Source of the DNA: a virus
Taxonomy: Duplodnaviria > Caudoviricetes
DNA length: 59,865 nucleotides
Reading direction: 5' to 3' (one strand)
IMG/VR virus record: IMGVR_UViG_3300034196_000123
Span: 1-59,865 of that record
Below are positions 1 through 59,865 of this stretch, in pieces. Position 1 is the stretch's first letter, and each line of letters starts with the position of its first letter. The translations under genes were made by a program, and so were the position numbers. The notes beneath the pieces are model-generated. The model did not search any database. It had not been told where the DNA came from and saw only the letters and a program-made list of their open reading frames with translations.

Positions 1-168
1 GTCGAGACCCTGACCGGCTGGGTGGCTCGATGCGTCGGCAACGCCGACTACATCCGGGCGGTGCAGAAGCTGGTGGAGCAGCACCCCGGGATCGACATGC
101 CCGTCCCGGACCTGGTCGAGTCCTGCGGGTTCGCGATGCCCATGACCCCGGGGCCGTCCCGTGGCTGA
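1..168 (+). CDS. Partial hypothetical protein (5' end outside window)
   Basis: Frame 1 open from base 1 to TGA 166-168 with high GC3; overlaps the GTG of the next gene. Confidence 0.5.
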   Translation, partial: VETLTGWVARCVGNADYIRAVQKLVEQHPGIDMPVPDLVESCGFAMPMTPGPSRG

Positions 169-376
169 GCCACCCGACCCGCTGCTACAGGACCTCGTCG
201 GCTCAAGGGCGACCCTGGACCTGGTGCGCAGGGAGAACGAGCAGCTGCGCGCGCTGCTGGCCCAAGCGCTGCATCACGGCCGGCGGTGCTTCGACGAGGC
301 ACGCGAGGCGGACCGCCTCACCTCCCGCAAGGCCCTGCGGGCGACCGAGTTGGAAGCGAGGCGCATCGCGCAATGA
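161..376 (+). CDS. Hypothetical coiled-coil protein
   Basis: 71 aa ORF; ATGA overlap with next gene. Confidence 0.6.
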   Translation: MAEPPDPLLQDLVGSRATLDLVRRENEQLRALLAQALHHGRRCFDEAREADRLTSRKALRATELEARRIAQ

Positions 377-621
377 GGTACACCACCTACCGAGGGACCG
401 ACGCCGCCGGCGAGCAGGTCACCGACGTCGCCGAGCTGGACATCGACGCGATCGAGGACATGGAGCACATCCGGGCGCTCGCCGCCGACCTGGCGGAGCG
501 GACGGGCCTGACGGACGTGCAGCTGCTGCACGTCACGACGGAGCCGCCCCGCGAGGACGGTCCCAGTACGGGGGGCCAGCCCGGCGATCGGCCCGAAGGT
601 GCTGGGGCGGCGACTGATTAG
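373..621 (+). CDS. Hypothetical protein
   Basis: ATG at 373 in ATGA overlap; MRYTTYRGTDAAGEQ..., phage-like codon usage. Confidence 0.6.
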   Translation: MRYTTYRGTDAAGEQVTDVAELDIDAIEDMEHIRALAADLAERTGLTDVQLLHVTTEPPREDGPSTGGQPGDRPEGAGAATD

Positions 622-940
622 TCGCCGCCCCGCTCGCGCCAGTGTGTTCAGGCGGCGGCCGGCCATTCGGCGGCCGGCTCCTCGGCCGCCCACGGAGGCG
701 GTGGCTGCTCTTCCGCGTCTCGCAGGCAGCCCTCACAGCTCCACGCGGTCACATGCCAGATGTGAACGGTGATCTGCAGGCAGTGATCGCACTCAGCTTC
801 GTATGGCATGTCGGAACTCCCGGTCTCAGCGCCCCCTTCGTCAGGGACGTCGCTGAAGTCCTCGGCATCCCGATGGCAGAAACTCCGTTTCGCCTCACGC
901 CATGGTGACGAGAGGCCCCTGACCAGGGGAGACTGACCAG

Positions 941-1225
941 GTGACCCAGACGACGTCCCTAGTCGACGAGCCTCCGGCCGCCCACGCCCCGGCCGGCTTC
1001 CTTGCGGAGAGGCTCCGCGCTCGCCTGGCGTGGGCGAACCGGATGCTCGACGGCGAAGAGGGCAGCCCCGACGTCCGCGGGGTCGCGGCGTTCGCCCTGC
1101 ACGACGTCCCGGCGCAGCTGGGGCTGCTCGCGCAGGAGCCCCCGGACTGGGTGGTGCTGCAGCTGCTGCAGGCGTACCGGGACCACCGGCGGTTCCGCCC
1201 GGAGTGGCTGCTGCCCGACCGCTGA
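941..1225 (+). CDS. DUF6221-like protein
   Basis: GGGGAG RBS; C-terminus VLQLLQAYRDHRRFRPEW resembles the DUF6221 LRLLALPYADHPxYRxEW motif. Confidence 0.55.
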   Translation: MTQTTSLVDEPPAAHAPAGFLAERLRARLAWANRMLDGEEGSPDVRGVAAFALHDVPAQLGLLAQEPPDWVVLQLLQAYRDHRRFRPEWLLPDR

Positions 1226-1244
1226 CCGGGCCGGCGCTCGCCGG

Positions 1245-1688
1245 TCAGCTGGCCTTGGTCGACGAGCTGCTGCTGGACGAGCTGGACGACGAGCTGCTGG
1301 ACGAGCTGGACTGCGACGGCTTGCGCGTTGTGCTGCTGGTGGTCGGGGTGGTGAACCGCGTGACGGTCGACGTCTCGGTCACGTCCGGCGGCGTGACGTG
1401 CACTGTGGTTGTCGCCGTGACCTGCTTCTTGACCGTCACCGTTGTGCGTGCGGTGGGCCCTCCCGGGGCCTGCACCCACTGCACGTGCGTCCTGGTCGAC
1501 GTCGTGGTCGCCGTCGGTGCTGCGACGTCCGCGGCCTGGGCGACCTCGGTGGCGGTCACGCTCGGGCTCTCCGACGTCTGGGAGTCGGCGGGCAGCTCGG
1601 TGGGTGCCGCCTTCCCTCCGGTCGAGCACGCCGCGAGGGTCGCGGCGGTCACGACGATGAGGGCGAAGGTGCGGGGGCGGGGGAGCAT
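1245..1688 (-). CDS. Ser/Thr-rich lipoprotein
   Basis: GGAGG RBS before ATG 1688; signal peptide with lipobox LAAC; Thr-rich body and poly-Ser tail. Confidence 0.75.
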   Translation of the reverse strand: MLPRPRTFALIVVTAATLAACSTGGKAAPTELPADSQTSESPSVTATEVAQAADVAAPTATTTSTRTHVQWVQAPGGPTARTTVTVKKQVTATTTVHVTPPDVTETSTVTRFTTPTTSSTTRKPSQSSSSSSSSSSSSSSSSSTKAS

Positions 1689-1811
1689 CGATCCTCCAGA
1701 GTGATCGGCTGAGTGCACGCTGCCAGGCAACTGATGCGGATGGGTGACGATTGGTTCCCGTGACCCCCGCACGGGGGACAAGACACCGAGCAACCTCCGG
1801 GCCTGGACAGC

Positions 1812-1851
1812 ACGATGCCCCGCCACCGGTCACCCAGGGGCGGGGCATCGT
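1812..1851 (-). terminator. Intrinsic terminator-like hairpin
   Basis: 13-bp perfect inverted repeat ACGATGCCCCGCC/GGCGGGGCATCGT just downstream of the 1865-2281 gene. Confidence 0.65.
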
Positions 1852-1864
1852 CGCGTCGGCTCGG

Positions 1865-2281
1865 CTACTCGCCCGTCGCCGCCGTACCCGCGGAGCAGCG
1901 GGCGATGATCTCGTCGTTCATGCTGCGGCCGGCCGCGGCCGCGGCACGCTCCAGGTCGTCGCGCAGGGACTCGGGCAGGCGCAGCGGGAACCGCACGAGC
2001 TGTTCGCCGTGCTTGAGGGGCTGCCCCCGGCCGCGCCGCGGCGCAGGGCCGATGGCCTCCAGGGCTGCGGCGCGCTCGGCTCCCGGCTTGGTGGTGACGG
2101 GGCGGCCGGTGGCGGCGCGGGCCAGCTGCAGCCACAGCCGGGCCGTGGTCTCGGGCTCCACGTGGTCGGTGAGCACCGCGTCGAGAGCGGCGACGAGGGC
2201 GTGCGCTCGGGGGATCCGGTCCGCCTCGGGCAGGTCCCGGATGGCGGCGACCGCTCGGGACGCCTCGGTGAGGGTGGTCAC
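1865..2281 (-). CDS. Arc-like ribbon-helix-helix DNA-binding protein
   Basis: C-terminal VRFPLRLPESLRDDLERAAAAAGRSMNDEII matches the Arc/Mnt pattern. Confidence 0.8.
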   Translation of the reverse strand: MTTLTEASRAVAAIRDLPEADRIPRAHALVAALDAVLTDHVEPETTARLWLQLARAATGRPVTTKPGAERAAALEAIGPAPRRGRGQPLKHGEQLVRFPLRLPESLRDDLERAAAAAGRSMNDEIIARCSAGTAATGE

Positions 2282-2622
2282 GAGACGAACCGTCCGGCGC
2301 CCTCGCAGACCTCCCAGAACTTCACGTGGATCACGGGGCGGCCGGTGGTGCGCCGCAGCGCGCCCATCGCCAGGCCGACCTCGCGGCCGGCCAGGTCGCC
2401 GTCGCTGGTGACGTAGGTGGCGCCGGGGGTGGAGGCGGTCGCCGGCGTGTGGCGGGTCTCGGCGACGATCACGCCCTTGTCGGTGACGATGCAGCCGCGG
2501 CGGGAGTCGCCGATCTCGCGGGCCTGCTCGGCCCAGGTGGCGAGGGGCCCGCTGTTGTCGGGGTTGCCCCCGGCCTTGGCGAAGGCCGCGCGGGCCTTGT
2601 CGACGAAGTATCCGCTGGTCAT
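2278..2622 (-). CDS. Hypothetical protein
   Basis: GGGAG RBS; GTGA overlap with the Arc gene. Confidence 0.7.
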   Translation of the reverse strand: MTSGYFVDKARAAFAKAGGNPDNSGPLATWAEQAREIGDSRRGCIVTDKGVIVAETRHTPATASTPGATYVTSDGDLAGREVGLAMGALRRTTGRPVIHVKFWEVCEGAGRFVS

Positions 2623-2662
2623 GGCTGCTCCCTGACGACGTCCCGATTTCCTGACATCACGT

Positions 2663-2692
2663 ATTTAACCCCTCCCCATTATGTGGTGTCAA
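2663..2692 (-). promoter_or_regulatory. Candidate sigma70-type promoter for the leftward accessory genes
   Basis: Minus strand TTGACA-N18-TTAAAT in an AT-rich patch; -10 imperfect. Confidence 0.45.
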
Positions 2693-2798
2693 GTATTCGC
2701 GTGGAGGGGCACCGGCTCGCCACCCCTGATCCACACCCCCCCGGGCGCTACCCTGTGCCCGGGGTCGGGTCCGTATCACTGCGGACCTGGAGGCAGGC

Positions 2799-5093
2799 GT
2801 GTCGGCATCCGACGCCCCGACCACGGAACTGGGTGCCCTCGGCGGCGACGTCTGGTCGCACTGGCAGGGCGTCTGGGACCCCACCGAGCACGTCCCCGCG
2901 CTCGCCTGGCCGACCAGCACGCTGACCTACGCCAAGATGCGCCGCGACCCCGTGCTGGCCAGCGTGCTCGCGGCGTACGTGACGCCGATCGTCGAGGCCC
3001 GCTGGGCGATCGACCCGCGCGGCGCGTCCGCGAAGATGACCAAGCTGTGCGCTGATTCCCTCGGCCTGCCGATCCTGGGGAAGGACGACAAGCCCGGCCC
3101 GGTCCGCCGCCGCGGCGTCCAGTGGCTCACGTACCTCCGCCTCGCCGTCGCCGGGAAGCTCACCTGGGGGCACATGCCCTTCGAGCCCGTCTACGAGATC
3201 CGGGACGGCGCCGCGGTGCTCGCGTCTCTCGACGAGCGGCTCCCGCCCAGCATCACCGAGATCGAAGTCGACGACGTCGGCCGGCTCTCGGGGATCTGGC
3301 AGAACGTCTCCGCGAAGAACCCCCGCGGCGCCCACATCCCCGCCGACCGGCTGCTGTGGCACGACTACCAGCGGGAAGGCGCGATGTGGCAGGGGAACAG
3401 CCTGCTCCGCCCCGCCTACGCCCCCTGGCTGATCAAGCAGGACATCCTGCGGGTCACCGCCACCAGCCACCGCCGGTGGGGCGCCGGCGTGCCCGTCGCG
3501 AAGCCGCGGCCCGGCACGCAGCCCACCGAGGCGCAGATGCGCTCGGCGCAGGCCATGGCGTCCGCCGCCCGGGCGGGGGAGACCGCCGGTGCCGTCGCGC
3601 CGCCCGACTTCGACCTGGCGATCCTCGGCATCCAGGGCACCATGCCCGACGGGCCCGCGTTCCTGCGGTACCTGGACGAGCAGATGGGCCGGATGGCCTT
3701 GTCGTCCGTCCTCGACCTCGGGTCGACGTCGAACGGGTCCCGCGCGCTCGGCAGCGTGTTCGCCGACCTGCTCACCGGTGCCGTGCGCTCGCTGGCCCGG
3801 GAGACCGCCGAGCTGTCCACCCAGCTGTGCGTCCGCCTGGTCGACTTCAACGCGGGTGAGGACGCGCTGGTCCCCGCTGTCGTCGCCGCCGACGTCGGGA
3901 CGTCACGGCAGCAGATCGCGCAGGTCATCACCGACATGATCAGCAAGGGTGCGATCACCGCGGACGAAGACCTGGAGGCGTGGATCCGGCAGGCGTTCGA
4001 CCTGCCCAAGATGGTCGAGAAGGCCCCCGCGCTCCCCGGGCCGCCGGTACCGCCCAACCCCGCCGACCCCACGGACCCTCCCGACCCGGCCGCCGGCGAC
4101 CCCACCGCGGACCCGACCACCGACCCGGCCGGTACGCCGCCGCCCGCCAAGGCCCCCGCGAAGACCGCGAAGGCCCCCGCACCGGTCAAGGCCTCGGCCG
4201 CGCCGCGGCGGCCGGCCAGCATCGCGCTCGCCCACGGCCGCGCTCGCCTCGCCACCGCACGCCCCCACGCCGTCCGCGCCGCAGCCGCAGCCCCAGCACC
4301 CCGGGAACTGACCCCCGAAGAGGAAGCCGCCGGCGTCGACCCGCAGGCCCAGAACGACGCCCAGGCCGCCGTCCTCGCCGTCCTGCTCGCCGCATGGCTG
4401 GCCATCCGCGACGACCAGGAAACCAGCCTCATCGCGCAGATCCGCGCCGCCACCACCCTCACCGACCTCACCACCCTCACCATCGACACCCAGGACGCCG
4501 CCGACGTCCTCGGCGCCGCGATGCTCGAGGCCGCCGACCACGGCACGCAGCTGGCGCTCCTGGAGGCCGCGCACCAGGACGTCGACATCACCCCGGCCGT
4601 CGTCGACGTCGACGTCGTGCAGGCCCGCGCTGATGCGCTCGCCGCGGTGATGGGGCAGGGCACCGCGACCGCTGCAGTGCGTGAGGCGGTGCGGCTCGCT
4701 GGGGACGGCGCCGACATGGCGGTCGTCGCGGCCGGGGTGGAGGAGTTCCTCGCCCAGCAGACCGGCGCCGGTGGTGCGGGGGTCGACACGCAGCTGGCGG
4801 GGGCGGTGCACACCGGGATCAGCCTCGGCCGCGCCGCGGTCCTGTCCCGCGCGCCGACCACCGCGGTGTTCTTCGCCTCGGAGATCCTCGACACGGCGAC
4901 GTGCCGGCAGAAGCCGGGGGACCCGATCCCTCGGTGCTGGGAGATCGACGGCCACCAGTACCCGACCTGGGAGGCCGCCGTCGGCGACTACCCGACCGGC
5001 CAGTACTGGGCGTGCCTCGGCCGCCAACGATGCCGCGGCCTCATCTTCGCGTCGTACATGGGCCCGGCCACCGACCCGACCGCGGGAGCGTGA
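2799..5093 (+). CDS. Portal protein (DUF935/Mu gp29-like) fused to MuF-like minor head domain
   Basis: N-terminal ~400 aa with GNSLLRPAYAPWLIK and WGAGVPV portal motifs; Pro-rich linker; Cys-containing C-terminus (EILDTATC...CLGRQRCRG); first gene of the head cluster. Confidence 0.8.
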   Translation: MSASDAPTTELGALGGDVWSHWQGVWDPTEHVPALAWPTSTLTYAKMRRDPVLASVLAAYVTPIVEARWAIDPRGASAKMTKLCADSLGLPILGKDDKPGPVRRRGVQWLTYLRLAVAGKLTWGHMPFEPVYEIRDGAAVLASLDERLPPSITEIEVDDVGRLSGIWQNVSAKNPRGAHIPADRLLWHDYQREGAMWQGNSLLRPAYAPWLIKQDILRVTATSHRRWGAGVPVAKPRPGTQPTEAQMRSAQAMASAARAGETAGAVAPPDFDLAILGIQGTMPDGPAFLRYLDEQMGRMALSSVLDLGSTSNGSRALGSVFADLLTGAVRSLARETAELSTQLCVRLVDFNAGEDALVPAVVAADVGTSRQQIAQVITDMISKGAITADEDLEAWIRQAFDLPKMVEKAPALPGPPVPPNPADPTDPPDPAAGDPTADPTTDPAGTPPPAKAPAKTAKAPAPVKASAAPRRPASIALAHGRARLATARPHAVRAAAAAPAPRELTPEEEAAGVDPQAQNDAQAAVLAVLLAAWLAIRDDQETSLIAQIRAATTLTDLTTLTIDTQDAADVLGAAMLEAADHGTQLALLEAAHQDVDITPAVVDVDVVQARADALAAVMGQGTATAAVREAVRLAGDGADMAVVAAGVEEFLAQQTGAGGAGVDTQLAGAVHTGISLGRAAVLSRAPTTAVFFASEILDTATCRQKPGDPIPRCWEIDGHQYPTWEAAVGDYPTGQYWACLGRQRCRGLIFASYMGPATDPTAGA

Positions 5094-5095
5094 GC

Positions 5096-6556
5096 ATGAG
5101 CGCACTGGTCACCATCGAGGCGGTGCCGATCGCGAAGGTCGGGACGTGGCGGGCCTCCACCGGCGAGGTGGAGCTGACCACGGCCCACTTCGAGGACGCC
5201 GTCCGGGCCCAGCACGACCCGGTGTTCCGGTGGGGCGTCATCAAGCTCGGCCACGACGACCCTCGCTTCAACGGCCCGGACGGCGACGGGGAGCCGGCGG
5301 TCGGCCAGGTCGTGAACCTGCGGGTCACCCCGGACGGGCAGACGCTGCTCGCCGACCTCGTGGGTGTCCCCGCCTGGCTCGCCACGATCATGGCGTCCGC
5401 GTACCCGTCCCGGTCGATGGAGGCCGATCTCGGCGTCCAGACCACCAGCGGCGCCACCTACTCGATGGTCGTGACCGGCCTCGCGCTGCTTGGTGTCGCC
5501 CGGCCCGCGATCGAGTCCCTCGGCGACATCGCCCAGCTGTACCAGGTCCCCACGGACGTCGGGTCCTGGACGTCGGCCGCCACGGTGGCGGCCTCTCTCC
5601 CGATGGAGGTCACCGTGCCGCAGCGCCGGCTCGGGCAGGTCGTCCTGTCCGCGAGCATCGACGAGCTGGTCACCGCGGCCGAGTCGTGGGCCCGCGACCA
5701 GCCCACCCTCGGTGACGCCTACATCCGCGACGTCTACACCGACTATCTGGTGATGTCAGTGTGGCTAGCGGGCGGCGAGAACCGCCTCTACCGCGTCGAC
5801 TGGTCCGAGAGCACCGACGGAACCTTCGCGTTCGGCACGCCGGTGCGCGTTCGGCAGACGTACGAGGCGATCCCGGAGGCCACCACGAGCGTCGCCGCGT
5901 CCGCAGCCATGGGCCTGCTCGCTTGCGACGTTATGGCCCGTCGCTACCACGATGAGCGGTCCGAGGCGGTACTCTCGCGGCGGGGTCGGGATGTGACCAC
6001 CACCGGTGCACATCCTGAGGAGACGCACGTGCCACTTCCGTCCGCCATCGCGGCGGCCCTGGGGTTGGCGGACGACGTGGACGACGCGACGGCCCTGGCG
6101 GCCATCGAGGCGCTGCGAACCGCACCCACGCCGCCCACCGAGCCGGAGGGCGGCACGCCGCCCGCCCCGACCATCCAGACCACGCCGGCCCCCGTCGCCG
6201 ACGTCCAGGCCCTCGTGCAGCAGCAGGTCGCCGCCGCGCTCGGCCCGGTCATGGCGACCGTCCGGGAGCAGTCCACCGAGCTGGCCACCCTCCGTCAGGA
6301 GCGCGCCACCTCCACCCGGGACACGGTCATCCAGGCCGCCCTCAACCGTGGCGCCATCGCCCCGGCCGCAGCCGAGACGTGGCGCAAGCGGTACGACGAG
6401 CACCCGGGCATCACCACCGAGCTGCTCGCCGAGAAGGCCGACGGCGAGGCGGTCCCGCTGCGCGCGTCCGGGCACCTCGGTGAGATCCCCGACTCCACGG
6501 TCGACGCCGAGTGGGCGAAGGTCGCGGCGTCGCTGGGGGTGATCCAGGGTGGCTGA
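5096..6556 (+). CDS. Capsid maturation protease (Mu gpI-like) with C-terminal scaffold
   Basis: PIAKVGTW, KLGHDD, GEPAVG, YPSRSME, LALLGVARPAI motifs; helical C-terminus; between portal and capsid. Confidence 0.8.
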   Translation: MSALVTIEAVPIAKVGTWRASTGEVELTTAHFEDAVRAQHDPVFRWGVIKLGHDDPRFNGPDGDGEPAVGQVVNLRVTPDGQTLLADLVGVPAWLATIMASAYPSRSMEADLGVQTTSGATYSMVVTGLALLGVARPAIESLGDIAQLYQVPTDVGSWTSAATVAASLPMEVTVPQRRLGQVVLSASIDELVTAAESWARDQPTLGDAYIRDVYTDYLVMSVWLAGGENRLYRVDWSESTDGTFAFGTPVRVRQTYEAIPEATTSVAASAAMGLLACDVMARRYHDERSEAVLSRRGRDVTTTGAHPEETHVPLPSAIAAALGLADDVDDATALAAIEALRTAPTPPTEPEGGTPPAPTIQTTPAPVADVQALVQQQVAAALGPVMATVREQSTELATLRQERATSTRDTVIQAALNRGAIAPAAAETWRKRYDEHPGITTELLAEKADGEAVPLRASGHLGEIPDSTVDAEWAKVAASLGVIQGG

Positions 6557-6944
6557 CTACGCACCGATTCTGGAGGGCACCCCGCCGGCGACGTACACCG
6601 TCGGCGCGACCGCCGTCACCGGCGGCGACGCCGTCTACCTGTCGGCCACCGCGGGCAGCAACAGCAACGGCACCGTGCTGACGACCACCGCGGCGACCGT
6701 CGCGTTCGTCGGGGTCGCAGCCCATGACGCCGCGATCGGCGCCCGCGTGACCGTCCTGTCGGGCGGCATCCAGGAGATGACCTCCGGCGGCTCGATCACG
6801 TTCGGGACCAGCGTGAAGACCGGCGCCAGCGGCCGGGTCGTCACGTGGGTGTCCGGCACCGACGCCGCGGACCTGGCCATCGGACTCGCTCTCACGGGCA
6901 CGGGTGCCGCCGGCAACCCCGTCCGCGTGAAGCTCTACCGCTGA
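6549..6944 (+). CDS. Head decoration/capsid cement protein (DUF2190-like)
   Basis: 131 aa Gly/Thr/Ala-rich beta protein (FVGVAAHDAA, IGLAL) just upstream of the capsid gene. Confidence 0.75.
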   Translation: MADYAPILEGTPPATYTVGATAVTGGDAVYLSATAGSNSNGTVLTTTAATVAFVGVAAHDAAIGARVTVLSGGIQEMTSGGSITFGTSVKTGASGRVVTWVSGTDAADLAIGLALTGTGAAGNPVRVKLYR

Positions 6945-6960
6945 AAGGGCGGGCTGACAC

Positions 6961-7884
6961 ATGCCGTACATCTACCCGCCCGCCCAGGGCACCCTCACCG
7001 GCGATGTCTACTCCGCCAGCCGGTTCCTGGAGCAGCCCACGCTCGTGCAGCGTGCGCTCCGCTCGATGACCGCGCAGCGGTTCATCGCCGACGCATTGCT
7101 CGCCGGCCGCGTCCAGGCCAGCGGCGGCGGCATCCTCTACGAGGTCTCCGAGGGCCTCTACACCTCCCGCACGCCGGAGGGTGTGGCCCCGGGGTCGAAG
7201 TACCCGCAGGCCACCGCCACCACCGGTGCGGCCGCGCTCGCGGCGGTCACCAAGTGGGGCCAGGCGATCCCGATCACCGACGAAGAGATCTCCCGGGCGC
7301 CGGGGATCGACACGGCCCGCAAGGCGCTGCTGAAGCTGGTCAACCAGCTCGTCAAGACCATCGACGGGATCTTCCTCGCGGCGCTCGGCGCGGCGATCAC
7401 GCAGACCCAGGCGGTGAACGGCACCGCGTGGAACGGCGCGACCCCGCAGATGCTGCTCGACATCAACCTGGCCAAGGCGAAGATCATCACGCTGAACCAG
7501 GGGTACGACCCCGACACGATCGTCCTCGACGACATCCGGTACGCCGAGGTCACATCCAACAAGGACCTGCTGGCCGGCCTGACGCGCGAGCAGATGTCCG
7601 CACCGACCGCCTCCGGAGAGATCGTGAAGCTCTCGGCGTGCCGGATCCTGCCGACCCCGAACCTCCCCGCCGGGGTCAACGCCATGGTCGTCGACTCCCA
7701 GATGCTCGGCTCGGTCGGCTACGAACGGATCCAGAGCCCCGGCTACCAGGGCGACCCGGCGAACGGGGTCGAGTCGAAGCTCATCCGCAAGGACGACGAG
7801 GACCGGTGGCTCATCCAGGGCCGTCGTCCCGTCGTGCCCGTCGTCCAGGAGCCGGGCGCCGGCTGCGTCATCACCGGCACCTGA
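6961..7884 (+). CDS. Major capsid protein
   Basis: 307 aa; EGVAPGSKYP, KWGQAIPITDE, GYDPDTIVL; position in head cluster; followed by terminator. Confidence 0.9.
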   Translation: MPYIYPPAQGTLTGDVYSASRFLEQPTLVQRALRSMTAQRFIADALLAGRVQASGGGILYEVSEGLYTSRTPEGVAPGSKYPQATATTGAAALAAVTKWGQAIPITDEEISRAPGIDTARKALLKLVNQLVKTIDGIFLAALGAAITQTQAVNGTAWNGATPQMLLDINLAKAKIITLNQGYDPDTIVLDDIRYAEVTSNKDLLAGLTREQMSAPTASGEIVKLSACRILPTPNLPAGVNAMVVDSQMLGSVGYERIQSPGYQGDPANGVESKLIRKDDEDRWLIQGRRPVVPVVQEPGAGCVITGT

Positions 7885-7891
7885 CCGAGCC

Positions 7892-7930
7892 CGGGTGCGG
7901 GTCCCCTCCCCGAGCGGGGACCCGCACCCG
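7892..7930 (+). terminator. Terminator hairpin after major capsid gene
   Basis: 15-bp perfect inverted repeat CGGGTGCGGGTCCCC/GGGGACCCGCACCCG. Confidence 0.7.
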
Positions 7931-7967
7931 CCCACCCGGCACCGACACGACCCGAGACGAGGACCCG

Positions 7968-8279
7968 ATGGCAGCAGGAGCACGTACCGCGGCCGCCGCG
8001 ACGCCGCCGGCGCCGCCCGCAGACGACCAGAACCCGCCGGCCCCGACCGACGAGCAGGCCGCCCCCGAGGCACCCGAGGCGGTCGAGGCCCCGACCCACT
8101 TCAACGCCTACCCCGCCCGGATCGCGGTCACGCTCGCACTGAAGGACGGCGAGGACCCGAACGCGGAGCGGACCCGCGTCATCGTCCCGCCCGGCCGCGA
8201 CATCCCCGCGGACGTCGACCCGGTGGCGCTGGCCGACCTGATCGCCATCGGCTACGCGAAGGCCAAGGCGGCCTCCTGA
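7968..8279 (+). CDS. Hypothetical head-associated protein
   Basis: GAGGA RBS, ATG 7968; Pro/Ala-rich N-terminus. Confidence 0.65.
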   Translation: MAAGARTAAAATPPAPPADDQNPPAPTDEQAAPEAPEAVEAPTHFNAYPARIAVTLALKDGEDPNAERTRVIVPPGRDIPADVDPVALADLIAIGYAKAKAAS

Positions 8280-8393
8280 TCGTCCCGCCCGGGGGTCTGT
8301 GACGCGACCCCGACCCCAAGTCCTGGACTTGCCGAGCTGGTCCCCGGGCGGGACCCCACCACCATCCACCTCGATCCCGCAGAGGGAGACCCG

Positions 8394-8747
8394 GTGTACC
8401 TGTTCCTCGGCACACGACGTGCCTTCAACGACCCCTCCCAGCACGAGGACGGCACCGCGAAGACCCTCGACGAGCGGGACATCCTCGACATGAAGAGCCG
8501 CGTCGAGATCACGTTCCCGGCCGGAGTCCCGTTCTCCGAGGCGTTCGTGACCGTGACGTCACCGACCGGGGTGTGGGCGAACCAGTCCCCGGACGCCGCG
8601 CCCGCCTGGGTGGCGTCCGACGACGAGGACCTGGCCCGCCTGGTGTCCCGCCACTTCGGCGGCATCCAGGTCCGGGACCCGCTGCCCGCGGGGGAGCGGG
8701 ACGAGCACGCCGGCCGCGCCCACCACTTCGAGAGCCTGGAGGGCTGA
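8394..8747 (+). CDS. Hypothetical protein
   Basis: GGGAG RBS; 117 aa, high GC3. Confidence 0.7.
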   Translation: MYLFLGTRRAFNDPSQHEDGTAKTLDERDILDMKSRVEITFPAGVPFSEAFVTVTSPTGVWANQSPDAAPAWVASDDEDLARLVSRHFGGIQVRDPLPAGERDEHAGRAHHFESLEG

Positions 8748-8750
8748 GCC

Positions 8751-9140
8751 GTGAAGACGTCGGGCGGGATCGACTTCGTCAGCGCGCAGGTGTCCGGTGC
8801 CGGTGGCACCGCGACGGCCGCGTACATGGGCCTCACGGCGAACTCGGCGGCGCCGGCCGCCGGCGACACGACCCTCGCCGGAGAGATCGCCACCGCGGGT
8901 GGTGGGCTGATCCGGGCGCTCGCCACCTACGCCCACACCGCGGGTACCGCGACCTACACGCTGTCGAAGACGTTCACCGCGAACGGGAACGACAGCTTGC
9001 CGGTGACGATCGCGAAGCAGGGCATCTTCACCGCCGTCACGGTCGGCACGCTGGTCTACGAGACCCTGCTCTCCGCCACGGCCACCCTGACCGCCGTCGG
9101 TGACGCGATCACGGTCACCGACACCGTCACGATCTCCTGA
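8751..9140 (+). CDS. Virion structural protein (fibre-base-like)
   Basis: Thr/Gly/Ala-rich; YMGLT..AAGDTTLAGEI and GIFTAVTVGTL resemble fibre attachment domains. Confidence 0.6.
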   Translation: MKTSGGIDFVSAQVSGAGGTATAAYMGLTANSAAPAAGDTTLAGEIATAGGGLIRALATYAHTAGTATYTLSKTFTANGNDSLPVTIAKQGIFTAVTVGTLVYETLLSATATLTAVGDAITVTDTVTIS

Positions 9141-9151
9141 GGGCGGCGGTC

Positions 9152-9322
9152 ATGGAGGAGATCCTCGCGGCGCTCGCCGAGGTCGGGCGGCGCCTGGACG
9201 AGCAGTTCGCCCAGAGCAACCCGGATCGTCTCGCGCAGACGACCGCGCACCTGGCGACGGTCCGGATGTGCGTCGAGGCGCTGTTCACCGAGACCCCGTA
9301 CCGCCCCGACGAGGAGGGCTGA
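9152..9322 (+). CDS. Small hypothetical protein (56 aa, not in ORF track)
   Basis: ATG 9152 MEEILAALAEV...PDEEG; stop overlaps next ATG (TGATG). Confidence 0.6.
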   Translation: MEEILAALAEVGRRLDEQFAQSNPDRLAQTTAHLATVRMCVEALFTETPYRPDEEG

Positions 9323-9837
9323 TGTCGCGCTTCACCGCGGCGGTCGAGTCGCAGGCCGCCCAGCTGGCCGGGGCGCCGTCGGGCACCACGTTCAACGGCT
9401 ACTTCGCGGCCCTCGTCGCCGGTGCTGCCGCCGGGTACGAGATTCGCCGGATCCTGCTCGGCGTGCGGGCCGGTGCGACCGTGCCGACGTCGCAGCAGAT
9501 GACGGTCGCCCTGTATCGACAGACCGTCCGGGTAGCTGGCACCGGGTTCACCACGGTCGCTGGGCAGAACCTGGTGCCCCGCAACGCTGCCACGGCCATC
9601 ACCGGGCTGGACGTCACCACGGCGACTGCCGCGGGGACGACGGGCCCGACGATCGGCAGCAACCCGTTGTTCAGGTTCAGCTTCAACACGCAGGCCGGCC
9701 CGATTGACCTCCCGACGGACCTGATGGAAGAGATCACCTGCGATCAGGGGACGGCCAACGGCCTGGCGTTCGTCAACATCGGCAACGCGCTCCCGCCCTC
9801 GCACCTGTTCACCCTCTCCGCGGAGTGGGAGGAGTAG
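9322..9837 (+). CDS. Probable virion structural protein
   Basis: GAGGAGG RBS; MSRFTAAVES...LSAEWEE, beta-rich. Confidence 0.65.
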   Translation: MSRFTAAVESQAAQLAGAPSGTTFNGYFAALVAGAAAGYEIRRILLGVRAGATVPTSQQMTVALYRQTVRVAGTGFTTVAGQNLVPRNAATAITGLDVTTATAAGTTGPTIGSNPLFRFSFNTQAGPIDLPTDLMEEITCDQGTANGLAFVNIGNALPPSHLFTLSAEWEE

Positions 9838-9878
9838 ACCGCCCCCCGTTCCAGCGACCGTCGGGAGGGTGAAGGCTC

Positions 9879-12800
9879 GTGGCCGTCATCGCGTCGGACG
9901 CCTGCAGCGGTTCGAACGGTGACGCCCCATCGAGCAGGTGGACGGGCGGGACCACCCCGACCGCCGGCGGCGCCGTCAACATCCAGTCGGGCAAGCTGCG
10001 CTTCCTCAGCGGCACCAACGCCTCCGGGGGCGCGACCGACTGTGCATCACGGGTCCTGACGGGCGTCACCGCCCAGCAGGGCATGGAGTTGCGGTGCATC
10101 GTCCGCGTCGACACGTCCGGGAACCAGTCCGGGGTGGTGCTGCGCTGCGACTCCACGCTGTCCGACGCCACGGTGTCGGGGTACGCCCTGTCGATCGACG
10201 GCGGCACCGCCCTGTCGATCATCAAGTTCACCGGTGGGACCGGGACGTTCTCGCAGCTGGCGACGACCGCGTTCACCCAGAGCCTCAGCACGGACTACTG
10301 GCTGCTCGCCCGCGTCACCGGCACATCGTCGACCCTGATCCAGGCGAAGATCTGGGCCGTCGGGACCACCGAGCCGGGCAGCTTCACCACCTCGTTCACC
10401 GACACGACGTCCCCCATCACCTCCGGTGGCATCGGCGCCGTCGTGTTCGGTGGCGGCGGGACCGCCAAGTCCCTGTCCATCGGGTCGGTCACCGTCACCG
10501 ACGCCGGCGGCGGACCGATCATCCCGACCGTCGTGAAGCGGTGGTCGAGGTGGCGGCAGCACCTGGACCGCCGCGCCCGGCCCATGCTGCAGCGGATCCC
10601 CGACCAGACCGAGGCCTGGCCGACCGCCTGGGCGAACCGGGCGACCCAGCCGGCCGTGTGGCTGGCGATCGGCGACAGCATCACCGAGGGGCAGGGCGCG
10701 TCGGACCTCCCGGCCCGGTGGATCACACAGTGCCTGAACCTTCTGCGCTCGCGGGGCGGGAAGCCCACCAAGGGCGGCGCCGGGTACCTGCACGCCGCGT
10801 ACTACATCTACGGCCCCGACTCGGTGTGGACGACCTTCCTCCAGTACAACGGCGGCTCGGTCGGCGGTGCCCTGTACATCCCGGCGATCGGTGGTGCTGC
10901 CGCGGCGTCCGCGGCCGACCCCGACGGCATGACGTGGACGGTCACCGGGACGAGCGTCGACCTGTGGTACGTCGAGTCCACCGCACCCGGGTTCTACTAC
11001 TCGATCGACGGCGGCACCCCGGTGCTGGTCACTCCCGGGAACAACTTCCCCACCCCTCATAAGCTGCGGATCTCCCTCGGTGCGTCCGGTGTCCACACCG
11101 TCGACGTCTGGCAGACCGGCACCGGGGTCATGGGCTGGTGCGGGGTCACCGTTTACGACGGCGACGAGAACGCCGGGGTGGTCCTCATCGATGGCGGGCA
11201 CGTCGCGGCGTTCACCGCGGACCCGCTCACCACCTGGGGTAACAGGTCGTCCGCCTACGACCTGATGGCGACCTACGTCCTCGCGGCCCCCGACGTCGTG
11301 ACCCTGGAGCTCGGGGTCAACGACTGGTCCTCCAACGTCCCGCCGGCGACGGCAGCGGCGAACCTGTTGGTCACCATCCAGTTGCTGCAGTCGCTACCGA
11401 AGCGGCCCACGATCTGGCTCGTCGCGCCTGCCGCGTACGACGATGGCACGACCCAGACGTATCGGTGGACCGCCTACCTCGCGGCGATGCAGGCGGTGGC
11501 TGCGCAGACGGGTATCGGGTTCGTCGACGTCGGTCCGGTCCTCGGCTCGCCGACGAACACCGCGCTGTTCTCCGCCGATCAGATCCACCCGAACGACGCC
11601 GGGCACGCCCTCATGGGGCAGTTCATGTCGGGGGTCCTCGGCGGGAACCCGGACTACCCGCCCGCACCGCCGCGGCGTCGGCTGCCCCGGGCCTGGCGTC
11701 GGCGACCCACGACCACCCTGCGGCCCTTGTCGAGCGGCCCCACGGTCCCGTCGGTGACGGCCACCGAGACCCTCACCGTCACCGATACGGCGGCGCGCAC
11801 CCAGGCGGGCAGCCGGGCGGTCACGGAGACCCTGACCACCAGTGAGGTCGCGACCGCGCAGCCGACCAAGCCGCGGTCGGCCGCCGACGCGATCACCACG
11901 GTCGACGTGGTGGCCCGCACCTCGACGCGCCCGCGGGCCACCACCGACACGGTGTCGATCACCGACGGTGCGGTCGCGTCGGTCACCCGTGGCCGGACCG
12001 CCGCCGACACCCTGACCACCAGCGAGGGCATCACGTGGGCGCTCGCCGCCCGCGTCGCCGCCACCGACGGCATCAGCACCAGCGAGGTCCTCACCCGCTC
12101 GCGGACGTCGACCCGGGCCGTCACCGACCAGGTGACCGTCGGGGACGTCGCGACCGGCCCGGCCATCCGCACCGGCACGACCGTCGACACCCTGCAGCTG
12201 GCCGACGCCGTCCCGGTCCGGTCGACGAACCGGCCCCGGGCCGCCGGGGACACCCTGACCATCGCGGACGCCGCCGCTCGGGCCGCGTCGACCACGACCC
12301 GGACCGTCGTCGACTCCCTGACCGCCACCGATGCCACCAGCAGGGCCACGACGGGCCCCCGCAGCACCCTGGACGCCCTGGGCGTCGCCGACGTCCTGGT
12401 GCGCGCCTGGGCGCCCGCCAGGACCACCGTGGACACCCTCGGCGCCGGCGACACGGCCCGCCTGCAGGTCTCGTTCGTCCGGACAGTCGCGGACGCCGCC
12501 GCGCTCGCCGACACCCTCACCCGGACCGTGGCCCGCCCCCGGACCGCCGGCGACACCCTCACCGTCTTCGACGCCACCGGCCGGGCCCTGACCCTCGTCC
12601 GTGGCATCACCGACCCCCTGACCCTCACCGACACTGCCGGGCAGACGATCCTGCGGGGCCGGACCATCACCGACGCCCTCACCGCCACCGACGCCGTGAC
12701 CCGCGCGGTGCTCGAGCAGCGTGCCGCGGCCGACTCGTGGTCGACCAGCGACGTCACCGCCCGGTCGGTGCAGCTGGCCCGCGCCGTGCCCGAAGGCCTC

Positions 12801-13328
12801 GGCGTGGTCGACGTGGCCGCCCGGGCGCGCGCCGGCGGCCGGAGCGTCGTGGACGTGCTCGGCGTGGCGGACGCCGCGGCGGGGATCCGGTCCCTCGTGC
12901 GCGGCGCCGGCGACGCCGTGGTGTTCGCCGACGTGCCCGGCCGGACTCTCGTGGTCGCGCGGAGCAGCGTGGACGCGGTCGCGGTGGCCGACGCGGTGGC
13001 GAGGGGTCTGGCGCGGGTCGCCGCGGTGGTGGATGGCGTCGCCCTGGTCGACGTCGCCGCCCGGCCGGCGCTCGCCCGGGCCCGGGCCGGGGTGGACGTC
13101 GTCGCGGTCGCGGACGTCGTCGGGCGGGTCCTGACGCTGGTCCCGCGCGGTGGGGTGGACTCCCTGACCCTGGTCGAGGCGACGACCAGGGTCAGGGTCC
13201 AGTCCCGCACCGCGACCGATGGCCTGACGGTCGTGGACGTGGTGGTGTCGGTGCGGCCGCTGCGGGGGGTTCGGTCCCGGGTCATCACCCCGGGGGACGT
13301 CGGCACGATGCTGGGAGACGACCGATGA
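9879..13328 (+). CDS. Large fibre protein: lectin-like N-domain, SGNH/GDSL esterase, long ~20-aa repeat stalk
   Basis: SGNH blocks AIGDSITEG, ELGVND, DQIHPNDAGH; C-terminal half made of (T/A)D(T/A)L(T/G)xxD repeats. Confidence 0.8.
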   Translation: MAVIASDACSGSNGDAPSSRWTGGTTPTAGGAVNIQSGKLRFLSGTNASGGATDCASRVLTGVTAQQGMELRCIVRVDTSGNQSGVVLRCDSTLSDATVSGYALSIDGGTALSIIKFTGGTGTFSQLATTAFTQSLSTDYWLLARVTGTSSTLIQAKIWAVGTTEPGSFTTSFTDTTSPITSGGIGAVVFGGGGTAKSLSIGSVTVTDAGGGPIIPTVVKRWSRWRQHLDRRARPMLQRIPDQTEAWPTAWANRATQPAVWLAIGDSITEGQGASDLPARWITQCLNLLRSRGGKPTKGGAGYLHAAYYIYGPDSVWTTFLQYNGGSVGGALYIPAIGGAAAASAADPDGMTWTVTGTSVDLWYVESTAPGFYYSIDGGTPVLVTPGNNFPTPHKLRISLGASGVHTVDVWQTGTGVMGWCGVTVYDGDENAGVVLIDGGHVAAFTADPLTTWGNRSSAYDLMATYVLAAPDVVTLELGVNDWSSNVPPATAAANLLVTIQLLQSLPKRPTIWLVAPAAYDDGTTQTYRWTAYLAAMQAVAAQTGIGFVDVGPVLGSPTNTALFSADQIHPNDAGHALMGQFMSGVLGGNPDYPPAPPRRRLPRAWRRRPTTTLRPLSSGPTVPSVTATETLTVTDTAARTQAGSRAVTETLTTSEVATAQPTKPRSAADAITTVDVVARTSTRPRATTDTVSITDGAVASVTRGRTAADTLTTSEGITWALAARVAATDGISTSEVLTRSRTSTRAVTDQVTVGDVATGPAIRTGTTVDTLQLADAVPVRSTNRPRAAGDTLTIADAAARAASTTTRTVVDSLTATDATSRATTGPRSTLDALGVADVLVRAWAPARTTVDTLGAGDTARLQVSFVRTVADAAALADTLTRTVARPRTAGDTLTVFDATGRALTLVRGITDPLTLTDTAGQTILRGRTITDALTATDAVTRAVLEQRAAADSWSTSDVTARSVQLARAVPEGLGVVDVAARARAGGRSVVDVLGVADAAAGIRSLVRGAGDAVVFADVPGRTLVVARSSVDAVAVADAVARGLARVAAVVDGVALVDVAARPALARARAGVDVVAVADVVGRVLTLVPRGGVDSLTLVEATTRVRVQSRTATDGLTVVDVVVSVRPLRGVRSRVITPGDVGTMLGDDR

Positions 13329-14053
13329 TCGCGACCGTGGGCGATGCCCCGAAGCTGGTGTGGGAGCTGCGGGACCCCGACTCCGGGGAGCGGATCGACG
13401 CGACCGTGACGTGTGCGGTGACCACCGCCCCGACGGGCGGTGCTACCGGTGCGCTGACGGTCGTGCGGGAGGCCCAGGGCCGGTACGCCGTCCTCGTGCC
13501 CCTGACCGTCGTCGGGGACTGGCTCGGCACCTGGACAGCGTCCGGGCCGGTCACCGCGGTCGACGGGTGGACCATCACCGCGGTCGCCGCCGCGGACCCG
13601 GCGTGGCAGGCCCCCGGGTGGGCACCGACCCTGCGGGACGTCGGGTCGCACATCCCGACCCGCACCCGTGAGCTCGGCACCGACGACCGGTACACCGGCA
13701 TGTTCAGCGACTCGACGGAGCCGACCGCCGACGCCGTCACCGTGCTGATCCGCGACGCCTGCACGTGGGCCGCCGGACCGCTCGGCGCGCCCGTGCAGGC
13801 GGTCACGTGGCCGCTGCTGCGCCTCGCCTCGGCCCTGTACGCCGCCTACTCGGTGGAGCTCGCCTACCCGGAGCGGGACGCCGACGTCCGCGTCTACGAG
13901 CAGCTGCTCACGCAGGCCGAGAGCATCCGGGCCACCGCCGACCAGACCAACGCCGCCGCCGGCGGAGGCACCGAGGTCGACGTCGGCGGCGACCAGCTGC
14001 TCGGCTCGCACTCGTTCCCGCCGGCGCCCTGCGCGCGGGACATCGCCTTCTGA
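13325..14053 (+). CDS. Head-to-tail adaptor with N-terminal Ig-like domain
   Basis: ATGA overlap; WAPTLRDVGSHIPTRT..FSDSTEPT..V and LYAAYSVELAYPE typical of actinophage adaptors. Confidence 0.7.
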   Translation: MIATVGDAPKLVWELRDPDSGERIDATVTCAVTTAPTGGATGALTVVREAQGRYAVLVPLTVVGDWLGTWTASGPVTAVDGWTITAVAAADPAWQAPGWAPTLRDVGSHIPTRTRELGTDDRYTGMFSDSTEPTADAVTVLIRDACTWAAGPLGAPVQAVTWPLLRLASALYAAYSVELAYPERDADVRVYEQLLTQAESIRATADQTNAAAGGGTEVDVGGDQLLGSHSFPPAPCARDIAF

Positions 14054-14057
14054 CCGT

Positions 14058-14090
14058 CCGACTCCACCGGTACCCTGCCGGTGGGGTCGG
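14058..14090 (+). terminator. Hairpin after adaptor gene
   Basis: CCGACTCCACCGG/CCGGTGGGGTCGG stem with one G-U pair. Confidence 0.55.
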
Positions 14091-14122
14091 GAGCAGCCAC
14101 GCGCGCACCCGAGGAGACCATC

Positions 14123-14419
14123 ATGGCCAGCACCCAGAAGCCCCCCGCCGCCGAGCAGGCCCCGCCGGTGGCCCCCGCGCCCGAGCCGGTCGCGGTGCCC
14201 GCCGAGCCCGAGGCGTCCCCGGAGGTCCAGCGGCGTTTCCGCAGCCACGTCGCGCGGATCCGGGAGGAGTTCGGCCGCTACAAGGCGGCTCGCCTGCTGT
14301 ACCTCGACGGGGTGCCCGCGGTCGCCGAGGGCGGCGCGATCCCCCAGTCCCACCCCCACCTGCAGGAGTGGATCGACGAGGGCGGCGTCATCGACCTCCA
14401 GGCCAAGAGCGCGCCGTAG
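14123..14419 (+). CDS. Hypothetical protein
   Basis: GAGGAG RBS, ATG 14123. Confidence 0.7.
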   Translation: MASTQKPPAAEQAPPVAPAPEPVAVPAEPEASPEVQRRFRSHVARIREEFGRYKAARLLYLDGVPAVAEGGAIPQSHPHLQEWIDEGGVIDLQAKSAP

Positions 14420-14421
14420 CC

Positions 14422-14799
14422 GTGGACGACACCGACGTCATCATCGACGACGAAGCGATCGCGATCTTCCTGACGTCCCCGGCCGGGCCGGTCGGGGACC
14501 TGCTGTCCGACCTCGGCCGGAAGATCTACACGGTCGCGCGGAACATGGCGCCCATCAGCCCGAAGGGGTCCCACGGTCGCGCGCCCGGGTGGCTGAAGAC
14601 CCGCATCGACTGGGAGCTGCGCACCGACGACGGTGACCTGTACGTCGTCGTCACCTCCCCGGCCCTCACGAACGACGGCCGTGAGGCGCCGTACGGGAAG
14701 TTCCAGAACATCGAGGACCTGCACGGCGCCGGCGGCCACAAGATCCGCACGACGCCGCACCTGCTGCCCGCGTTCCACTACGTCATGGACGGGCTGTGA
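14422..14799 (+). CDS. Neck/tail-completion protein (HK97 gp10-like)
   Basis: SPAGPVGDLL..ARNMAP..GWLKTRI..APYG..PHLLPA pattern; position before tail terminator. Confidence 0.65.
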   Translation: MDDTDVIIDDEAIAIFLTSPAGPVGDLLSDLGRKIYTVARNMAPISPKGSHGRAPGWLKTRIDWELRTDDGDLYVVVTSPALTNDGREAPYGKFQNIEDLHGAGGHKIRTTPHLLPAFHYVMDGL

Positions 14800-15251
14800 T
14801 GGTGCAGCAGATCGTGTACTGCGACGGTGCCGGTGCGGCCGCGGTGTGGGTCAACGACGTCTCCGGGATCACCGGTGCAGGCGGGCCCCTGGAGAATGGC
14901 GTGAGCCTGCTGGTCGACGGGCCGCGCTCGCCCGGGCAGGGCGCCATCGCGACCGTGGAAGAGCTGGCGGGCACCACCGCGGACGACGCGATGTGCAGCT
15001 GCAGGCTGTCGTTCAAGGTGTGGGCGGTCGGGCGGGGCGGGGGCAGGGAGAAGGCGAACCGCGCCGCCCGGGCCCTCGCCGGCGCGCTCGCCGACCAGCT
15101 GAAGGGCAACCCAGTCACGGTCACAACGAAGGCGGGGGAGCGGGTCACGATCCTCGCCGCGTCTGACCTGGCGGGCCCGTCGCTGACCGGGGACGTCGGT
15201 GGGCAGTCGCAGTACCGGGTCGACGCCACACTGAGCCTGCAGCCCGCCTGA
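14796..15251 (+). CDS. Tail terminator-like protein
   Basis: 151 aa directly upstream of major tail gene; RLSFKVWA..A..ALA pattern. Confidence 0.65.
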   Translation: MMVQQIVYCDGAGAAAVWVNDVSGITGAGGPLENGVSLLVDGPRSPGQGAIATVEELAGTTADDAMCSCRLSFKVWAVGRGGGREKANRAARALAGALADQLKGNPVTVTTKAGERVTILAASDLAGPSLTGDVGGQSQYRVDATLSLQPA

Positions 15252-15360
15252 CGGGCCGTCCGGGCGGTAACCTGTGCGCGGGGTTGGGACTTCGTAGCGA
15301 AGTCGCCGCAGCGGAACTCGAGTTGCTCGGGGGAGGCGCGGCCCCAGCCCTGGAGGCTCG

Positions 15361-15954
15361 ATGCCTGCCATCGCAGTGCCCCGCGACTCGATCCGGATCG
15401 GCGCCGGCTACCTCTACAAGGCGATCATCGGGTCCACGTTGCCCAGCAACACGGTGTCCGGTGGGGTGTTCACTGACCCGTGGCCCGCCGCCTTCATCCC
15501 GCTGGGGGTGACCAAGGCTGGGCACGAGCTCAGCTTGAAGACCGACTTCTCGCCGGTCGAGGCCGCGGAGTACCTGGACCCGCTGCTGCTCGCGCCCGAG
15601 AAGTCCGAGAACAAGATCTCGATTGAGATCCTGCAGTTCACCGCGAAGAACTTCTCGCTGACCCTCAACGGCGCCACCCTGACCACCGTCAGCGGCACCG
15701 GCCCGACCCTGCTGACGAAGCTCACGCCGGTCGCGCCCTCGTCGATGATCCCCACGATGTTCGGCTGGGAGTCCGAGGACGCCCGAGAGCGGACGATCAT
15801 CTACCAGGCCAAGCAGACCGGCGAGATCAAGGTCAAGCGCACCAAGGGCGGCGGTGACCCCTCCACCTTGCCGGGCGAGTGGACCATGGAGCGGCCCCCG
15901 ACCGGCGAAACGTGGGAGGGCTGGTACGCCGGCCCGACCGCGCTGGGCCTGTAG
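15361..15954 (+). CDS. Major tail (tube) protein
   Basis: GGAGG RBS; IRIGAGYLYKA, LGVTKAGHELS; upstream of chaperone and tape measure. Confidence 0.8.
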   Translation: MPAIAVPRDSIRIGAGYLYKAIIGSTLPSNTVSGGVFTDPWPAAFIPLGVTKAGHELSLKTDFSPVEAAEYLDPLLLAPEKSENKISIEILQFTAKNFSLTLNGATLTTVSGTGPTLLTKLTPVAPSSMIPTMFGWESEDARERTIIYQAKQTGEIKVKRTKGGGDPSTLPGEWTMERPPTGETWEGWYAGPTALGL

Positions 15955-16673
15955 TGGCGTCCCTGGGGGAGTTCGGGCGCCTCGTCATCGACGACGCCCC
16001 CGAGCCCATCGAACCGGACACGTTCACGTTCCACGGCCACGAGTTCCTGATCCCCGACTCGCTGAGCATGCTGCCGACGATGCGGTTCGCGTGGCAGCAG
16101 AAGGTCCACACGCAGCGGGAGAAGCAGACCGGCCGGGCCCTGGAGCGCGCGCAGCTGCGCCTCGCCGCCGCGGACGCCCGGGACCGCGCCGCCGCACAGA
16201 AGGCCGTCGAGGACGCCCAGGCGGAGCAGGTGCAGGCGAACCTGGACATGCTCGCCGAGCTGTACTCCTACGTCCGCTCGTCGATGCCCGATGAGGACGA
16301 CTGGGAGACCTTCTACGAGATCGCCGTGTCGGTGCGCGCCGACATGGAGGAGCTGCTGGGGGTGGCCGGGCAGATCCTCTCCACGGTGACCGGCCGCCCT
16401 ACGAGTCGGCCCTCCGAATCATCGGATGGGCCGTCGAGGAGTGGGGCTGGGTCGACGGGCAGCTACGACTCGCCGGCGCCGACCGGTGGGCCGGCGCGGA
16501 CGATGCGGCGGGAGTTGCCGGCACCGCCGTGGGACGACGTCCCGACGCAGCGGGTGATCCGGATCGAGCCGGAACCGGAGTCGGACCTGATGGCGCAGCG
16601 GCGGGAGTACTTCGCCGACCTGGTGTCCGTGGACGAGCTGCTGGACCGGGCGGGCATCCCCTCTGGCGGCTGA
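15954..16673 (+). CDS. Tail assembly chaperone (gpG-like)
   Basis: Between major tail and tape measure; TGRPTSRPSESSDG motif. Confidence 0.75.
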   Translation: MASLGEFGRLVIDDAPEPIEPDTFTFHGHEFLIPDSLSMLPTMRFAWQQKVHTQREKQTGRALERAQLRLAAADARDRAAAQKAVEDAQAEQVQANLDMLAELYSYVRSSMPDEDDWETFYEIAVSVRADMEELLGVAGQILSTVTGRPTSRPSESSDGPSRSGAGSTGSYDSPAPTGGPARTMRRELPAPPWDDVPTQRVIRIEPEPESDLMAQRREYFADLVSVDELLDRAGIPSGG

Positions 16674-16846
16674 CGCCCGCGCAGGGGGTCAACACGCTCT
16701 ACGCGCTGTGGGCGTCGGTGTCCGACCGGGACGCCTTGGACGAGTACCTCGCGACCGGTGAGGTCCCGCAGGCCTCGACGTCCGCGGCCGGCTCGCCGGC
16801 GGTCGACGACGCCGCGGCGGCCGCGGTCCTGATGGGGAGGCTGTAG
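16397..16846 (+). CDS. -1 frameshift extension of tail assembly chaperone (gpGT-like)
   Basis: -1 frame open from C-CCT-AC (16397) to TAG 16846, reading PYESALRIIGWAVEEWGWVDGQLRLAG...GVNTLYALW; abuts tape measure start. Confidence 0.65.
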   Translation, partial: PYESALRIIGWAVEEWGWVDGQLRLAGADRWAGADDAAGVAGTAVGRRPDAAGDPDRAGTGVGPDGAAAGVLRRPGVRGRAAGPGGHPLWRLTPAQGVNTLYALWASVSDRDALDEYLATGEVPQASTSAAGSPAVDDAAAAAVLMGRL

Positions 16847-19765
16847 GTGGCTGCCAGCCCGCTGGCGCAGGCGATCGTCCGGGTCCGTGGTGACGGGTCG
16901 ATGCTGCGCGGCGACATCTCGAAGTCCGCCGGTGCAGCGGCCCGGCAGGCCGGGGCGGCGGCCGGTAAGGACTTCGGGCGGACGATGTCGGAGTCGGCGC
17001 AGAAGGCCCTGAACGCCCGCAAGGCCAGCGTCGACCTGGAGATCGTCAAGGCGAAGCAGAAGATCGAGGAACTGCGCGGCACCGCCCGGAAGATCGACGA
17101 CGACAAGCACAAGCTGGACCTGGACATCGCCACAGCCCGGGCGCGGATCGACGAGATGTACCGCCGCGGCGGTGGCGTCCTCACCATGAAGGCGCAGGCC
17201 GAGGTCAACCAGGCAGAGGCGAACCTGGCGCGCCTGGAACGGGCCAGGGAACGCCTGGAGGACGGCACCATCCTGCTGCGGTCGCAGGCCGAGACCGCGG
17301 CCACGCAGGCGCGCCTGGACGCCCTGGAGGCGAAGCGCCGGGACCTCGAGCGGCCGGTGACGATCCCGGTCGGTGCGAACACGGCGGGCGCGGACCGCAA
17401 CCTCGACGAGACGGACCGGAAGAAGCGGTCCGTCGGGCAGTCACAGACCTTCCGGATCGAAGCTGATCCAGGGCCGTCGATCGGGCGGCTCACCGCCCTG
17501 ATGTCCATCATCGCCGTGCTGATCCCCCTGGCGCTCGCCGCGGCCGGTGCGGTCGCGGGGATCGGTGCCGTTGGCCTCGTCGGGTTCGCGGCGACCGCGG
17601 CCGGCTTCAACGGCGTCGGCGACGCCGTGTCGGCCATGGGAAAGAAGGCCGCCGCCGGCGGGTCGCAGGTCAAGGTGTCGGCGTCCGCGGTGCGGGCCGC
17701 GGCTGCGTCCGTGAAGACGGCCCAGCAGGACTACGCCCACGCCCTCCAAGACGTCGCCGTCGCGGCCAGGGAGGCCGCCAGATCGCAGCTGGACGTCGCG
17801 GCCGCCCAAGCCGACGTGGCTCGGGCGGAGCGCGCCGTGTCGGCCGCGCTCAAGGATCAGGCCAGAGCTACCCGCGATGCCCAGGACGCCCAGGCCGACC
17901 TCAACGCCGCCTACCGCGAGGCCAGCCGGAACCTGCGTGACCTGCAGCTGCAGAGCGAAGACATGGCGCTCGCGCAGGAAGACGCGGCCCTGTCCGTGGC
18001 CGAAGCGCAAGAGCGGTACCAGATCGTCCTGAACGACCCCACGGCCACGGCGAACGAGATCAGAAGAGCTGATCTGTCCGTCCGCATCGCGGAGCAGCGC
18101 ACCAAGAGCGTCGCCGCCCAGGCCGACGACCTGGCCTCGAAGAAGGCCGACGCGGACGCCAAGGGCGTCCAGAACGCCGACGTCGTGGTCGCGGCTCAAC
18201 GGCGCGTCGAAGATTCACAGGCCGCCGTCGAACAAGCGACCCAGCGCGTCGCCGACGCGCAGGACGCCGTCGGACAAGCGATCTTGCGCGTGCAAGATGC
18301 CCAGGACCGCGCCTCCGATGCGGCGATGCGCCTGCAACGCCAGCAGGAGGCGGTGGCCAACAGCCTCGACCGGATCGCCGAGGCGAGGACCAGGCTCGAC
18401 GAGGCCAAGCACCCCGAGCAGTCCAGCAGCGGTGGAGGTGCCGCGGACCCCGTCGCCGAGGCGATGGGCAAGTTGGGGCCGAAGGGCCAAGAGTTCGCGG
18501 CGTTCCTGCGCGGCTTCATCGACGGCCCCCTGAAGGACTTGAGGCTCGCCGGGCAGGAGGCGTTCCTCCCCGAGATCCAGAAGGGGCTTGTCGGGATCAA
18601 GCCGGCGATGAAGGACGCCGAGGGGCCGTTCCGCGACTTCTCGAAGACCTTCGGGCAGGGCATCGCCGGCCTGATGACGGCGTTCGCTCCGCTCGCGAAG
18701 CCGTTCCTCGAGTTCGCGAACCAGGCGTTGAAGGGCCTGGCGCCGTTGCAGCCGGCCCTGAAGCAGTTCGCGGACTCGTTGGGGTGGGTGTTCCGGGAGC
18801 TGGCGAACTCGGGTGTCGCGAAGTCGCTGATGGAGGGCCTGTCGGCCATCATCGCGGCGCTGCTGCCCCTGTTCCCACCGTTGATCGACGCCGCCGTGAA
18901 GATCATGGCGGCGATGGGGCCTGCGCTCGCGCAGGTCGTGGACGCGCTGACGCAGTCGATCATCCTGCTGCTGCCCGAGCTGGTGCAGATGGCGCCGCTG
19001 TTCGCCGACTTCCTGATCAAGCTGATCCCTCTGATCCCGTCGATCTTCCAGCTGGTCGACGCGATCCTGAAGCTGATCATCCAGACGTACCCGATCACCA
19101 CGCTGTTCACCGAGCTGGCCATTCTGATCATCACGAAGGTGATCGGGGCGTTCACGTCGATCGCCGACTACATCCAGCGGACGATCATCCCGGTCTGGAA
19201 CTCGTTCAACTCGGCCGCCGACACCGTCCACAAGGCGATCGTGTCCGGCATCGAGAAGGTCGGGCAGTTCGTCGTCGACCTGCCGAAGAAGGCCGCTGGG
19301 CTGCTCAAGATGTTCGACCCCCTGGCCTCCGGCGCGAAGTCCGCGTTCAACGCGGTCTCGGACGCCTGGAACAGCTCCATCGGGTCGTTCTCGTTCAGCC
19401 TGCCCGGGTGGCTGCCCGGGATCGGCGGATCCAACTTCTCCCTGCCGCGGATGCCGCGTCTGGCCGCCGGTGGCATCGCGACGTCCCCGACGGTCGCGAT
19501 GATCGCCGAGGCGGGGGAGGCCGAGGCGGTGGCGCCGCTCAGCAAGCTGCGCAGCATGCTCGACGCCAGCGTGCGGTTCGCGATGCGCAGCGAAGCCCCG
19601 GCCACCGGCGCGCCGGCCGCCGACACCGGCCGCACGGCCGCGGCGATGGACGAGCAGACCAGCCTGCTGCGCCGCCTCGTCGAGCTCCTGGAGCGGAGCA
19701 CCGACGTCCGGCTCGACGGTCGCGTCGTCGGCGCGATCGATGGCCTCTACGGACGGGGGTACTGA
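16847..19765 (+). CDS. Tape measure protein
   Basis: 972 aa, Ala-rich coiled coil, Pro/Leu repeats, PRLAAGGI...AMIAEAGEAEAVAPL C-terminal motif. Confidence 0.92.
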   Translation: MAASPLAQAIVRVRGDGSMLRGDISKSAGAAARQAGAAAGKDFGRTMSESAQKALNARKASVDLEIVKAKQKIEELRGTARKIDDDKHKLDLDIATARARIDEMYRRGGGVLTMKAQAEVNQAEANLARLERARERLEDGTILLRSQAETAATQARLDALEAKRRDLERPVTIPVGANTAGADRNLDETDRKKRSVGQSQTFRIEADPGPSIGRLTALMSIIAVLIPLALAAAGAVAGIGAVGLVGFAATAAGFNGVGDAVSAMGKKAAAGGSQVKVSASAVRAAAASVKTAQQDYAHALQDVAVAAREAARSQLDVAAAQADVARAERAVSAALKDQARATRDAQDAQADLNAAYREASRNLRDLQLQSEDMALAQEDAALSVAEAQERYQIVLNDPTATANEIRRADLSVRIAEQRTKSVAAQADDLASKKADADAKGVQNADVVVAAQRRVEDSQAAVEQATQRVADAQDAVGQAILRVQDAQDRASDAAMRLQRQQEAVANSLDRIAEARTRLDEAKHPEQSSSGGGAADPVAEAMGKLGPKGQEFAAFLRGFIDGPLKDLRLAGQEAFLPEIQKGLVGIKPAMKDAEGPFRDFSKTFGQGIAGLMTAFAPLAKPFLEFANQALKGLAPLQPALKQFADSLGWVFRELANSGVAKSLMEGLSAIIAALLPLFPPLIDAAVKIMAAMGPALAQVVDALTQSIILLLPELVQMAPLFADFLIKLIPLIPSIFQLVDAILKLIIQTYPITTLFTELAILIITKVIGAFTSIADYIQRTIIPVWNSFNSAADTVHKAIVSGIEKVGQFVVDLPKKAAGLLKMFDPLASGAKSAFNAVSDAWNSSIGSFSFSLPGWLPGIGGSNFSLPRMPRLAAGGIATSPTVAMIAEAGEAEAVAPLSKLRSMLDASVRFAMRSEAPATGAPAADTGRTAAAMDEQTSLLRRLVELLERSTDVRLDGRVVGAIDGLYGRGY

Positions 19766-19768
19766 CCG

Positions 19769-21208
19769 GTGCCAGCTGTGGTGCAGATCGTGGACGGCGT
19801 CGGCGGGGCGGTGCTGTTGGACCTCAACTCGGGCAGCGTGCTGCTCGGGCAGCGGTCCAACGTCAAGCTCGGCGACGTCGACCTCGGGAAGATCGACCGG
19901 CCGGTGCAGTGGACGTCGCAGACGTCGACCGCCGCGCCGGACGACCTGGTGTCCCGGCAGATCACCGCACCGATCGTCGCGGTGTGCGCCAGTCCGGACG
20001 CCGCCGCGGCGTTCGTCGCCAGCCTGCACCGCCTCGTGCAGTCCCCGTTCGTCCTGAAGATCCAGCGGCATGGGGGGACCGTCCCGGTGTGGCTGCGCTG
20101 CTGGCCCTCCGCCCCCAGGTTCGACACCCAGGTCGCCGGCGCCGGCGTGCCCACGAACGTCGTCATCGGGACCCTGCAGGCCGACACGGAGCCCTACGCC
20201 ATCGGTGCGCGCGTCGACGTCGCCGCCGCCACCGTCACCCAGGACCCCACCTCCGCGGGAGCCTTCACCCTCGACGTCAACGGCGTCACCGGCGACAGCC
20301 TCACGCCCGCGGTGCTGCGGTTCTCCACGGACGTCGTGTCGAACGTGGTGGACCAGATGATGGTCGCGGTGCGGCGCCGCGGGACGCCGTCGGCGATCGC
20401 CACGACCAGCCTCGTCGTGCAGGCGGAGAGCGGATCGAGCGCCGTCATCGCCGGCGGCACACCGGCTCCCACGCTGTCGACGTTCACCGGGGACGCCACG
20501 TTCTCGGGGGCGTCCGGTGGGGGAGGGGTGCGGGCCACGTTCCCGTCGGGGGCGCTGAACGGGAGCCCCGGGTTCGCGGTCACGGTGACGCCGTCGTTGT
20601 CGGGGGTCGAGGCGCCGGGCCAGTACCACGTCCTCGCGCGGGTCCGCCGTTCCGGGGGCGCTGCCGGGCAGCCGCTGCTGCTGTGGACCAGCGTCGGCCC
20701 GGCGGTGCTGAGGGAGTCGTACGTGTCCGGTGGGGCGGACACCCGGGTCGTGGACCTCGGGATCGTGCAGGTCCCGATCGGGCAGCCACCGTTCATGGCC
20801 GCGCCCGAAGGCCCCCGGACCGCGATCAGTGCAGCGATCAAGCTGCAGGTGTACAAGCAGTGGGCCGGCGCTGGGGTCGTGGACGTCGACTGGATCGGGT
20901 TGGTCCCCGCGGACCAGGACTGCGGGATGCTCACCGTCGACTCCCCGGCCCCCGGGACGGGCCTGACGGTCGTCGTGGACGGCTACGACGCGGGCACGCG
21001 CATCTACTCGGCCGACCCGTACGGCGGTGGCAGCCCGGTCGCGCAGGGCGCCACCGCGGTGTCGTGGATCGGCGGGCCGCCCCGGCTGCGGCCGGGCAAC
21101 AACCGGCTGTGGCTGATCACCGGGCTCGGCGCCGGTGTGGTCCGCGCGCCGTCCGTGTCGTTCCCGACCGCGGTGTCGTACTGGCCGCGCTACAGGTGGC
21201 TCGGGTGA
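19769..21208 (+). CDS. Minor tail protein (distal-tail-like)
   Basis: Follows tape measure; C-terminal LRPGNNRL...YWPRY. Confidence 0.75.
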   Translation: MPAVVQIVDGVGGAVLLDLNSGSVLLGQRSNVKLGDVDLGKIDRPVQWTSQTSTAAPDDLVSRQITAPIVAVCASPDAAAAFVASLHRLVQSPFVLKIQRHGGTVPVWLRCWPSAPRFDTQVAGAGVPTNVVIGTLQADTEPYAIGARVDVAAATVTQDPTSAGAFTLDVNGVTGDSLTPAVLRFSTDVVSNVVDQMMVAVRRRGTPSAIATTSLVVQAESGSSAVIAGGTPAPTLSTFTGDATFSGASGGGGVRATFPSGALNGSPGFAVTVTPSLSGVEAPGQYHVLARVRRSGGAAGQPLLLWTSVGPAVLRESYVSGGADTRVVDLGIVQVPIGQPPFMAAPEGPRTAISAAIKLQVYKQWAGAGVVDVDWIGLVPADQDCGMLTVDSPAPGTGLTVVVDGYDAGTRIYSADPYGGGSPVAQGATAVSWIGGPPRLRPGNNRLWLITGLGAGVVRAPSVSFPTAVSYWPRYRWLG

Positions 21209-22926
21209 CCGCCGTCGCGCCCGGCGGGGCCGGGGCGAACCTGCTGGTCCGGGTGTCGTCAGCGTCCGGGCCGGACGTCGTCACCGTGCCCGCACCGAAC
21301 GATCTGCGGTTCTCCGGGGTGTGGTCCCCTGGCGGTGGGTGGAAGGCGTGCAGTTGCACACTGCAGCTGCCCTGGGGCATCACCCCGGCCGCGCTCGCCC
21401 CCTGGTCGCACGTCGCGGTCATCGACCGCCGATCCGGGCGGACCGTCTGGTACGGCCGGCTGACCGACCCCGGGTTGACGCCGTCCACCTCGGGCACCGG
21501 GTACGCGCTCGCGGCCGAGGGCGGGCAGACCCACGCGGACGGGTGGAAGACGTCGTACATCCTGGTCGACCGTGACCCCGACCATTGGGGTGCGGTGGGC
21601 GACTACCCGGGGTCGCAGCAGTCGAACGAGCAAGGCGCGTTCTCGGTGCACCCCTCCGACTACATGGGGGTCGCGTCAGGGTGGGCGCTGACCGAGTCGA
21701 TCGCCGCGGGCACCGGCGCGAACGGGGGGATCACCAGCTCCTGGCAGTACATCGACGGCAACTTCGAACGGATCATCGGCAGCGCGCTGGTGAACATCAC
21801 CGAACCGTCGATGACCTTCGAGGTGCTGCTGGCCACAGCAACCAGCGGCGGATACCAGGAGATGGTCACCCAGCAGTTCGTCTCCGGCAGCCAATGGAAC
21901 TTCGACGTCTACCGCGGAGTCGGCCTGTGGCCCTCCGGGGACCCGGTCGCAGCCGGCGGGTACCTGCGCATCGGGCACACCTCGGGGACGCTGACGTTCA
22001 CCTCCGCCGTGAAGTCGTACATCGGCAACGTGGTGGTCATCCACCCCCGGTACCGGTGGGACGGCAGCGACGCCGGCGCGTGGGCCAGCCCGGCATTGAC
22101 CACCGCGGGGCTCGTCGAGGACCTGGTGGGCCGCGGGTTCTCCGGGTACGTCGAGTACGACCCCGGCCGGCTCGCCGCCACCGCGACGGACCTGGTGCCG
22201 TCCGCGTCGTGGCTTGAGGGTGTGTCCGCGAGGGAGGTCCTGGACTATGCGACGCAGTGGTCCCCGCACCTGTGGTGGGAGGTCGGTGCACCTGGTCCGA
22301 CGCGGCGGCCGGTGCTGGCGCTGGGGTCGTGGAACGACCCGCCCCGGTACGTGATCGCACCGGGTCAGGGGAAGGTGGAGCTGTCCGGCGGCGCCGGGTC
22401 GATCGCGAACGAGTGCATCGTCTACTACCAGTCCGGGACGTTCGGGAAGTCGGTGATCAAGAGAACCACCCGGGTGGGCGTGAACGTCCAGTTCCTGTCC
22501 GACGCCGGGATCACCCGCAGCATGCAGATCGACATCACCGGTGACGGGATCATGTCGGGCGATGACGCGAACGCCCGCGGGTTCGCGGCGCTCGCGCAGT
22601 CCGCGTTGGGCCGCACCACCGGCAAGGTCACGATCACGGGCCCGATTTTCGACCGGACCGTCGGTCGGATGGTCGAGCCGTGGGAGCTGCGCGGCGGCTG
22701 CACCGCGGTGATCCCTGACGCGCGGACGTCGTACTCGCGCAGCACATCGCTCGCGACCGCGACGGCCGACGACTCCGCGGCGGTGTTCCGCGTGACGGGC
22801 ACCGACTACGACGCCAGCACGAACTCGTGCGCGCTCACCTTGGACGGTGGTGCCCTGAGCCTCATCGGCCGGGTCCGCGACGAGACCACACCGCGCCGCT
22901 ACGAGGTCGGCAACGTGCGCCGCTGA
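21205..22926 (+). CDS. Minor tail protein (baseplate hub-like)
   Basis: GTGA overlap; PGGGWKACSC, VWYGRL, ANECIVYY motifs. Confidence 0.75.
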   Translation: MTAVAPGGAGANLLVRVSSASGPDVVTVPAPNDLRFSGVWSPGGGWKACSCTLQLPWGITPAALAPWSHVAVIDRRSGRTVWYGRLTDPGLTPSTSGTGYALAAEGGQTHADGWKTSYILVDRDPDHWGAVGDYPGSQQSNEQGAFSVHPSDYMGVASGWALTESIAAGTGANGGITSSWQYIDGNFERIIGSALVNITEPSMTFEVLLATATSGGYQEMVTQQFVSGSQWNFDVYRGVGLWPSGDPVAAGGYLRIGHTSGTLTFTSAVKSYIGNVVVIHPRYRWDGSDAGAWASPALTTAGLVEDLVGRGFSGYVEYDPGRLAATATDLVPSASWLEGVSAREVLDYATQWSPHLWWEVGAPGPTRRPVLALGSWNDPPRYVIAPGQGKVELSGGAGSIANECIVYYQSGTFGKSVIKRTTRVGVNVQFLSDAGITRSMQIDITGDGIMSGDDANARGFAALAQSALGRTTGKVTITGPIFDRTVGRMVEPWELRGGCTAVIPDARTSYSRSTSLATATADDSAAVFRVTGTDYDASTNSCALTLDGGALSLIGRVRDETTPRRYEVGNVRR

Positions 22927-22995
22927 CCGGACGGCAGACGGGTACTCTGCGCGTGGGGTCGGGGCTTCTACTGGCGCAATGCTGGGAGGCCCCTG

Positions 22996-23880
22996 GTGGC
23001 GTATTCGCTGCTGCCCCGCTCCGCGTGGACGCTGACCCCCCGGCCGGGCCACCTCGCCCTGCTGGACGCCCGTGAGGTCGAGGGGTTCGCCGTCCACTAC
23101 ACCGGCTCCAAGGGCCGGTTCGGTGACGTGCCCACCCTCCACGACTCGGCGTCCCGGCTGGACGCGGAGCGGATCGACCACGTGTCGTCGCGCGGCTGGT
23201 CGGACATCGCCTACCTGGCCGCAGTGGACCAGGCGGGCCGGATCTTCGACGCCCGGGGCGCCAGGTACCGGTCCGCGGCGAACGGCGACCAGCCGGTCAA
23301 CCGGCGCTTCGGGGCCCTCACCGTGCTCATCGGCACCGCCGACACCCCGACCTCTGCGGCGATCGAGGCGGTCCGCTGGTGGCGCCACAACGTGTGGCTG
23401 CCGCTGTTCCCGCACGCGGTGAAGGTCGTCGGGCACCGCGACCTGCACTCCACCGACTGCCCCGGCGACCGCACCTACGCCCTCGTGAAGTCGGGGGCGT
23501 TCCTGAAGCCGCCGCCCGCCCCCGGGACGGCACCGACCTCACCGATCCGCATCCCGGAGGCACCGATGACCGCACCCACCGTGCACGACACGTCCGAGGC
23601 CGTCTGGGGTCCGACGTCCGCCTACGTGGTCCGGGAACGGCGCGCCCTGCCCGCCGGGACGAAGCCGGAGCTGACCCTGGTCGACGGGTCCCCGGCCATC
23701 TCACCGATCAGCGCGCTCGCCCGCACCATGTACGCCGTCGAGGACCTCGTCGCCCAGAAGGGCGGTCCCGCGATCGACTACGACCGCCTGGCGGACGCAG
23801 TCGTCGCGCGCCTCCCGCAGGGCCTGGCCGGTGCGCTCGCCGACGAGCTGGTCCGCCGGCTGTCCGGGCACGCGGGCTGA
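22996..23880 (+). CDS. lysA: Endolysin, N-acetylmuramoyl-L-alanine amidase (Amidase_2)
   Basis: VHYTG, RGWSDIAY, GHRD..STDCPG zinc-amidase motifs. Confidence 0.9.
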   Translation: MAYSLLPRSAWTLTPRPGHLALLDAREVEGFAVHYTGSKGRFGDVPTLHDSASRLDAERIDHVSSRGWSDIAYLAAVDQAGRIFDARGARYRSAANGDQPVNRRFGALTVLIGTADTPTSAAIEAVRWWRHNVWLPLFPHAVKVVGHRDLHSTDCPGDRTYALVKSGAFLKPPPAPGTAPTSPIRIPEAPMTAPTVHDTSEAVWGPTSAYVVRERRALPAGTKPELTLVDGSPAISPISALARTMYAVEDLVAQKGGPAIDYDRLADAVVARLPQGLAGALADELVRRLSGHAG

Positions 23881-24353
23881 TGGGCTCGCAGGAGCGGCCG
23901 CCGGCACCGGTCCCGCCGGTCAGCCCGCCGCACGGGATGGTGCTGGTGCCCACGCTGGTGCTGGCCGCCGCGTCGTCGGCGTTGCGGTTCATCCTGCTCG
24001 TTCACGGGGCCCTCGCCGTCGCGATCGGTGTGCTGCTCGTCGTCCTCGCGCCGTCCGGGCCGTCGTACAGCGTGCTGCGGATGATCCCCGGGTGGCCGTG
24101 GTCCTGGGGCCTGATCCTGGCGTTCGGTGGCGCCCTGACCGTCGTCGGGCGCCTCACCGGCCACCTGCCCGTCGCGCGCCTCGGGATCCACGTGCAGGCC
24201 GTCTGGTACGTCGTCCAGGCCGTCGGGCTGTTCGCCGCCATCCACGCCGGCGCCGCCTCATACGCCGGCGTGCTCTACCTGGCGCTCGCCGCCGTCGTGT
24301 TCGCGCACCTGCGGTGGCTCACCGAGCACGGCGACTGGCGCCCAGCGCGGTGA
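23880..24353 (+). CDS. Membrane protein (about 4 TM), lysis cassette
   Basis: TGATG overlap with lysin; four hydrophobic segments. Confidence 0.7.
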   Translation: MGSQERPPAPVPPVSPPHGMVLVPTLVLAAASSALRFILLVHGALAVAIGVLLVVLAPSGPSYSVLRMIPGWPWSWGLILAFGGALTVVGRLTGHLPVARLGIHVQAVWYVVQAVGLFAAIHAGAASYAGVLYLALAAVVFAHLRWLTEHGDWRPAR

Positions 24354-24357
24354 CCGG

Positions 24358-24729
24358 GTGAACGACGTCGTCACCCTGCTCGGCGGGGCCGCCGGCGCGA
24401 CGCTGCTGAACTCGGTGGTGCAGATCATCCTGCGGCGCATGACGCGCAGGGAGACCGAGGCCAACGCGGGGAAGGCCGAGGCGGAGACGCAGGCCGCCCT
24501 GATGGACACCTGGATGCGGACCGTCCTCGCGCCGACGGAGCGCCGCGCGGAGCACGCCGAGCAGGCCGCGGCCGCGGCCGCGGCGACGGCCGAGCGGGTG
24601 TCCCTGCGCCTCGATGCCGTCGAGCGCGTGATTCGTGCCCACGAGCCGTGGGACCGCCAGGCCGCTGCCGCGCTGCGCGCGCACGGCGTGGACATCGACG
24701 ACCCGCCACCCCTGCGGGCCGACTTCTAG
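24358..24729 (+). CDS. Single-TM coiled-coil protein, lysis cassette
   Basis: N-terminal hydrophobic helix, coiled coil, W..A...LR.HG.DI.DPPPL tail common after actinophage lysins. Confidence 0.7.
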   Translation: MNDVVTLLGGAAGATLLNSVVQIILRRMTRRETEANAGKAEAETQAALMDTWMRTVLAPTERRAEHAEQAAAAAAATAERVSLRLDAVERVIRAHEPWDRQAAAALRAHGVDIDDPPPLRADF

Positions 24730-24738
24730 GGAGAGATC

Positions 24739-25188
24739 ATGACCCGGTATCCGCTGACCCGCCTGCCCTGGTGGCAGGACCTCGGCACCCGCCTGTGGCG
24801 GCAGCTGTACCAGACCGCCGTCCCGAACCTGCAGCTCGCCCTCGCGTCCGGGCACATCGACCTCGCCGCCGTGGCCATCACCCTGGCCAGCGTCGAGGGC
24901 CTGACCGCCGTCAAGTTCGTGATCGCTGAGCTGAACGGCTGGAAGCCCACCACGGACACCACGTGGGGCTGGCACCTCGTCGACCGCGTGGCCCCGGCCG
25001 TCGGTGGTGTGCTGCTCGGCGCCGGGTTCGCCACCTGGGCGGACGTCCTGCACGCCGACTGGCAGCAGGTCGGCTCCGCGGTGCTCGTCGCCGCGCTGAT
25101 CGCCGCGATCGACCAGCAGGCCAACCCGGCCACGGTGTCCAGCCCCGAGCCGGAGGCCGTCGAGGACGGCGCCTGGGGTGACGTGTGA
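24739..25188 (+). CDS. Holin (r1t-like, apparently two tandem units)
   Basis: GGGAGAG RBS; WWQDLGTRLWRQ and WHLVDRVAPA...DWQQVGSAVLVAAL resemble r1t-type holin units. Confidence 0.6.
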   Translation: MTRYPLTRLPWWQDLGTRLWRQLYQTAVPNLQLALASGHIDLAAVAITLASVEGLTAVKFVIAELNGWKPTTDTTWGWHLVDRVAPAVGGVLLGAGFATWADVLHADWQQVGSAVLVAALIAAIDQQANPATVSSPEPEAVEDGAWGDV

Positions 25189-25760
25189 TCGGCCGCCGCG
25201 TCGCCGCCGTCGCCGCCACCGTCCTCGCCGTCGCGGGCCTTGGCGTCGTCGCCGCTGACTCCGCGGACGCACACCGCTGGCCCCCGCACCGCCGCCCCGT
25301 GCACACCGCCACCGCGGCGCCCACGGGCACGACGCCGGCGACGTCGACCAGCGTCCCGACCTCGAGTTCGCCGTCGCTGTCGCCGACGACGTCCAGCACC
25401 AGGGCCACGGCCCCGGCCGGGCCGGTGGTCGCGCCGTCGATCGCACGGATCGAGATCTGCGACGGCGCGGTCGGCGTCGCTTACGGTGCCCTCACTCTCC
25501 CGGCGGGCGGCACCGTGTGGGAGGCGTGGCGCAGCGACGGCCGCGAGGTGTTGTGGGCGCACGAGGTGTCCGCCCGGTCCGGGTCGGGCGGGACGTGGGT
25601 GGCTGTCGAGGACGCCGCGGACGGCGGGTCCCGCACGGGCCTGCTGCGGTGGGCCGGCTACCAGCAGACGCTCGACGACGGCGCGCACTGGGACCTGATC
25701 CGGGTGGAGGCCGGCGGGTACGTCTCGACGTCGCGGCCCATCGAGGGGACGTGCCCGTGA
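25185..25760 (+). CDS. Secreted protein with Thr/Ser/Pro linker
   Basis: Signal peptide (RRVAAVAATVLAVAGLGVVAA..ADA), low-complexity linker, small beta domain. Confidence 0.7.
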   Translation: MIGRRVAAVAATVLAVAGLGVVAADSADAHRWPPHRRPVHTATAAPTGTTPATSTSVPTSSSPSLSPTTSSTRATAPAGPVVAPSIARIEICDGAVGVAYGALTLPAGGTVWEAWRSDGREVLWAHEVSARSGSGGTWVAVEDAADGGSRTGLLRWAGYQQTLDDGAHWDLIRVEAGGYVSTSRPIEGTCP

Positions 25761-27025
25761 CCGGGGTCCTGGAGCTGGACGGCGCCACGTACGACGTCGT
25801 CCCGCAGACGAAGCCGGCGCCGGAGCCGGGGCCGACCCCGACGATCCCGGCGGGTGCCCGGTCGGTGACGGTCGGGGGAGTGGTGCTGCCCCTGGACGCC
25901 ATCGACCCGACCGCGGCGAGCAACCCGTTGGGTGCCTCATACGCGGGGTTCCGCGGCCCGGGCCAGCTGGTCGCCTACACGCAGGGCCAGGCGACGGCCA
26001 CCAACTTCTGGGGCATCGAGGTCCGTGTCGGCCCGGCGAACATCGTGCTGGCCGTGAACGACCGGGTGACCAGCAAGTCGCCGGCGGGCACGCCGATCCC
26101 GACCGCTGGGGCGGTGCTGTCCGGGCACGGCCCGGTGGGGGAGCAGTTGCGGCTCGCGGCCGCGGTCGGTGCTCATGTGACGTGGTCGACGACTCCGGCA
26201 CCGTCCACCCCGAGCACGCCGACCACCCCGACGTCGCCGGCGCCGTCCGGGTTCACGGTCGCCGAGTACCTGATGGACGGACAGGGTGGCGTCGCGGCGC
26301 TGTCGTCGTCCGCGACGCAGTGCCGGGTCGCGTTCGTCCGGCTGCAGGGCGGCGCGCTGGTCGCCGTGGAGTGGGGCGGGGAGACCCCGCAGGAGACGCA
26401 GACCCGGCTCGCCACCTGGGTGACCGCACCGAGCACCGCCCGCCGGGTCCTGTTGTCGTTCGGTGGCGCTGGGGGTGGGACGACGTTCGGGGACGTCGCG
26501 GCGTTCGCCCGCGGGTACGCAGCGCTCGCCCCGAAGTACTCCGCGACGGGCCTGGACGTGGACCTGGAGGGCGGGTCCCTGGACATCGCGTCCTGTGTGG
26601 CCGCGTGCCGGGCGTGCGCGGCCCTGCAGCCGGGGTTCCTGGCCAGCTTCGTGCCGTCCGGTGGGCCGCCGGTCGCCCGGTACCTGGAGGCCGCCCGGCA
26701 GGTCCAGGCCGCCGGGATCCCGGTCCAGTTCGGGCAGCAGCTCTACGACGCCGTTGTGACGAGGAAGCAGGCGATCGAGCAGACGCGCCTCGCGGTCGGG
26801 GTGCTCGGCCAGGAGTCCGTCCTCGTCGGCATCATGATCGGCTCCGATGAGCAGCACTGGGACGTCACCGAGGCCGCCGACATCGTCAGCGCCGTCCTGC
26901 AGGAGTACCCCGCGCTCGGCGGCGTCTACTTCTGGGAGGCCAACCGGGCGGGCTCCGACGAGGCCGCGGCGCTGATCGTGGCCCGGGCCGCCGCGGTGCG
27001 GCGCGCGGCGGGCCTGACACCCTGA
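25757..27025 (+). CDS. Glycoside hydrolase family 18-like (chitinase-like) protein
   Basis: VLLSFGG and GLDVDLEG (DxDxE) motifs, QQLY, GGVYFW; N-terminal domain ending AVLSGHG plus PT linker. Confidence 0.75.
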   Translation: MTGVLELDGATYDVVPQTKPAPEPGPTPTIPAGARSVTVGGVVLPLDAIDPTAASNPLGASYAGFRGPGQLVAYTQGQATATNFWGIEVRVGPANIVLAVNDRVTSKSPAGTPIPTAGAVLSGHGPVGEQLRLAAAVGAHVTWSTTPAPSTPSTPTTPTSPAPSGFTVAEYLMDGQGGVAALSSSATQCRVAFVRLQGGALVAVEWGGETPQETQTRLATWVTAPSTARRVLLSFGGAGGGTTFGDVAAFARGYAALAPKYSATGLDVDLEGGSLDIASCVAACRACAALQPGFLASFVPSGGPPVARYLEAARQVQAAGIPVQFGQQLYDAVVTRKQAIEQTRLAVGVLGQESVLVGIMIGSDEQHWDVTEAADIVSAVLQEYPALGGVYFWEANRAGSDEAAALIVARAAAVRRAAGLTP

Positions 27026-27112
27026 GGCATGCCCATGGTCGCTCGCCCGGCTATGCGACTACGCTGGTCGGGTGAGCGACCTGGGCAGGTGCTCACCGTC
27101 GGGGGCAAGGTG

Positions 27113-27144
27113 GGAAGGGCGTCCCGGGGGCGGGGCGCCCTTCC
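27113..27144. terminator. Hairpin between convergent genes
   Basis: GGAAGGGCGTCCCG/CGGGGCGCCCTTCC. Confidence 0.65.
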
Positions 27145-27156
27145 TGCTGCCCGGGC

Positions 27157-27897
27157 CTACTCCGCGGCGATCTGGTAGACGAGCTGGTACCGCTCCGACG
27201 ACATGACCATCCGATTCACCTCGACCGCCCGGTCGCCGGCGTACGCCACGCGGGTCACCTCGAGGACGGGGTAGGCGGCGGGCAGCTGCAGGTGCTCGGC
27301 CTCCCGCGGCCGCGGTGGTCGCGCCGCCACCAGCTCGCTGTAGTGGGTGAGCGTCCACCCGGCCTCTTCGACGCGGGCGTACATCCCGCCGGGGCCGGTG
27401 TCGGTCTGCTCCAGGTGCGCGGCTTCGGCGACGTCCACGGGGATCCAGCTGGTGGCCAGCTGCACGACCTCGGCGTCGGCGCGCATGATGCGCTCGCGGA
27501 CGGCGACGTCGGTGCCGGGCGCGACGTCCAGGAGCGGCGCGACGTCGACCGGGACCGTCTGCCGGAACGTCTTCACGGTGACCGCCGGCGCCCAGCCGCC
27601 GGTCCGGGCGTCGCTCATGAACGTTCCGCGGCCGGCTGCGCGCTCGGCGGCGCTGAGGCGGTTGCGGGCGAGCCTGGTGACGGGCTTGCGCTCGCTGACG
27701 AACCAGCCGCGGCCGGACACGCTGAACACGAGGCCTTCGGCGCGCAGTTGGTCGACGGCGTTCTGGATCGTGTTCCTCGCGACCCCGAACCGGGCCATGA
27801 GCTGGGTGCCGGACGGCAGGGGAGTGCCGGGACCGGCGTCGGTGACCTCGCGGCGGAGGGTGTCGGCGATCTCGACCCATGGGCGGCGCACTGGCAT
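27157..27897 (-). CDS. GntR/HutC-family regulator with UTRA domain (KorSA/TraR-like)
   Basis: PGTPLPS..QLMARFGVARNTIQNAVDQLRAEGLV...GRGWFV wHTH; UTRA motifs QLATSWIP, RAVEV, ERYQLVY. Confidence 0.9.
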   Translation of the reverse strand: MPVRRPWVEIADTLRREVTDAGPGTPLPSGTQLMARFGVARNTIQNAVDQLRAEGLVFSVSGRGWFVSERKPVTRLARNRLSAAERAAGRGTFMSDARTGGWAPAVTVKTFRQTVPVDVAPLLDVAPGTDVAVRERIMRADAEVVQLATSWIPVDVAEAAHLEQTDTGPGGMYARVEEAGWTLTHYSELVAARPPRPREAEHLQLPAAYPVLEVTRVAYAGDRAVEVNRMVMSSERYQLVYQIAAE

Positions 27898-27912
27898 GCC
27901 GCCATGCTACGC

Positions 27913-27978
27913 GACCTACTTGCATAGGTCACCGGGCTGACCTACGGTGATCCTGCGTGAGCTACTTGCATAGCTCAC
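27913..27978. promoter_or_regulatory. Twin palindromic operators (core CTACTTGCATAG)
   Basis: GACCTA-CTTGCA-TAGGTC (27913-27930) and GTGAGCTA-CTTGCA-TAGCTCAC (27957-27978) between divergent genes. Confidence 0.8.
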
Positions 27979-28049
27979 CCTCGATCGGCGGAGCGCGCCG
28001 TCCACCCCGAGTCGCGGCGCGCTCCGCCCACCACGGCCAGGGGGGCCTC

Positions 28050-28457
28050 ATGTCGCTACGCCGCATCCAGGTGCTGGTCGTCCCTGCCGAACGTGAGCTG
28101 CCTGCCCGCCTGGTCCACATCGACGACAGTGCCGCCGCGATCAGCGATGCGATCGGCGTTGACCGGTTCGATGACCTGCTCGTCGGCTCGACGCCGCTGG
28201 GCATGTACACGATCTACGGGAGCGGCTCGGGTGGCCCGCCGCTCAACCTCGCTGCCGGGGCGCTCGTCGGCGCCCTGGGGCACTCCGGCCCCGACGTCCG
28301 GCGCCGGATGCGCGGCGACGTCCTGGTGTCCGGGCTGGACGCCTCGGGCATCGTCGACATCGACGTGCCGGCGTCCGTGCTGGCCGCCGCGGCGTCGGCG
28401 GGGGTGCCGATCGTCGCCGGTGGGGTGCTGCTGCGCCCGGCCGACCCGTCTGCCTGA
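28050..28457 (+). CDS. DUF3846-like protein
   Basis: VLVVPAE..PARLV.I, PLNLAA, GDVLVSG pattern. Confidence 0.55.
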   Translation: MSLRRIQVLVVPAERELPARLVHIDDSAAAISDAIGVDRFDDLLVGSTPLGMYTIYGSGSGGPPLNLAAGALVGALGHSGPDVRRRMRGDVLVSGLDASGIVDIDVPASVLAAAASAGVPIVAGGVLLRPADPSA

Positions 28458-28496
28458 GGGTCGGGGGAGGGCCCGAGAGCACGACATAACGGGCCT

Positions 28497-28524
28497 ACCT
28501 GACATAATCATAATTATCGGTGCA
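28497..28524 (-). other. dif: dif-like XerC/XerD recombination site
   Basis: Minus strand TGCACCGATAA-TTATGA-TTATGTCAGGT: 11-6-11 layout with ATAA/TTAT inner arms like E. coli dif (GGTGCGCATAA-TGTATA-TTATGTTAAAT). Confidence 0.75.
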
Positions 28525-28964
28525 GAACGGACGATCTTCAGGGGGAGCCGGAGCGGCTGTCCACAGCCCCTTCTGGTCCCCTTGGATCAGGGCCGGCCGT
28601 GCGCCACGATGGGCGGGCCGGCCCGGGCCGGTCACCCTCGGCGCCGCCTCCCCGCCCACCTGGCGGGGCGTGGCGCCCTCGGAAGCACAGCCCGGACCGG
28701 TCCCGTGCCAGACTGATCGTCGATCGCGCTGCGCGAGGTGCAGGGCAGCGCAGGGCCTGGTGGCGATGCGACACGTCACGGCAGCGCGGTCTGCGGGTCC
28801 CGGTGCATGGGAGCAGCAACGTGCGCGCCGTTCGAGTCGGAGGTCGGGACCCGCGTCCCCTCCCGGTCGTCGTGCCTGGAGCGACGAACCGCCCCGGGCG
28901 GCTACCCGGGGCGGTTCTTCCAGCGCTGACGAAGCTGGGGAGAGATCCATCGTAGCGGCGCCGG

Positions 28965-29212
28965 CGGCAGCTGCTGGCAGCCGTTGTGGCAGCCGTGCGG
29001 TGGGACGCTGTGGTTCGCTGTGGTACTCCCCCACGAGTCGATCATGCGTTGACCAGGCGTTTGGCACGCTGCGCTACATGGTGGGACGGGTTGCCCGGGC
29101 TCTTTTAATCCGCGGGCTGAGGGTTCGATCCCCTCGGGGCCCACCGCTTGACCTGGCAGTATGCGCCCCTGCATAGATCATTTAGGGGGGTGTGGCAGCC
29201 GTTCTGGCAGCT
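28965..29212. repeat. Integrase arm-type repeats flanking attP core
   Basis: TGGCAGCCGTT(G/C)TGGCAGC at 28975-28993 and 29193-29211, on both sides of the core. Confidence 0.65.
29102..29145 (+). other. attP: attP core identical in form to the 3' half of tRNA-Lys(UUU)
   Basis: CTTTTAA anticodon loop, GAGGG-TTCGATC-CCCTC T arm, GGGGCCCACC acceptor end; 5' half of tRNA absent; near integrase. Confidence 0.85.
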
Positions 29213-29262
29213 CCTGGGACGATCTACCGTCGAACTCCACCGCTGTAGTTCGGCCGCGTTCA

Positions 29263-29278
29263 TCGAACATGCGTTCGA
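29263..29278. promoter_or_regulatory. LexA (SOS) box, actinobacterial type
   Basis: TCGAAC-ATGC-GTTCGA, 19 bp upstream of ATG 29298. Confidence 0.85.
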
Positions 29279-29297
29279 CGGCTGCCATCCTGGGGTC

Positions 29298-29621
29298 ATG
29301 GCGGGAGGCGCGGACCGACGAGCGGGACAGGACGGCCCCGTCCTCGATCGGCTCGGCCTGAGGGTACCCGCCGCCCCCGAGTCGGCGCCGGCTGCCCTGC
29401 CGGACGGCGGCGCGCACCGGCAGGAGTGGCCCACCCTCAAGCACGTCTGGGTCGCCGACGCCCCCGAGGTCCCCGGCCGCTGGCCGGGCATCCTCATGGG
29501 CTGGGCCCGGGACGACCGCGGCTGGCTCGGACGTGTCTCCCTGGCCGCCGAGGGCCGTGAGGGCATCGTCACGATGACCCTGTGGGTCCGCGCCGAGCAC
29601 CTGGTCCCCCTCGACCAGTGA
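29298..29621 (+). CDS. Small Trp-rich hypothetical protein, probably SOS-inducible
   Basis: KHVWV...PGILMGW.R...GWLGRV...WVRAEHLVP, SH3-like beta pattern; directly behind LexA box. Confidence 0.7.
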   Translation: MAGGADRRAGQDGPVLDRLGLRVPAAPESAPAALPDGGAHRQEWPTLKHVWVADAPEVPGRWPGILMGWARDDRGWLGRVSLAAEGREGIVTMTLWVRAEHLVPLDQ

Positions 29622-29673
29622 CCGCCCTGGTGGCGCAGGCCTGCCCGCCCCAAGTCTGGGCGGGCCCGCGCCA

Positions 29674-31014
29674 TCAGGCCGGGACCAGCGCCGCGGCGGG
29701 CGGGTCCTCGCCGTCATCCTCGCCGCGCTCGCCGGCGCCCTCGCCGGCGGTCTGGCCGGCATCCGGCGTGGGCGGGACGCCGTCCGGCCACAGCAGCTCG
29801 TCGACCCGCTTGGCGTTGGTGTCGAGCATCCCCGGGAGCAGGTGCTGGTACGTGTCCTGCGTCAGCTGGGTCTGGGAGTGCCCCAGCTGCTCCTTGACCT
29901 CGCGCACGTCGGCCTTCAGGAACAGCAGCAGCGACGCGGTGGTGTGCCGCAGGTCGTGGACCCGCAGGTCCGACTCGATCGGGTCATCGACGACGCTGCC
30001 GTCGCGCATCGTCCACGACTTCCCGGTACCCGAGGTCCGGACGCCCGCCTTGACGGCGAGGTCACGCAGGTTCTGCCAGTCCCGACGGGCGTCCAGCGGG
30101 TAACCACCGCGCTGGGCGAACACCAGGTCGGCGATCTCCTCCCAGCCGGGCGGCTGCCAGCCCTTCCAGTTCGCGCCGTCCTCGAGTTTCGCTACGCGCT
30201 GGGCGAGCCGGAGCCGCTTCAGGATGGGCAGCAGGTGCGCGGGGATGGGCAGGCGCCGGATCCCGGCGGTGGACTTCGGCGGAGTCAGCACGAGGTTCTG
30301 CCCACGGGGGCGGCCTCGTAGGCGGGTCAGTGACCGCCGGACCGTCAGGACGCCGGCGTCCAGGTCGACGTCGTCCCACAGCAGGCCGAGAACCTCGCCC
30401 TGGCGCAGGCCGAGGGCGATGGCGATGCCCCACCGGGCGTGCGCCGCGTCGTCGGTGCAGGCGCCCAGCAGGCGACGGCACTCCTCCACGGTCAGTGGCA
30501 TGACTTCCTCCCGGACGGCCGCGGGTGGCTGGACGAGCTTGGCGACGTTCATGCTGACTCGCTGCCGCTGCCAGGCGACCTGCAGGGCGCGGGCGAGGAT
30601 GCGGTGGCACTGCAGGATGGACGTCTCGGACAGCCCCGCCTCGCGCATCGTCGTGTGCAGCTGCTCGATGTGCTCGGGGGTCAGCTTGATCAGCCGGTGC
30701 CGTCCCACGTTCGGGATGATCCAGTTCCGGAGGTAGGAGCGGTACCCGTCGATGGTGCGGGGCCGGACCTTCGTCGGGGCGATGTTGTCGATCCAGTGGG
30801 TGAGCCACTGCTCGACGGTCGTCTTCGGGTCGTGGAGGGTCCCCCCGCGGGCCAGGACCGACTGTGCTTCCTGCAGCTTGGCCTTGGCCTCGGCGCGGTT
30901 CTTGGCCCGCAGGTACTTGCGGATCGGCTTGCCGTCGGCTGTCCACCCGACGTGGATCTGGACGCGCCATCCGGCGCCGCTCTTGTAGATCGAGCCTTCA
31001 CCCGGGGATCGCAT
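29674..31014 (-). CDS. int: Tyrosine integrase
   Basis: GLRQGE, PPKS, HDLRH, LGHS, TQDTY catalytic R-K-H-R-H-Y residues; N-terminal arm-binding GEGSIY. Confidence 0.95.
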   Translation of the reverse strand: MRSPGEGSIYKSGAGWRVQIHVGWTADGKPIRKYLRAKNRAEAKAKLQEAQSVLARGGTLHDPKTTVEQWLTHWIDNIAPTKVRPRTIDGYRSYLRNWIIPNVGRHRLIKLTPEHIEQLHTTMREAGLSETSILQCHRILARALQVAWQRQRVSMNVAKLVQPPAAVREEVMPLTVEECRRLLGACTDDAAHARWGIAIALGLRQGEVLGLLWDDVDLDAGVLTVRRSLTRLRGRPRGQNLVLTPPKSTAGIRRLPIPAHLLPILKRLRLAQRVAKLEDGANWKGWQPPGWEEIADLVFAQRGGYPLDARRDWQNLRDLAVKAGVRTSGTGKSWTMRDGSVVDDPIESDLRVHDLRHTTASLLLFLKADVREVKEQLGHSQTQLTQDTYQHLLPGMLDTNAKRVDELLWPDGVPPTPDAGQTAGEGAGERGEDDGEDPPAAALVPA

Positions 31015-31015
31015 G

Positions 31016-31258
31016 TCACGGCTCCTTCCTGGCGAGCCGGGCCGCGTCGGCGATCGCGTGGCCGAGGGCCTCGGCGTCTGCCGGGTCGAGGGCCTGGGGC
31101 CCTCTGGGTGGTGGGTCTGGGATCACGAGTGGTCCGGTGCTGCTGTCGGTCAGCCATACCGTCCAGCCGGCGACGGTGTGTGGCGGGCTGGTGCAGTAGC
31201 GGGCGCCTGGGTCGTGACCGGAGCGTTCGCACCAGGCGGCGTGCGAGGTCGTGACCAT
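31016..31258 (-). CDS. Hypothetical Cys/His protein
   Basis: GGGGAG RBS before ATG 31258; WC..GHD...YC, DAEALGHAI. Confidence 0.55.
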   Translation of the reverse strand: MVTTSHAAWCERSGHDPGARYCTSPPHTVAGWTVWLTDSSTGPLVIPDPPPRGPQALDPADAEALGHAIADAARLARKEP

Positions 31259-31469
31259 CTCCCCCAACCTCATTCGCGGTTCACACGGATGACAGGTAAG
31301 GGGGCAAAGATTGCATCTGATCCCACACGATGCGTCACGAATCACTGGTTTGGTGTCGTTTCGCAACGAGTGCGGAAACTTTCGAGAGCATTTGCCCCGT
31401 TATCGGGCAACGATCATCGGGGTAGCCGACCCGGCCGGATGAGGCTTGTCCGGCCGGTCCCGTGCGGCG

Positions 31470-31910
31470 TCAGGAACTGGTGGGCCCCTCGGTGCTGGTG
31501 CGTGGTGATGTCGCCGCGCGCAGCCGCGCGAGCTCCAGGAGTGCGTCGACCAGGCTGAGGACCAGTTGCCGGTGTGGCTCCAGGAGGCCGTCGGTCCCGG
31601 GTGGCAGTAGCGCGACGAACAGGCTGTCGACGTCACCGGTGTCCAGGCCGCGTTGCTTCGCGATCGTGTTCCCGCACGCGAGGTAGACGGTCCACCAGTG
31701 GACCCGCAGTGCCTGCGCGATCCCCATGATCGTGTCCGTGTCCGGAGCGGAGTCGAACGGGTCGTCGCTGGTGGCGAGTTGCTGCCAGCGTGGGGCACTC
31801 GGCTTCCCGCCGGCGGCGCGGGTGAGGTCGGCATATGTGCGTTCCCTCCCCTCTTGGACCCGCTGGGCGGTGATCAGCTCACGGATCGTGATGCCGTGTT
31901 TGGGTGCCAC
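31470..31910 (-). CDS. Immunity repressor (XRE-like HTH)
   Basis: RTYADL..AAGG.PS..RWQQLA...PDTDTIMGIAQAL; divergent from cro, upstream of int. Confidence 0.75.
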   Translation of the reverse strand: MAPKHGITIRELITAQRVQEGRERTYADLTRAAGGKPSAPRWQQLATSDDPFDSAPDTDTIMGIAQALRVHWWTVYLACGNTIAKQRGLDTGDVDSLFVALLPPGTDGLLEPHRQLVLSLVDALLELARLRAATSPRTSTEGPTSS

Positions 31911-31936
31911 TGGGCCACTCTCCCCGGGGTAGGCGA

Positions 31937-32154
31937 GCTAACACAACGGTCGCGTCGTTGCTCAGCGTTAGCGCTCGTGCAGGCAGCCACGTTAGCGCGT
32001 GGCACTAACGTCGCGGGGTCCGATCCTCAGCGTCCGGGCAGGTCAGAGCACTTAACCGTGCCATCACCTGGTGGTCTGTACAGGCGTTCGCCCCCCCTGG
32101 ACCGCTAACGGGAGTAGTGTTAGCGTTAGCCCCGCTAGCGATCAAGACGTTAGC
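31937..32154. promoter_or_regulatory. Lysis/lysogeny switch with GTTAGC/GCTAAC repeats and rightward promoter
   Basis: Half-sites at 31937, 31967, 31991, 32004 (variant), 32104, 32119, 32125, 32134 (variant), 32149; TGGACC-N17-TAGCGT at 32098-32126. Confidence 0.75.
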
Positions 32155-32192
32155 AATGCCAGGATGACGCACACAGAGACTCGGGGCTCACA

Positions 32193-32504
32193 GTGAAAAG
32201 CAACCGATCAAGATGGCCAAAGGGGACGTACATGTTGCTCCGATCGGGCGAGGCGCTGAAGGAGGCGATAGTCGCCGCCGGACTCCGGCAGGTCGACGTC
32301 GCCCGAAGCGCCAACGTCCACCACAGCTTCGTCAGCAACCTGATCTCCGGGCGGGAGCGCACCTGCTCGCCCACGACCGCGGCACGCATCGCGGAGGTCG
32401 TCCGCAAGCCCCTCCCCGACCTCTTCGACGCCAAGGGCGCTAGTCGGGTTAGGCGCTGCGACTCATGCGGTCAGCCGGTCGTGCAGGCGGGATCCGCCGC
32501 ATGA
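32193..32504 (+). CDS. cro: Cro-like XRE HTH protein
   Basis: LRQVDVARSANVHHSFVSNLISG...AARIAEVV..PLPDLF. Confidence 0.8.
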   Translation: MKSNRSRWPKGTYMLLRSGEALKEAIVAAGLRQVDVARSANVHHSFVSNLISGRERTCSPTTAARIAEVVRKPLPDLFDAKGASRVRRCDSCGQPVVQAGSAA

Positions 32505-32752
32505 CCGCCCCCACCGCCGACGTCACCGAGTTGACTGCGGCTTTGCCCGCGGTCGACCGGATGCTCACCGTCGACGAGGTGACGGTGATCCTCCGCAAGT
32601 CGAGGACCACCGTCTACCGGCTCATGGCCAGTCACGGCCTGCCATACCGCTGCGTCGCCGGCGGCGACCGACGGGTCCCCGCCCCCGAGCTGCAGCGCTG
32701 GCTCGACACCCAGCCCGGCCCTCGGATGACCGGGCACCTGCGCGCGGTCTGA
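32501..32752 (+). CDS. xis: Excisionase (HTH_17-like)
   Basis: MLTVDEVTVILRKSRTTVYRL...RRVP..ELQRWL; ATGA overlap. Confidence 0.8.
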   Translation: MTAPTADVTELTAALPAVDRMLTVDEVTVILRKSRTTVYRLMASHGLPYRCVAGGDRRVPAPELQRWLDTQPGPRMTGHLRAV

Positions 32753-32914
32753 CCGCGACCCCTGATCGGCGCCCGGCCTCGACCCCGGATCCCCCTCCGT
32801 GCCGTGCCCCACCCCCTGGGTGCGGCCGGGGCCGGGCGCCCCACCAGACGTCGAGGCCCCCGACCGTGTCCGCGGTCGAGGGCCTCAGTCACACCTCACC
32901 CTGAGAGAGATGCG

Positions 32915-34141
32915 ATGACGACCAGTATCACCCCACCGGCCCGGCTGGGCAGCACGCTGCTGGACCTGCGCGAGTACCTGACCAGCACCGGCGCGCCGCC
33001 GTTCGTCGGCCGCAGCGTCGAGTCCGACTCCTACCACGTCTGGTACGTCGACCCCCGCGACCCGTCGACCCGGTACCGCAGCATCACCAACATCCTCGAC
33101 GAGACCGAGTCCACCCCGTGGAAGGCCCCCTGGTACGCCAAGATGGCCGCCCGGTTCGCCATCCAGCACTGGGCCGACCTCGCGGACATGCTCGCCGCCG
33201 GCCTCAACGACGAGGCCCTGCGCTGGGTCCGCGACAACGCCGAGCGGGACCGGTCGACCGCCGCGGACTGCGGGACGTGGCTGCACGACGTCCTGGAGGC
33301 CCTGCTCCTGGACCGGCCCATCCCCGACCCCCCGACCGACCTGATCGGCCGCCACCTGGACGACGAGCCCATCGACCAGGAGCGCCTCGACCGGTGGGCC
33401 GACGGCCTGCTCGCGTGGATCGAGGACTTCCGCCCGACCCCGCTGATGGCCGAGGCCACCGTGGCGTCGCCCGCCGAGGGCGTGGCCGGGCGCCTGGACT
33501 TCGGCGGGGACTTCGCTCACTACGGCGCCCTGGCCGTCGACCTCAAGTCCGGGCGGACGATCGCGGAGAAGGTGTACTGCCAGCTGTGGGCGTACACCCG
33601 CCTCGTCACGCAGGTGTGGCTGCCCGACGGTCGCCGCCTCGCGCTGCCCCGGTTCACCGGCGCCGCGGTGCTGCGCCTGCGCCCCTCGATGCACAGGGGC
33701 TACAAGTTCATGCCCGTCCCGGAGGCCGCGCTGGCCGCGGGCGGGCAGGAGTTCATGCACCGATGGCACGCCCTGCGCAAGCGCACCGCGCTGCGCGAGG
33801 ACCACCCGTTCATGCGGACCGCCGCCTACCCGCCTCAGTGGCGCCCCGACGGCAGCTGGACGCCGCCGCGGACCATCCCGATGGTCGAGGACGTGGACGG
33901 GACGCAGTTCCCCCGCGGCCTGCTCACCGCCGCCGGCCTGCTGTGGCTGGAGGACCTGACCCACTTCCGCGCGGAGGACCTGCTGTCCGTCCCCGAGCGG
34001 AAGACCAAGCGCGACCCCGCCCCCGCGAAGGGCATCAAGGGCCTCGGCGCGAAGAAGCTGGACGCCGTCCGGGCCGCGCTCGCCCTGTACGGGCTGGCCC
34101 TGGCCGGCGAGACCCTCCCGGCCGAGAGCGAGGTGGCGTGA
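32915..34141 (+). CDS. PD-(D/E)xK exonuclease (Cas4/RecE-like) with C-terminal RNAP alpha-CTD-like HhH domain
   Basis: SITNIL, GTWLH, EATV, AGRLD, VDLKSG, QLWAY; C-terminus IKGLGAKKLDAVRAAL. Confidence 0.8.
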   Translation: MTTSITPPARLGSTLLDLREYLTSTGAPPFVGRSVESDSYHVWYVDPRDPSTRYRSITNILDETESTPWKAPWYAKMAARFAIQHWADLADMLAAGLNDEALRWVRDNAERDRSTAADCGTWLHDVLEALLLDRPIPDPPTDLIGRHLDDEPIDQERLDRWADGLLAWIEDFRPTPLMAEATVASPAEGVAGRLDFGGDFAHYGALAVDLKSGRTIAEKVYCQLWAYTRLVTQVWLPDGRRLALPRFTGAAVLRLRPSMHRGYKFMPVPEAALAAGGQEFMHRWHALRKRTALREDHPFMRTAAYPPQWRPDGSWTPPRTIPMVEDVDGTQFPRGLLTAAGLLWLEDLTHFRAEDLLSVPERKTKRDPAPAKGIKGLGAKKLDAVRAALALYGLALAGETLPAESEVA

Positions 34142-35229
34142 TGCCGATCCTCGACCTGCAGGCCCGCACCGCCCGCATCGGGCAGATCCGCATGGGCACC
34201 AGCGTGGCGATCCCCGGGAAGAAGGGTCGCCGTCCCGTGAAGCTGTCGACCCTGCGCTTCACCTCCGCCAGCGAGAGGGCCATCACGGCCGTCGCCCAGC
34301 AGTACGGCGGGGAGCCGAAGCCGTGGACGGAGAACGCCCCGAGCCCGGGGCTGTGGGAGGTCATCACCGAGGCCCCCGAGGTCGCCGTGGCCTGCCCCCC
34401 GGGCGAGCAGCTGATGACGGCGAACTACGAGCTGTGGGAGGACCGCCGGCGGCTGCGGCTGTGCGACAGCCAGACCGACGGCGTGTCCGGCGGCCCGTGC
34501 GTGTGCAAGCCCGAGGCCCGGGCGTGCAAGCCCTACACGCGCCTGTCGGTGATGCTCCCCGACGTCCCCGGCCTGGGCGTGTGGGTCCTCAACTCGACCG
34601 GCCTGAACGCGGCCGTCGGGATGATGGGCGTCGCGCAGCAGCTGCAGCAGTACGCCACCCGCGGGCAGATCCTGCCCGCGATGCTGCGCCTGGAGCACCG
34701 CGTCAGCGTCGACGACCGCACCGGGGAGACCCTGCGGTTCGTCGTGCCCGTCCTGGAGCTGACGATGACGCTGCGGGAGATCGCCGGTGGCGCGGCGTCG
34801 GAGCAGACCCTGTACCTGCCGCCCCCGCCGCCGCGGCTCCTGGCCCTCACCAGGAGCGCCGAGCCGCCCGCCGAGGGCGCGGTGCCCGCCGAACCGGCCC
34901 GAGCCACCACCACGGCGCCGGCGCCCGCCACGGCGCGCCCCCCGGCGCCGCAGCAGGCGGACCGCCCGGCGCCGACGCAGGGCCCGGCGAAGGACCCCGC
35001 CCGGCCGATCGATACCGGCAGCGTCCAGCCCCCGAGCGACGCGCAGGGCATGGTCCCGATCATCACCGCGTGCGAGTCCCGCGCCGAGCTCGCGCAGCGG
35101 TTCGCGCCGTACGCGGAGAAGGCCGGGTGGATGGACGACTTCGTGACCCACCCGTACAGCGACGAGATGTGGGTGCTGCTCGAAGTGTTCCGAGCCCGCG
35201 ACGCCGCCCTCACCGACGCCGAGAGCTGA
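34141..35229 (+). CDS. phiC31 gp3-like recombination/replication protein (RDF family)
   Basis: MPILDLQ..IGQIRMG, RPVKLSTLRFTS, CD..., CKPYTRLSVMLPDVPGLGVW, FVVPVL. Confidence 0.8.
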   Translation: MPILDLQARTARIGQIRMGTSVAIPGKKGRRPVKLSTLRFTSASERAITAVAQQYGGEPKPWTENAPSPGLWEVITEAPEVAVACPPGEQLMTANYELWEDRRRLRLCDSQTDGVSGGPCVCKPEARACKPYTRLSVMLPDVPGLGVWVLNSTGLNAAVGMMGVAQQLQQYATRGQILPAMLRLEHRVSVDDRTGETLRFVVPVLELTMTLREIAGGAASEQTLYLPPPPPRLLALTRSAEPPAEGAVPAEPARATTTAPAPATARPPAPQQADRPAPTQGPAKDPARPIDTGSVQPPSDAQGMVPIITACESRAELAQRFAPYAEKAGWMDDFVTHPYSDEMWVLLEVFRARDAALTDAES

Positions 35230-35289
35230 CCCCGCCGGGCGCCCCGGGCCATCCGGGGCGCCCCGCCCCTGCACGCCTGGAGGACGACC

Positions 35290-35727
35290 GTGACCACGAG
35301 CACCACCGACCAGCCCACCGACCTGCCCGCCGACATCGACGCACTGGACTCCTGGGCGGTCGACCAGATCCGCCGCTACACGCACGTCGGCATCACCCAC
35401 GCCCAGGACATGGCGCTGCGCGCCGAGCACGCCCGCGCCCTGGCCCGCCAGCTCGCCGAGCTGGTCACGGCCGAGCTGGGCGCAGGCATCCGCCTGGCGG
35501 ACCTCGCCGAACCGGACGGGGACGGCCCCCGTGCCGCCCAACTCGTCGGCGCACGGACGGCGAAGGTGCTCGCTCGCCTGGCCGGCCTGCTCGCCGACGT
35601 TGAGGACGCCCTGATCGTCGCTCGGGAGCGGCAGCTCGTCCACGCCGACGACCTGCTGCAGCAGGCCCGGGACTGCGGCGTGCACGTCGACGTCGACGAG
35701 CCGGCCGAGAGCGCACCGGCCACCTGA
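35290..35727 (+). CDS. Hypothetical protein
   Basis: GGAGG RBS; 145 aa helical. Confidence 0.7.
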   Translation: MTTSTTDQPTDLPADIDALDSWAVDQIRRYTHVGITHAQDMALRAEHARALARQLAELVTAELGAGIRLADLAEPDGDGPRAAQLVGARTAKVLARLAGLLADVEDALIVARERQLVHADDLLQQARDCGVHVDVDEPAESAPAT

Positions 35728-35909
35728 TGCCTCGTCCCGACCCGCTCCGCCCGGCGTGCCGGGCGGAGCCTTCGGCCTGCCCGCCGGCGGTCCGTGGCCC
35801 CCCAGTCTGCTCGTCCCGATAGTGACCTTGTGTAGCCGGGCTGTAGGGTCCGGGCCGCTGGCTCGATCCACTGGAGGACCAACATCATGAGCGAGAACAG
35901 GCCACCACG

Positions 35910-36971
35910 GTGAGCCTGGAGGCCCTGGCGTGGGCGTTCGCCCAGAACCCCGGGGACAGCACCCGCAAGCTGGTGCTCTTGGCCTACGCCGACGTCGCGC
36001 AACGGGACGGGCAGGCGTACCTGCTGACGGAGCAGGTCGCCGAGACGGCGCTGTGCGCGGGCCGGACCGCGGGTCGGCACATCACCGCGCTGATCGCCGA
36101 TGGGTACATGCGTGAGGGTGACCAGAGCCTGATCAGCGACAAGATCCCGCGACGGTTCCGGCCGATCGTGTACCAGCTCGCGATGTCCGATGAGCAGCGC
36201 GAGGCGTGGGCGGCGACGCCGGTGACCGGTCGGCGGGCCCTGATGGTGGCCGGCGGGGCTCGCGGTGCCGAGTGGACGAACCGGACGAAGTCGGGCGCGA
36301 CCGAGGATGGTGGGGCGCCACCGGTGGCGCCTCACTCGTCGGACGGTGGGGCGCCACTGGTGGCGCCCCACGAAAACCCTCCCGAACCGGACGGAAATGG
36401 ACACGATGGGGCGCCAAGTGGGGCGCCATCCGTGGCGCCCAAGAACCTAAGAACCAAAGAACCAAACCACCACCACCACCGCGACGACGCGAACGTCCAC
36501 GAACTGGTGGTGGTGGAAGCCCTCCCGGACCACCCCGACCCCGCTGCGATCGCCTCGCAGATCGTGGCGGCCCTCCCCCGCCCGATCGCCCGGCACATCC
36601 ACGGCCCGACCCTGCGCACCGAGGCCACCCGCCTCGCCGCCCTCGGCTGGACCCCCGAGCAGCTCGCCGCCTGGACCCGGGAGGCGAACTGGGCCGGCGC
36701 CGGCCCGGCGCTCGTCACGTCTCGGCTGCGCGGCATCGACGGCCCGCCCCTACCCGCCCCGGTCCGGGCGCCCGTCCAGCTGACCCGCCTGTGCCCCGAC
36801 TGCGTCGCCAGCGGCGCCCAGGAGCCCTCGACCATCCCGGTCGGGGCCGTCGCCTGCCCCGAGTGCTCCGAGGGCCACCAGCGCCTCGACAAGGCCCGCA
36901 AGGGCACCCTCCGGGCCGAGGCCGCCGCCGCTCGAGCTGCCCGGGTCGCGCAGGTTGCGCCCGCGACCTAG
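35910..36971 (+). CDS. Replication initiator (N-terminal wHTH, RepA/lambda O-like)
   Basis: MSLEALAWA...KLVLLAYAD N-terminus; internal iterons; CxxC..CxxC near C-terminus. Confidence 0.8.
   Translation: MSLEALAWAFAQNPGDSTRKLVLLAYADVAQRDGQAYLLTEQVAETALCAGRTAGRHITALIADGYMREGDQSLISDKIPRRFRPIVYQLAMSDEQREAWAATPVTGRRALMVAGGARGAEWTNRTKSGATEDGGAPPVAPHSSDGGAPLVAPHENPPEPDGNGHDGAPSGAPSVAPKNLRTKEPNHHHHRDDANVHELVVVEALPDHPDPAAIASQIVAALPRPIARHIHGPTLRTEATRLAALGWTPEQLAAWTREANWAGAGPALVTSRLRGIDGPPLPAPVRAPVQLTRLCPDCVASGAQEPSTIPVGAVACPECSEGHQRLDKARKGTLRAEAAAARAARVAQVAPAT
36311..36468. repeat. Origin-like iterons TGGGGCGCCA plus A-rich tract
   Basis: Direct copies at 36311, 36347, 36407, 36419; inverted copies at 36325 (variant), 36361, 36433 (variant); then AAGAACCTAAGAACCAAAGAACCAAACC. 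Confidence 0.75.
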
Positions 36972-36991
36972 TCGCACCTACGATCGCTAAT

Positions 36992-37405
36992 GTGGCAATC
37001 GAGATCACACAACGCGGCAAGCGGTGGAGCGAGACCGACGGCCGCGACGCCGTCCGCGACCGCAGCCACGACGTGTGCGAGCTGTGCCGCCACCGCGCCC
37101 AGCACTGGTGCCACCGCGAAGGCCGCGCCCAGGGCGGCACCTGGTCCCCGGCCAACGGCACCCACCTCTGCGCCCGCTGCCACGCCTGGTGCCACGCCGA
37201 GGTCCTCCTGGCCCAGGCCGCCGGCCTGATCGTCCCCAGCTACGCCGACCCCGCCCTGGTGCCCGTCTGGCTCGACACCGCCTACGGGCCCGGCTGGTGG
37301 CTGCTGGTCATCACCCCCGACGGCGACCACGACGTCGTCCCCGCCTACCCGAACACCCCGCCCCCGCCCCGGCCCACGCTGCCCGCGTGGACCCTGGCCG
37401 CCTGA
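36992..37405 (+). CDS. HNH endonuclease-like protein
   Basis: VRDRS..CELC, HR..R.QGG.W.PAN..LC..CH.W.H. Confidence 0.7.
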   Translation: MAIEITQRGKRWSETDGRDAVRDRSHDVCELCRHRAQHWCHREGRAQGGTWSPANGTHLCARCHAWCHAEVLLAQAAGLIVPSYADPALVPVWLDTAYGPGWWLLVITPDGDHDVVPAYPNTPPPPRPTLPAWTLAA

Positions 37406-37420
37406 CCGGGAGACCCCGAC

Positions 37421-38521
37421 ATGTCCCCGACGCCCCGCCTGCCCAGAGACACCCAGCTCACCTGCGGCCGCTGCGGCTTCCAGACCCGCCTGACCACCGC
37501 CGGGTTCGCCGCCAAGGCCCTCGCCTCCCACGGCTGCGACGCCCACCTGGCCGCCGCGGAACGCCACGCGAAGTTCACCGCCCGGGTGGAGGCCAACACC
37601 ATCACCAGGCACTGCCAGCACCCCGGCACACCCCACGCCCACGGCACCCACAACGCCTACGTGCTCGACGGCTGCCGCTGCCGAACCTGCCGCGACACGA
37701 TCAACGCGGCCCGGCGACGCAACGCCCGCCACGACCTGTACGGCCGCCCACCCCGCTACATCGACGTCACCCCCGTCCGGGAACACCTGGCCGCCCTGTC
37801 CGCCGCCGGCGTCGGCCGCACCCGGATCGGTGAACTCGCCGGGATCTCCTCCGCCCGCGTCCGGGACATCACGCGCTCCAAGCGCATCACGCCCGACCTC
37901 GCCGCCCGCCTCCTGAAGATCACCCCCGAGGCGGCCCGCCCCGGCATGTTCATCGACGGCATCGGCACCCGCCGCCGCCTCCAGGCCCTGATGCTGCGCG
38001 GCTTCCCCCCAACCTGGCTCGGACGACGCCTGGCCTGGCCCCGGGTCGCCATGAACCACTTCCTGCGCCGCCCCGGCGACCACGTCAGCGCCGGCCGCGC
38101 CCGCAAGGTCCGCGACCTCTACGAGGAACTGTGGAACGCCAAGCCCCCGACGGACCTGACGACCGGTGAACGCCGGTCCCTGGCCACAGCGCTCGAGCGG
38201 GCCGCCCGGGAGAAGTGGGCGCCGCCCGCGGCGTGGGACGAGGACCTCAACCCGATCGACGACCCCCGGTCCCGCCCCCAGGGCCTCGGCCGCACCACGA
38301 CCCGCGACACCTACGCCGCGATGCTCGACAACGCCGCCGAGCTGGCCGCCGCGGGCCTCACCCGCGACGCCGCGGCGATGCAGTTGGGCAAGGCCAACGC
38401 CGAGGCCCTGATGACCGCGCTACGTCGCGCCGGTGACCTCCTGGACCGCGAGGCCGACTACCTGGCCGTCCGGGAGCGATTCACCGCCACCCAGCAGCGG
38501 CGCCGCACGAGCGCGGCCTGA
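37421..38521 (+). CDS. Zinc-finger plus HTH DNA-binding protein
   Basis: HGT..AY...GCRCRTCR, VREHL..L..AG.G..RI.ELAG, GTRRRLQAL, WAPPAAWDE. Confidence 0.75.
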   Translation: MSPTPRLPRDTQLTCGRCGFQTRLTTAGFAAKALASHGCDAHLAAAERHAKFTARVEANTITRHCQHPGTPHAHGTHNAYVLDGCRCRTCRDTINAARRRNARHDLYGRPPRYIDVTPVREHLAALSAAGVGRTRIGELAGISSARVRDITRSKRITPDLAARLLKITPEAARPGMFIDGIGTRRRLQALMLRGFPPTWLGRRLAWPRVAMNHFLRRPGDHVSAGRARKVRDLYEELWNAKPPTDLTTGERRSLATALERAAREKWAPPAAWDEDLNPIDDPRSRPQGLGRTTTRDTYAAMLDNAAELAAAGLTRDAAAMQLGKANAEALMTALRRAGDLLDREADYLAVRERFTATQQRRRTSAA

Positions 38522-38874
38522 TGGCCGCCGTCCACGTTCCCTGCCCCGCGTGCGGGCAGGACGTCATCGAGATCACCGCCGAGTACCAGACCGGCACCGG
38601 GTCACGGCACGCGATGCCCGGCGTCCAGTACGTCGACCCCGACCCGTCCCCAGTGACCGGCGGGATCGTCCTGCCCGCCGACGGCCCCTGGACCGTCGTG
38701 CGGCCCTCCGTGGCCGCTGACGCCCCGGTCCGGCACCGGTTCCACCGCTGCCCGAACGCCCCCGCCGAGCCCCGCGCAGTCCGGGCACCCAAGCCCGCAC
38801 CGCCCCGCCAGCTCCCGCCCGACCTCGACGTCCCCGACATCACCGCGCCCCGCTACGGAAGGAACGCCCCGTGA
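38521..38874 (+). CDS. Hypothetical Zn-binding protein
   Basis: CPACG ... H.FHRCP; TGATG overlap. Confidence 0.65.
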   Translation: MAAVHVPCPACGQDVIEITAEYQTGTGSRHAMPGVQYVDPDPSPVTGGIVLPADGPWTVVRPSVAADAPVRHRFHRCPNAPAEPRAVRAPKPAPPRQLPPDLDVPDITAPRYGRNAP

Positions 38875-40619
38875 CCCTCGCCCCGCCCGCCCCCGACCCC
38901 CACGCCGGCCTCGGCGTCCTCATGCCCATCGACCAGATCAAGCCCAACGCGCGCAACGTCCGCCGGGACCTCGGCGACGTCACCGAGCTGGCCGACTCGA
39001 TCCGCGAGGTCGGCGTCCTGCAGCCCTGCACCGTCGCCCCGTCCACGACCGACCCGGTGCAGTGCCCGGAGTGCGACACCCTGTTCCCCGTCGACCAGCT
39101 CGTCGGCGGAGCCTTTCCGAGGCACTGGCGCTCGCCGCAGAGCCGGCGCAACTGCCGCGCGGGCACCGAGGCCGCCCCGATCACCTACGACCTGATCGCC
39201 GGGCACCGGCGCCTCGCCGCGTCCGTCCAGGCCGGCCACACCCACCTGCCGTGCGTCATCCGCGCCGACCTCACCGGCGTCGTGGACGTCACGGTCGCCA
39301 TGTTGTCGGAGAACCTGCACCGTGCCGACCTCTCCCCGATGGAGGAGGCCACCGCCTACGCGCAACTGCAGATCGCCGGCCTCGACGAGCAGACCATCGC
39401 CCGCCGCACCGGCCGGTCCCGCACCACCGTCGCCAGCCGCCTGAAGCTCATGGACCTCCCCGACCGGATGCAGGCCCGGGTCCACGAGCGGCAGATCACC
39501 CTGGACGAGGCCGCTGCCCTCGCCGAGTTCGCCGGCGACCCGGGGGCCCTCCGCGAACTGGAGCAGGCTGCCGGCACCCGCGACTGGCCCCACGCGCTGC
39601 GCCGGATGCGGGACAGCCGTGAGACCCGCCTGGAGCGGGAGCGGATGGTCGCCGATTTCGCTGCCCGCGGGTTCCGGGTCCTCGACAGCGGCGAGACGAG
39701 CGGGCTGTGGGAGCAGACGCTGCGCTCCCTCGACATCAGCGAGGACGACCACGCCCCGTGCGCCGGCCGCGCCGTGCACGTCACGCCGACCAACTTCGTC
39801 CAGAACTACTGCCTGGAGCCGTGGCTCCACGCCCCCGACCGGTTCCCCGACCCGGCCGCCCCGACCTACGACACCACGGCCCCAGCAGCCGGCGGCGACA
39901 CCACCGCCGCGACACAGCCGGCGCTGCCCACGGTCGCCCAGCAGGACGCCGAAGCCCAGGAACGCCGAGCCGCCGAGCAGGCCGAGGCCGCTGCGGCCGC
40001 GAAGGCCGCGTTCGCCGTCCGGCAGGAGTTCCTCGAGACCTTCTGCCGTGACCGCCGCCCGGTGCCCGCCGACCAGGGCGCGGCGGTGCTTCGGCACCTG
40101 CTCGACCTGCTGACCCGCGCCTACCTCGGCGAGGTCGTGATGCAGGACTGGCTCCACATCCTCACCGGCGAGGACGTGGCCGACGTGGACGACGACGCCG
40201 CCGAGACCAAGGTCCGGGCCATCGTCGCGGAGCGGGACCCGATCCGGGTGCTGCTCGCCGAGCTCGCGGTCGAGTCCGACCGGCTGGTGTACCCGGCGCA
40301 CTGGGGTCCGTCGCCGCTGGGCAGCCACCTGCCGTTCCTGCAGTCCCTGATCGCCGTGGGGTACGTGCCCTCGACGTGGGAGCAGGAGCGCATCGACGCG
40401 GCGCTCGCCTACCGCACCCGGGTGGAGTCGCCGGCGGTCGTGGACGTCCGCCTCCCCGAGCACGACGTCCCCGCCGACGTCGACCAGGCCGACAGCGACG
40501 ACGAGGCGACCTCCGGCACCTGCCGGGTGTGCTTCTGCACCGACGACGAGGCGTGCGACCCGCCGTGCTCCTGGGCCGACGCCGAGCACACCATCTGCAC
40601 CGCCTGCACGGCGGGCTGA
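38871..40619 (+). CDS. ParB/Spo0J-like protein
   Basis: ELADSIREVGVLQP, LIAGHRRLAA, ENLHRADLSPMEEA, HTH; Cys-rich C-terminus. Confidence 0.85.
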   Translation: MTLAPPAPDPHAGLGVLMPIDQIKPNARNVRRDLGDVTELADSIREVGVLQPCTVAPSTTDPVQCPECDTLFPVDQLVGGAFPRHWRSPQSRRNCRAGTEAAPITYDLIAGHRRLAASVQAGHTHLPCVIRADLTGVVDVTVAMLSENLHRADLSPMEEATAYAQLQIAGLDEQTIARRTGRSRTTVASRLKLMDLPDRMQARVHERQITLDEAAALAEFAGDPGALRELEQAAGTRDWPHALRRMRDSRETRLERERMVADFAARGFRVLDSGETSGLWEQTLRSLDISEDDHAPCAGRAVHVTPTNFVQNYCLEPWLHAPDRFPDPAAPTYDTTAPAAGGDTTAATQPALPTVAQQDAEAQERRAAEQAEAAAAAKAAFAVRQEFLETFCRDRRPVPADQGAAVLRHLLDLLTRAYLGEVVMQDWLHILTGEDVADVDDDAAETKVRAIVAERDPIRVLLAELAVESDRLVYPAHWGPSPLGSHLPFLQSLIAVGYVPSTWEQERIDAALAYRTRVESPAVVDVRLPEHDVPADVDQADSDDEATSGTCRVCFCTDDEACDPPCSWADAEHTICTACTAG

Positions 40620-40622
40620 CCG

Positions 40623-41069
40623 GTGACCGACCTTCCTCTCGGCCGCGCGGTCGACATCGTGGTCGCCGCCGCCACCGCGGCCGGTCTCACCGCCCGGACC
40701 GTGAGCATCTCTGGCATCGGCTACTCCTCCTGGTTACCGGAACTGACGTTGCACACCGACTCGCGCCACCCGCGCAACGAGGCGACCGCCCGTGCGGTGT
40801 TCGCCCGCCTCGGCATCGCCGACGTCACGGTCAGGCCGGGATCCAGCAACCACTCCGCCGTCGAGGCCGACCTGCACCTGCTCGGCGTCCGCCTCGTCGT
40901 CGTGATCGAGCTGGTCACGGAGCCCGAACCGATCGCCTCCGCGGAAGAGGTCGCCGCCCTGGTCGCCGAGGTCGACGAGCGGCGCGCGGCCGCCGAGGCC
41001 GAGCCGTGCAGGTACACGCACGCCCACACGCGCGACTGGTGCGGCAACTCCACCTGCCGGGAGTCCTGA
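40623..41069 (+). CDS. Hypothetical protein
   Basis: 148 aa coupled to downstream ATG (TGATG). Confidence 0.6.
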   Translation: MTDLPLGRAVDIVVAAATAAGLTARTVSISGIGYSSWLPELTLHTDSRHPRNEATARAVFARLGIADVTVRPGSSNHSAVEADLHLLGVRLVVVIELVTEPEPIASAEEVAALVAEVDERRAAAEAEPCRYTHAHTRDWCGNSTCRES

Positions 41070-42214
41070 TGGCCGGTGTCCGCACGCGCATCTGCCGTAC
41101 CCCCGGCTGCGGCCAGCGGATTCTCCTGGTGCGGGTCTGGAAGCTCGACGAGCCGAAGTCCCGGACCGCCGAGCAGACCTGGATGCCCCTGGACCCCGAC
41201 CCGCACCCCGCCGACGACACTACGGCGACGTGGGCGGTCGCTGGGATCACGGACCTGCGCGGCCGGGCGCTGCGCAGGGGCGAGCAGCCGTTGGCGGACG
41301 AGGTCCGGTACATGCCGCACCAGGCGACCTGCCCGGCGCTCGCCGCGCAGCGCAAGGCGAAGCAGACCGCCCTCACGCTGGTCCCCGACGCCGCGGCGGC
41401 GCCGTCCGCGGACGTCCTGCTCGCCGAGTTGGACGCCCTCGTCGGCCTCGCCGGTGTGAAGGGCGAGGTGCACCGCACCGTCCACCAGCTGCGGATGGCC
41501 CGGATCCGCCGCGACGCCGGGCTGCGCGCCCCGACGGTGTCCCGGCACCTGCTGTTCGTGGGCAACCCGGGCACCGGGAAGACGACCGTCGCGCGGATCC
41601 TCGCCGGCTTCTACCGCGCCTCCGGCCACCTCAGCCGGGGCCACCTGGTCGAGGTCGACCGGGCCGGCCTGGTCGGCGAGTACATCGGCCACACCGCGGT
41701 GAAGACCGCTGCGGTGATCGAGTCCGCCGTCGGTGGGGTCCTGTTCATCGACGAGGCGTACGCCCTCGCCCGCTCGGACTCGCCGCGCGACTACGGCCGC
41801 GAAGCGATCGACACGCTCGTGAAGGGCATGGAGGACCACCGCGACGACCTGGTGGTCATCGCAGCCGGCTACCCCCTGCCGATGCTGGACTTCGTCGACT
41901 CCAACCCGGGGTTGGCGTCCCGGTTCCGCACGACCATCCAGTTCGACGACTACGCACCCGCCGAGCTGGCCGAGGTGTTTGCCCGCCTCGCCGAGCAGGC
42001 CGAGTACCACGCCACCTCCGACACCCTCATCGCCGTCGCCGAGTACACCGCGACCCTCCACCGCGGCGAGGGGTTCGGCAACGGCCGCTGGGCCCGCAAC
42101 GTCCTCGAGGACGCCATCGACCGCCACGCCTGGCGGCTGCGAGACGTCCTCACCCCCACCCCTGACCAGATGCGGGACCTGCTGCCCGCCGACCTCCCCT
42201 GGAGAACCTCGTGA
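41069..42214 (+). CDS. CbbX/SpoVK/EccA-type AAA+ ATPase with N-terminal phage Zn-finger
   Basis: LVGLAGVK, GNPGTGKT, LVGEYIGHT, GGVLFIDEAY, VVIAAGY, NPGLASRF, FGNGR. Confidence 0.9.
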   Translation: MAGVRTRICRTPGCGQRILLVRVWKLDEPKSRTAEQTWMPLDPDPHPADDTTATWAVAGITDLRGRALRRGEQPLADEVRYMPHQATCPALAAQRKAKQTALTLVPDAAAAPSADVLLAELDALVGLAGVKGEVHRTVHQLRMARIRRDAGLRAPTVSRHLLFVGNPGTGKTTVARILAGFYRASGHLSRGHLVEVDRAGLVGEYIGHTAVKTAAVIESAVGGVLFIDEAYALARSDSPRDYGREAIDTLVKGMEDHRDDLVVIAAGYPLPMLDFVDSNPGLASRFRTTIQFDDYAPAELAEVFARLAEQAEYHATSDTLIAVAEYTATLHRGEGFGNGRWARNVLEDAIDRHAWRLRDVLTPTPDQMRDLLPADLPWRTS

Positions 42215-42555
42215 CCCTGACCCCACCCACACCGGCGCCCACGTTCCTCGTTGAGCGCCTCGCCGACGCGCTGTTCGCGGAGCGCGAGGCCCGCCACCGC
42301 CGCGGCGACTACGACGACGAGCTGACCAAGGACGTCCGCGCCGTCCTGGACGCCGCCGCGCAGTTGTCCGGCACGGCCGCCATGCCCGACGGCGACCTGC
42401 TCACCGCCGAGCTGGCCGGGACCGACCCGGACGAGCGGCGCCGCGAGCAGGCCCTGGCCGCGGCTGCGCAGATCTGGCAGGGCACCGCCGTCAGCATCGA
42501 CTACGTGCTCAAGAGCGCGCAGGCCTTCGAGGCGTACCTGCGGGGCGAGCGGTGA
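42211..42555 (+). CDS. Hypothetical protein
   Basis: GTGA overlaps on both sides. Confidence 0.65.
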   Translation: MTLTPPTPAPTFLVERLADALFAEREARHRRGDYDDELTKDVRAVLDAAAQLSGTAAMPDGDLLTAELAGTDPDERRREQALAAAAQIWQGTAVSIDYVLKSAQAFEAYLRGER

Positions 42556-42845
42556 CCGCGACCCCACCCGCGCCCGGCGGCTGGTCGCTGCCGTTCGCCG
42601 AGCAGGCCGCCAGCCGGCTGCACGACGCCACGGACGGCGTCCTCGCCGGCGCCCTCACTGTCGGCGCGATCATCACCGAGACCCCCATCGGCCGGTTCCC
42701 CGGCCTGATGTTCCGCTTCCAGGACTCCAACGGCGCATGGTCCAAGCCCATCACCGTGCTGCTCGACGCCCACCACCTCGCCCAGGTCCCCGACCTCGTC
42801 ATCGAGGCCACGGCCACCGCGATCCGCCGGGCAGGTGGCCGATGA
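42552..42845 (+). CDS. Hypothetical protein
   Basis: GTGA/ATGA overlaps. Confidence 0.65.
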   Translation: MTATPPAPGGWSLPFAEQAASRLHDATDGVLAGALTVGAIITETPIGRFPGLMFRFQDSNGAWSKPITVLLDAHHLAQVPDLVIEATATAIRRAGGR

Positions 42846-43324
42846 CCGCCGTCGGACGCCCCTGGGGCAGCCCCGCCGAGGTGCGGGCCATGGGCATCGT
42901 GCAGGAGCGCGAGGACGAGCTCAAGCGCCTGCGGGCCGGCGCCGACTCCGCCCCGCCGGAGTTCGGCACCGTGCTGACGCCGGCGCAGCTGTGGCACCGG
43001 CTCCTGCAGGCCCACGTCGACGAGCGGTTGCAGATCCTCGGTCACCTGCAGGTCGCCGCCCACGACGCCGCTCAGTGCGTGATGGCCGACCACGCCGGGC
43101 AGTTGCTGCACCTCGGTGCCCGCCTGCCCGTCGTCCGCCAGGACCGGGACGACGCTCGTGCCGTGGCCGGCGAGGTCCTGGCGGCCGCCGAGTGGCGGCC
43201 TTGCCGGGTCGCGGAGCAGGGCATCGACTGGCCCGGTGCTGTCCGGCACGTCACGCAGGTCCAGCTGGACACCTGGCGGGCACGAGCCGGGCTCACCGAC
43301 GCCACGCCGGCGGCGACGTCATGA
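42842..43324 (+). CDS. Hypothetical protein
   Basis: ATGA overlaps; LTPAQLWHRLL motif. Confidence 0.6.
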   Translation: MTAVGRPWGSPAEVRAMGIVQEREDELKRLRAGADSAPPEFGTVLTPAQLWHRLLQAHVDERLQILGHLQVAAHDAAQCVMADHAGQLLHLGARLPVVRQDRDDARAVAGEVLAAAEWRPCRVAEQGIDWPGAVRHVTQVQLDTWRARAGLTDATPAATS

Positions 43325-44001
43325 CCGACCGGGAGCCGGACACCGGCGCGGTATGGCTGCGATCGGAGCCCGACCAGACCGGGACCTACCACCTGCGTCT
43401 GGAGCTGGGCCCGGGCGACGTCGTCCCCCTGGACACCCTGGCGGCGTACCGGTGGGCCGCTGAGGTCCTCGCCGCGACCGCGGCCGCGGAGCACGACGCC
43501 GCGGTCGTCGCCCAGCTGACCGCCCTCGGGGTCAAGGACAGCGTGGCGGCCGGCGTCGTGACGGCGCTGCGCGCGGACCGGCCTGGCTCCGGCGCGGCGG
43601 TGCCGGGTCTGGCGCTGGTCCCCGGGGTGTCGCACCGGACGCGGGACGGGTTCGTACTCCTAGAACGGCACGGGGAGCCGTTCGGGCAGTGGGACCTGGA
43701 CGCCGCCCGGCACCACGCTGCGGGGGTCCTGGAGGCCGTCGAGGTCGCGTTGCTCGACGCGACGTACCTGCGGGCCCTCACCGGCCTCGTCGGCCTCGAC
43801 CGTGACCGGGCGCTCGCCGTCGTCGCGGACCTGGCCAACCACCGGCCGCCCCAGCCGGCCGACCCCGACCCGCTGCTCGACCGGTACCGGGACGCACTGA
43901 CCGTCATCGCGATGAGCGAGCCGGCCCCGACGCAGCCGCAGGCCGTCGTGCTCGCCCAGCACGCCCGGGAGGCGCTGGACGGCGTCGGGGCGACGTCGTG
44001 A
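43321..44001 (+). CDS. Hypothetical protein
   Basis: ATG 43321 in ATGA overlap; 226 aa. Confidence 0.7.
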   Translation: MTDREPDTGAVWLRSEPDQTGTYHLRLELGPGDVVPLDTLAAYRWAAEVLAATAAAEHDAAVVAQLTALGVKDSVAAGVVTALRADRPGSGAAVPGLALVPGVSHRTRDGFVLLERHGEPFGQWDLDAARHHAAGVLEAVEVALLDATYLRALTGLVGLDRDRALAVVADLANHRPPQPADPDPLLDRYRDALTVIAMSEPAPTQPQAVVLAQHAREALDGVGATS

Positions 44002-44141
44002 GCTGGGTGGCGCGGCCGCGGCGCCTGCCCCGGGTCGTGGACGCCGTCCTGGTCGTCATCCTCGGCGGGGCTGCCCTCGTCGTGTTCGCCGTCGACCAGC
44101 TGCTCGCCGGCGCCCGTCGGCTCGGAGGCCGCCGCCGCTGA
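43998..44141 (+). CDS. Small single-TM protein (47 aa, not in ORF track)
   Basis: GTGA overlap; VVDAVLVVILGGAALVVFAV. Confidence 0.5.
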   Translation: MSWVARPRRLPRVVDAVLVVILGGAALVVFAVDQLLAGARRLGGRRR

Positions 44142-44216
44142 CGCCCCCGGATCGAGGGGTCCGCACCTGGCCGGGGTGCGGGCCCCTTGCCGTTCCCGCG
44201 GATTCCGCTGACCCCG

Positions 44217-44245
44217 TTGCGATCGATCGCTAATCGGGCTAGCGT
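44217..44245 (+). promoter_or_regulatory. Promoter overlapped by 17-bp operator
   Basis: TTGCGA-N17-TAGCGT; CGCTAA-TCGGG-CTAGCG at 44228-44244. Confidence 0.7.
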
Positions 44246-44282
44246 GATCGCATAACCCCACGATCGGCCCCCGAGGGAACCC

Positions 44283-44627
44283 ATGCCCACCGACTACGCC
44301 CGCACCAGGCACGCCGCGCAGTCCCGCCTCGACAAGGCCGTCGCGATGGCCGCCTGGTGCTGGGACCACGACGTCCCCGCCGACGCCCTCTTCGACGCCA
44401 CCCCGGACCAGATCGCCGCGCTCGCCCGCACCGTTGGCCACAACCCGCCCCGCACGGGCAGCACCGACACCCACGAACTGGTCTGCGCGCTCGTCCTCGT
44501 CCGCGAGGCCCGGGCCGCCGCACACCCCGACGACCCCGCCGCCCAGCGCGCCCACACCCCGACCTGCACCTGCCCCGGCGTCACCCCCGGGGCCCTGCCC
44601 ACCCCACGCCGCCGGAGCGCCCCGTGA
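44283..44627 (+). CDS. Hypothetical protein
   Basis: GAGGG RBS, downstream of promoter. Confidence 0.65.
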   Translation: MPTDYARTRHAAQSRLDKAVAMAAWCWDHDVPADALFDATPDQIAALARTVGHNPPRTGSTDTHELVCALVLVREARAAAHPDDPAAQRAHTPTCTCPGVTPGALPTPRRRSAP

Positions 44628-45070
44628 CCCCCCTGACCATCGCGCACGTCCTGTCCCTGCCCGAGTGGACCCCCCGCCGCCCCCCGCCCGGGGAGCTGCG
44701 CGCCCAGACCGCCGCGTCCCGCCGGGACCTGTACGCCGCCCGCGCGCACGGCCTGACCGTCGTCACCGAGCACATGACGCCCCGCGAGTCCGGCGCCACG
44801 GTCCGCGCCCAGATCCGCGGCGCCCTCAACACCCTCGCCGCGACCACCCTGGACGCCGCGATCGGCCCACCCGAGATCACCGGCCCCAGCTGCGGGCACA
44901 CCGCCTGCACCCGCCGCCACCTGCAGGACCTCGCCGCCCGCCAGGCCGTCGTCGCCGGCTTCCCCGACCTGGACGCCGCGTTCATGACCCTCGCGCTGTT
45001 CCCCCGCTCCCGCGCCTGGACCGTCGCCGTCACCTACGACCGCCGCGCCCGCGACGCACGCCTGTCCTGA
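44624..45070 (+). CDS. Hypothetical protein
   Basis: GTGA overlap; C-rich codon usage. Confidence 0.6.
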   Translation: MTPLTIAHVLSLPEWTPRRPPPGELRAQTAASRRDLYAARAHGLTVVTEHMTPRESGATVRAQIRGALNTLAATTLDAAIGPPEITGPSCGHTACTRRHLQDLAARQAVVAGFPDLDAAFMTLALFPRSRAWTVAVTYDRRARDARLS

Positions 45071-45105
45071 CCCACCCCACCCGGACCCGAGACCCGGAGA
45101 CGATC

Positions 45106-45690
45106 ATGACCACAGCCACCAGCCACACCCCCACCAACTGGACCACCCCACCCCGCCTCGCCACCCTCCTGGCCGAGGCCGCCGGGATCCGCGACCTCCA
45201 CCCCGGTGCCCGCGTCCTGGAGCCGTCCGCCGGCGACGGCGCCCTCGTCGACGCCGCGCTCGCCATGCGCCCCGGCATCGACGTCCTGGCCATCGAGCCC
45301 GACCACCACCGCGCCGCCGCCCTCCGAGCCCGCGACCGCACCGTCGCCCCCTGCCGCCTGCAGACGTACGCCGCGCACTTCATGCCCGCCGCCCAGCTCG
45401 CCGGCGGCATCTTCCACGCCGCCCTCATGCACGCCCCCCTGGTCGACGTCGCCGACCCCGACGACCCCCACCCCTGGCTCACCCACCTCCACCTCACCCT
45501 GCCGTTCCTGCGCCGCGGCGCCCGCCTCGCCGCCCTCGTGCCCCTCGACCGCGCCGGGATCTACAGCCTCCGCGGCCGCGACGCCCACGAGCTGCTCACC
45601 CGCCCCCACGTCACCTACACCCCCGTCGCACCCACCGACCTCCCGCCCGGCATCACCGACCCGCACACCCTCCTGACCATCACCCGCTGA
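45106..45690 (+). CDS. DNA methyltransferase-like protein, degenerate catalytic motif
   Basis: W.TP, RVLEPSAGDG motif I, LRRGARLAALVP; MHAPL where NPPF is expected. Confidence 0.7.
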   Translation: MTTATSHTPTNWTTPPRLATLLAEAAGIRDLHPGARVLEPSAGDGALVDAALAMRPGIDVLAIEPDHHRAAALRARDRTVAPCRLQTYAAHFMPAAQLAGGIFHAALMHAPLVDVADPDDPHPWLTHLHLTLPFLRRGARLAALVPLDRAGIYSLRGRDAHELLTRPHVTYTPVAPTDLPPGITDPHTLLTITR

Positions 45691-45698
45691 GGAGCCCC

Positions 45699-45962
45699 AT
45701 GTACCCCTCCCACCGCGCCCAGCACCGCGCCGCCGCCCTCGCCCTCCGCGAGCAGCTCGGCCGCCGCCCCACCGGCGACGAGTACCAGCAGACCCGCAAG
45801 ACCGTCGCCGCCGACCGCCGCCGCACCGAGCGGGACGACCCCTGGGCCCGCACCCGCACCCGCACCCAGCGGCGCGCCGCCGTCCTCGCCCGCCGGGCCC
45901 GCCGCGCCACCGTCAGCTCCTTCACCGGCCTCGTCCGCGCCGCCGTGCGCCCCACCCGCTGA
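45699..45962 (+). CDS. Arg-rich hypothetical protein
   Basis: GAGGAG RBS. Confidence 0.55.
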   Translation: MYPSHRAQHRAAALALREQLGRRPTGDEYQQTRKTVAADRRRTERDDPWARTRTRTQRRAAVLARRARRATVSSFTGLVRAAVRPTR

Positions 45963-45972
45963 TCGGACCCCC

Positions 45973-46125
45973 ATGACCCCCGAACTGCTCGCCGAGGCCA
46001 TCGCTCGCGTCCTCGACCGCTCCCCGGAGTTCCAGGACGCCAACCCCCTGCCCGACGACCCCCACGTCGTCGCCGTCACCGACCACCAGGGCGACGAGTA
46101 CTTCCTGACCGTGGAGCCCGCATGA
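45973..46125 (+). CDS. Small hypothetical protein (50 aa, not in ORF track)
   Basis: MTPELLAEAIARVL...YFLTVEPA; ATGA overlap. Confidence 0.55.
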   Translation: MTPELLAEAIARVLDRSPEFQDANPLPDDPHVVAVTDHQGDEYFLTVEPA

Positions 46126-46583
46126 GCCTGACCAACGGCCTGGCGTCCGCGGTGAACACCGTGATCGAGCGCCTCACCGGCCAGCCGTCCACCCCGTTCA
46201 CCGGCCACCAGGCGCCCACCGACCACCAGCTCGTCGAAGCCGTCCGCCTGCTCGCCAGCCGAGCCCACCGCACCCTCGGCGTCGGGTTCGACGCCGACCG
46301 CGCCGCCCTCGCCGTCGAGCGGTGGCTACAGAGCCCCGACCGCCCCACCGACCCCACCATCACCGAGCAGATCGCCGACTGGACCGACGCGATCCTCGAC
46401 GACATCCAGGCCGACCTCGACAGCTCCACCCTCAGCGCCGGCGGCCACTACTGGAGCGCCGACAGCTTCACCACCACCGGTGAGCGGCTCCCCAGGGGCG
46501 TCCTCACCTTCACCCGGTACCCCGACGGCCCCCAGGTCACGGTCCGCCTGTCCCTGGACATCACCGAGGGGCGTCCCGCGTGA
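46122..46583 (+). CDS. Hypothetical protein
   Basis: ATGA/GTGA overlaps. Confidence 0.65.
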   Translation: MSLTNGLASAVNTVIERLTGQPSTPFTGHQAPTDHQLVEAVRLLASRAHRTLGVGFDADRAALAVERWLQSPDRPTDPTITEQIADWTDAILDDIQADLDSSTLSAGGHYWSADSFTTTGERLPRGVLTFTRYPDGPQVTVRLSLDITEGRPA

Positions 46584-46945
46584 CCGCCCACCCCGAGGTC
46601 GTCCTCGACGTCCACGGCCCCGACCCCCGACAGCTCATCGTCCCCGGCACCCCACCCACCCCCGGCCCGTCGACTGACGACGGCCATGGAACCGACCCCG
46701 AGAGGACCCAGCCCATGGACACCACCGCGACCGAGTCGAGCGGGCCGCCGCGGCGGAAGCAGGTGCGCGGCGCCGAGCGACAGGAGCTGATGCAGCGGGC
46801 CGCGAAGCTCTACAAGGCGAAGGGCGGCACCGTGCGGTCCGTGGCTACCGAGATCGGCATGTCCTACGGCGGGGCGCACCGGCTCCTGAAGGACGCCGTG
46901 CGGGCCCGGCTGCTGGACGGCATGAAGTCGCGGGGCACCCGGTGA
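46580..46945 (+). CDS. Small HTH DNA-binding protein (alternative start 46715)
   Basis: KLY...GGTVRSVATEIGMSYGGAHRLL HTH. Confidence 0.7.
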   Translation: MTAHPEVVLDVHGPDPRQLIVPGTPPTPGPSTDDGHGTDPERTQPMDTTATESSGPPRRKQVRGAERQELMQRAAKLYKAKGGTVRSVATEIGMSYGGAHRLLKDAVRARLLDGMKSRGTR

Positions 46946-47274
46946 TCGGCGTGACGCGGGAGCCGTCCCGGATCGAGACCGCGGTGTCCCAGCTGATGCA
47001 GCGCGTCGGGATCATCGACGCCAGCGAGGCCCGCGCGGTCGCGGACGTCGTCGCGTCGCTGCCGGCGCTCCCGCCGGTGACGGCGACCAGTGACCGGGGG
47101 GCGCTCGTCGAACGGGCGTTGCGGACGGCGCGGGCCGGGTACACCGCGGCGGAGGAGGTCGGGGAGCTGCCGCCCGTGTTGCTGCGGCAGTTGGTCGTCG
47201 ACCTGGCCGCGCACGCCGTGTCGTGGGCCGCGGCCCTCGACCGGGAAACGCCCCGTCAGCAGGTCATCCGATGA
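46942..47274 (+). CDS. Hypothetical protein
   Basis: GTGA/ATGA overlaps. Confidence 0.6.
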   Translation: MIGVTREPSRIETAVSQLMQRVGIIDASEARAVADVVASLPALPPVTATSDRGALVERALRTARAGYTAAEEVGELPPVLLRQLVVDLAAHAVSWAAALDRETPRQQVIR

Positions 47275-47756
47275 CTGTCGAGACGATGCCCGCCGCCATC
47301 GTGGTCGACGAGGTGGCCGACCGCCGAGAGGCCGAGCAGCGGCGCCGCATCTACGCCGAGGCCCTCGCCCGCAGCTACACCGGGGACCTGCCGTGCCTGC
47401 TGTGCGGCCTCACCCTCGACCCCACCGCCGTCGAGGCCTGCGACTGCCCGGAGCCGGTCGTCCCCCAGGTCGACGACATCGTGGCCGGCCAGCAGGCCGT
47501 CATCGAGTCCCTGCGCGCCGAGCTGGGCATCGCCCGCGCGCAGATCGACCGCGACCACCTGACCATCCTGCGGCAGGCCGTCGGCCTGGCCGTCCTCGAG
47601 GCCGAGTTGACGGCCACCCTGGAGGGGCGACGGCATGACCGGGCAGCGTTCGACGAGTTCGTGGTGGCGGCCCGCCGGGCGCTCGCGGGCGAGGCTGGCC
47701 CGTCACGCCCGGGACCGGGCTCCGTGGTGGCGCCGCAGTCGCGTCGCGGTGGCTGA
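47271..47756 (+). CDS. Hypothetical coiled-coil protein
   Basis: ATGA overlap; CxxC..CxC then heptads. Confidence 0.6.
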   Translation: MTVETMPAAIVVDEVADRREAEQRRRIYAEALARSYTGDLPCLLCGLTLDPTAVEACDCPEPVVPQVDDIVAGQQAVIESLRAELGIARAQIDRDHLTILRQAVGLAVLEAELTATLEGRRHDRAAFDEFVVAARRALAGEAGPSRPGPGSVVAPQSRRGG

Positions 47757-47770
47757 GCGCGGCTGACGGG

Positions 47771-47820
47771 ACGGCGAAGGGCCCCACCTCCGATGGCCTG
47801 GAGGTGGGGCCCTTCGCCGT
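47771..47820 (+). terminator. Strong terminator hairpin
   Basis: 21-bp perfect inverted repeat ACGGCGAAGGGCCCCACCTCC. Confidence 0.8.
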
Positions 47821-48277
47821 GCCGGAGTGCATCAGGAGTTGACCGCAGCGGCTGCCTGGCGGTACATGTATGATCGCAAAAGAGGTGTAGCACTCGTCAC
47901 GGCTCCAACCGTGCGCGTGCCGGGACCGACCCGCTGGTATGGGCGAGGTCACCCGACTTCGACCCCGGAGACCAGCCGTCCCAGTACTGACCGGGCGGGC
48001 CCCCAGCGATCACACAACTTCATACCCACGAAGATCATGCCGTCTCCCCGTGGGGTCAGTGTCGTGCCTCGACAACGCTGAGCACCTCAGCGGTCGACGC
48101 CTGACGCCGGCTCCCGGAGACGGTCACCACCGAGCCCGGGACCCGACGTCCCGGGCTCGAGCGCTTTGCGGCGAGGCGTGTGCCACACGTAGGCCAGACC
48201 CAGCAACGACGAACGGCCTCCAGGTCCTGGCGAGGGAGGAGGCCGGTCGTCACCCTCGACCGGAAGGTGAAGGCACC

Positions 48278-48460
48278 ATGAAGGTACGCCGAGTCGATCC
48301 CCAACGCCCAGACCCCGACGGCCTGCCGACCCGCTGGGGCCTGATCATCGCGATCAGCGCCGGCATCGGCGTCCTGGTCGACCAGCCCCTCGGCCCGGGC
48401 CCCGGCCTCGCCGCCGCCATCGCCGCGGCGGCCGCGCTCCACAAGGTGCTCGCCGAGTAG
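48278..48460 (+). CDS. Small membrane protein (60 aa)
   Basis: GAAGG RBS; RWGLIIAISAGIGVLV and GLAAAIAAAAALH hydrophobic segments. Confidence 0.6.
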   Translation: MKVRRVDPQRPDPDGLPTRWGLIIAISAGIGVLVDQPLGPGPGLAAAIAAAAALHKVLAE

Positions 48461-48474
48461 CCGGCCAGGCAACG

Positions 48475-48512
48475 CGAAGGGCCCCACCCCCGGGTCGGGG
48501 TGGGGCCCTTCG
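48475..48512. terminator. Hairpin between convergent genes
   Basis: 16-bp perfect inverted repeat CGAAGGGCCCCACCCC. Confidence 0.8.
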
Positions 48513-48519
48513 TCGTCGC

Positions 48520-48996
48520 TCAGGCGTTGCCCGTGGCGATCGCCCGGGCCGTGGTGCCGGGCGTCAGGACGTCCCGGGCCAGGCGCAGCGCCTCGTCGTA
48601 CGTGAAGCGGGTGACCGCCAGGTGTTTGGGGGTCCGCTCGCTGGGTCGGGGGTCGAGCGTCCAGTACGCCATGGCCGTCAGGACCTGCTGCGGGTCCCGG
48701 GTCGGGCTGATCGTCCAGCCGCCGGCGCTCTGGCGCAGCCACAGCTGCCGCACCGGGGCGGTGTCGGCGAGACTGGGGTTGGTGAGCTGGACCTCGGTCG
48801 TGACCGGCTCGATGGCCGGCGCCGCGGTGTCCTCGTCCGGGCCTGTCCGCGGTGCGCCGGACAGGGTCTGGTCGGCGTAGTGCGGCACGCCGGGGATGAG
48901 GGTGCCGGTGGAGTCGCAGTGCAGGCAGCCGATGCCGGTTGGGGTGCCCTGGCACTGGGGGCAGGTGACGGCGGTGGGGTCGGAGATGAGGTTCAT
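48520..48996 (-). CDS. Hypothetical protein with DnaJ-like CxxCxG zinc motif
   Basis: GGAGG RBS; CPQCQG..GCLHCDSTG. Confidence 0.65.
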   Translation of the reverse strand: MNLISDPTAVTCPQCQGTPTGIGCLHCDSTGTLIPGVPHYADQTLSGAPRTGPDEDTAAPAIEPVTTEVQLTNPSLADTAPVRQLWLRQSAGGWTISPTRDPQQVLTAMAYWTLDPRPSERTPKHLAVTRFTYDEALRLARDVLTPGTTARAIATGNA

Positions 48997-49055
48997 GGTC
49001 GTGTCCCTCCGGGTGGTGTTCGGGGTGCGGGGCGGGGTGGTCACGCCCTCCGCAT

Positions 49056-49105
49056 GTGGAACACATTACGCGCCATGATGAGTGTGCGCAATACGGGTGG
49101 AACAC
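49056..49105 (-). promoter_or_regulatory. Leftward promoter flanked by GTGGAACAC direct repeats
   Basis: Minus strand TTGCGC-N17-TAATGT (49091-49063); repeats at 49056 and 49097. Confidence 0.65.
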
Positions 49106-49106
49106 T

Positions 49107-49316
49107 TTACTCGGGCTGTGCGTCGATCTCCGGGCTGTGCGCGTCCAGCGCAGCCTCCACCTCGCGCAGCCGCCAGATCCGACCTGCGCGCAGCTCAGCC
49201 ACCGGCGCCGGCCACCACGCTGTGCGGGTGAGCGCGTCGACCCGCTGACGGGACACCGTGCGGCCGCGCGCAGCCAGCAGCTCGCGCACCTCCGCTACCC
49301 CGACCAGCGCCTCCAC
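49107..49316 (-). CDS. AlpA-like small DNA-binding protein
   Basis: LVGVAEV..LL....VSRQRV..L....WPAPVAELRAGRIW. Confidence 0.75.
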   Translation of the reverse strand: MEALVGVAEVRELLAARGRTVSRQRVDALTRTAWWPAPVAELRAGRIWRLREVEAALDAHSPEIDAQPE

Positions 49317-49679
49317 GTCGCGCAGCGTACCTGCGCGACCCACCTGCGCGGGCCCCTGTGCGGCCACCTGTGCGCCGCACAGCCCTGCGCGGGCCTCCCG
49401 ACTGTGCGCCGCACAGCCCTACCCTGTGCGGCGCACAGCCGGGCGCACAGGGGTTGCGGGTTGACAACCCCCCGACTGTGCGCGCACAGTGGATCCGCTA
49501 GCCCAGCTAGCGACCACGTGTAGCACGACGAGCGACGCGCAGCGTCCGCTCAGCCCCGGCGCACAGCCCGCCGCACATCCACCCCCGCGCACAGCCCGCA
49601 CACCTGGAGCCCCCGTGCCCAACCCCGCACACCCGGGCGCACAGCCGCCCGCACAGCCCGACGCGCAGCCCGCGCAGCC
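49114..49679. repeat. GCACAGCC 8-mer array 1 (clt/TRS-like)
   Basis: Exact copies at 49377, 49411, 49433, 49561, 49589, 49639, 49651 (+) and 49114, 49133 (-), plus many CTGTGCG/GCGCAGCC variants. Confidence 0.8.
49461..49512 (+). promoter_or_regulatory. Transfer-module promoter with 17-bp operator
   Basis: TTGACA-N18-CACAGT then CGCTAG-CCCAG-CTAGCG (49496-49512). Confidence 0.65.
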
Positions 49680-49998
49680 CGTGAACGGCGCCGCGCAGGC
49701 CGCCCGCCACGCCGCCGTCGCCCACGCGCACGCCGCGACCCCCGCCCGGCTGCCCTGGTACGCCGGACCCCGCGTCCGCGCCATCACCGCCGCGGCCGCC
49801 GCGTTCCTGGCCCTCGACCTAGGCGTCATGGGCTCGACCCTGACGTCCACCGGCCTGCTCCGCCTGGTCCTGCTCACCGCGATCGCGTTCGTCGTCGTCC
49901 GCGTCACCTGGCGCCCGTACCTCGCCGCCCTCCGCTCGTCCCTGCACGTCACCCGCCCCACCGCCACCTCGAGCTCCACCGGCGACCGGGACGCCTGA
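49615..49998 (+). CDS. 2-TM membrane protein (Spd-like)
   Basis: TGGAG RBS; two hydrophobic helices; first gene after promoter. Confidence 0.65.
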   Translation: MPNPAHPGAQPPAQPDAQPAQPVNGAAQAARHAAVAHAHAATPARLPWYAGPRVRAITAAAAAFLALDLGVMGSTLTSTGLLRLVLLTAIAFVVVRVTWRPYLAALRSSLHVTRPTATSSSTGDRDA

Positions 49999-50216
49999 TG
50001 GCCGGCCACCCGGACACCGACGTCGAGGTCTGGCGGCGTCAGGGCAAGCGTCGCCGCCTGCTCACGACCCGCCGGCCCGTCGAGGCGAAGGACACCCCGC
50101 AGACCCGCGTGGTGATCCAGGAGGCGTGCCGGGTGGCCCGCGTCCCGTGGTCCGACCTGGAGGTCCGCGTCCGGATCCCCAGGTCGGCCCGCTGGGAGAC
50201 CTTCTACGTCGACTAG
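49998..50216 (+). CDS. Small basic hypothetical protein
   Basis: TGATG overlap; 72 aa. Confidence 0.6.
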   Translation: MAGHPDTDVEVWRRQGKRRRLLTTRRPVEAKDTPQTRVVIQEACRVARVPWSDLEVRVRIPRSARWETFYVD

Positions 50217-50372
50217 TGCCCTGACCTGCCCGGATGCCCTGTTGTCGGGTTGTTGGTGTCCGGGCCCTCCCTTACGCGCAGGCGCGCGCCCGACAAACAT
50301 CCCGCCCCGATCGGGGCTGGGACCGACAGGCGGACCCGCCGGCCTCCGACAGGCGGGAGAGGGGAGAACCCC

Positions 50373-50822
50373 GTGTCGTCCTGGGCCGTGTTCGCCATCT
50401 CGGTGGTCGCAGCGTTCGCCCTGCACTGGCTCTCCGGGGAGTTCCACCCGCCACGGATCGGGACGTGGGTCGAGCTGACCCTGTCCGTCCTCGCTGGCAT
50501 CTGCGCGGTGTCCGCGTCGGTGCTGGCCGTCGACCAGGGCTGGCTCATGGGGACTCTGTCGACGCTGGCCCGGGCCGAACCGGTCCGGATCTTCTTCGGC
50601 CTGGTCGCCTGCGCCGTCCCGCTGTGGTTCCTGCTGGCGATGCTCCCGGCGTCGTGGTCCCGGTTCGGGATCTCCTACCTCGCGCTCGCCGTGTTCATCA
50701 TCTCGGTCCCCCTGCAGGCGTACGCCTTCTCGGGGAAGGTCCCGCACGGCATCAGCGTCGGGACCGTCGAGACGGCGCAGCAGTTCAGGGCGATCACCCG
50801 TGACTGGTGGGTGCGTGCCTGA
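50373..50822 (+). CDS. 4-TM membrane protein (Spd-like)
   Basis: GGGGAG RBS; four hydrophobic segments. Confidence 0.7.
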   Translation: MSSWAVFAISVVAAFALHWLSGEFHPPRIGTWVELTLSVLAGICAVSASVLAVDQGWLMGTLSTLARAEPVRIFFGLVACAVPLWFLLAMLPASWSRFGISYLALAVFIISVPLQAYAFSGKVPHGISVGTVETAQQFRAITRDWWVRA

Positions 50823-51793
50823 TGGACCCCATCTCGATCACGATGATCCTGCTGCTCGCCGGGTGCGGGGCCACGTGGCTCGACAACCGGTGGGACGCCG
50901 CGATGGAACGTGTGCGCGGCGGCCAGCCCACGAACCCGTGGGCCCGCCCGATCCCGACGCCGGTGCGCGCAGCCGCACAGCACGCTGTGCGCGCTGGCCG
51001 CGCAGCCGCCGTCGAGCACCGCGGCAGCGGCAACGGGACCTGGCGGCCGGCGCCCGAGGCGGCGCACAGCTCGGTCCCGCACAGCACCGACGACCCGGCA
51101 CCCGTCCCCGTCGCGAAGCCGCACAGCGGCCCGGTCGCACAGCCCGGTCCGCGCGCAGCCCGCGCAGGTGTGCGCGTGTGGTTCGGCGCAGGTGTCGAGG
51201 CTGTGCGCGAGGGGACGCGCGCAGCGCCCGAGGGGTGGCGGGCCGGTGCACAGCCGGTCCCGTCGCCACGGACCCCGGACCCTGCGCCCGACCCCGCGCC
51301 CGCGCAGCCACCCGCACAGCCCGTCCCCGTGCAGCCCGCTGCGCCCGCACAGCCCGACGCACAGCCGCCCGCACAGCCCACCGGCGACCAACCGGCCGCC
51401 ACCGCACCGACCGCAGGAGACCCCATGGGAGAGCTCGGACCCATCCCCACCGAGATCGCCGACCACGCCACCCTCATCCAGGTGTTGCGCCGCGTCGGTG
51501 CCGCGATCGAGGACGACATGGGCGCCGCCGGCGGCGGCATCCGCTCCCTGATCGCCAAGCTCGCCGAGCTGGCCACCAAGGCGCAGGCGGTCCGGACGCT
51601 GCCCGAGCGGTGCACCCCGGACATCGGGGGCCCCACCCAGGGCCGCCTCGACGAGCAGGCCGCCCAGGCCGCGCTCCTGCACCGCCGTGTCACCGAGGCG
51701 ATGGACCAGCTCGGTGCGCTGCAGGCCGACCTGCAGCACCTCGCCGAGGCCACGACCGGCGCCCAGCAGACCGCGACCGCCGCACGCGGCTGA
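50822..51793 (+). CDS. Membrane-anchored Pro/Ala/Gln-rich protein with helical C-domain (TraA-like position)
   Basis: MDPISITMILLLAG N-terminus; directly upstream of TraB-like gene. Confidence 0.7.
   Translation: MDPISITMILLLAGCGATWLDNRWDAAMERVRGGQPTNPWARPIPTPVRAAAQHAVRAGRAAAVEHRGSGNGTWRPAPEAAHSSVPHSTDDPAPVPVAKPHSGPVAQPGPRAARAGVRVWFGAGVEAVREGTRAAPEGWRAGAQPVPSPRTPDPAPDPAPAQPPAQPVPVQPAAPAQPDAQPPAQPTGDQPAATAPTAGDPMGELGPIPTEIADHATLIQVLRRVGAAIEDDMGAAGGGIRSLIAKLAELATKAQAVRTLPERCTPDIGGPTQGRLDEQAAQAALLHRRVTEAMDQLGALQADLQHLAEATTGAQQTATAARG
50967..51378. repeat. GCACAGCC 8-mer array 2
   Basis: Exact copies at 51137, 51248, 51314, 51347, 51359, 51371 (+) and 51199 (-), plus GCACAGC variants in other reading frames. 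Confidence 0.75.
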
Positions 51794-51831
51794 CCCGTCA
51801 CCCCGTCCGACACCCTGGAGAGGAGGTCACG

Positions 51832-53769
51832 ATGACCCGGACCCACGACCGGCACGCCGACGTCGAGTCGCGCCGTCAGGCCCGCCGGTGGCGGCGCCTG
51901 GAGCGTCGCCTCGACGGCCGGCCCTGGCACCAGCGTCTGTGGTGGGTCCGGGGCCCCGTCCTGCTGGCCCGCGCCGTCCGGCGGATCGTCGCCCTGGTCG
52001 TGTCCCTGCCGGGTCGGCGCCGGCGGTTCGGCTGGCCCCTGCTGGCCGCTGTCGCGGCCGCGGTGCTCGTCGCGCCGCTGCCGTGGGCGCTCGCCGCCGT
52101 CCTCGCGGTGGCCGCGGCGTGGCTGCGGGAACGCCGCGGCGGACCTCGCCGGGTCGTGTCCGACCGGGAGGCGTGGCTGTGGGCCGGCGCGCTCGCCGTC
52201 GTGGCCGTCGCGCAGCAGCTGCTCGACGGCCGCCCCTGGTGGGCCGCCCCGGCCGCGACCATCCCGACGTCCGTCGCGTGGATCTGGGGGAGGCGTACCC
52301 GCCGCCCGGGCCGCTTCGAGCAGGCGTGGGCGGAGCACGTCGCCGGCGAGCAGGATTGGGCCCGGTCGACGGTGCGGGACGTCCGGGTGAAAGTCGACCG
52401 GAAGGGATACCCCGACGGCACGTTCACCCTGGTCGTCGCGAAGGGGCAGACCGCGAAGGACGTTGCCACGAAGGGCGACGAGCTGGCCTCCCACCTGGCC
52501 GACGCCTTCCCGGTGCTCACCGCTGGGTCACTGATGGTGTCCCACGGGCACGGCGACCCGATCCGGCAGGCCCGCGTCGCGATCGCGAACCCGCGCCGTC
52601 AGGCGGAGCCCCGGTACTGGCGGGAGCCGTCCCTCGACGAGCGGACCGGGCTCTACCAGATCGGCGACACGATGCACGACGGGTCCCGGGCCCAGATGTG
52701 GCAGCACGCCGGCGGCGTCAACACCGTCGCCGTCGGCGGCCCAGGGAAGGGCAAGGGCGGCTTCACCGTCGTCACGGACGTCGAGGCTGCGATCAGCCGC
52801 CACGTGGTCCTGATCGTGCTGGACGGGAAGCGGGGCGCCGGTGTGCCCGCGCTGCGCTACGGAGCGTCCCTGTACGCCCGGACCCCCGGGCAGTGGATCG
52901 TCGCGTGGGACGCCGCCATGACGATCATGCGGATGCGCGCCGACGAGTACGGCGAGGCAGGCAAGTCGCTGTGGTCCCCGCAGTCCGACCCGCTCATCAA
53001 GGTCACGTGCGACGAGTGGCGGTACATCCACCGTGCCTGGCCGCAGATGCGCGAGGACGCCGTCTGGTGGACCGGGCAGACCAGAAGCTACGGCGGGCAC
53101 CTGCACCTCAACCTGCACCGCGGCGACGGCGACGGCTACGGCGACACCGAGATCAGAAGCAACATGTACGCGAACGGTCAGGCGTGGATCGGTCCGCAGG
53201 GCGACCTGTCCGCGGAGAACTGCGCCGTCCAGTCCTGGGGCGTCAAGCCCGCGACCCTGCCCCCGTACCCCGGGTGGGGCGACCTCTGCCAGACGATCAA
53301 CGGGGACGTCGGCTCCGCGGTCCGCGCGAAGAACCTGTGGCTCCCCACGAACGCCGAGGTCGCCGAGTTCGGTGTCCCCGCCCCCCACGGCACCGCCGAC
53401 GACATCATCCGGGAGCACGCCGTGTTCCCGTCCCTGCCGCCGGCGATGCAGGCCGTCCTCGACACCGCCCGGGAGGCGATCGAGTCCGGCCGCGCCGACC
53501 AGCCCGAAGCGGTCGAGGAAGCCCGGGAGCGGGCCGCCGCGACCCAGGGCCGCCCCGAGACCGTGGACGCCCTGATCCTCGCCGCGCTCGCCAACGCCCC
53601 CGACCAGGCCGCCGGCGCCACCGACCTGGCGAAGGCCATCGGCCGTGACCGCGCCTACGTGCAGGAGCGCCTCACCGTGCTCCGCGACACCGGGCGCGTC
53701 CTGCAGGAGGGCCCCCGCCGCCCGTACCGCCTACCCGCCCCCGCCCAGGAACTGGAGCCCGCCTCGTGA
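51832..53769 (+). CDS. traB: TraB/FtsK-SpoIIIE-like membrane DNA translocase
   Basis: GAGGAGG RBS; N-terminal TM helices; Walker A VGGPGKGKG, LDGKRG, Walker B IKVTCDE, Arg-finger region TRSYG, IRSN; C-terminal winged HTH (ATDLAKAIG..RAYV..RL..L..TGRV...YRL). Confidence 0.75.
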   Translation: MTRTHDRHADVESRRQARRWRRLERRLDGRPWHQRLWWVRGPVLLARAVRRIVALVVSLPGRRRRFGWPLLAAVAAAVLVAPLPWALAAVLAVAAAWLRERRGGPRRVVSDREAWLWAGALAVVAVAQQLLDGRPWWAAPAATIPTSVAWIWGRRTRRPGRFEQAWAEHVAGEQDWARSTVRDVRVKVDRKGYPDGTFTLVVAKGQTAKDVATKGDELASHLADAFPVLTAGSLMVSHGHGDPIRQARVAIANPRRQAEPRYWREPSLDERTGLYQIGDTMHDGSRAQMWQHAGGVNTVAVGGPGKGKGGFTVVTDVEAAISRHVVLIVLDGKRGAGVPALRYGASLYARTPGQWIVAWDAAMTIMRMRADEYGEAGKSLWSPQSDPLIKVTCDEWRYIHRAWPQMREDAVWWTGQTRSYGGHLHLNLHRGDGDGYGDTEIRSNMYANGQAWIGPQGDLSAENCAVQSWGVKPATLPPYPGWGDLCQTINGDVGSAVRAKNLWLPTNAEVAEFGVPAPHGTADDIIREHAVFPSLPPAMQAVLDTAREAIESGRADQPEAVEEARERAAATQGRPETVDALILAALANAPDQAAGATDLAKAIGRDRAYVQERLTVLRDTGRVLQEGPRRPYRLPAPAQELEPAS

Positions 53770-54599
53770 CCCGCCTCCGTGCCCACCTCGACCGGGGCCG
53801 CGGCATCTGCTACCTCGTCATGCTCATCGCAGGCGGGATCTCGATCTACGCGAACGTCGCGTTCCAGCTGATCGAGCGCGCCGAAGATGGGACGTGGATG
53901 CCCCGCCGCGACCCGCACCTCGACGCGATGGCGCTCGCCGCGGCCGCGCCGATCCTGCTGTGGGCGACCCTGGAGGTCCTGATCCGGGTGGAGGGCCGCG
54001 GCCTGGCCGCGTGGACGGTCCGGGTCGGCACCACCCTGGTCGCGGCCGCGTCGTTCATCGCGTCGTTCCAGAACATCCGGAACCTGCTGCTGTCGTTCGG
54101 GGACTCCCAGCTGACCGGCTGGACGTACCCGCTCGGCATCGACGGTGCACTCGTCGCGGCCGCCGCGGCGCTGTGGCAGATCCGCGTCACCGCCACCGCC
54201 GCGCCGGCCGCCGCGGTGGGGGAGGCCCCGGCCGTGGAGGCGCCGCGCTCGCCCGCTGAGCCGCGCCGCCGCAAGGCCGCCGAGCCGCTGCCCGCCGCGG
54301 CGCCCACCGAGGCGCCGACCACACCAGCGGTGGACCCGGCCCCGGTCCCCGCCGCGGCACCCACCCCGCCGCCGGCGCCCCGCCCCCGCGCAGTCACCGC
54401 CCGCCCGGCCGCCGCCGTCCAGCCCGACACCAACGCGCGGGACGCCCGGATCCGGGCCCTCGCCGCCGAAGGCAACGGCCGACCCACCGTCGCCCGGACC
54501 CTCCGCGACGAGGGCTACTCGATCTCCGACACCGACCTCGCGACGATGCTCCGCCAGTTGCGCGCCGAGACCGAGGGGAGGGCCGAGCAGCATGCCTGA
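53766..54599 (+). CDS. DUF2637 / SpdA-like membrane protein with C-terminal HTH
   Basis: ISIYANV, AAAPILL, ASFIASF.NI..L...GD......YPLGIDG.LV signature. Confidence 0.8.
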   Translation: MTRLRAHLDRGRGICYLVMLIAGGISIYANVAFQLIERAEDGTWMPRRDPHLDAMALAAAAPILLWATLEVLIRVEGRGLAAWTVRVGTTLVAAASFIASFQNIRNLLLSFGDSQLTGWTYPLGIDGALVAAAAALWQIRVTATAAPAAAVGEAPAVEAPRSPAEPRRRKAAEPLPAAAPTEAPTTPAVDPAPVPAAAPTPPPAPRPRAVTARPAAAVQPDTNARDARIRALAAEGNGRPTVARTLRDEGYSISDTDLATMLRQLRAETEGRAEQHA

Positions 54600-55086
54600 C
54601 GACCTCCCGGCGTGGGGCACCCCCGACGTCCCCCCGTGGGGCACCCCGGAGTCGATGGAGACGTGGCAGGTTCACCGGACCGTCACCGTCGTCCATGTCG
54701 TCACCGTCCCCGGGCCCCGGCCCGGCCTCGCGCTCGCCGTCGCAGCCGGCGTCGCGATCGCCGCTATCGCCGCCGTCCGTGTCGCACCCGCCGAGGGCGC
54801 GCCGGCGACGACGCCGGCGTCGTGGACGGTCCCGGTGTCCCTGCCCCCTGAGTTGCCCGCCGGGTCACCGGTGCCGTCCGGGCCGTCGCCCTCGACGTCG
54901 TGGATGCCGCCCGCCGACACCCCCACCTCGAGCCCCACCCCGACGTCCACGCCGACGCCGAGCCCGCCGGCGGGCACCGTGTCGCCGACGGACGTCCCGA
55001 CCACCGACCCCACCACGTCGTCCGAGCCCCGCTGGGGGTTCGCCGATCGCGTCGCCCACGAGCTCGCGACGCGCGGCGCACGGTGA
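54592..55086 (+). CDS. Single-TM Pro/Thr/Ser-rich protein
   Basis: LALAVAAGVAIAAIAAV helix then PTS-rich tail. Confidence 0.6.
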   Translation: MPDDLPAWGTPDVPPWGTPESMETWQVHRTVTVVHVVTVPGPRPGLALAVAAGVAIAAIAAVRVAPAEGAPATTPASWTVPVSLPPELPAGSPVPSGPSPSTSWMPPADTPTSSPTPTSTPTPSPPAGTVSPTDVPTTDPTTSSEPRWGFADRVAHELATRGAR

Positions 55087-55223
55087 CCCTCACCGTGCGC
55101 TGCTCCTGCGGCCTACCGATGCAGATCAAGGCCGGTGCCTGCGACCCGCCGTACCGCTGGTGCTGGCGCTGCGACCGTCAGCCGGCCCAGGTCTGGTGGT
55201 GGCCGTTCCCGCAGGGCACCTGA
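55083..55223 (+). CDS. Small Cys/Trp-rich protein
   Basis: GTGA overlap; CSCG...CWRCD. Confidence 0.5.
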   Translation: MTLTVRCSCGLPMQIKAGACDPPYRWCWRCDRQPAQVWWWPFPQGT

Positions 55224-55346
55224 CCACCCCCACAGACTGGATGCCGTCAGCCCCTCGCTCGGGGAGAGGCTGGCGGCATCCTGCACGACACACTGGACAT
55301 CGACCGCGCGGACCCGAACCCGCACCGCGCCACCTCTGGAGGACGA

Positions 55347-55658
55347 GTGACCCGCCGAGAGAACCGAGAGAACCGGCTACGCCCGGCCCGCATCCAGGGC
55401 AACCACGTGTTCTCCGTGCGGATCCCCCCGGACAGCCACGCGCGGGTAGCCGAGACGGTCCGGCGCAGCGACCTCGGCCCCGGCGACACCCTCCGCGCCA
55501 TCGTGGACGCCGGCGTCGCCGTCCTCGACACCGCCCGCCGCGCCGGGATCACCCCCCTCGCGGCTGCCGCGCAGCTGGTCGCCGACGGCCAGGCCGTTGC
55601 CGACGTCCGGTCCCGTGCCGTCGACATCGCCGCCGCCCCGCACGACCCTGGCCGCTAG
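55347..55658 (+). CDS. Possible ribbon-helix-helix protein
   Basis: GGAGG RBS; VFSVRIPP..HARV....RRS.L.PGD.LRAIV. Confidence 0.55.
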   Translation: MTRRENRENRLRPARIQGNHVFSVRIPPDSHARVAETVRRSDLGPGDTLRAIVDAGVAVLDTARRAGITPLAAAAQLVADGQAVADVRSRAVDIAAAPHDPGR

Positions 55659-55696
55659 CCCGGTTATGCGGTGACGCTCGTGGCATCATCCAGGCC

Positions 55697-55834
55697 ATGA
55701 CCCGCGCGCTCGCCCGCCTCGCCTTCCTCACCGTCCTCGCGGTCGCTGCCGCCGCGCTCGCCCGCTGGGTCGACACCCGGTACGGCGAGGACTTCGCTGC
55801 GTCCCGGACCGCCGCGCCGTACTGGGTGGAGTGA
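55697..55834 (+). CDS. Small single-TM protein
   Basis: MTRALARLAFLTVLAVAAAALARW; GTGA overlap. Confidence 0.5.
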   Translation: MTRALARLAFLTVLAVAAAALARWVDTRYGEDFAASRTAAPYWVE

Positions 55835-56001
55835 CCGTGGTCGACGTCCCCGACGAGGTGCGGCGCATCGAGCCGACCGCTGACCAGCGGGCCTTCGCCC
55901 GGGTCATGCGCCAGACGTACGCGGCGCTGATCCTGGAGGGGTTCACCGAGGCTCAGGCCCTCACCCTGATCGGTCACCTGCTGGCGGCGAACCGGCCATG
56001 A
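55831..56001 (+). CDS. Small hypothetical protein (56 aa, not in ORF track)
   Basis: YAALILEGFTEAQAL motif seen in actinophage small proteins; coupled on both sides. Confidence 0.6.
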   Translation: MTVVDVPDEVRRIEPTADQRAFARVMRQTYAALILEGFTEAQALTLIGHLLAANRP

Positions 56002-56177
56002 GCGACGACACCAGCGTGCAGCGGCCCGCGTCGACCGTCAGCGAGACGTGCTGCTGCGGCGCGTCGTGCTCCGTCACCGCCCCCCGGTTGGCCGGCGCCC
56101 GCCGGACGGTCGAGGCATGGCGTACGGGGCACCCGTGCCCGAAGGCGACGCCCGCCCGGCCCGGGTTCCGGCCGTGA
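55998..56177 (+). CDS. Small Cys-rich protein (59 aa, not in ORF track)
   Basis: ETCCCGAS...WRTGHPC; ATGA/GTGA overlaps. Confidence 0.55.
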   Translation: MSDDTSVQRPASTVSETCCCGASCSVTAPRLAGARRTVEAWRTGHPCPKATPARPGFRP

Positions 56178-56836
56178 GCCGCAAGGCCTTCGACCCGGAC
56201 CGGCACTGCGGTGGCCGGTCCCGGTCCGCGGACGGCCAGCCCTGCACCCTCGGCAAGGGCCACGGCACCGACCACCGCGGGTTCGGCCACTGCAAGTTCC
56301 ACGGCGGCGCCACCCAGAACGGGACCGTCCACGCCGACCGGGAACGGGTCGTCCAGGAGGTCCGCCGCCTCGGGCTGATCGACGACGTCACCATCGACCC
56401 GGAGATCGCGACCCGGGAGCTGCACCGCGAGATCCTCCGCTGCGTCCAGGCGATCAAGTTCGCCGAGGGGAAGATGAACGAACTCCCCGACGATGACGAC
56501 CTGGTGGTCGGGGTCCGGTACACCCGCACCAAGCACACCAAGGGCGGGGAGCACGGCGCCCAGACCGAGACCGTCCAGGAAGTCGCCGCCGCCCCGCACC
56601 AGTGGCTGCAACTGTGGCGCGCCGAACGGCAGCAGCTGGTCCGCGCAACGTCGGTCGCGATGACCAGGGACCTGCAGGGCCGGATCGTGGCGTCCCTGGA
56701 ACAGCAGGGCGCCCTGATCGGGGACCTGATCGACGGGATCCTCGCCGACCTGGCGCTCACCCCGCAGCAGCAGGCCGCCGTGGACGACGTCGTCACCCGG
56801 CACCTGACCCTCATCGAGGGCCGGGCAGCGGGGTGA
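56174..56836 (+). CDS. terS: Terminase small subunit (probable)
   Basis: CGG.....QPC...G.GTDH.G.GHCKFHGG motif; directly upstream of TerL. Confidence 0.7.
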   Translation: MSRKAFDPDRHCGGRSRSADGQPCTLGKGHGTDHRGFGHCKFHGGATQNGTVHADRERVVQEVRRLGLIDDVTIDPEIATRELHREILRCVQAIKFAEGKMNELPDDDDLVVGVRYTRTKHTKGGEHGAQTETVQEVAAAPHQWLQLWRAERQQLVRATSVAMTRDLQGRIVASLEQQGALIGDLIDGILADLALTPQQQAAVDDVVTRHLTLIEGRAAG

Positions 56837-56840
56837 CCGT

Positions 56841-58361
56841 GTGGCGCTGACCGCGTGGGCCGCGGCACGGCGCCGCTACCAGCCCGCACCCCGACGGTTC
56901 TCGAGCCCGTTGGAGTACGGGCGCGCGGTCATGCCCAAGATGGTCGTCACGCCGGCGCTGCAGCTCATCTCCGACGCCCTGGTGGCCGTCGAGGCGGGTG
57001 ACATCGACCGGCTGCTGGTGTCGATGCCCCCGCAGGAGGGCAAAAGCTCCACCGTCGACCGGCTGGGCATCGGGTGGGCGCTGAGCTGCCAGCCGCTGCT
57101 GCAGTGCGGCATCGCGTCGTACAGCGACCGCCTGGCGACCAGGTGGTCCAGGAGGATCCGCAACGACATCCAGGCCAGCAACCGCCGCGGCGGTGTCGAC
57201 CTCGGGCTGCAGCTGGCCCCGGACCAGTGGGCGGCGGACGACTGGCGCCTCGCGAACGGCATCGGCGGGGTCTACGCGGCGGGCATCGGGGGCCCGTGGT
57301 CGGGGTTCCCGCTCGACCGGCTGGTCGTGGACGACCCGCACAAGAACCGCAAGGAAGCCAACAGCACGATCATGCGGGACGCCGTGTACGACTGGTACAC
57401 GTCCGCGGGCACCGCGCGGCTGTCGGCCGCAGGCCGGATCGTGATGGTGATGACCCGGTGGCACTGGGACGACCTGGCGGCCCGGGTGCTCGACGCGGAC
57501 AAGGTCGGCCGATGGCACGTGATCAACATTCCGGCGCAGGCCGACCCGGAGATCGCCGACCCTGACCCCCTCGGCCGCACCCCCGGCGTCTACATGATCT
57601 CCGCGCAGGGGCGCACCGAGGAACAGTGGGAGAAGCGCAAGGAAGAGGCCGCGGAAGAGTGGACGCCCCTGTACCAGGGCGCCCCGGCCGACCCGGGGAA
57701 GAAGTTCTTCGACCTGAGCAAGATCCGCTGGTGGCACCTGTCCCGCGACGGCAAGCAGATCATCTGCGGGCCGCAGACGTGGAACCTGCACGACTGCTGG
57801 CGGTTCGCCACGGTGGACACCGCGAACACCGAGAAGGCGGGCAGCGACTTCACCGTCGTGTCCGCGTGGGCGATCCCCCCGGACGGGTCCCTCGTGCTCC
57901 TGGACGTCGCCCGGGAGCAGCTCAACGAGGACAAGCAGCTCGGCCTCGCGCGGCCCCTGGTGGAGCGGTGGGCCCTCGACGTCGTCTACGTCGAGGCCAG
58001 CATGCGCGGCACCCTGCTGGTCCGCCAGGCCGTCGCTGAGGGCTGGCACATCGAGGACCTGCACGCCGACCGGTCCAAGACGCTGCGCGCGGCGCCGGCG
58101 GCCCGGCTGGTCCGGCACGGCCGGGCATGGTTCCCCGCCGAGCACGAACACCTGATCGTGATCAAGAAGGAGATGAAGCAGTTCCCGGCCAGCAAGCACG
58201 ACGACTTCGTGGACACCTTCGGCTACGCGAGCCTCGTGCGGCACACCGACTGGGCGCCGCCGCTGACGGGCCGGCCCCCGGCATCGGACCCGGCGCTCGC
58301 CGAGCTGCGGGCCGCGACCCCCGACGCGGACGGGTTCGACCCGATGGACACGCCGTTCTGA
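56841..58361 (+). CDS. terL: Terminase large subunit
   Basis: MPPQEGKS Walker A, LVVDDPHK Walker B, TRWH.DD, LYQG.P, VDTA, FP..KHDDFVD. Confidence 0.95.
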   Translation: MALTAWAAARRRYQPAPRRFSSPLEYGRAVMPKMVVTPALQLISDALVAVEAGDIDRLLVSMPPQEGKSSTVDRLGIGWALSCQPLLQCGIASYSDRLATRWSRRIRNDIQASNRRGGVDLGLQLAPDQWAADDWRLANGIGGVYAAGIGGPWSGFPLDRLVVDDPHKNRKEANSTIMRDAVYDWYTSAGTARLSAAGRIVMVMTRWHWDDLAARVLDADKVGRWHVINIPAQADPEIADPDPLGRTPGVYMISAQGRTEEQWEKRKEEAAEEWTPLYQGAPADPGKKFFDLSKIRWWHLSRDGKQIICGPQTWNLHDCWRFATVDTANTEKAGSDFTVVSAWAIPPDGSLVLLDVAREQLNEDKQLGLARPLVERWALDVVYVEASMRGTLLVRQAVAEGWHIEDLHADRSKTLRAAPAARLVRHGRAWFPAEHEHLIVIKKEMKQFPASKHDDFVDTFGYASLVRHTDWAPPLTGRPPASDPALAELRAATPDADGFDPMDTPF

Positions 58362-58898
58362 CGGGGAGCCGTCGAGGTGCTGCACGGGGTGCAGTTCTTC
58401 CCCAACATGTCGACGAACGGCTTGGGGACGTGAGCGGGGACGAGCGGTCGGCGGCTGGAGTGATCATTGCTGGCCAGGGCCAGCAGCCGGGCGAAGAGCC
58501 TCGTGCCCCCTGATCCCTGTCCGACCACCGTTCAGCGACACGCCCGAGGGGGAGACACGCCGTGTCTACCTGTCGGGGGAGTGCCGCGGGCCTGTGACCT
58601 GCGGCGACTGTCGAGGCGACTCATATTCATGCACAGGCTGTGGAGCGTTGGGGCGCCTTATCCACGACTTTTCCACAGGGCGGGATGGGGTTGTGCCCAG
58701 GTCGTGCACACACCGATTTCGTCCGTGCCCCGGTCTCTACCTATGTTCGTGCCGACCCCACAGGTCAGCCCTCACCCATTCGGCCATCGGGCGCGAGCAA
58801 AGTCTGCTGTCGGCGGGGCGGGCTTTACTGGGGGTGCAAAACACGAGAGGCCCGGTGCTCGTAACACCAGGCCGCCCGCACGGAGAGGAAGCCCCCCG

Positions 58899-59072
58899 TT
58901 GTCTCGCAGCAGCAAGGTACCGCCCACCCCTGACCTCTTGCCTCCCGCGCCGCCCCCGCCGGCCGCACGCGCCCGCTGGTGGGTCGTGGCGGCCGCGGCC
59001 ATCACCGCGATCGGCACCGCGATCGCCGCCACAGGGGGCCATCTCGACCTGGCCTTCCGGCTGACCTGGTGA
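58899..59072 (+). CDS. Small single-TM protein (57 aa)
   Basis: GGAGAGGA RBS before TTG; WWVVAAAAITAIGTAIAA; followed by hairpin. Confidence 0.55.
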   Translation: MSRSSKVPPTPDLLPPAPPPPAARARWWVVAAAAITAIGTAIAATGGHLDLAFRLTW

Positions 59073-59080
59073 ACGTGGAC

Positions 59081-59114
59081 GAGCCCCCCCTCGCGCAACG
59101 GTCGAGGGGGGCTC
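59081..59114. terminator. Hairpin between convergent genes
   Basis: GAGCCCCCCCTCG/CGAGGGGGGCTC near-perfect stem. Confidence 0.65.
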
Positions 59115-59148
59115 GCGCCGATCAGGATGCCGGACGCCACCGACAGGC

Positions 59149-59337
59149 TCACTGGTCCGTCAGCGGCTTGCACGTCGTGCACAGCCGCAGGAACGACTCA
59201 GCCGCGATCGTGCGTAGCGGCCCGGTCGCGGTGGCCGGCGGCCATGGCACGGGCGGGCCGGTGCGGGTGGCGGTGCAGTCGGCGCGGTGGACGACGCCGC
59301 CGGCGCGCACGAGGGCGGTCGGGTCGGGGGCGGACAT
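59149..59337 (-). CDS. Small His/Cys protein
   Basis: GGAG RBS; VVHRADC...LCTTCKP zinc-type motif. Confidence 0.6.
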   Translation of the reverse strand: MSAPDPTALVRAGGVVHRADCTATRTGPPVPWPPATATGPLRTIAAESFLRLCTTCKPLTDQ

Positions 59338-59339
59338 GA

Positions 59340-59693
59340 TCACTCCGTTTCGCTGGTGAATCCGTAGGTGCTGGCGGCCAGGCCGTGGCCGTGCTCGTCG
59401 TGCTCGGCCTGCCGGTGGGAGCAGCGGGCGCACAGTGGGCCGTGCTCGCTGTCGGCCAGCTCGCGGGTGAGGGCGGCGCACTGGGCGCACGCGCCGGGCA
59501 GCAGCGCCGCCACGGCGTCGAACAGCGGCGCGTTCTCCGCCGTCCGCATGAGCATCGGGCGGGGCGCGTGGGGCCGGCCGGGCGTGACCGCCCAGATGAT
59601 CGAGTCGGTGCCCTCGCGCATCCGCTCGTGCGTGACGTACAGGCCCGCCAGGGGCGCGGCCGGAGGGGGAGTGGTCGGGGCGGTCTGGTCCAT
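59340..59693 (-). CDS. Hypothetical Zn-binding protein
   Basis: GGAGA RBS before ATG 59693; CAQC...LCARC. Confidence 0.6.
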   Translation of the reverse strand: MDQTAPTTPPPAAPLAGLYVTHERMREGTDSIIWAVTPGRPHAPRPMLMRTAENAPLFDAVAALLPGACAQCAALTRELADSEHGPLCARCSHRQAEHDEHGHGLAASTYGFTSETE

Positions 59694-59865
59694 CGGGTGA
59701 TCTCCGATCGGGCGGGGGTTACGGTGGGCGGGCCGGGGGGGGGGGGGGGGGGGGGGCCCCCGGCCCCCCCCGTCCGGTGGAAGGCACTGGCAGCCAGGCC
59801 GGGGAAACCCGGCCACCAGTGCCCGTTCTCAGGCCCTGGGCACCAGCACCCAGGCGGAGTACGCG

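Follow-up and report, generated by a model that had tools for sequence, protein, structure and literature searches.

A dif-like site with a putative plasmid-type centre near the attachment site of a temperate actinobacterial siphophage

Introduction

What would a tailed phage with an integrase of its own gain from a site of the kind recognised by the host recombinases XerC and XerD? The question is raised by a 28-mer with the layout of a dif site in the middle of a virus record from IMG/VR, the whole of which (59,865 bp, linear, 81% complete by CheckV, 73% GC) was analysed here and is called the window. The phages published as using host XerCD are, as far as the partial texts of the sources go (PMC5357621 among them), small filamentous, microviral or double-jelly-roll (vibriophages) ones without an integrase, and full-text literature searches gave no account of such a site in any tailed actinophage, nor of dif-like sites on the plasmids of actinobacteria. 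The original prediction had placed three readings side by side, namely a phage circle in need of dimer resolution, a second route of integration, and DNA captured from the host terminus.

Results

The phage and its gene layout

The gene map of the window was drawn with a codon log-odds score, for which ten confident genes served as the training set. The window is a true tailed siphophage, temperate, of high-GC actinobacteria, and is laid out as follows.

2799-5093, Mu-type portal
6961-7884, major head protein
structural and lysis block of the window, head protease and amidase-like lysin
16847-19765, tape measure
mid-window, integration block: GntR/UTRA regulator, gene without known family, long spacer, tyrosine integrase
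31470-31910, minus strand, repressor
early genes beside this repressor: exonuclease, Gp3-like protein, O-like initiator, ParB-like protein, AAA ATPase
56841-58361, large terminase, near the right end

The earlier description of a phage with its own integrase was right, a 446-aa tyrosine integrase being present together with portal, protease, major head protein, tape measure and terminase. The ParB-like gene that had been claimed is also real, and is of a kind common in phages; ParA was not found in the window.

Several other features of the map were recorded. The Gp3-like protein (34138-35229; PF18897, 4.5e-32) is 'recombination directionality factor-like', yet the integrase of the window is a tyrosine and not a serine recombinase. 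About three copies of AAGAACCA lie inside the O-like initiator gene (36441-36472) and may be the iterons named in the original prediction. Units of 12 nt built on CGCACAGCC form arrays at 49340-49681 and 51278-51379, in and before the genes upstream of an FtsK-like gene; they may encode repeats in the protein or make up a binding array. Near the right end of the record, 22 G stand in a row (59735-59756). In the contigs of one public sequencing run, which is possibly the source, the stretch of the window was unchanged and the only joints had short sides of 21-38 nt; since none of them fell at the dif-like site or attP, this run is uninformative on recombination and on the free versus the integrated form.

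The dif-like site

The elements of the site are these.

28497..28524, minus strand, dif-like 28-mer, from the sequence, a core scan and a weight matrix
28524-28514, minus strand, XerC-type arm TGCACCGATAA
28513-28508, minus strand, centre TTATGA
28507-28497, minus strand, XerD-type arm TTATGTCAGGT
28480..28489, minus strand, extra XerD-arm-like half-site TTATGTCGTG, 7 nt past the XerD-type arm

On the plus strand, positions 28497-28524 read ACCTGACATAATCATAATTATCGGTGCA; on the minus strand the same letters read TGCACCGATAA-TTATGA-TTATGTCAGGT, that is, the two 11-bp arms and 6-bp centre of a Xer-type site in the 11-6-11 layout of dif. Both the layout and the coordinates of the original prediction proved exact. 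The pattern GATAA-N6-TTATGTCA, allowed up to two mismatches, matches the window once against 0.01 matches expected from 100 shuffles, although this pattern was partly that of a known dif and partly taken from the phage site itself and is hence not independent. For an independent test, 147 dif sites of actinobacteria were made into a weight matrix, by which the phage site scores 40.8 bits and the rest of the window nowhere exceeds 12 bits, while none of 20 shuffles of the window reached the 5-bit reporting floor. The alignment with actinobacterial dif sites that had been proposed as a check thus came out in favour of the site, whose arm core is that of the family dif described below and whose 18 specified dif arm bases are all intact. 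With 0.01 matches expected per window and nothing recovered from the shuffles, chance is effectively excluded as the origin of the 28-mer.

The attachment region and a promoter-like overlap

The site sits among phage genes, in a region composed as follows.

27157..27897, minus strand, GntR/UTRA regulator, left neighbour of the module (PF07702 1.6e-21, PF00392 6.6e-13)
28050..28457, plus strand, gene ending 40 bp before the site, 135 aa, or 166 aa from 27957 (codon-score map)
28883..28920, plus strand, 16-bp hairpin, 94% complementary, between site and attP (inverted repeat I14)
28975..28993, plus strand, putative left arm-type attP repeat TGGCAGCCGTTGTGGCAGC (direct repeat family D10)
29102..29147, plus strand, attP core, equal to the 3' 46 nt of tRNA-Lys(UUU), 1 mismatch to the Geodermatophilaceae gene
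29193..29211, plus strand, putative right arm-type attP repeat (family D10), 95% identical to 28975-28993
29674..31014, minus strand, tyrosine integrase, 446 aa, N-terminal SAM-like domain, not Xer-like (PF00589 1.6e-15, PF14659 1.8e-10)

The 28-mer falls within an 840-bp stretch without a credible gene (28458-29297), the largest gap in the codon-based gene map, and an Rfam scan of 28300-29700 gave nothing near threshold. The gene to its left belongs to no Pfam or PHROG family and has no relative in IMG/VR or among plasmids; the hairpin to its right was not called by the terminator scan and matches no Rfam family. Where the attP core aligns in a family genome (locus L274), with one mismatch over 46 nt, aragorn calls a tRNA-Lys(ttt), and no whole tRNA was found by ARAGORN anywhere in the window. 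The 19-base repeats on either side of the core are presumably the arm sites of the integrase. The attP is a normal unit of about 250 bp with its own core and arm repeats, and the dif-like site lies 450 bp outside this unit and 578 bp from the core, so that the earlier figure of about 580 bp from attP was right. A search of the phage with the XerD model at E<=1e-20 returned no match.

The region also holds another repeated motif, CTACTTGCATAG[GC]TCACC, which occurs twice, 46 bp apart, at 27910-27979 between the divergent GntR/UTRA gene and its neighbour, with a partial third copy, TGCATAGATCA, at 29170-29180 immediately beyond the right end of the attP core; a possible role for the motif is that of an operator with a further contact at attP.

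One could suppose that the AT-rich block is mainly a promoter, or an operator of a phage regulator, and that its likeness to dif is secondary. A sigma-70-like match does overlap the site on the plus strand (28481-28508: ACGACA, 16 nt, TG-extended CATAAT; one match against 0.1 expected), the hairpin lies 375 bp downstream, and the GntR/UTRA regulator adjoins. However, a promoter would not call for all 18 of the dif arm bases, set out as 11-6-11 and scoring 40.8 bits, a word resembling a -10 element is present in any dif site, and what is repeated between the GntR gene and its neighbour is another motif (families D1 and D9). We therefore regard this explanation of the block as very improbable. 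The overlap may account for a smaller feature. TTATGTC has only two copies in the window on both strands, at 28483 and 28501, the former within the extra half-site, which supplies the -35-like hexamer of the promoter-like match and has no counterpart next to the four related phage sites or the three plasmid sites that were checked. The promoter-like match may thus explain the extra half-site (28483-28489), but it cannot explain the match to dif.

The host family and its chromosomal dif

The host is probably in or near Geodermatophilaceae, as indicated by the tRNA match with its single mismatch and by the 73% GC. No close prophage was found in a search of 151 genomes of this family, where the matches to 16 kb of phage DNA were confined to parts of the integrase, the tRNA fragment and two short stretches. 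An exact 43-mer of the tRNA fragment had no match among species genomes; the tRNA differs by one base in the family. The tRNA-Lys fragment itself was matched in 142 of the 151 family genomes (139 of 148 with the unpublished genomes set aside). In many of them, G016, G049, G063, G068, G071, G074, G080 and G147 included, the 3' fragment of tRNA-Lys(UUU) is present on one contig in two or three copies, spaced 10-30 kb from each other. Integrated elements thus seem to accumulate at tRNA-Lys(UUU), a much-used attachment site of the family.

With up to one mismatch, CCGATAA-N6-TTATGTCA was found in 146 of the 151 genomes of this family (that of Geodermatophilus telluris), mostly in one copy, or in 144 of 148 when three genomes flagged as unpublished are left aside; a reversed control pattern was found in none of the 151. 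Given this near-universal and mostly single occurrence, the pattern is taken as the chromosomal dif of the family, and the 30 sites that were fetched and aligned give the consensus TGCGCCGATAA T[GC][CG]AC[AG] TTATGTCAACT. In a wider set with one genome per species, CCGATAA-N6-TTATGTCAGGT gave at least 120 rows with titles nearly all from Actinomycetota. The matches listed include Nocardioides, Microbacterium, Arthrobacter, Mycobacterium, Williamsia, Rhodococcus, Geodermatophilus and other genera, and 116 of the 121 sites among them fall in high-GC loci. In each of four family genomes the XerD model matches once at 319-332 bits and again, in a second paralogue, at 242-260 bits. Cognate XerC and XerD are accordingly present in these four genomes, and would be present in the phage's host if its assignment to the family is right.

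Second sites in the family genomes (L321-L325) are degenerate. One of them, GCCGCCGATAA CCATCG TTATGTAAGGC at 10001-10028 of L321, lies between genes on an 81-kb contig (contig 9 of family genome G022), and the same genome also holds a canonical dif elsewhere. A contig of an Amnibacterium MAG carries two inverted dif-like sites 20 bp apart, one with a canonical centre and the other with TGCCTC (L254, 6531-6606).

The centre of the site

When set against the family consensus, the phage site agrees at 19 of the 22 arm bases and at only 2 of the 6 centre bases, namely the first and the last. Positions 15-17 read AC[AG] in the 30 aligned family sites, and among the matches listed in the wider set position 15 is A in 108 of 116, position 16 is C in 92 of 116 and position 17 is A in 106 of 116; a chromosomal dif has A, then C or T, then A or G at these positions, where the phage has TGA. 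No centre ending in GA occurs among the family matches listed for the 151 genomes. Among the 116 high-GC sites listed, none of the 17 with a non-canonical centre lies on a contig longer than 250 kb, as opposed to 45 of the 99 with a canonical one (Fisher p=0.0002).

Plasmids present a different picture. PLSDB was searched with a 40-base query around the phage site, and the nine matches fetched are all dif-like sites of actinobacterial plasmids with near-identical centres. TTATGA itself is the centre in Arthrobacter pJ349-116 (circular, conjugative, 103 kb) and Corynebacterium pCgly1; TAATGA is found in Gordonia pCP86 and two Cryobacterium plasmids, TTGTGA in one Arthrobacter plasmid and one Rhodococcus ruber plasmid, TAGCGA in Gordonia pCP89 and TAGAGA in Rhodococcus fascians pA21d2. 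Five plasmid matches to a chromosomal-type query have TGTACC (twice, in Clavibacter pCCa and Gordonia p3), TTTACC, TGCACA and GCCACA. These sites were chosen by their similarity to a query, so that the centres ending in GA are selected for likeness to that of the phage, and they show that such centres exist on plasmids, not how frequent they are; 13 of the 14 fetched lie under no annotated feature. On these comparisons TTATGA is best classed as a plasmid-type centre and not a chromosomal one. As an observation apart from the phage, the plasmid loci (L462-L475) are intergenic, unannotated dif-like sites in actinobacterial plasmids of at least 10 genera, and their centre classes, ending in GA or ACC, differ from those of chromosomal dif.

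The exact 21-mer with TTATGA was also found in four metagenome contigs, none related to the window. They carry genes for a TIR effector, a weak relaxase match, VapB and a beta-lactamase-fold protein, which are diagnostic neither of a plasmid nor of a chromosome.

The centre also bears on the proposal that the phage had captured host terminus DNA. The arms are indeed the core of the host family's dif. However, TTATGA is in none of the family matches listed and in none of the 45 canonical sites on contigs longer than 250 kb, where no non-canonical centre occurs at all; the 28-mer is not a single copy at a chromosome terminus but sits between phage genes, and its surroundings match nothing in the 151 Geodermatophilaceae genomes. 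The proposal is therefore unsupported, and we hold an origin by terminus capture, or for that matter by chance, to be extremely improbable.

Relatives and distribution of the site

IMG/VR was scanned with the site pattern, and the four further high-GC viral records obtained (G154-G157), distant kin of the window, were thus found because they carry the site, a procedure that decayed copies would escape. G154 (64 kb) shares with the window an AAA ATPase (60% identical), a ParB-like protein (34%) and a portal (34%); G155 (60 kb) shares a tail-region protein (58%); G156 (56 kb, with direct terminal repeats) a terminase (43%); and G157 (14.7 kb) a terminase (37%) and a 645-aa protein (33%). Each has exactly one dif-like site, of 33.8-46.3 bits and between genes, that of G156 touching the last 11 nt of a weak ORF. 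Their centres are TGTACC, GCGACC, TGTGCA and TGTATA, three of the four being non-canonical, and TGTACC is common to one relative and the plasmid sites of Clavibacter pCCa and Gordonia p3. The proteins flanking the five phage sites are mutually unrelated, which leaves the 28-mer as the sole element that the five share, and an alignment of the five flanks showed no conserved block; a C-rich motif downstream of the sites did not hold up.

A profile from four terminases recovered 80 relatives at 27-41% identity, of which 48 had contigs of at least 11 kb and were searched. The dif core, with up to one mismatch, was found in 0 of the 48, including 18 with a GC of at least 0.62 at the terminase locus. 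As to the conservation in related phages that had been made a touchstone, one site is present in each of four distant relatives and none in the 48 terminase relatives, and within these samples the site is to be described as recurrent but sporadic, not lineage-wide. No close relative was found among GenBank phages, nor in IMG/VR by ORF166 or the terminase alone, and no relative of the integrase exceeds 35% identity. When three 40-mers were compared with GenBank phages by BLAST, a method that sees near-identical sites only, known Xer-using phages and a Leptospira LE1-like phage came up, and no isolated actinophage. The Leptospira phage, a tailed one, has the dif-like core GCTTCCGATAA TGTACA TTATGTCCAAA near position 86056 of KF114877.1 (L476), under no annotated feature.

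This distribution is what might be expected if the site were inert cargo that arrived beside attP with the DNA of a plasmid or integrative plasmid and has no present role. It is patchy, with none in the 48 terminase relatives; its position in the genome varies among the five phages and is near the integrase only in the window, where it would come to lie at the very end of the integrated prophage; and its centre is of the plasmid type. Foreign DNA tends to collect at the ends of integrated prophages. What speaks against inert cargo is that 18 out of 18 specified arm bases are intact in the window, that the flanks have no similarity to plasmids or to the 151 genomes, and that five unrelated contexts share the 28-mer alone, which suggests that the 28-mer itself is kept, although this point is weakened by the ascertainment of the sites with an exact pattern. 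We think it doubtful that the site is cargo of this sort.

Alternatively, host XerCD might join the phage circle to the chromosomal dif, in the manner of IMEX elements, or to a resident plasmid with the same centre, bringing about integration or cointegration. Both arms are intact, plasmids with the identical centre TTATGA exist, and tRNA-Lys is a crowded attachment site in the family, as the many genomes with two or three fragment copies indicate. Moreover, according to the part of PMC5357621 available, VGJ-phi, which integrates in double-stranded form, does so by a single dif-like site, and the centre of that site departs from dif1 at four bases close to the XerD side. In G155 and G156, which carry the site, neither a tyrosine integrase (PF00589) nor a large serine recombinase (PF07508) was detected, but their records are 80% and 78% complete by CheckV, and the integrase may simply be missing from them. 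Against the joining of the phage to another replicon stand the complete integrase and attP system of the window, where an IMEX would lack a recombinase of its own, and the centre, which has one matching base at each end with the family consensus, itself possibly not that of the true host. Nor did the 151 genomes, which contain no relative of the phage, show an integrated copy between dif and a dif-like site: where a genome has two listed matches, as seven do, these are on different contigs, and no dif-element-dif arrangement was seen. The second integration route that had been proposed thus fares weakly, with 2 of 6 centre bases shared and no genome with two sites on one contig among the listed matches. 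The joining of the phage by XerCD to host dif or to a plasmid we consider unlikely, on a level with inert cargo.

An FtsK/TraB-like candidate

The original prediction had also invoked a transfer protein of TraB type, for which two genes are of concern.

51832..53769, plus strand, 645-aa FtsK/TraB-like candidate (helices at the N-terminus, motif GGPGKGKG, HTH-like end at the C-terminus)
53766..54599, plus strand, DUF2637 protein downstream of the FtsK-like gene (PF10935 1.3e-05)

The 645-aa protein has no Pfam or PHROG match. Its atlas neighbours (0.96-0.97) are actinobacterial, and several of these rows combine PF01580 (FtsK_SpoIIIE) with HTH_IclR or MarR; its structure rows have TM values of 0.46-0.55, and its single-sequence fold, with a mean pLDDT of 40.8, was not used. 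The TraB-type label is thus a lead only, given by language-model and structure neighbours, which are actinobacterial FtsK/SpoIIIE proteins with a C-terminal HTH, and not by Pfam. In the relatives the site lies about 0.4 kb (G157), 1.1 kb (G156) and 3.2 kb (G154) downstream of a large P-loop gene, which is followed by a DUF2637 gene in G156 and G154, and the 645-aa protein may be linked to the site there. In the window 23 kb separate the FtsK-like gene from the dif-like site.

Host FtsK activates XerD at dif, as reported in the available portion of a 2026 bioRxiv preprint, which allows one to imagine a phage stand-in for it. In such a self-contained FtsK-dif module, a membrane-anchored phage translocase of FtsK/TraB type, with a winged helix at its C-terminal end, would replace host FtsK and switch on XerD at the phage site, recombination would become independent of cell division, and the site could also fuse the phage with plasmids sharing its centre. 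We look on this arrangement as distinctly improbable.

Discussion

The reading that we put first, tentatively and at somewhat less than an even chance, is that the 28-mer is a genuine plasmid-type Xer site at which host XerCD resolves multimers of the phage circle. It is ranked first since host-type arms combined with a private centre are what plasmids use to remain monomers without fusing with the chromosome. It draws on the site itself, the match of its arms to the host family's dif, the plasmid-type centre, the host enzymes and the non-coding setting. Host XerC would bind the arm TGCACCGATAA and host XerD the arm TTATGTCAGGT; two copies on one circle, that is, a dimer or multimer arising from replication after excision or in an episomal state, would bring the sites together, and XerC and XerD would swap strands across the 6-bp centre to give monomers, to the presumed benefit of the phage. 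The centre sets where strands are cut and exchanged, and at the VGJ-phi site the lost centre homology on the XerD side excludes XerD from the reaction, both according to the accessible part of PMC5357621. As TTATGA differs from the chromosomal centre, the phage site should not be able to pair with host dif and would pair productively with another copy of the phage; the private centre would also spare the integrated prophage from recombination with the terminus.

The weak point of multimer resolution is need. Why a phage that integrates and is packaged from concatemers should require dimer resolution is not obvious, and an episomal state would be that of a phage with integrase, attP and repressor, in which no ParA was found. 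The dif-like core and plasmid-type centre are what a plasmid multimer-resolution site would have, but such a site would also call for a stable extrachromosomal circle, and no accessory sequences like those of cer or psi were recognised. Of the three readings offered at the outset, the circle in need of dimer resolution is the best supported, having the centre type of plasmids and small contigs, and it has to be held together with the missing ParA and the complete set of integrase, attP and repressor.

Among known systems, ColE1 cer and pSC101 psi resemble the phage site in having a dif-like core off the chromosome, a non-chromosomal centre and, as would hold for the phage site, the host XerC and XerD as recombinases, but they depend on some 180 bp of accessory DNA to which PepA binds together with ArgR or ArcA (both points from the partial text of PMC5357621), the counterpart of which was not recognised here. 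Furthermore, cer and psi reside on plasmids, whereas the phage site is on a tailed phage with its own integrase and a host in Actinomycetota. The sites of the actinobacterial plasmids (pJ349-116, pCgly1, pCP86 and others) have the same arm core and a centre that is TTATGA or one base off (TAATGA, TTGTGA), and lie between genes with no function annotated; their replicons are plasmids, not phages, and position 4 of the XerC arm is mostly G in them and A in the phage. The chromosomal dif of Geodermatophilaceae and other Actinomycetota has the same 11-6-11 layout and shares 19 of 22 arm bases, but only 2 of 6 centre bases, with a site that is not on a chromosome.

P1 offers a precedent of another kind. 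Its Cre/lox system is a phage-borne site that resolves dimers of the circular prophage and can help to cyclise incoming DNA. P1 encodes its own recombinase, whereas in the phage of the window the recombinase would be the host's. A phage-borne dif-like site is also found in the IMEX phages CTX-phi, VGJ-phi and TLC-phi (PMC5357621, in part), and Xanthomonas phiLf2, with an annotated xerc/d site, and Microviridae were also among the matches of the 40-mers. The published IMEX phages are, as far as the excerpts of the sources extend, filamentous, microviral or double-jelly-roll, in contrast to a 60-kb siphophage with an integrase, a tRNA attP and a centre little like that of host dif.

For the dif-like sites of Actinomycetota, sampled here in 151 family genomes, at least 120 species-genome loci and 14 plasmids, the last bases of the centre form a simple sequence marker, ends in GA or ACC marking plasmids, phages and small contigs and ends in ACA or ACG being found on chromosomes. 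These classes suggest a testable rule by which replicons avoid cross-recombination. If the site works, temperate siphophages of Actinomycetota would use the chromosome-segregation machinery of their host as plasmids do, and a working site would bear on whether such phages spend time as circles.

Follow-up and report, generated by a model that had tools for sequence, protein, structure and literature searches.

A dense repeat array upstream of a divergent TraB-like gene in a tailed phage genome as a candidate clt-like loading site

Gene content of the phage record and of the array locus

A 59,865-nt stretch of DNA, comprising positions 1 to 59,865 of the IMG/VR record IMGVR_UViG_3300034196_000123 and referred to below as the window, was examined in the present study. 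The record is a temperate tailed phage, which the initial annotation had not remarked on; it encodes a portal, protease, capsid, amidase, large terminase, tyrosine integrase and O-like Rep, with the integrase gene located mid-record and not at an end. Int, Rep and Tra-like genes are present together, but virion genes are present too and the record is filed as a virus, which places it outside the AICE class. Other DNA-binding genes include the sole GntR/UTRA gene (27157-27897), 21 kb away from the locus described below, and a gene for a 582-aa ParB-like protein with ParB_N and HTH_ParB matches (38871-40619), 9 kb from the repeat array. The array and its neighbouring genes are organised as follows.

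49107-49367, minus strand: AlpA-like small HTH gene, divergent (GC3 phase, homologues, alignment)
49114-49692, no strand: repeat cluster 1, about 29 CGCRCAG sites (17 plus, 12 minus)
49368-49489, no strand: palindromic core with four perfect motif palindromes (sequence reading)
49489-49998, plus strand: 169-aa ORF, likely start GTG at 49615 after GGAG
49998-50216, plus strand: 72-aa ORF with no assigned function (ORF list, GC3 phase)
50250-50822, plus strand: polytopic membrane protein, likely start GTG at 50373
50822-51793, plus strand: 323-aa ORF, the N-terminal Pro/Ala-rich part of which carries cluster 2
50966-51378, plus strand: repeat cluster 2, 16 sites with at most one mismatch from CGCACAGCC (14 plus, 2 minus)
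51832-53769, plus strand: TraB-like protein, 645 aa (profile, fold, architecture)
53766-54599, plus strand: 277-aa membrane protein with a DUF2637 match (Pfam, hydropathy)

Small membrane proteins flank the TraB-like gene. On the upstream side, the 169-aa ORF encodes a small membrane protein according to its hydropathy, with an N-terminal AQP repeat specified by motif copies and no family match, and the stop codon of the polytopic membrane protein overlaps the ATG of the 323-aa ORF. The helical C-terminal part of the latter, from an in-frame ATG at 51425, is conserved in two metagenome contigs (L009 and L010) that encode relatives of the TraB-like protein. On the downstream side, the 277-aa DUF2637 protein is a candidate that may be a spread-type partner of the TraB-like protein. 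DUF2637 is presumably linked to SpdB, and a literature search returned no paper with both terms. The 277-aa protein matched pIJ101 SpdB weakly (BLASTP E = 0.006 over 68 residues), pIJ101 SpdB gave no Pfam match, and tblastn of the 277-aa protein found no match in plasmids or phages.

The true start of the divergent AlpA-like gene is probably downstream of 49367, because its homologues are about 60 aa long. These homologues carry the source names AlpA or prophage regulatory protein, and searches of Pfam, NCBIfam and the PDB with the window protein gave no match. An AlpA-like protein identical to that of the window is encoded on a contig of 11.8 kb. Alignment indicates that its C-terminal tail has been replaced by sequence encoded by two motif copies. 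Use of the repeats as attP arm sites, with the AlpA-like protein as excisionase, is unlikely given that no array lies near the integrase gene, and an RNA element at the array was rejected after Rfam gave 0 matches.

A bipartite array of a 9-bp word

The initial annotation had described at least 16 exact copies of an 8-mer, GCACAGCC, plus many near copies in two clusters, and both the count and the layout held. Exactly 16 copies lie within 49114-51378, where the clusters occupy 49114-49692 and 50966-51378, and only three more were found on either strand of the window (at 28685, 34457 and 59179). Over 100 shuffles that preserved dinucleotide composition, the mean count was 4.83 (sd 2.05) and the highest 9, against the observed total of 19. 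A k-mer enrichment scan had been suggested in the initial annotation; in a scan of 4-kb tiles the array word scored 28.9, and the best word of any other tile at most 14.9. The true core is the 9-bp CGCACAGCC, which extends GCACAGCC by one base on the left. With up to one mismatch allowed, 35 of the 70 matches to this core in the window, that is half of the near copies, fall in the array, within 4% of the window. Matches inside 49050-51420 account for 28 of 36 in the window for CGCACAG, 29 of 46 for GCACAG and 12 of 37 for the variant CGCGCAGC. For the degenerate CGCRCAG, 48 of 114 are in the array (33 plus, 15 minus), and the 1.27 kb between the clusters contain just two of them, both of the G variant. 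Only isolated near-copies of the array word were found in the GntR, integrase and ParB-like regions.

Both clusters are situated on the upstream side of the TraB-like gene, at a distance of 0.45-2.7 kb, and share its operon direction. Cluster 1 takes in the AlpA-like gene (3' end and body), the adjoining intergenic DNA and the 5' portion of the 169-aa ORF. Cluster 2 lies 450-870 bp upstream of the TraB-like start, within the N-terminal half of the 323-aa ORF, which is rich in Pro and Ala, and includes runs of sites at 12-bp spacing. Tandem runs of period 12 and period 9 are present in the array. Orientation changes at about 49480, with minus or mixed sites on the left side and nearly all sites plus on the right, in agreement with the orientation first described.

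The palindromic core contains CTGTGCG-N1-CGCACAG at 49368-49382, 49402-49416 and 49424-49438 and a fourth palindrome, CTGTGCGCGCACAG, at 49476-49489, and includes repeats I1 and I11 of an inverted-repeat search. A perfect TTGACA at 49461-49466 precedes the last palindrome by 9 bp, such that this palindrome covers the -10 position of the box. We infer a putative promoter at the TTGACA box; a strict consensus promoter scan returned 0 sites in the TTGACA/palindrome region.

A literature search with the repeat word returned no relevant paper, the double-palindrome pattern had 0 matches in genome_contigs and 0 in viral_contigs, and blastn of cluster 1 against plasmids gave chance-level matches only. 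A triple-GCACAGCC pattern was found at no fewer than 119 viral loci; this pattern is unspecific, because no relative of the module was detected at these loci when 18 window proteins were used as tblastn queries.

Selection on DNA rather than peptide

Selection on the array is at the DNA level, as had been proposed from the occurrence of copies in intergenic DNA and in different reading frames. Sites occur in the non-coding 49368-49489 and, within three genes, in every phase, with 3, 3 and 10 sites in phases 0, 1 and 2 of the 323-aa ORF and 1, 1 and 7 in those of the 169-aa ORF, and they are accompanied by an excess of the alanine codon GCA. This codon makes up 3.2% of Ala codons (39 of 1231) across 16 reference genes. 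Where the 323-aa ORF carries the array it makes up 39% (16 of 41; binomial p = 5e-14), and the rest of that ORF has 1 GCA among 24. Within genes, 26 of 30 sites are on the coding strand. A simpler explanation for this bias is peptide tolerance, in that a disordered linker can accommodate the peptides encoded by the word in this orientation (Ala-Gln-Pro, His-Ser or Arg-Thr-Ala); in non-coding DNA the word is present in both orientations.

The TraB-like protein and its relatives

Profile, fold and architecture support the earlier assignment of a TraB-like protein adjacent to the array. The 645-aa protein is a very divergent TraB: a membrane segment near the N terminus is followed by a motor with the FtsK fold, and a winged helix lies at the C terminus. 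A Kyte-Doolittle hydropathy scan, rather than a dedicated TM predictor, placed a hydrophobic segment at residues 65-98, and the AlphaFold model (pLDDT 91) has long N-terminal helices. The motor is of FtsK type and carries a P-loop (GxxGxGKG) and a Walker B motif (DE); the best Foldseek matches of the model were FtsK motor domains (E ~1e-11). The winged helix spans approximately residues 575-635 and is modelled as three helices and a beta wing at 578-632. The window protein itself had no direct Pfam, NCBIfam or PHROG ATPase match, and Pfam FtsK_SpoIIIE (PF01580) was matched by 23 of 70 family members. Searched against the PDB, the family profile matched EccC (1e-32) and FtsK (8e-15), and its positions 553-650 matched the winged helices of ArsR, MarR, LexA and Z-alpha. 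Profile comparison with pIJ101 Tra (hhalign, 98.6% probability, E = 9e-16, 396 columns) extended through the C-terminal HTH, and tblastn found no BLAST-level match to the window protein in plasmid or phage records; the window protein and pIJ101 Tra are related at the profile level only.

The family is rare, with 3 close homologues among 5.8 billion proteins and no relatives in viral_contigs or genome_contigs. The closest homologue, encoded on a 21.8-kb contig, is 62% identical, and its recognition helix (about residues 596-619 in the window protein) has the stretch RAYVQERL in common with that of the window protein. L009 and L010 are short contigs whose TraB-like proteins are 57-60% identical to that of the window; they are near-copies of each other and were treated as one observation. 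Their recognition-helix residues differ from those of the window protein. Both contigs are enriched for another 8-mer, CACCGCGA (10-11 copies versus 0.56 simulated, maximum 4 in 200 simulations), an enrichment whose score does not exceed that of the best control tile in the window, and 11 of the 26 CACCGCGA near-copies in L009 lie around and just past the 3' end of the gene. No dense array was found in the 0.5-0.85 kb upstream of their TraB-like genes.

Interpretation of the array

Based on these analyses, we propose the array as a candidate clt-like bipartite loading site for the adjacent phage TraB-like dsDNA translocase, a reading to which we would give about even credence. It is suggested by the position of the array, which lies within 2.3 kb of DNA immediately ahead of the TraB-like gene and shares its operon direction, by the TraB-like character of the neighbouring protein, the agreement between the core and the clt repeat published for pJV1 and the selection at DNA level, and by the lack of an array near the element's other genes for DNA-binding proteins. 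It is also suggested by L009 and L010, in which altered recognition-helix residues go together with enrichment of another 8-mer. In the proposed mechanism, the C-terminal winged helices of a membrane-anchored hexameric FtsK-type motor would bind the 9-bp CGCACAGCC, often at sites 12 bp apart, and would thereby load the motor onto the double-stranded element. The loaded motor would pump DNA across a septum or cell-cell contact, and the phage or prophage genome could thus spread without a virion, with the TraB-like protein as the presumed binder and any transfer likewise presumed. As the palindromes lie over the putative operon promoter, occupancy of the array would probably also repress the operon, with either the TraB-like protein itself or the divergent AlpA-like protein as repressor. 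The array may be an operator as well as, or instead of, a loading site, given the four palindromes and TTGACA box beside the divergent AlpA-like gene.

[quoted passage not shown] It is favoured by the TraB-like neighbour, the clt-form repeats, the pJV1 core and the codon usage; an oversized array, operator-like palindromes and a carrier that is a tailed phage and not a plasmid or classical AICE limit it. Also against a clt reading, the TraB-like gene does not have the customary GntR kil-kor partner beside it, and no dense array was found in the 0.5-0.85 kb upstream of the L009 and L010 genes. The 35-48 sites in two clusters are far above the 4-9 repeats, in at most 200 bp, of the clt loci described in the available text of PMC3583192. 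A broader scenario, which we offer tentatively and consider rather doubtful, is that a temperate tailed actinophage domesticated a whole Streptomyces-type dsDNA conjugation unit, made up of the highly divergent TraB, its membrane partners and the array. The oversized bipartite array would then be both loading site and autoregulatory operator, written into disordered-linker coding sequence of the transfer proteins at the cost of rare codons, and the genome would move without a virion between hyphae or cells.

Several features of the locus can also be read as purely regulatory. The AlpA-like HTH protein or another phage regulator could bind the palindromes and half-sites cooperatively and shut off a toxic tra/spread operon, as an analogue of kil-kor systems in which TraB is not involved; we regard such an operator-only function as somewhat unlikely. 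Four perfect palindromes in the 120-bp divergent region, the last over the -10 after TTGACA, are in its favour, as are the AlpA-like gene that abuts the array, the regulatory names of its homologues, and the traB-traR pairs that act as kil-kor systems in Streptomyces plasmids (excerpts of PMC4447253). However, more than 30 further copies are found up to 2 kb away, in coding DNA and at a codon-usage cost, and a simple operator would not normally look like this. The strict scan detected no promoter at the array, and four viral loci with distant AlpA-like genes have no arrays and no TraB-like genes in the 6 kb covered. Moreover, the core matches a clt repeat and no operator that could be found. 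Binding by the 582-aa ParB-like protein or an immunity repressor, with the array as a centromere-like or silencing platform for partition and spreading or as a stoperator-style roadblock, is improbable. The element does encode a protein with ParB_N and HTH_ParB but no site array adjoining its gene, and stoperators are sites co-oriented with transcription, which the 26 of 30 genic sites on the coding strand resemble. That bias is more simply accounted for by tolerated linker peptides, with the non-coding sites in both orientations, and the sites are clustered and not genome-wide; furthermore, the ParB-like gene is 9 kb away, no ParA was found, and the element has an integrase.

Two further readings were given very little credence. 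Slippage could have generated low-complexity DNA that encodes Pro/Ala/Gln-rich linkers and has no DNA-binding role, in keeping with the period-12 and period-9 tandem runs and with the frequency of the triple-GCACAGCC pattern in unrelated viral contigs, but this is very improbable for copies that point both ways, that are present in non-coding DNA as well as in three different genes and in three phases, that form four exact palindromes and that consistently use the rare GCA codon. Equally remote is a second replication origin with iterons for some other initiator. Origins of the iteron type are built from arrayed short repeats, both direct and inverted, as described for pWTY27 (PMC3583192, excerpts), but the lambda-O-like initiator gene holds three 31-nt iterons of its own, of unrelated sequence (36305-36443), and no Rep-like gene was detected in 48.5-56 kb.

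If the loading-site reading is correct, the principle of a translocase recognising a repeated word of 8-9 bp would extend to a rare, divergent TraB family and to a tailed phage, and the virus would have a second, virion-free route of spread. The array would also be an example of a cis-site overlaid on coding DNA through codon choice. Were it an operator instead, its size and clear definition as a regulatory array would still be unusual for a kil-type operon.

Comparison with known systems

TraB-type conjugation is found in Streptomyces plasmids and AICEs, and to our knowledge clt sites have been experimentally defined for a handful of plasmids only. FtsK with its KOPS guide motifs likewise pairs an FtsK motor fold with a winged helix for an 8-bp word, whereas KOPS are chromosome-wide with skewed polarity and the sites described here are confined to 2.3 kb, with 3 exact copies in the other 57 kb. 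The published systems below are described as in the available excerpts of PMC4447253, PMC3583192, PMC4487206 and PMC4569894. The Streptomyces plasmid-phage pZL12, transfer of which needs a major tra gene (PMC3583192, PMC4487206), and Thermobifida phage P1312, in which ORF63 is FtsK/SpoIIIE-like (PMC4569894), are likewise actinomycete phage-type genomes with a tra/FtsK-like gene. Neither record gave a tblastn match with the TraB-like protein in phage or plasmid collections, and the excerpts of the three papers mention no clt-type array for pZL12 or P1312. The arrangement of TraR/KorA kil-kor systems, with a regulator divergent from the tra operon and repeated sites between them (PMC4447253; pIJ101 map), is also seen here, but the divergent gene encodes an AlpA-like HTH protein of about 60 aa and not a GntR protein.

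In Streptomyces plasmids, clt regions consist of direct 8-bp repeats recognised by the cognate TraB (PMC4447253). In the TraB/clt and TraA/clt systems of pSVH1 and pWTY27, a membrane-anchored FtsK-like hexamer reads repeated 7-8-bp words by means of helix 3 of a C-terminal winged helix (PMC4447253, PMC3583192). The architecture of the TraB-like protein matches theirs, but the repeat words differ from the array word. Their clt lies in or beside the tra gene, whereas the array is upstream, not at or after the 3' end, and extends over coding DNA and a putative promoter. Specific binding has been demonstrated for these plasmid systems, and for the array it is predicted.

The closest correspondence in the repeat word is with pJV1, the clt of which comprises nine 9-bp repeats, CCGCACA[C/G][C/G], and two inverted-repeat pairs (PMC3583192). 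The present array has 35-48 sites, in two clusters separated by 1.3 kb, and is carried by a tailed-phage genome, and the TraB-like protein is without a tblastn match to any plasmid record. pJV1 was absent among the tblastn plasmid matches listed (best 60 of 346 for pIJ101 Tra, 3 of 3 for SpdA). As the TraB-like protein is near pIJ101 Tra at profile level only, the shared word cannot be ascribed to close kinship; it could be due to chance, with a rough estimate of a few in a thousand. Of the 18 matches to the pJV1 consensus in the window, 14, taken second-hand from PMC3583192, fall inside the array, and the core (C)CGCACAGC(C) is the same as that of this second-hand pJV1 motif. Both loci combine direct repeats with inverted-repeat pairs, and both are associated with a TraB-type translocase.

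Repeat array

The word GCACAGCC occurs 19 times across both strands of the window; 100 dinucleotide-preserving shuffles averaged 4.83 copies and never exceeded 9. Of the 19 exact copies, 16 lie within 49114-51378, matching the count of at least 16 in the initial annotation. The two clusters described there were recovered, and its account of their orientation, mixed or minus left of about 49480 and mostly plus to the right, is correct:

49114-49692, repeat cluster 1
50966-51378, repeat cluster 2

Word counts indicate a conserved core of CGCACAG(CC). Inside 49050-51420 fall 28 of the 36 window matches to CGCACAG, 29 of 46 to GCACAG and 12 of 37 to the A-to-G variant CGCGCAGC. The array region, 4% of the window, also holds 35 of 70 sites matching CGCACAGCC with at most one mismatch, and 48 of 114 CGCRCAG sites (33 plus, 15 minus). 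Consecutive plus-strand array sites are most often spaced 12 bp apart (6 of 32 gaps), and Tandem Repeats Finder detected several period-12 mini-arrays. The k-mer enrichment scan proposed as a check, run in 4-kb tiles, scored the array word at 28.9, and no other tile had a word above 14.9.

The array is real and under selection at the DNA level. As had been claimed, its sites occupy both intergenic DNA (49368-49489) and different reading frames, covering all three codon phases across three genes; in one direction the word translates as Ala-Gln-Pro, His-Ser or Arg-Thr-Ala. Among 1231 Ala codons in 16 reference genes from the element, 39 (3.2%) are GCA. The proportion rises to 16 of 41 (39%, binomial p = 5e-14) where the array crosses the N-terminal part of a 323-aa ORF, and is 1 of 24 in the remainder of that ORF. 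In the AlpA-like protein, the C-terminal tail diverges from the family consensus precisely at two motif copies. Coding-strand placement was found for 26 of 30 intragenic sites and both orientations in the non-coding stretch, from which we infer that both orientations of the word are functional and that coding tolerance selects orientation within genes. An origin by pure slippage was rejected, as it fails to account for the palindromes, mixed phases and rare-codon use.

Gene module and TraB-like protein

Gene order in the module around the array (48.5-56 kb) was derived from GC3 phase and ORF lists:

48520-49044, minus, CxxC protein of 158-174 aa
49107-49367, minus, AlpA-like HTH gene
between the AlpA-like gene and the plus-strand genes, divergent non-coding region
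likely start 49615, plus, small membrane protein
plus, 72-aa ORF, then polytopic membrane protein
50822-51793, plus, 323-aa ORF, its ATG overlapping the stop of the preceding gene
51832-53769, plus, 645-aa ATPase
after the ATPase, plus, DUF2637 membrane protein

Most module proteins had no match in Pfam, PHROG or NCBIfam searches. The 158-174-aa ORF, without a family match and in the same orientation as the AlpA-like gene, has a zinc-finger-like N-terminus (CPQC...CLHC). The 323-aa ORF begins (50822-50870) with MDPISITMILLLAGCG, a putative signal peptide with a lipobox-like LAGC and without a positively charged n-region.

The 645-aa protein is a genuine, very divergent TraB-type translocase, and the array lies within its operon. 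Only three close homologues were found among 5.8 billion clustered proteins, and tblastn returned nothing in plasmid or phage collections; a profile search recovered 91 cluster representatives. Pfam FtsK_SpoIIIE was matched by 23 of 70 aligned family members, and winged-helix families by many. Against structures, the family profile matched EccC (1e-32), FtsK (8e-15) and TcpA (4e-11), with its C-terminal 80 positions matching ArsR, MarR and LexA-type winged helices. Alignment to pIJ101 Tra with hhalign (98.6% probability, E = 9e-16, 396 columns) reached the HTH of both proteins at its end. The AlphaFold2 model (pLDDT 91, pTM 0.79) had FtsK motor domains as top PDB matches (E about 1e-11), and residues 65-98 form a hydrophobic segment.

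Phage context

The window is a tailed temperate phage and spans an entire IMG/VR virus record, which is linear, with a G+C content of 73% and a CheckV completeness estimate of 81%. Its landmark genes are:

within the window, Mu-type portal, protease, capsid protein and amidase
9879-13328, 1149-aa GDSL-domain (GDSL-lipase) protein
27157-27897, minus, GntR/UTRA regulator
29674-31014, minus, tyrosine integrase
within the window, exonuclease
35910-36971, lambda-O-like replication initiator
38871-40619, 582-aa ParB-like protein, ParB_N + HTH_ParB (phrog_6218)
56841-58361, large terminase

The closest terminases belong to Arthrobacter and related actinophages (at most 37% identity), whose genomes have the terminase as their first or second gene; on a phage map drawn this way, the 48.5-56 kb module would sit at the right end. 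Because the record has its large terminase towards the right end, its portal (2799-5093) towards the left and its integrase in the middle, it is in virion-type or permuted order and not one cut at att sites. A comparison of its two 1.5-kb ends found no shared overlap of at least 16 nt. Between terminase and portal, on the opposite strand, lies an Arc/CopG-type ribbon-helix-helix protein gene (1865-2281, minus). The top-scoring control tile of the k-mer scan was the region of GACACCCT, present in six plus-strand copies (12006-12552) at spacings in multiples of 3 within the GDSL ORF, which looks like a protein-level repeat of a tail or fibre protein. Neither a ParA gene alongside the ParB-like protein nor an obvious site array adjoining its gene was detected. 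Inside the initiator gene, a 31-nt repeat that contains the palindrome GTGGGGCGCCACYGGTGGCGCCCCAC as its basis occurs three times (36305-36443); since an origin inside the O gene is a classic arrangement, these repeats are probably the phage ori.

Function of the array

[quoted passage not shown] A serious rival, ranked second and rather unlikely in our estimation, is that it serves only as an operator, bound by the AlpA-like protein or by some other regulator. This rival draws on four perfect core palindromes within 49368-49489, three CTGTGCG-N1-CGCACAG and one CTGTGCGCGCACAG, the last of which would cover a -10 region because a perfect TTGACA (49461-49466) stands 9 bp ahead of it; a strict promoter scan found nothing at this region, so the promoter at TTGACA is a putative one. 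It also draws on the divergent gene, whose family comprises HTH proteins of about 60 aa named AlpA or prophage regulatory protein by their sources, and whose arrangement resembles the traR/traB kil-kor pairing described in PMC4447253. Unlike in kil-kor, however, the divergent regulator falls outside the GntR type. In four viral loci carrying distant AlpA-like genes, no TraB-like gene and no dense array appeared within the 6 kb examined.

A role as main replication origin was discarded, given the O-like Rep gene with its own unrelated iterons at 36305-36443. No array was found close to the genes for the integrase, the GntR regulator or the ParB-like protein, and for a reading as RNA, an Rfam scan of the window gave no matches.

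Comparison with relatives and known clt loci

Two metagenome contigs, L009 and L010, which are near-copies of each other, encode a TraB-like protein with 57-60% identity to the 645-aa protein and, ahead of it, a homologue of the C-terminal portion of the 323-aa ORF. No CGCACAG array was present in the 0.5-0.85 kb upstream of these genes, and the N-terminal residues of the predicted recognition helix differ from those of the 645-aa protein. A possible different recognition word is CACCGCGA, with 10-11 copies compared with 0.56 in 200 first-order simulations (maximum 4); this enrichment is only suggestive, given that the word was selected post hoc and ties in score with the top control tile of the window scan. 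In L009, 11 of 26 near-copies lie around and past the 3' end of the TraB-like gene. Copies spaced by 12 bp occur directly 3' of the gene in both contigs (L009 2634-3394; L010 2271-2976).

According to PMC3583192, pSVH1 TraB reads its repeats via helix 3 of its winged helix, and pWTY27 TraA footprints cover repeats at and beyond the 3' end of its gene; PMC11600335 places the pSTVU1 repeats between korB and traB. The array word, (C)CGCACAGC(C), fits the pJV1 clt consensus as relayed second-hand in PMC3583192, and 14 of 18 window matches to this second-hand consensus lie inside the array. By our own rough arithmetic, a match to one of the small number of clt words in print would arise by chance about a few times in a thousand. 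No paper in the literature searched, which covered few subscription journals, described a phage genome with a clt-type array. Precedents for a tra/FtsK-like gene in an actinomycete phage-type genome exist in pZL12 (PMC3583192 and PMC4487206) and in ORF63 of P1312 (PMC4569894).

Follow-up and report, generated by a model that had tools for sequence, protein, structure and literature searches.

The closest described counterparts of the element considered here are the plasmid-phages of Streptomyces, which conjugate and also make particles according to the relevant sections of PMC4170104. The replicons pFP4 (NC_017833), pCQ4 (NC_019307) and pZL12/ZL12 (GQ919031) each combine head, tail and terminase genes with an FtsK-like Tra. 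In pCQ4 and pZL12 the tra gene closely precedes the terminase gene and has the same orientation, and in all three replicons a divergent GntR gene sits beside tra. Transfer of pZL12 needs tra and two adjacent genes (excerpt of PMC3583192). The pFP4 record contains terminase, portal, capsid, DUF2637, FtsK-like Tra, GntR and tyrosine recombinase genes, and with them the combination of terL, traB and DUF2637 for which an earlier account of the present DNA (the sequence-only reading) had proposed a survey of phages. As conjugating, particle-making plasmid-phages have been published, with records in which this gene combination is present, the novelty implied by that account is not supported, and the idea of a phage-conjugation hybrid is itself not new.

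Two further groups of elements share parts of this set. The rolling-circle plasmids pJV1 and pSN22 have a compact direct-repeat clt downstream of traB as well as adjacent traR and traA genes, and the clt of pJV1 is described as nine repeats of CCGCACA[C/G][C/G] (excerpt of PMC3583192). The AICEs pSAM2, SLP1 and pMEA300 are reported to combine a tyrosine integrase, an excisionase, a tRNA attachment site and an FtsK-like Tra (parts of PMC2440964 and PMC3218068). In addition, an FtsK-like gene is present in the isolated virion genomes of the Thermobifida phage P1312 and the Streptomyces phages Galactica, Hiyaa, Spocter and Keanu. Its neighbours include membrane genes in Galactica and an integrase gene in P1312; a literature search found no paper on these phage genes.

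The stretch of DNA analysed here, referred to as the window, is a whole virus record of 59,865 bases assigned to the Caudoviricetes. Gene scans covered 72 genes against PHROGs and 60 plus 15 against Pfam. They identified portal, protease, major capsid, tape measure, endolysin and terminase genes, the head, tail, lysis and terminase functions that the sequence-only reading had placed in the same genome, along with genes for a tyrosine integrase, a repressor, a cro-like protein, an excisionase, an O-like initiator and a ParB-like protein. As in the plasmid-phages, virion genes and a Tra module meet on one replicon, here that of an uncultured element. The main features of the phage backbone are the following.

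27157..27891, minus strand: GntR-UTRA regulator with a likeness of 26-33% to TraR/KorA-type genes, located 22 kb away from the module
28497..28524, minus strand: dif-like XerCD site between the GntR gene and attP
29102..29143, plus strand: attP core, the 3' half of tRNA-Lys(TTT), with identity to host tRNAs from the anticodon loop on
29674..31014, minus strand: tyrosine integrase with the R-K-H-R-H-Y catalytic motifs
56841..58361, plus strand, as the module: terminase large subunit, 1.8 kb downstream of the module

The attP core is situated beyond the 3' end of the integrase gene, and the presence of both implies that the contig represents an integrating phage in its excised state. The AICE set of integrase, excisionase, tRNA attachment site and Tra is present, but unlike AICEs the phage has a full virion and lysis set and an O-like initiator, and the AICE replication modules RepSA, RepAM and Prim-pol were not found among the scanned genes. 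It differs from the plasmid-phages in its lambdoid integrating backbone with integrase, tRNA-Lys attP, excisionase, repressor/cro and O-like initiator. Furthermore, pFP4 and pZL12 carry ParA, and pFP4 also a primase-polymerase, whereas the phage has neither, and its GntR gene is distant from the module. The scans (72 genes against PHROGs, 60 plus 15 against Pfam) found a ParB-like gene but no ParA, plasmid Rep, rolling-circle Rep or second integrase, which agrees with the earlier statement that the module lacks a separate integrase and a rolling-circle Rep.

A pattern derived from the dif-like site has exactly one match per genome in five of five actinomycete genomes and 0 in the control. The site points to a circular phase, which is compatible with transfer and with segregation alike. 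In the non-coding segment 58627-58710, past terL, there are five DnaA-box-like 9-mers on one strand (two with one mismatch, three with two), about 30.1 kb from the dif-like site and hence almost exactly opposite it on a 59.9-kb circle. This clustering, a post hoc observation, is weak and was matched by 9 of 2000 random scatters; over the whole window the count of DnaA-box-like sites is not above chance. Upstream of the GntR-UTRA gene lie two palindromes (27916-27927 and 27962-27973) with the core CTACTTGCATAG, which are the only CTA-N6-TAG sites of the window and likely autoregulatory operators. As a Kor regulator of the module the GntR-UTRA protein was rejected because its two palindromes do not recur there, and no Kor regulator was identified adjacent to the module.

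The module itself consists of seven open ORFs on one strand at about 49.6-55.1 kb, which mostly abut or overlap, have a GC3 similar to that of the remaining phage genes and lie directly upstream of the terminase, as tra does in pCQ4 and pZL12. Its features and those of the region leading up to it are as follows.

49056 and 49097: direct repeat GTGGAACAC, just past the end of the 69-aa ORF
49107..49316, minus strand: small divergent ORF of 69 aa, a possible DNA-binding regulator from its position only, with no Pfam or PHROG match
49116..51376: CGCACAG(C) repeat field, the candidate clt, with clusters at 49116-49656 and 50974-51376
49461..49490, plus strand: promoter-like site with TTGACA, an 18-nt spacer and CACAGT as a non-consensus -10
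49475-49490: perfect 16-bp palindrome of two repeat units, overlapping the promoter-like site in its -10 region
49615..49998, plus strand: membrane protein with 2 predicted TM; the longest ORF runs from 49489, the likely start is 49615
49998..50216, plus strand: 72-aa ORF of no Pfam or PHROG family
50373..50822, plus strand: 149-aa membrane protein with 4 predicted TM
50822..51793, plus strand: 323-aa gene in the traA position, with a helical C-terminal part
51832..53769, plus strand: TraB-like translocase of 645 aa
53766..54599, plus strand: DUF2637 membrane protein of 277 aa with a Pro/Ala linker, candidate spread protein (Pfam E 1.3e-5, over the cut-off)
54592..55086, plus strand: 164-aa single-TM protein rich in Pro and Thr

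The earlier claim that the module has its own promoter is partly retained: the TTGACA at 49461 is the only plus-strand copy in the window and its spacer is 18 nt long, but the -10 element departs from the consensus and a promoter scan called 0 sites. Membrane genes are likewise recovered, encoding the 2-TM and 4-TM proteins, the DUF2637 protein and the single-TM 164-aa protein. So is the gene in the TraA position, which is kept upstream of the TraB relative in two other loci, L001 and L002 (E 1.6e-17 to L001); its product falls outside the NCBIfam TraA family, and an Atlas search gave only scores under 0.9. The gene formerly called DUF2637/SpdA-like keeps the first of these names and loses the second. 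SpdA of pIJ101, pJV1 and pSN22 is a small DNA-binding protein with sps, whereas the window protein is a 277-aa membrane protein and no sps palindrome CGTCACGTGACG occurs in the window. It also has no detectable similarity to SpdB2, and one of its relatives carries an HTH Pfam tag (PF13936). From the place of DUF2637 proteins in transfer regions we infer a role in spreading.

The 645-aa translocase comprises an N-terminal membrane segment, an FtsK motor and a C-terminal winged helix with the motif GRDRAYV. Hydropathy gives one TM above the threshold, and further hydrophobic helices appear in the AlphaFold model. Alone, the sequence has no Pfam, PHROG or NCBIfam match and finds only a weak HTH match in the PDB. 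A profile search retrieved 91 relatives at E 0.001 or better, and an alignment of 75 sequences (A2) was made from the query, P0002 and 73 relatives, with short fragments and a few weak matches omitted. The profile of these 75 matches the structures of FtsK (2ius, E 2.7e-14), TcpA and EccC, while an FtsK_SpoIIIE Pfam match is found in 22 of them. The AlphaFold model (pLDDT 90, pTM 0.79) has FtsK motor domains as its best Foldseek match (E 1.9e-11), and the alignment of the family profile to pJV1 TraB is full-length, reaching from membrane segment to winged helix (hmmsearch E 7.6e-44; hhalign 99.6%), all of which upholds the TM-FtsK-wHTH architecture read from the sequence at the outset. Domain order is shared with the TraB proteins of pJV1 and pSN22 at about 17% identity. 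In the HMM comparison with TraB and FtsK suggested at that stage, alongside the full-length alignment to pJV1 TraB, the translocase has no match to NCBIfam plasmid_TraB (NF041214) at E 0.01. The cut-off of this model is 800, compared with scores of 784.5 for pJV1 TraB itself and 425.7 for pFP4, and five of seven relatives tested gave weak matches.

The Walker A motif reads GGPGKGKG and Walker B contains D394 and E395; the catalytic residues K308, D394, E395, R418 and R442 are kept, and a conserved motor Gln is replaced by His429, with His in 11 of the 75 rows. The GKG variant of Walker A occurs in 44 of the 75 relatives and likewise in pWTY27 Tra, a protein that is required for transfer (excerpt of PMC3583192). 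In a FastTree analysis of 38 motor domains, with no chromosomal FtsK row and weak deep nodes, the translocase falls into a clade of its own apart from classical TraB; this quick tree does not separate a TraB from an FtsK origin. The clade is also separate from the Tra proteins of the plasmid-phages, and the translocases of P1312, Galactica, Hiyaa, Spocter and Keanu group with pZL12.71c, again apart from that of the window. The clade is missed by Pfam, NCBIfam and PHROGs, and surveys that use them therefore undercount it. Searches by tblastn of the translocase against plasmid and phage collections and of the DUF2637 protein against phages gave no match (50,697 phage records), four viral contig scans and one genome contig scan yielded 0 relatives of the translocase or module, and a metagenome scan yielded two short loci, apparently one sequence, without phage context.

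The strongest evidence for a TraB-type module is the repeat field. The clt-like repeats reported earlier are highly clustered: 28 of the 36 CGCACAG sites of the window are located within 49116-51376, whereas random scatter put at most 9 sites into 2.3 kb in 5000 trials. Matches to the pJV1 clt consensus CCGCACA[C/G][C/G] are similarly concentrated, with 14 of 18 falling within 49219-51377. Repeats before 49376 are all in minus orientation (5/5), those at 49376-49482 are mixed, and on the right 14 of 16 are in plus orientation. Within two ORFs of the field GCA-CAG codes for 10 of 19 Ala-Gln pairs as opposed to 3 of 92 elsewhere, and CGCACAG also occurs in other reading frames and outside genes. 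Since GCA is a rare codon, its enrichment in these pairs argues that the DNA motif is the selected unit. Among known TraBs the recognition helix GRDRSWV (pJV1, pSN22) goes with CCGCACA repeats, while five TraBs with an SRPW[VIL] helix and one with TRQWL go with TGACA-type repeats. The GRDRAYV of the window shares five of seven residues with GRDRSWV and the other 74 rows of the family at most three, in a 7-residue match that was chosen after the fact. Based on these likenesses, the field is the probable cognate clt of the TraB encoded in the module, albeit with an atypical position and orientation: the repeats extend over 2.3 kb upstream of traB in both orientations and in part inside genes; those of pJV1, pSN22 and pWTY27, by contrast, form compact arrays just downstream. 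The match between helix and repeat lends itself to a cheap and sharp test of binding.

The genomic setting of relatives was surveyed by a profile search of 401 actinomycete genomes (E 1e-35, three candidates scored per genome), which gave at least 32 places in 26 genomes. Twenty places with long flanks were examined and 12 left out, mostly short contigs or places near contig ends. Plasmid or AICE markers (ParA, integrase, Prim-pol, GntR, DUF2637, NUDIX) accompany 14 of the 20, three have none and three are phage-linked. At G310:C28 (L171) the translocase lies inside a phage gene set with DUF2637, terminase and portal genes, and at G402:C18 it also lies inside a phage gene set; at G268:C22 it is found some 12 kb beyond the endolysin gene of a prophage, and the phage link is ambiguous. 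Phage-borne translocases occur at several places in the motor-domain tree, and this scatter suggests repeated capture by phages. In L171 genes for FolE, a radical SAM protein, and QueD-like and TGT-like proteins (7-deazaguanine DNA modification) lie between translocase and terminase at 6597-9580, and in L176 a single mobile region (6352-10798) has a TraB-like gene and, directly after it, a gene for an FtsK that includes alpha and gamma domains. Element-specific 7-mer clusters lie over the DUF2637 genes of L164 (14793-15997), L167 (2922-3866), L171 (14225-16223) and L178 (3701-5605), a CGAGACG cluster being common to L164 and L167, and these may act as clt or be bound by the DUF2637 proteins. 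In P1312 (L006) a 7-mer cluster covers the gene following the translocase (20208-21109).

The phage probably has an actinomycete host, perhaps a non-mycelial one. Among the matches listed from 5 of 64 parts scanned, the tRNA-Lys att core is most similar to a Blastococcus MAG (41/42 nt), and none of the 121 att-match loci listed has a Streptomyces title. The att pattern is common to about 1600 stretches, its near-exact form is found in 0 of 401 genomes, and 0 of 158 genomes in the family of the Blastococcus MAG hold close TraB relatives. The best terminase match (37%) is to an Arthrobacter phage and the best capsid match (48%) to a Gordonia phage.

Observation thus provides a gene set, an FtsK fold, a repeat field, and an integrase and attP shared with virion genes. 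It is proposed, with reasonable though far from complete confidence, that the TraB-clt module would, with no need of virions, move the excised or replicating circle as dsDNA across cross-walls or to a cell in contact. The individual steps are modelled on Streptomyces TraB, as outlined in part of PMC4447253. The membrane-anchored TraB motor would oligomerise into a ring and its winged helix would bind the CGCACAG repeats of the excised circle, both by analogy with the Streptomyces protein. The ring would pump the whole circle as double-stranded DNA into the neighbouring cell or compartment, the DUF2637 and other membrane proteins may help spreading, and in the recipient the phage integrase would insert the circle at tRNA-Lys. 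Spread through hyphae or septa presupposes, as an assumption, a mycelial host. The combination of an FtsK-fold pump and dense clt-like repeats makes it likely that the phage can pass between cells without virus particles, and the module is real and probably functional. The earlier proposal that a tailed phage, here an integrating one, harbours a TraB-type module together with a probable clt is in this respect supported by fold, repeats, integrase and attP. A more far-reaching version, which is decidedly unlikely as a whole, would see a phage able to exist as a virion, as a tRNA-integrated prophage and as a chromosome-like circle on which the DnaA-box cluster lies opposite dif. In a non-Streptomyces and perhaps non-mycelial actinomycete, such a phage would move from cell to cell by a previously unrecognised TraB clade that has reached the helix-repeat pair of pJV1 independently or by a domain swap, and when integrated it could mobilise the host chromosome through its clt.

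The same pump could instead serve a single lineage, driving circles through closing septa and into spores or buds in the manner of FtsK/SpoIIIE and in concert with the dif-like site and the ParB-like protein, in which case unrelated recipients would not be reached. FtsK-orienting motifs flip polarity at one point, and so do the repeats; the dif-like site at 28497-28524, the ParB-like gene without ParA and a host that is perhaps non-mycelial fit such a role as well. This explanation is nevertheless unlikely, given that FtsK_gamma is not one of the 25 Pfam families most often matched by the 75 relatives, that the winged helices of these relatives score as IclR/MarR type, that relatives mostly reside in plasmid and AICE transfer regions, and that the repeat fits the proven clt consensus of pJV1. 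Distinctly unlikely is also that the module represents a recently captured remnant of an AICE or plasmid, silent or decaying, which gives the phage no transfer route. Its ORFs are all open with tight junctions and ribosome-binding sites, the GC3 of traB (0.95) is like that of phage genes, the translocase retains its catalytic residues, pump, repeats and promoter-like site occur together, and the layout recurs in pCQ4, pZL12 and G310:C28; a remnant would on the other hand suit the slightly higher GC of the module (0.755 vs 0.731), the absence of Rep and of an adjacent Kor gene, and the lack of a phage relative with the module (0 loci in the viral contig scans; 50,697 phage records).

It is highly unlikely that TraB is real and the CGCACAG field serves another protein (the 69-aa ORF, the C-terminus of the DUF2637 protein or ParB) as an operator or parS-like region, with clt elsewhere or missing. 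The perfect two-unit palindrome overlapping the -10 region and the occurrence of sites in both orientations are what such a target might look like, and in L164, L167, L171 and L178 the DUF2637 gene overlaps with a 7-mer cluster that ranks first or second in density, but in the window that gene has no CGCACAG site and the match to the pJV1 clt comes together with a matching helix. An assembly chimera of phage and plasmid is extremely improbable. The window is a single metagenomic contig in which a sequence check found no terminal repeat, and a poly-G tract that may be an assembly artefact lies near its end (59735-59756). One read run only contains the stretch, a peat metagenome that is probably the source sample, so that support from its unitigs is not independent, and unitig records 1 and 2 overlap by 5 nt only (41263-41267). 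However, unitigs 41263-53108, 53079-53223 and 53194-58154 match the window without differences at an even bin depth of about 15-20, one spanning early genes and reaching into traB and another leading on from there through terL, and the listed unitig joints have sides of only 21-22 nt and a depth of 2-8. Read support across the junctions, the check proposed earlier, therefore joins the module to the early genes and to the terminase on its two sides. No exact repeat of 16 nt flanks the module, the only repeat on its two sides being one GC-rich 14-mer, in line with the absence of att repeats stated in the sequence-only reading. These results support that the module is neither an obvious chimera nor a separately bounded element; it encodes no replication or att functions itself and relies on the phage backbone.

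Cell-to-cell transfer by the TraB-clt module, if real, would allow an integrating temperate phage to reach receptor-less cells and to spread without lysis; host DNA could also be mobilised from an integrated clt. Such transfer is reported for plasmid-state phages, and cis-mobilisation is discussed for AICEs in part of PMC11571958. A transfer test on an integrating phage was not found in the literature searched, which lay mostly outside subscription journals. Different in the window are the lambdoid integrating backbone without ParA or primase-polymerase, the separate TraB clade, the upstream repeats in both orientations and the dif-like site.

Rfam and ARAGORN scans of the window gave nothing useful. 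A SpoVK/CbbX/EccA-like AAA ATPase is encoded amid the early genes at 41039-42214 (SpoVK E 1e-78, under the cut-off). The gap between terL and portal (58361-59865 plus 1-2799) comprises about 4.3 kb of small genes, part of them on the opposite strand, including one for an Arc-like repressor. In the virion region, 9879-13328 encodes an 1149-aa protein that has a GDSL esterase domain and repeats with a 60-bp period.
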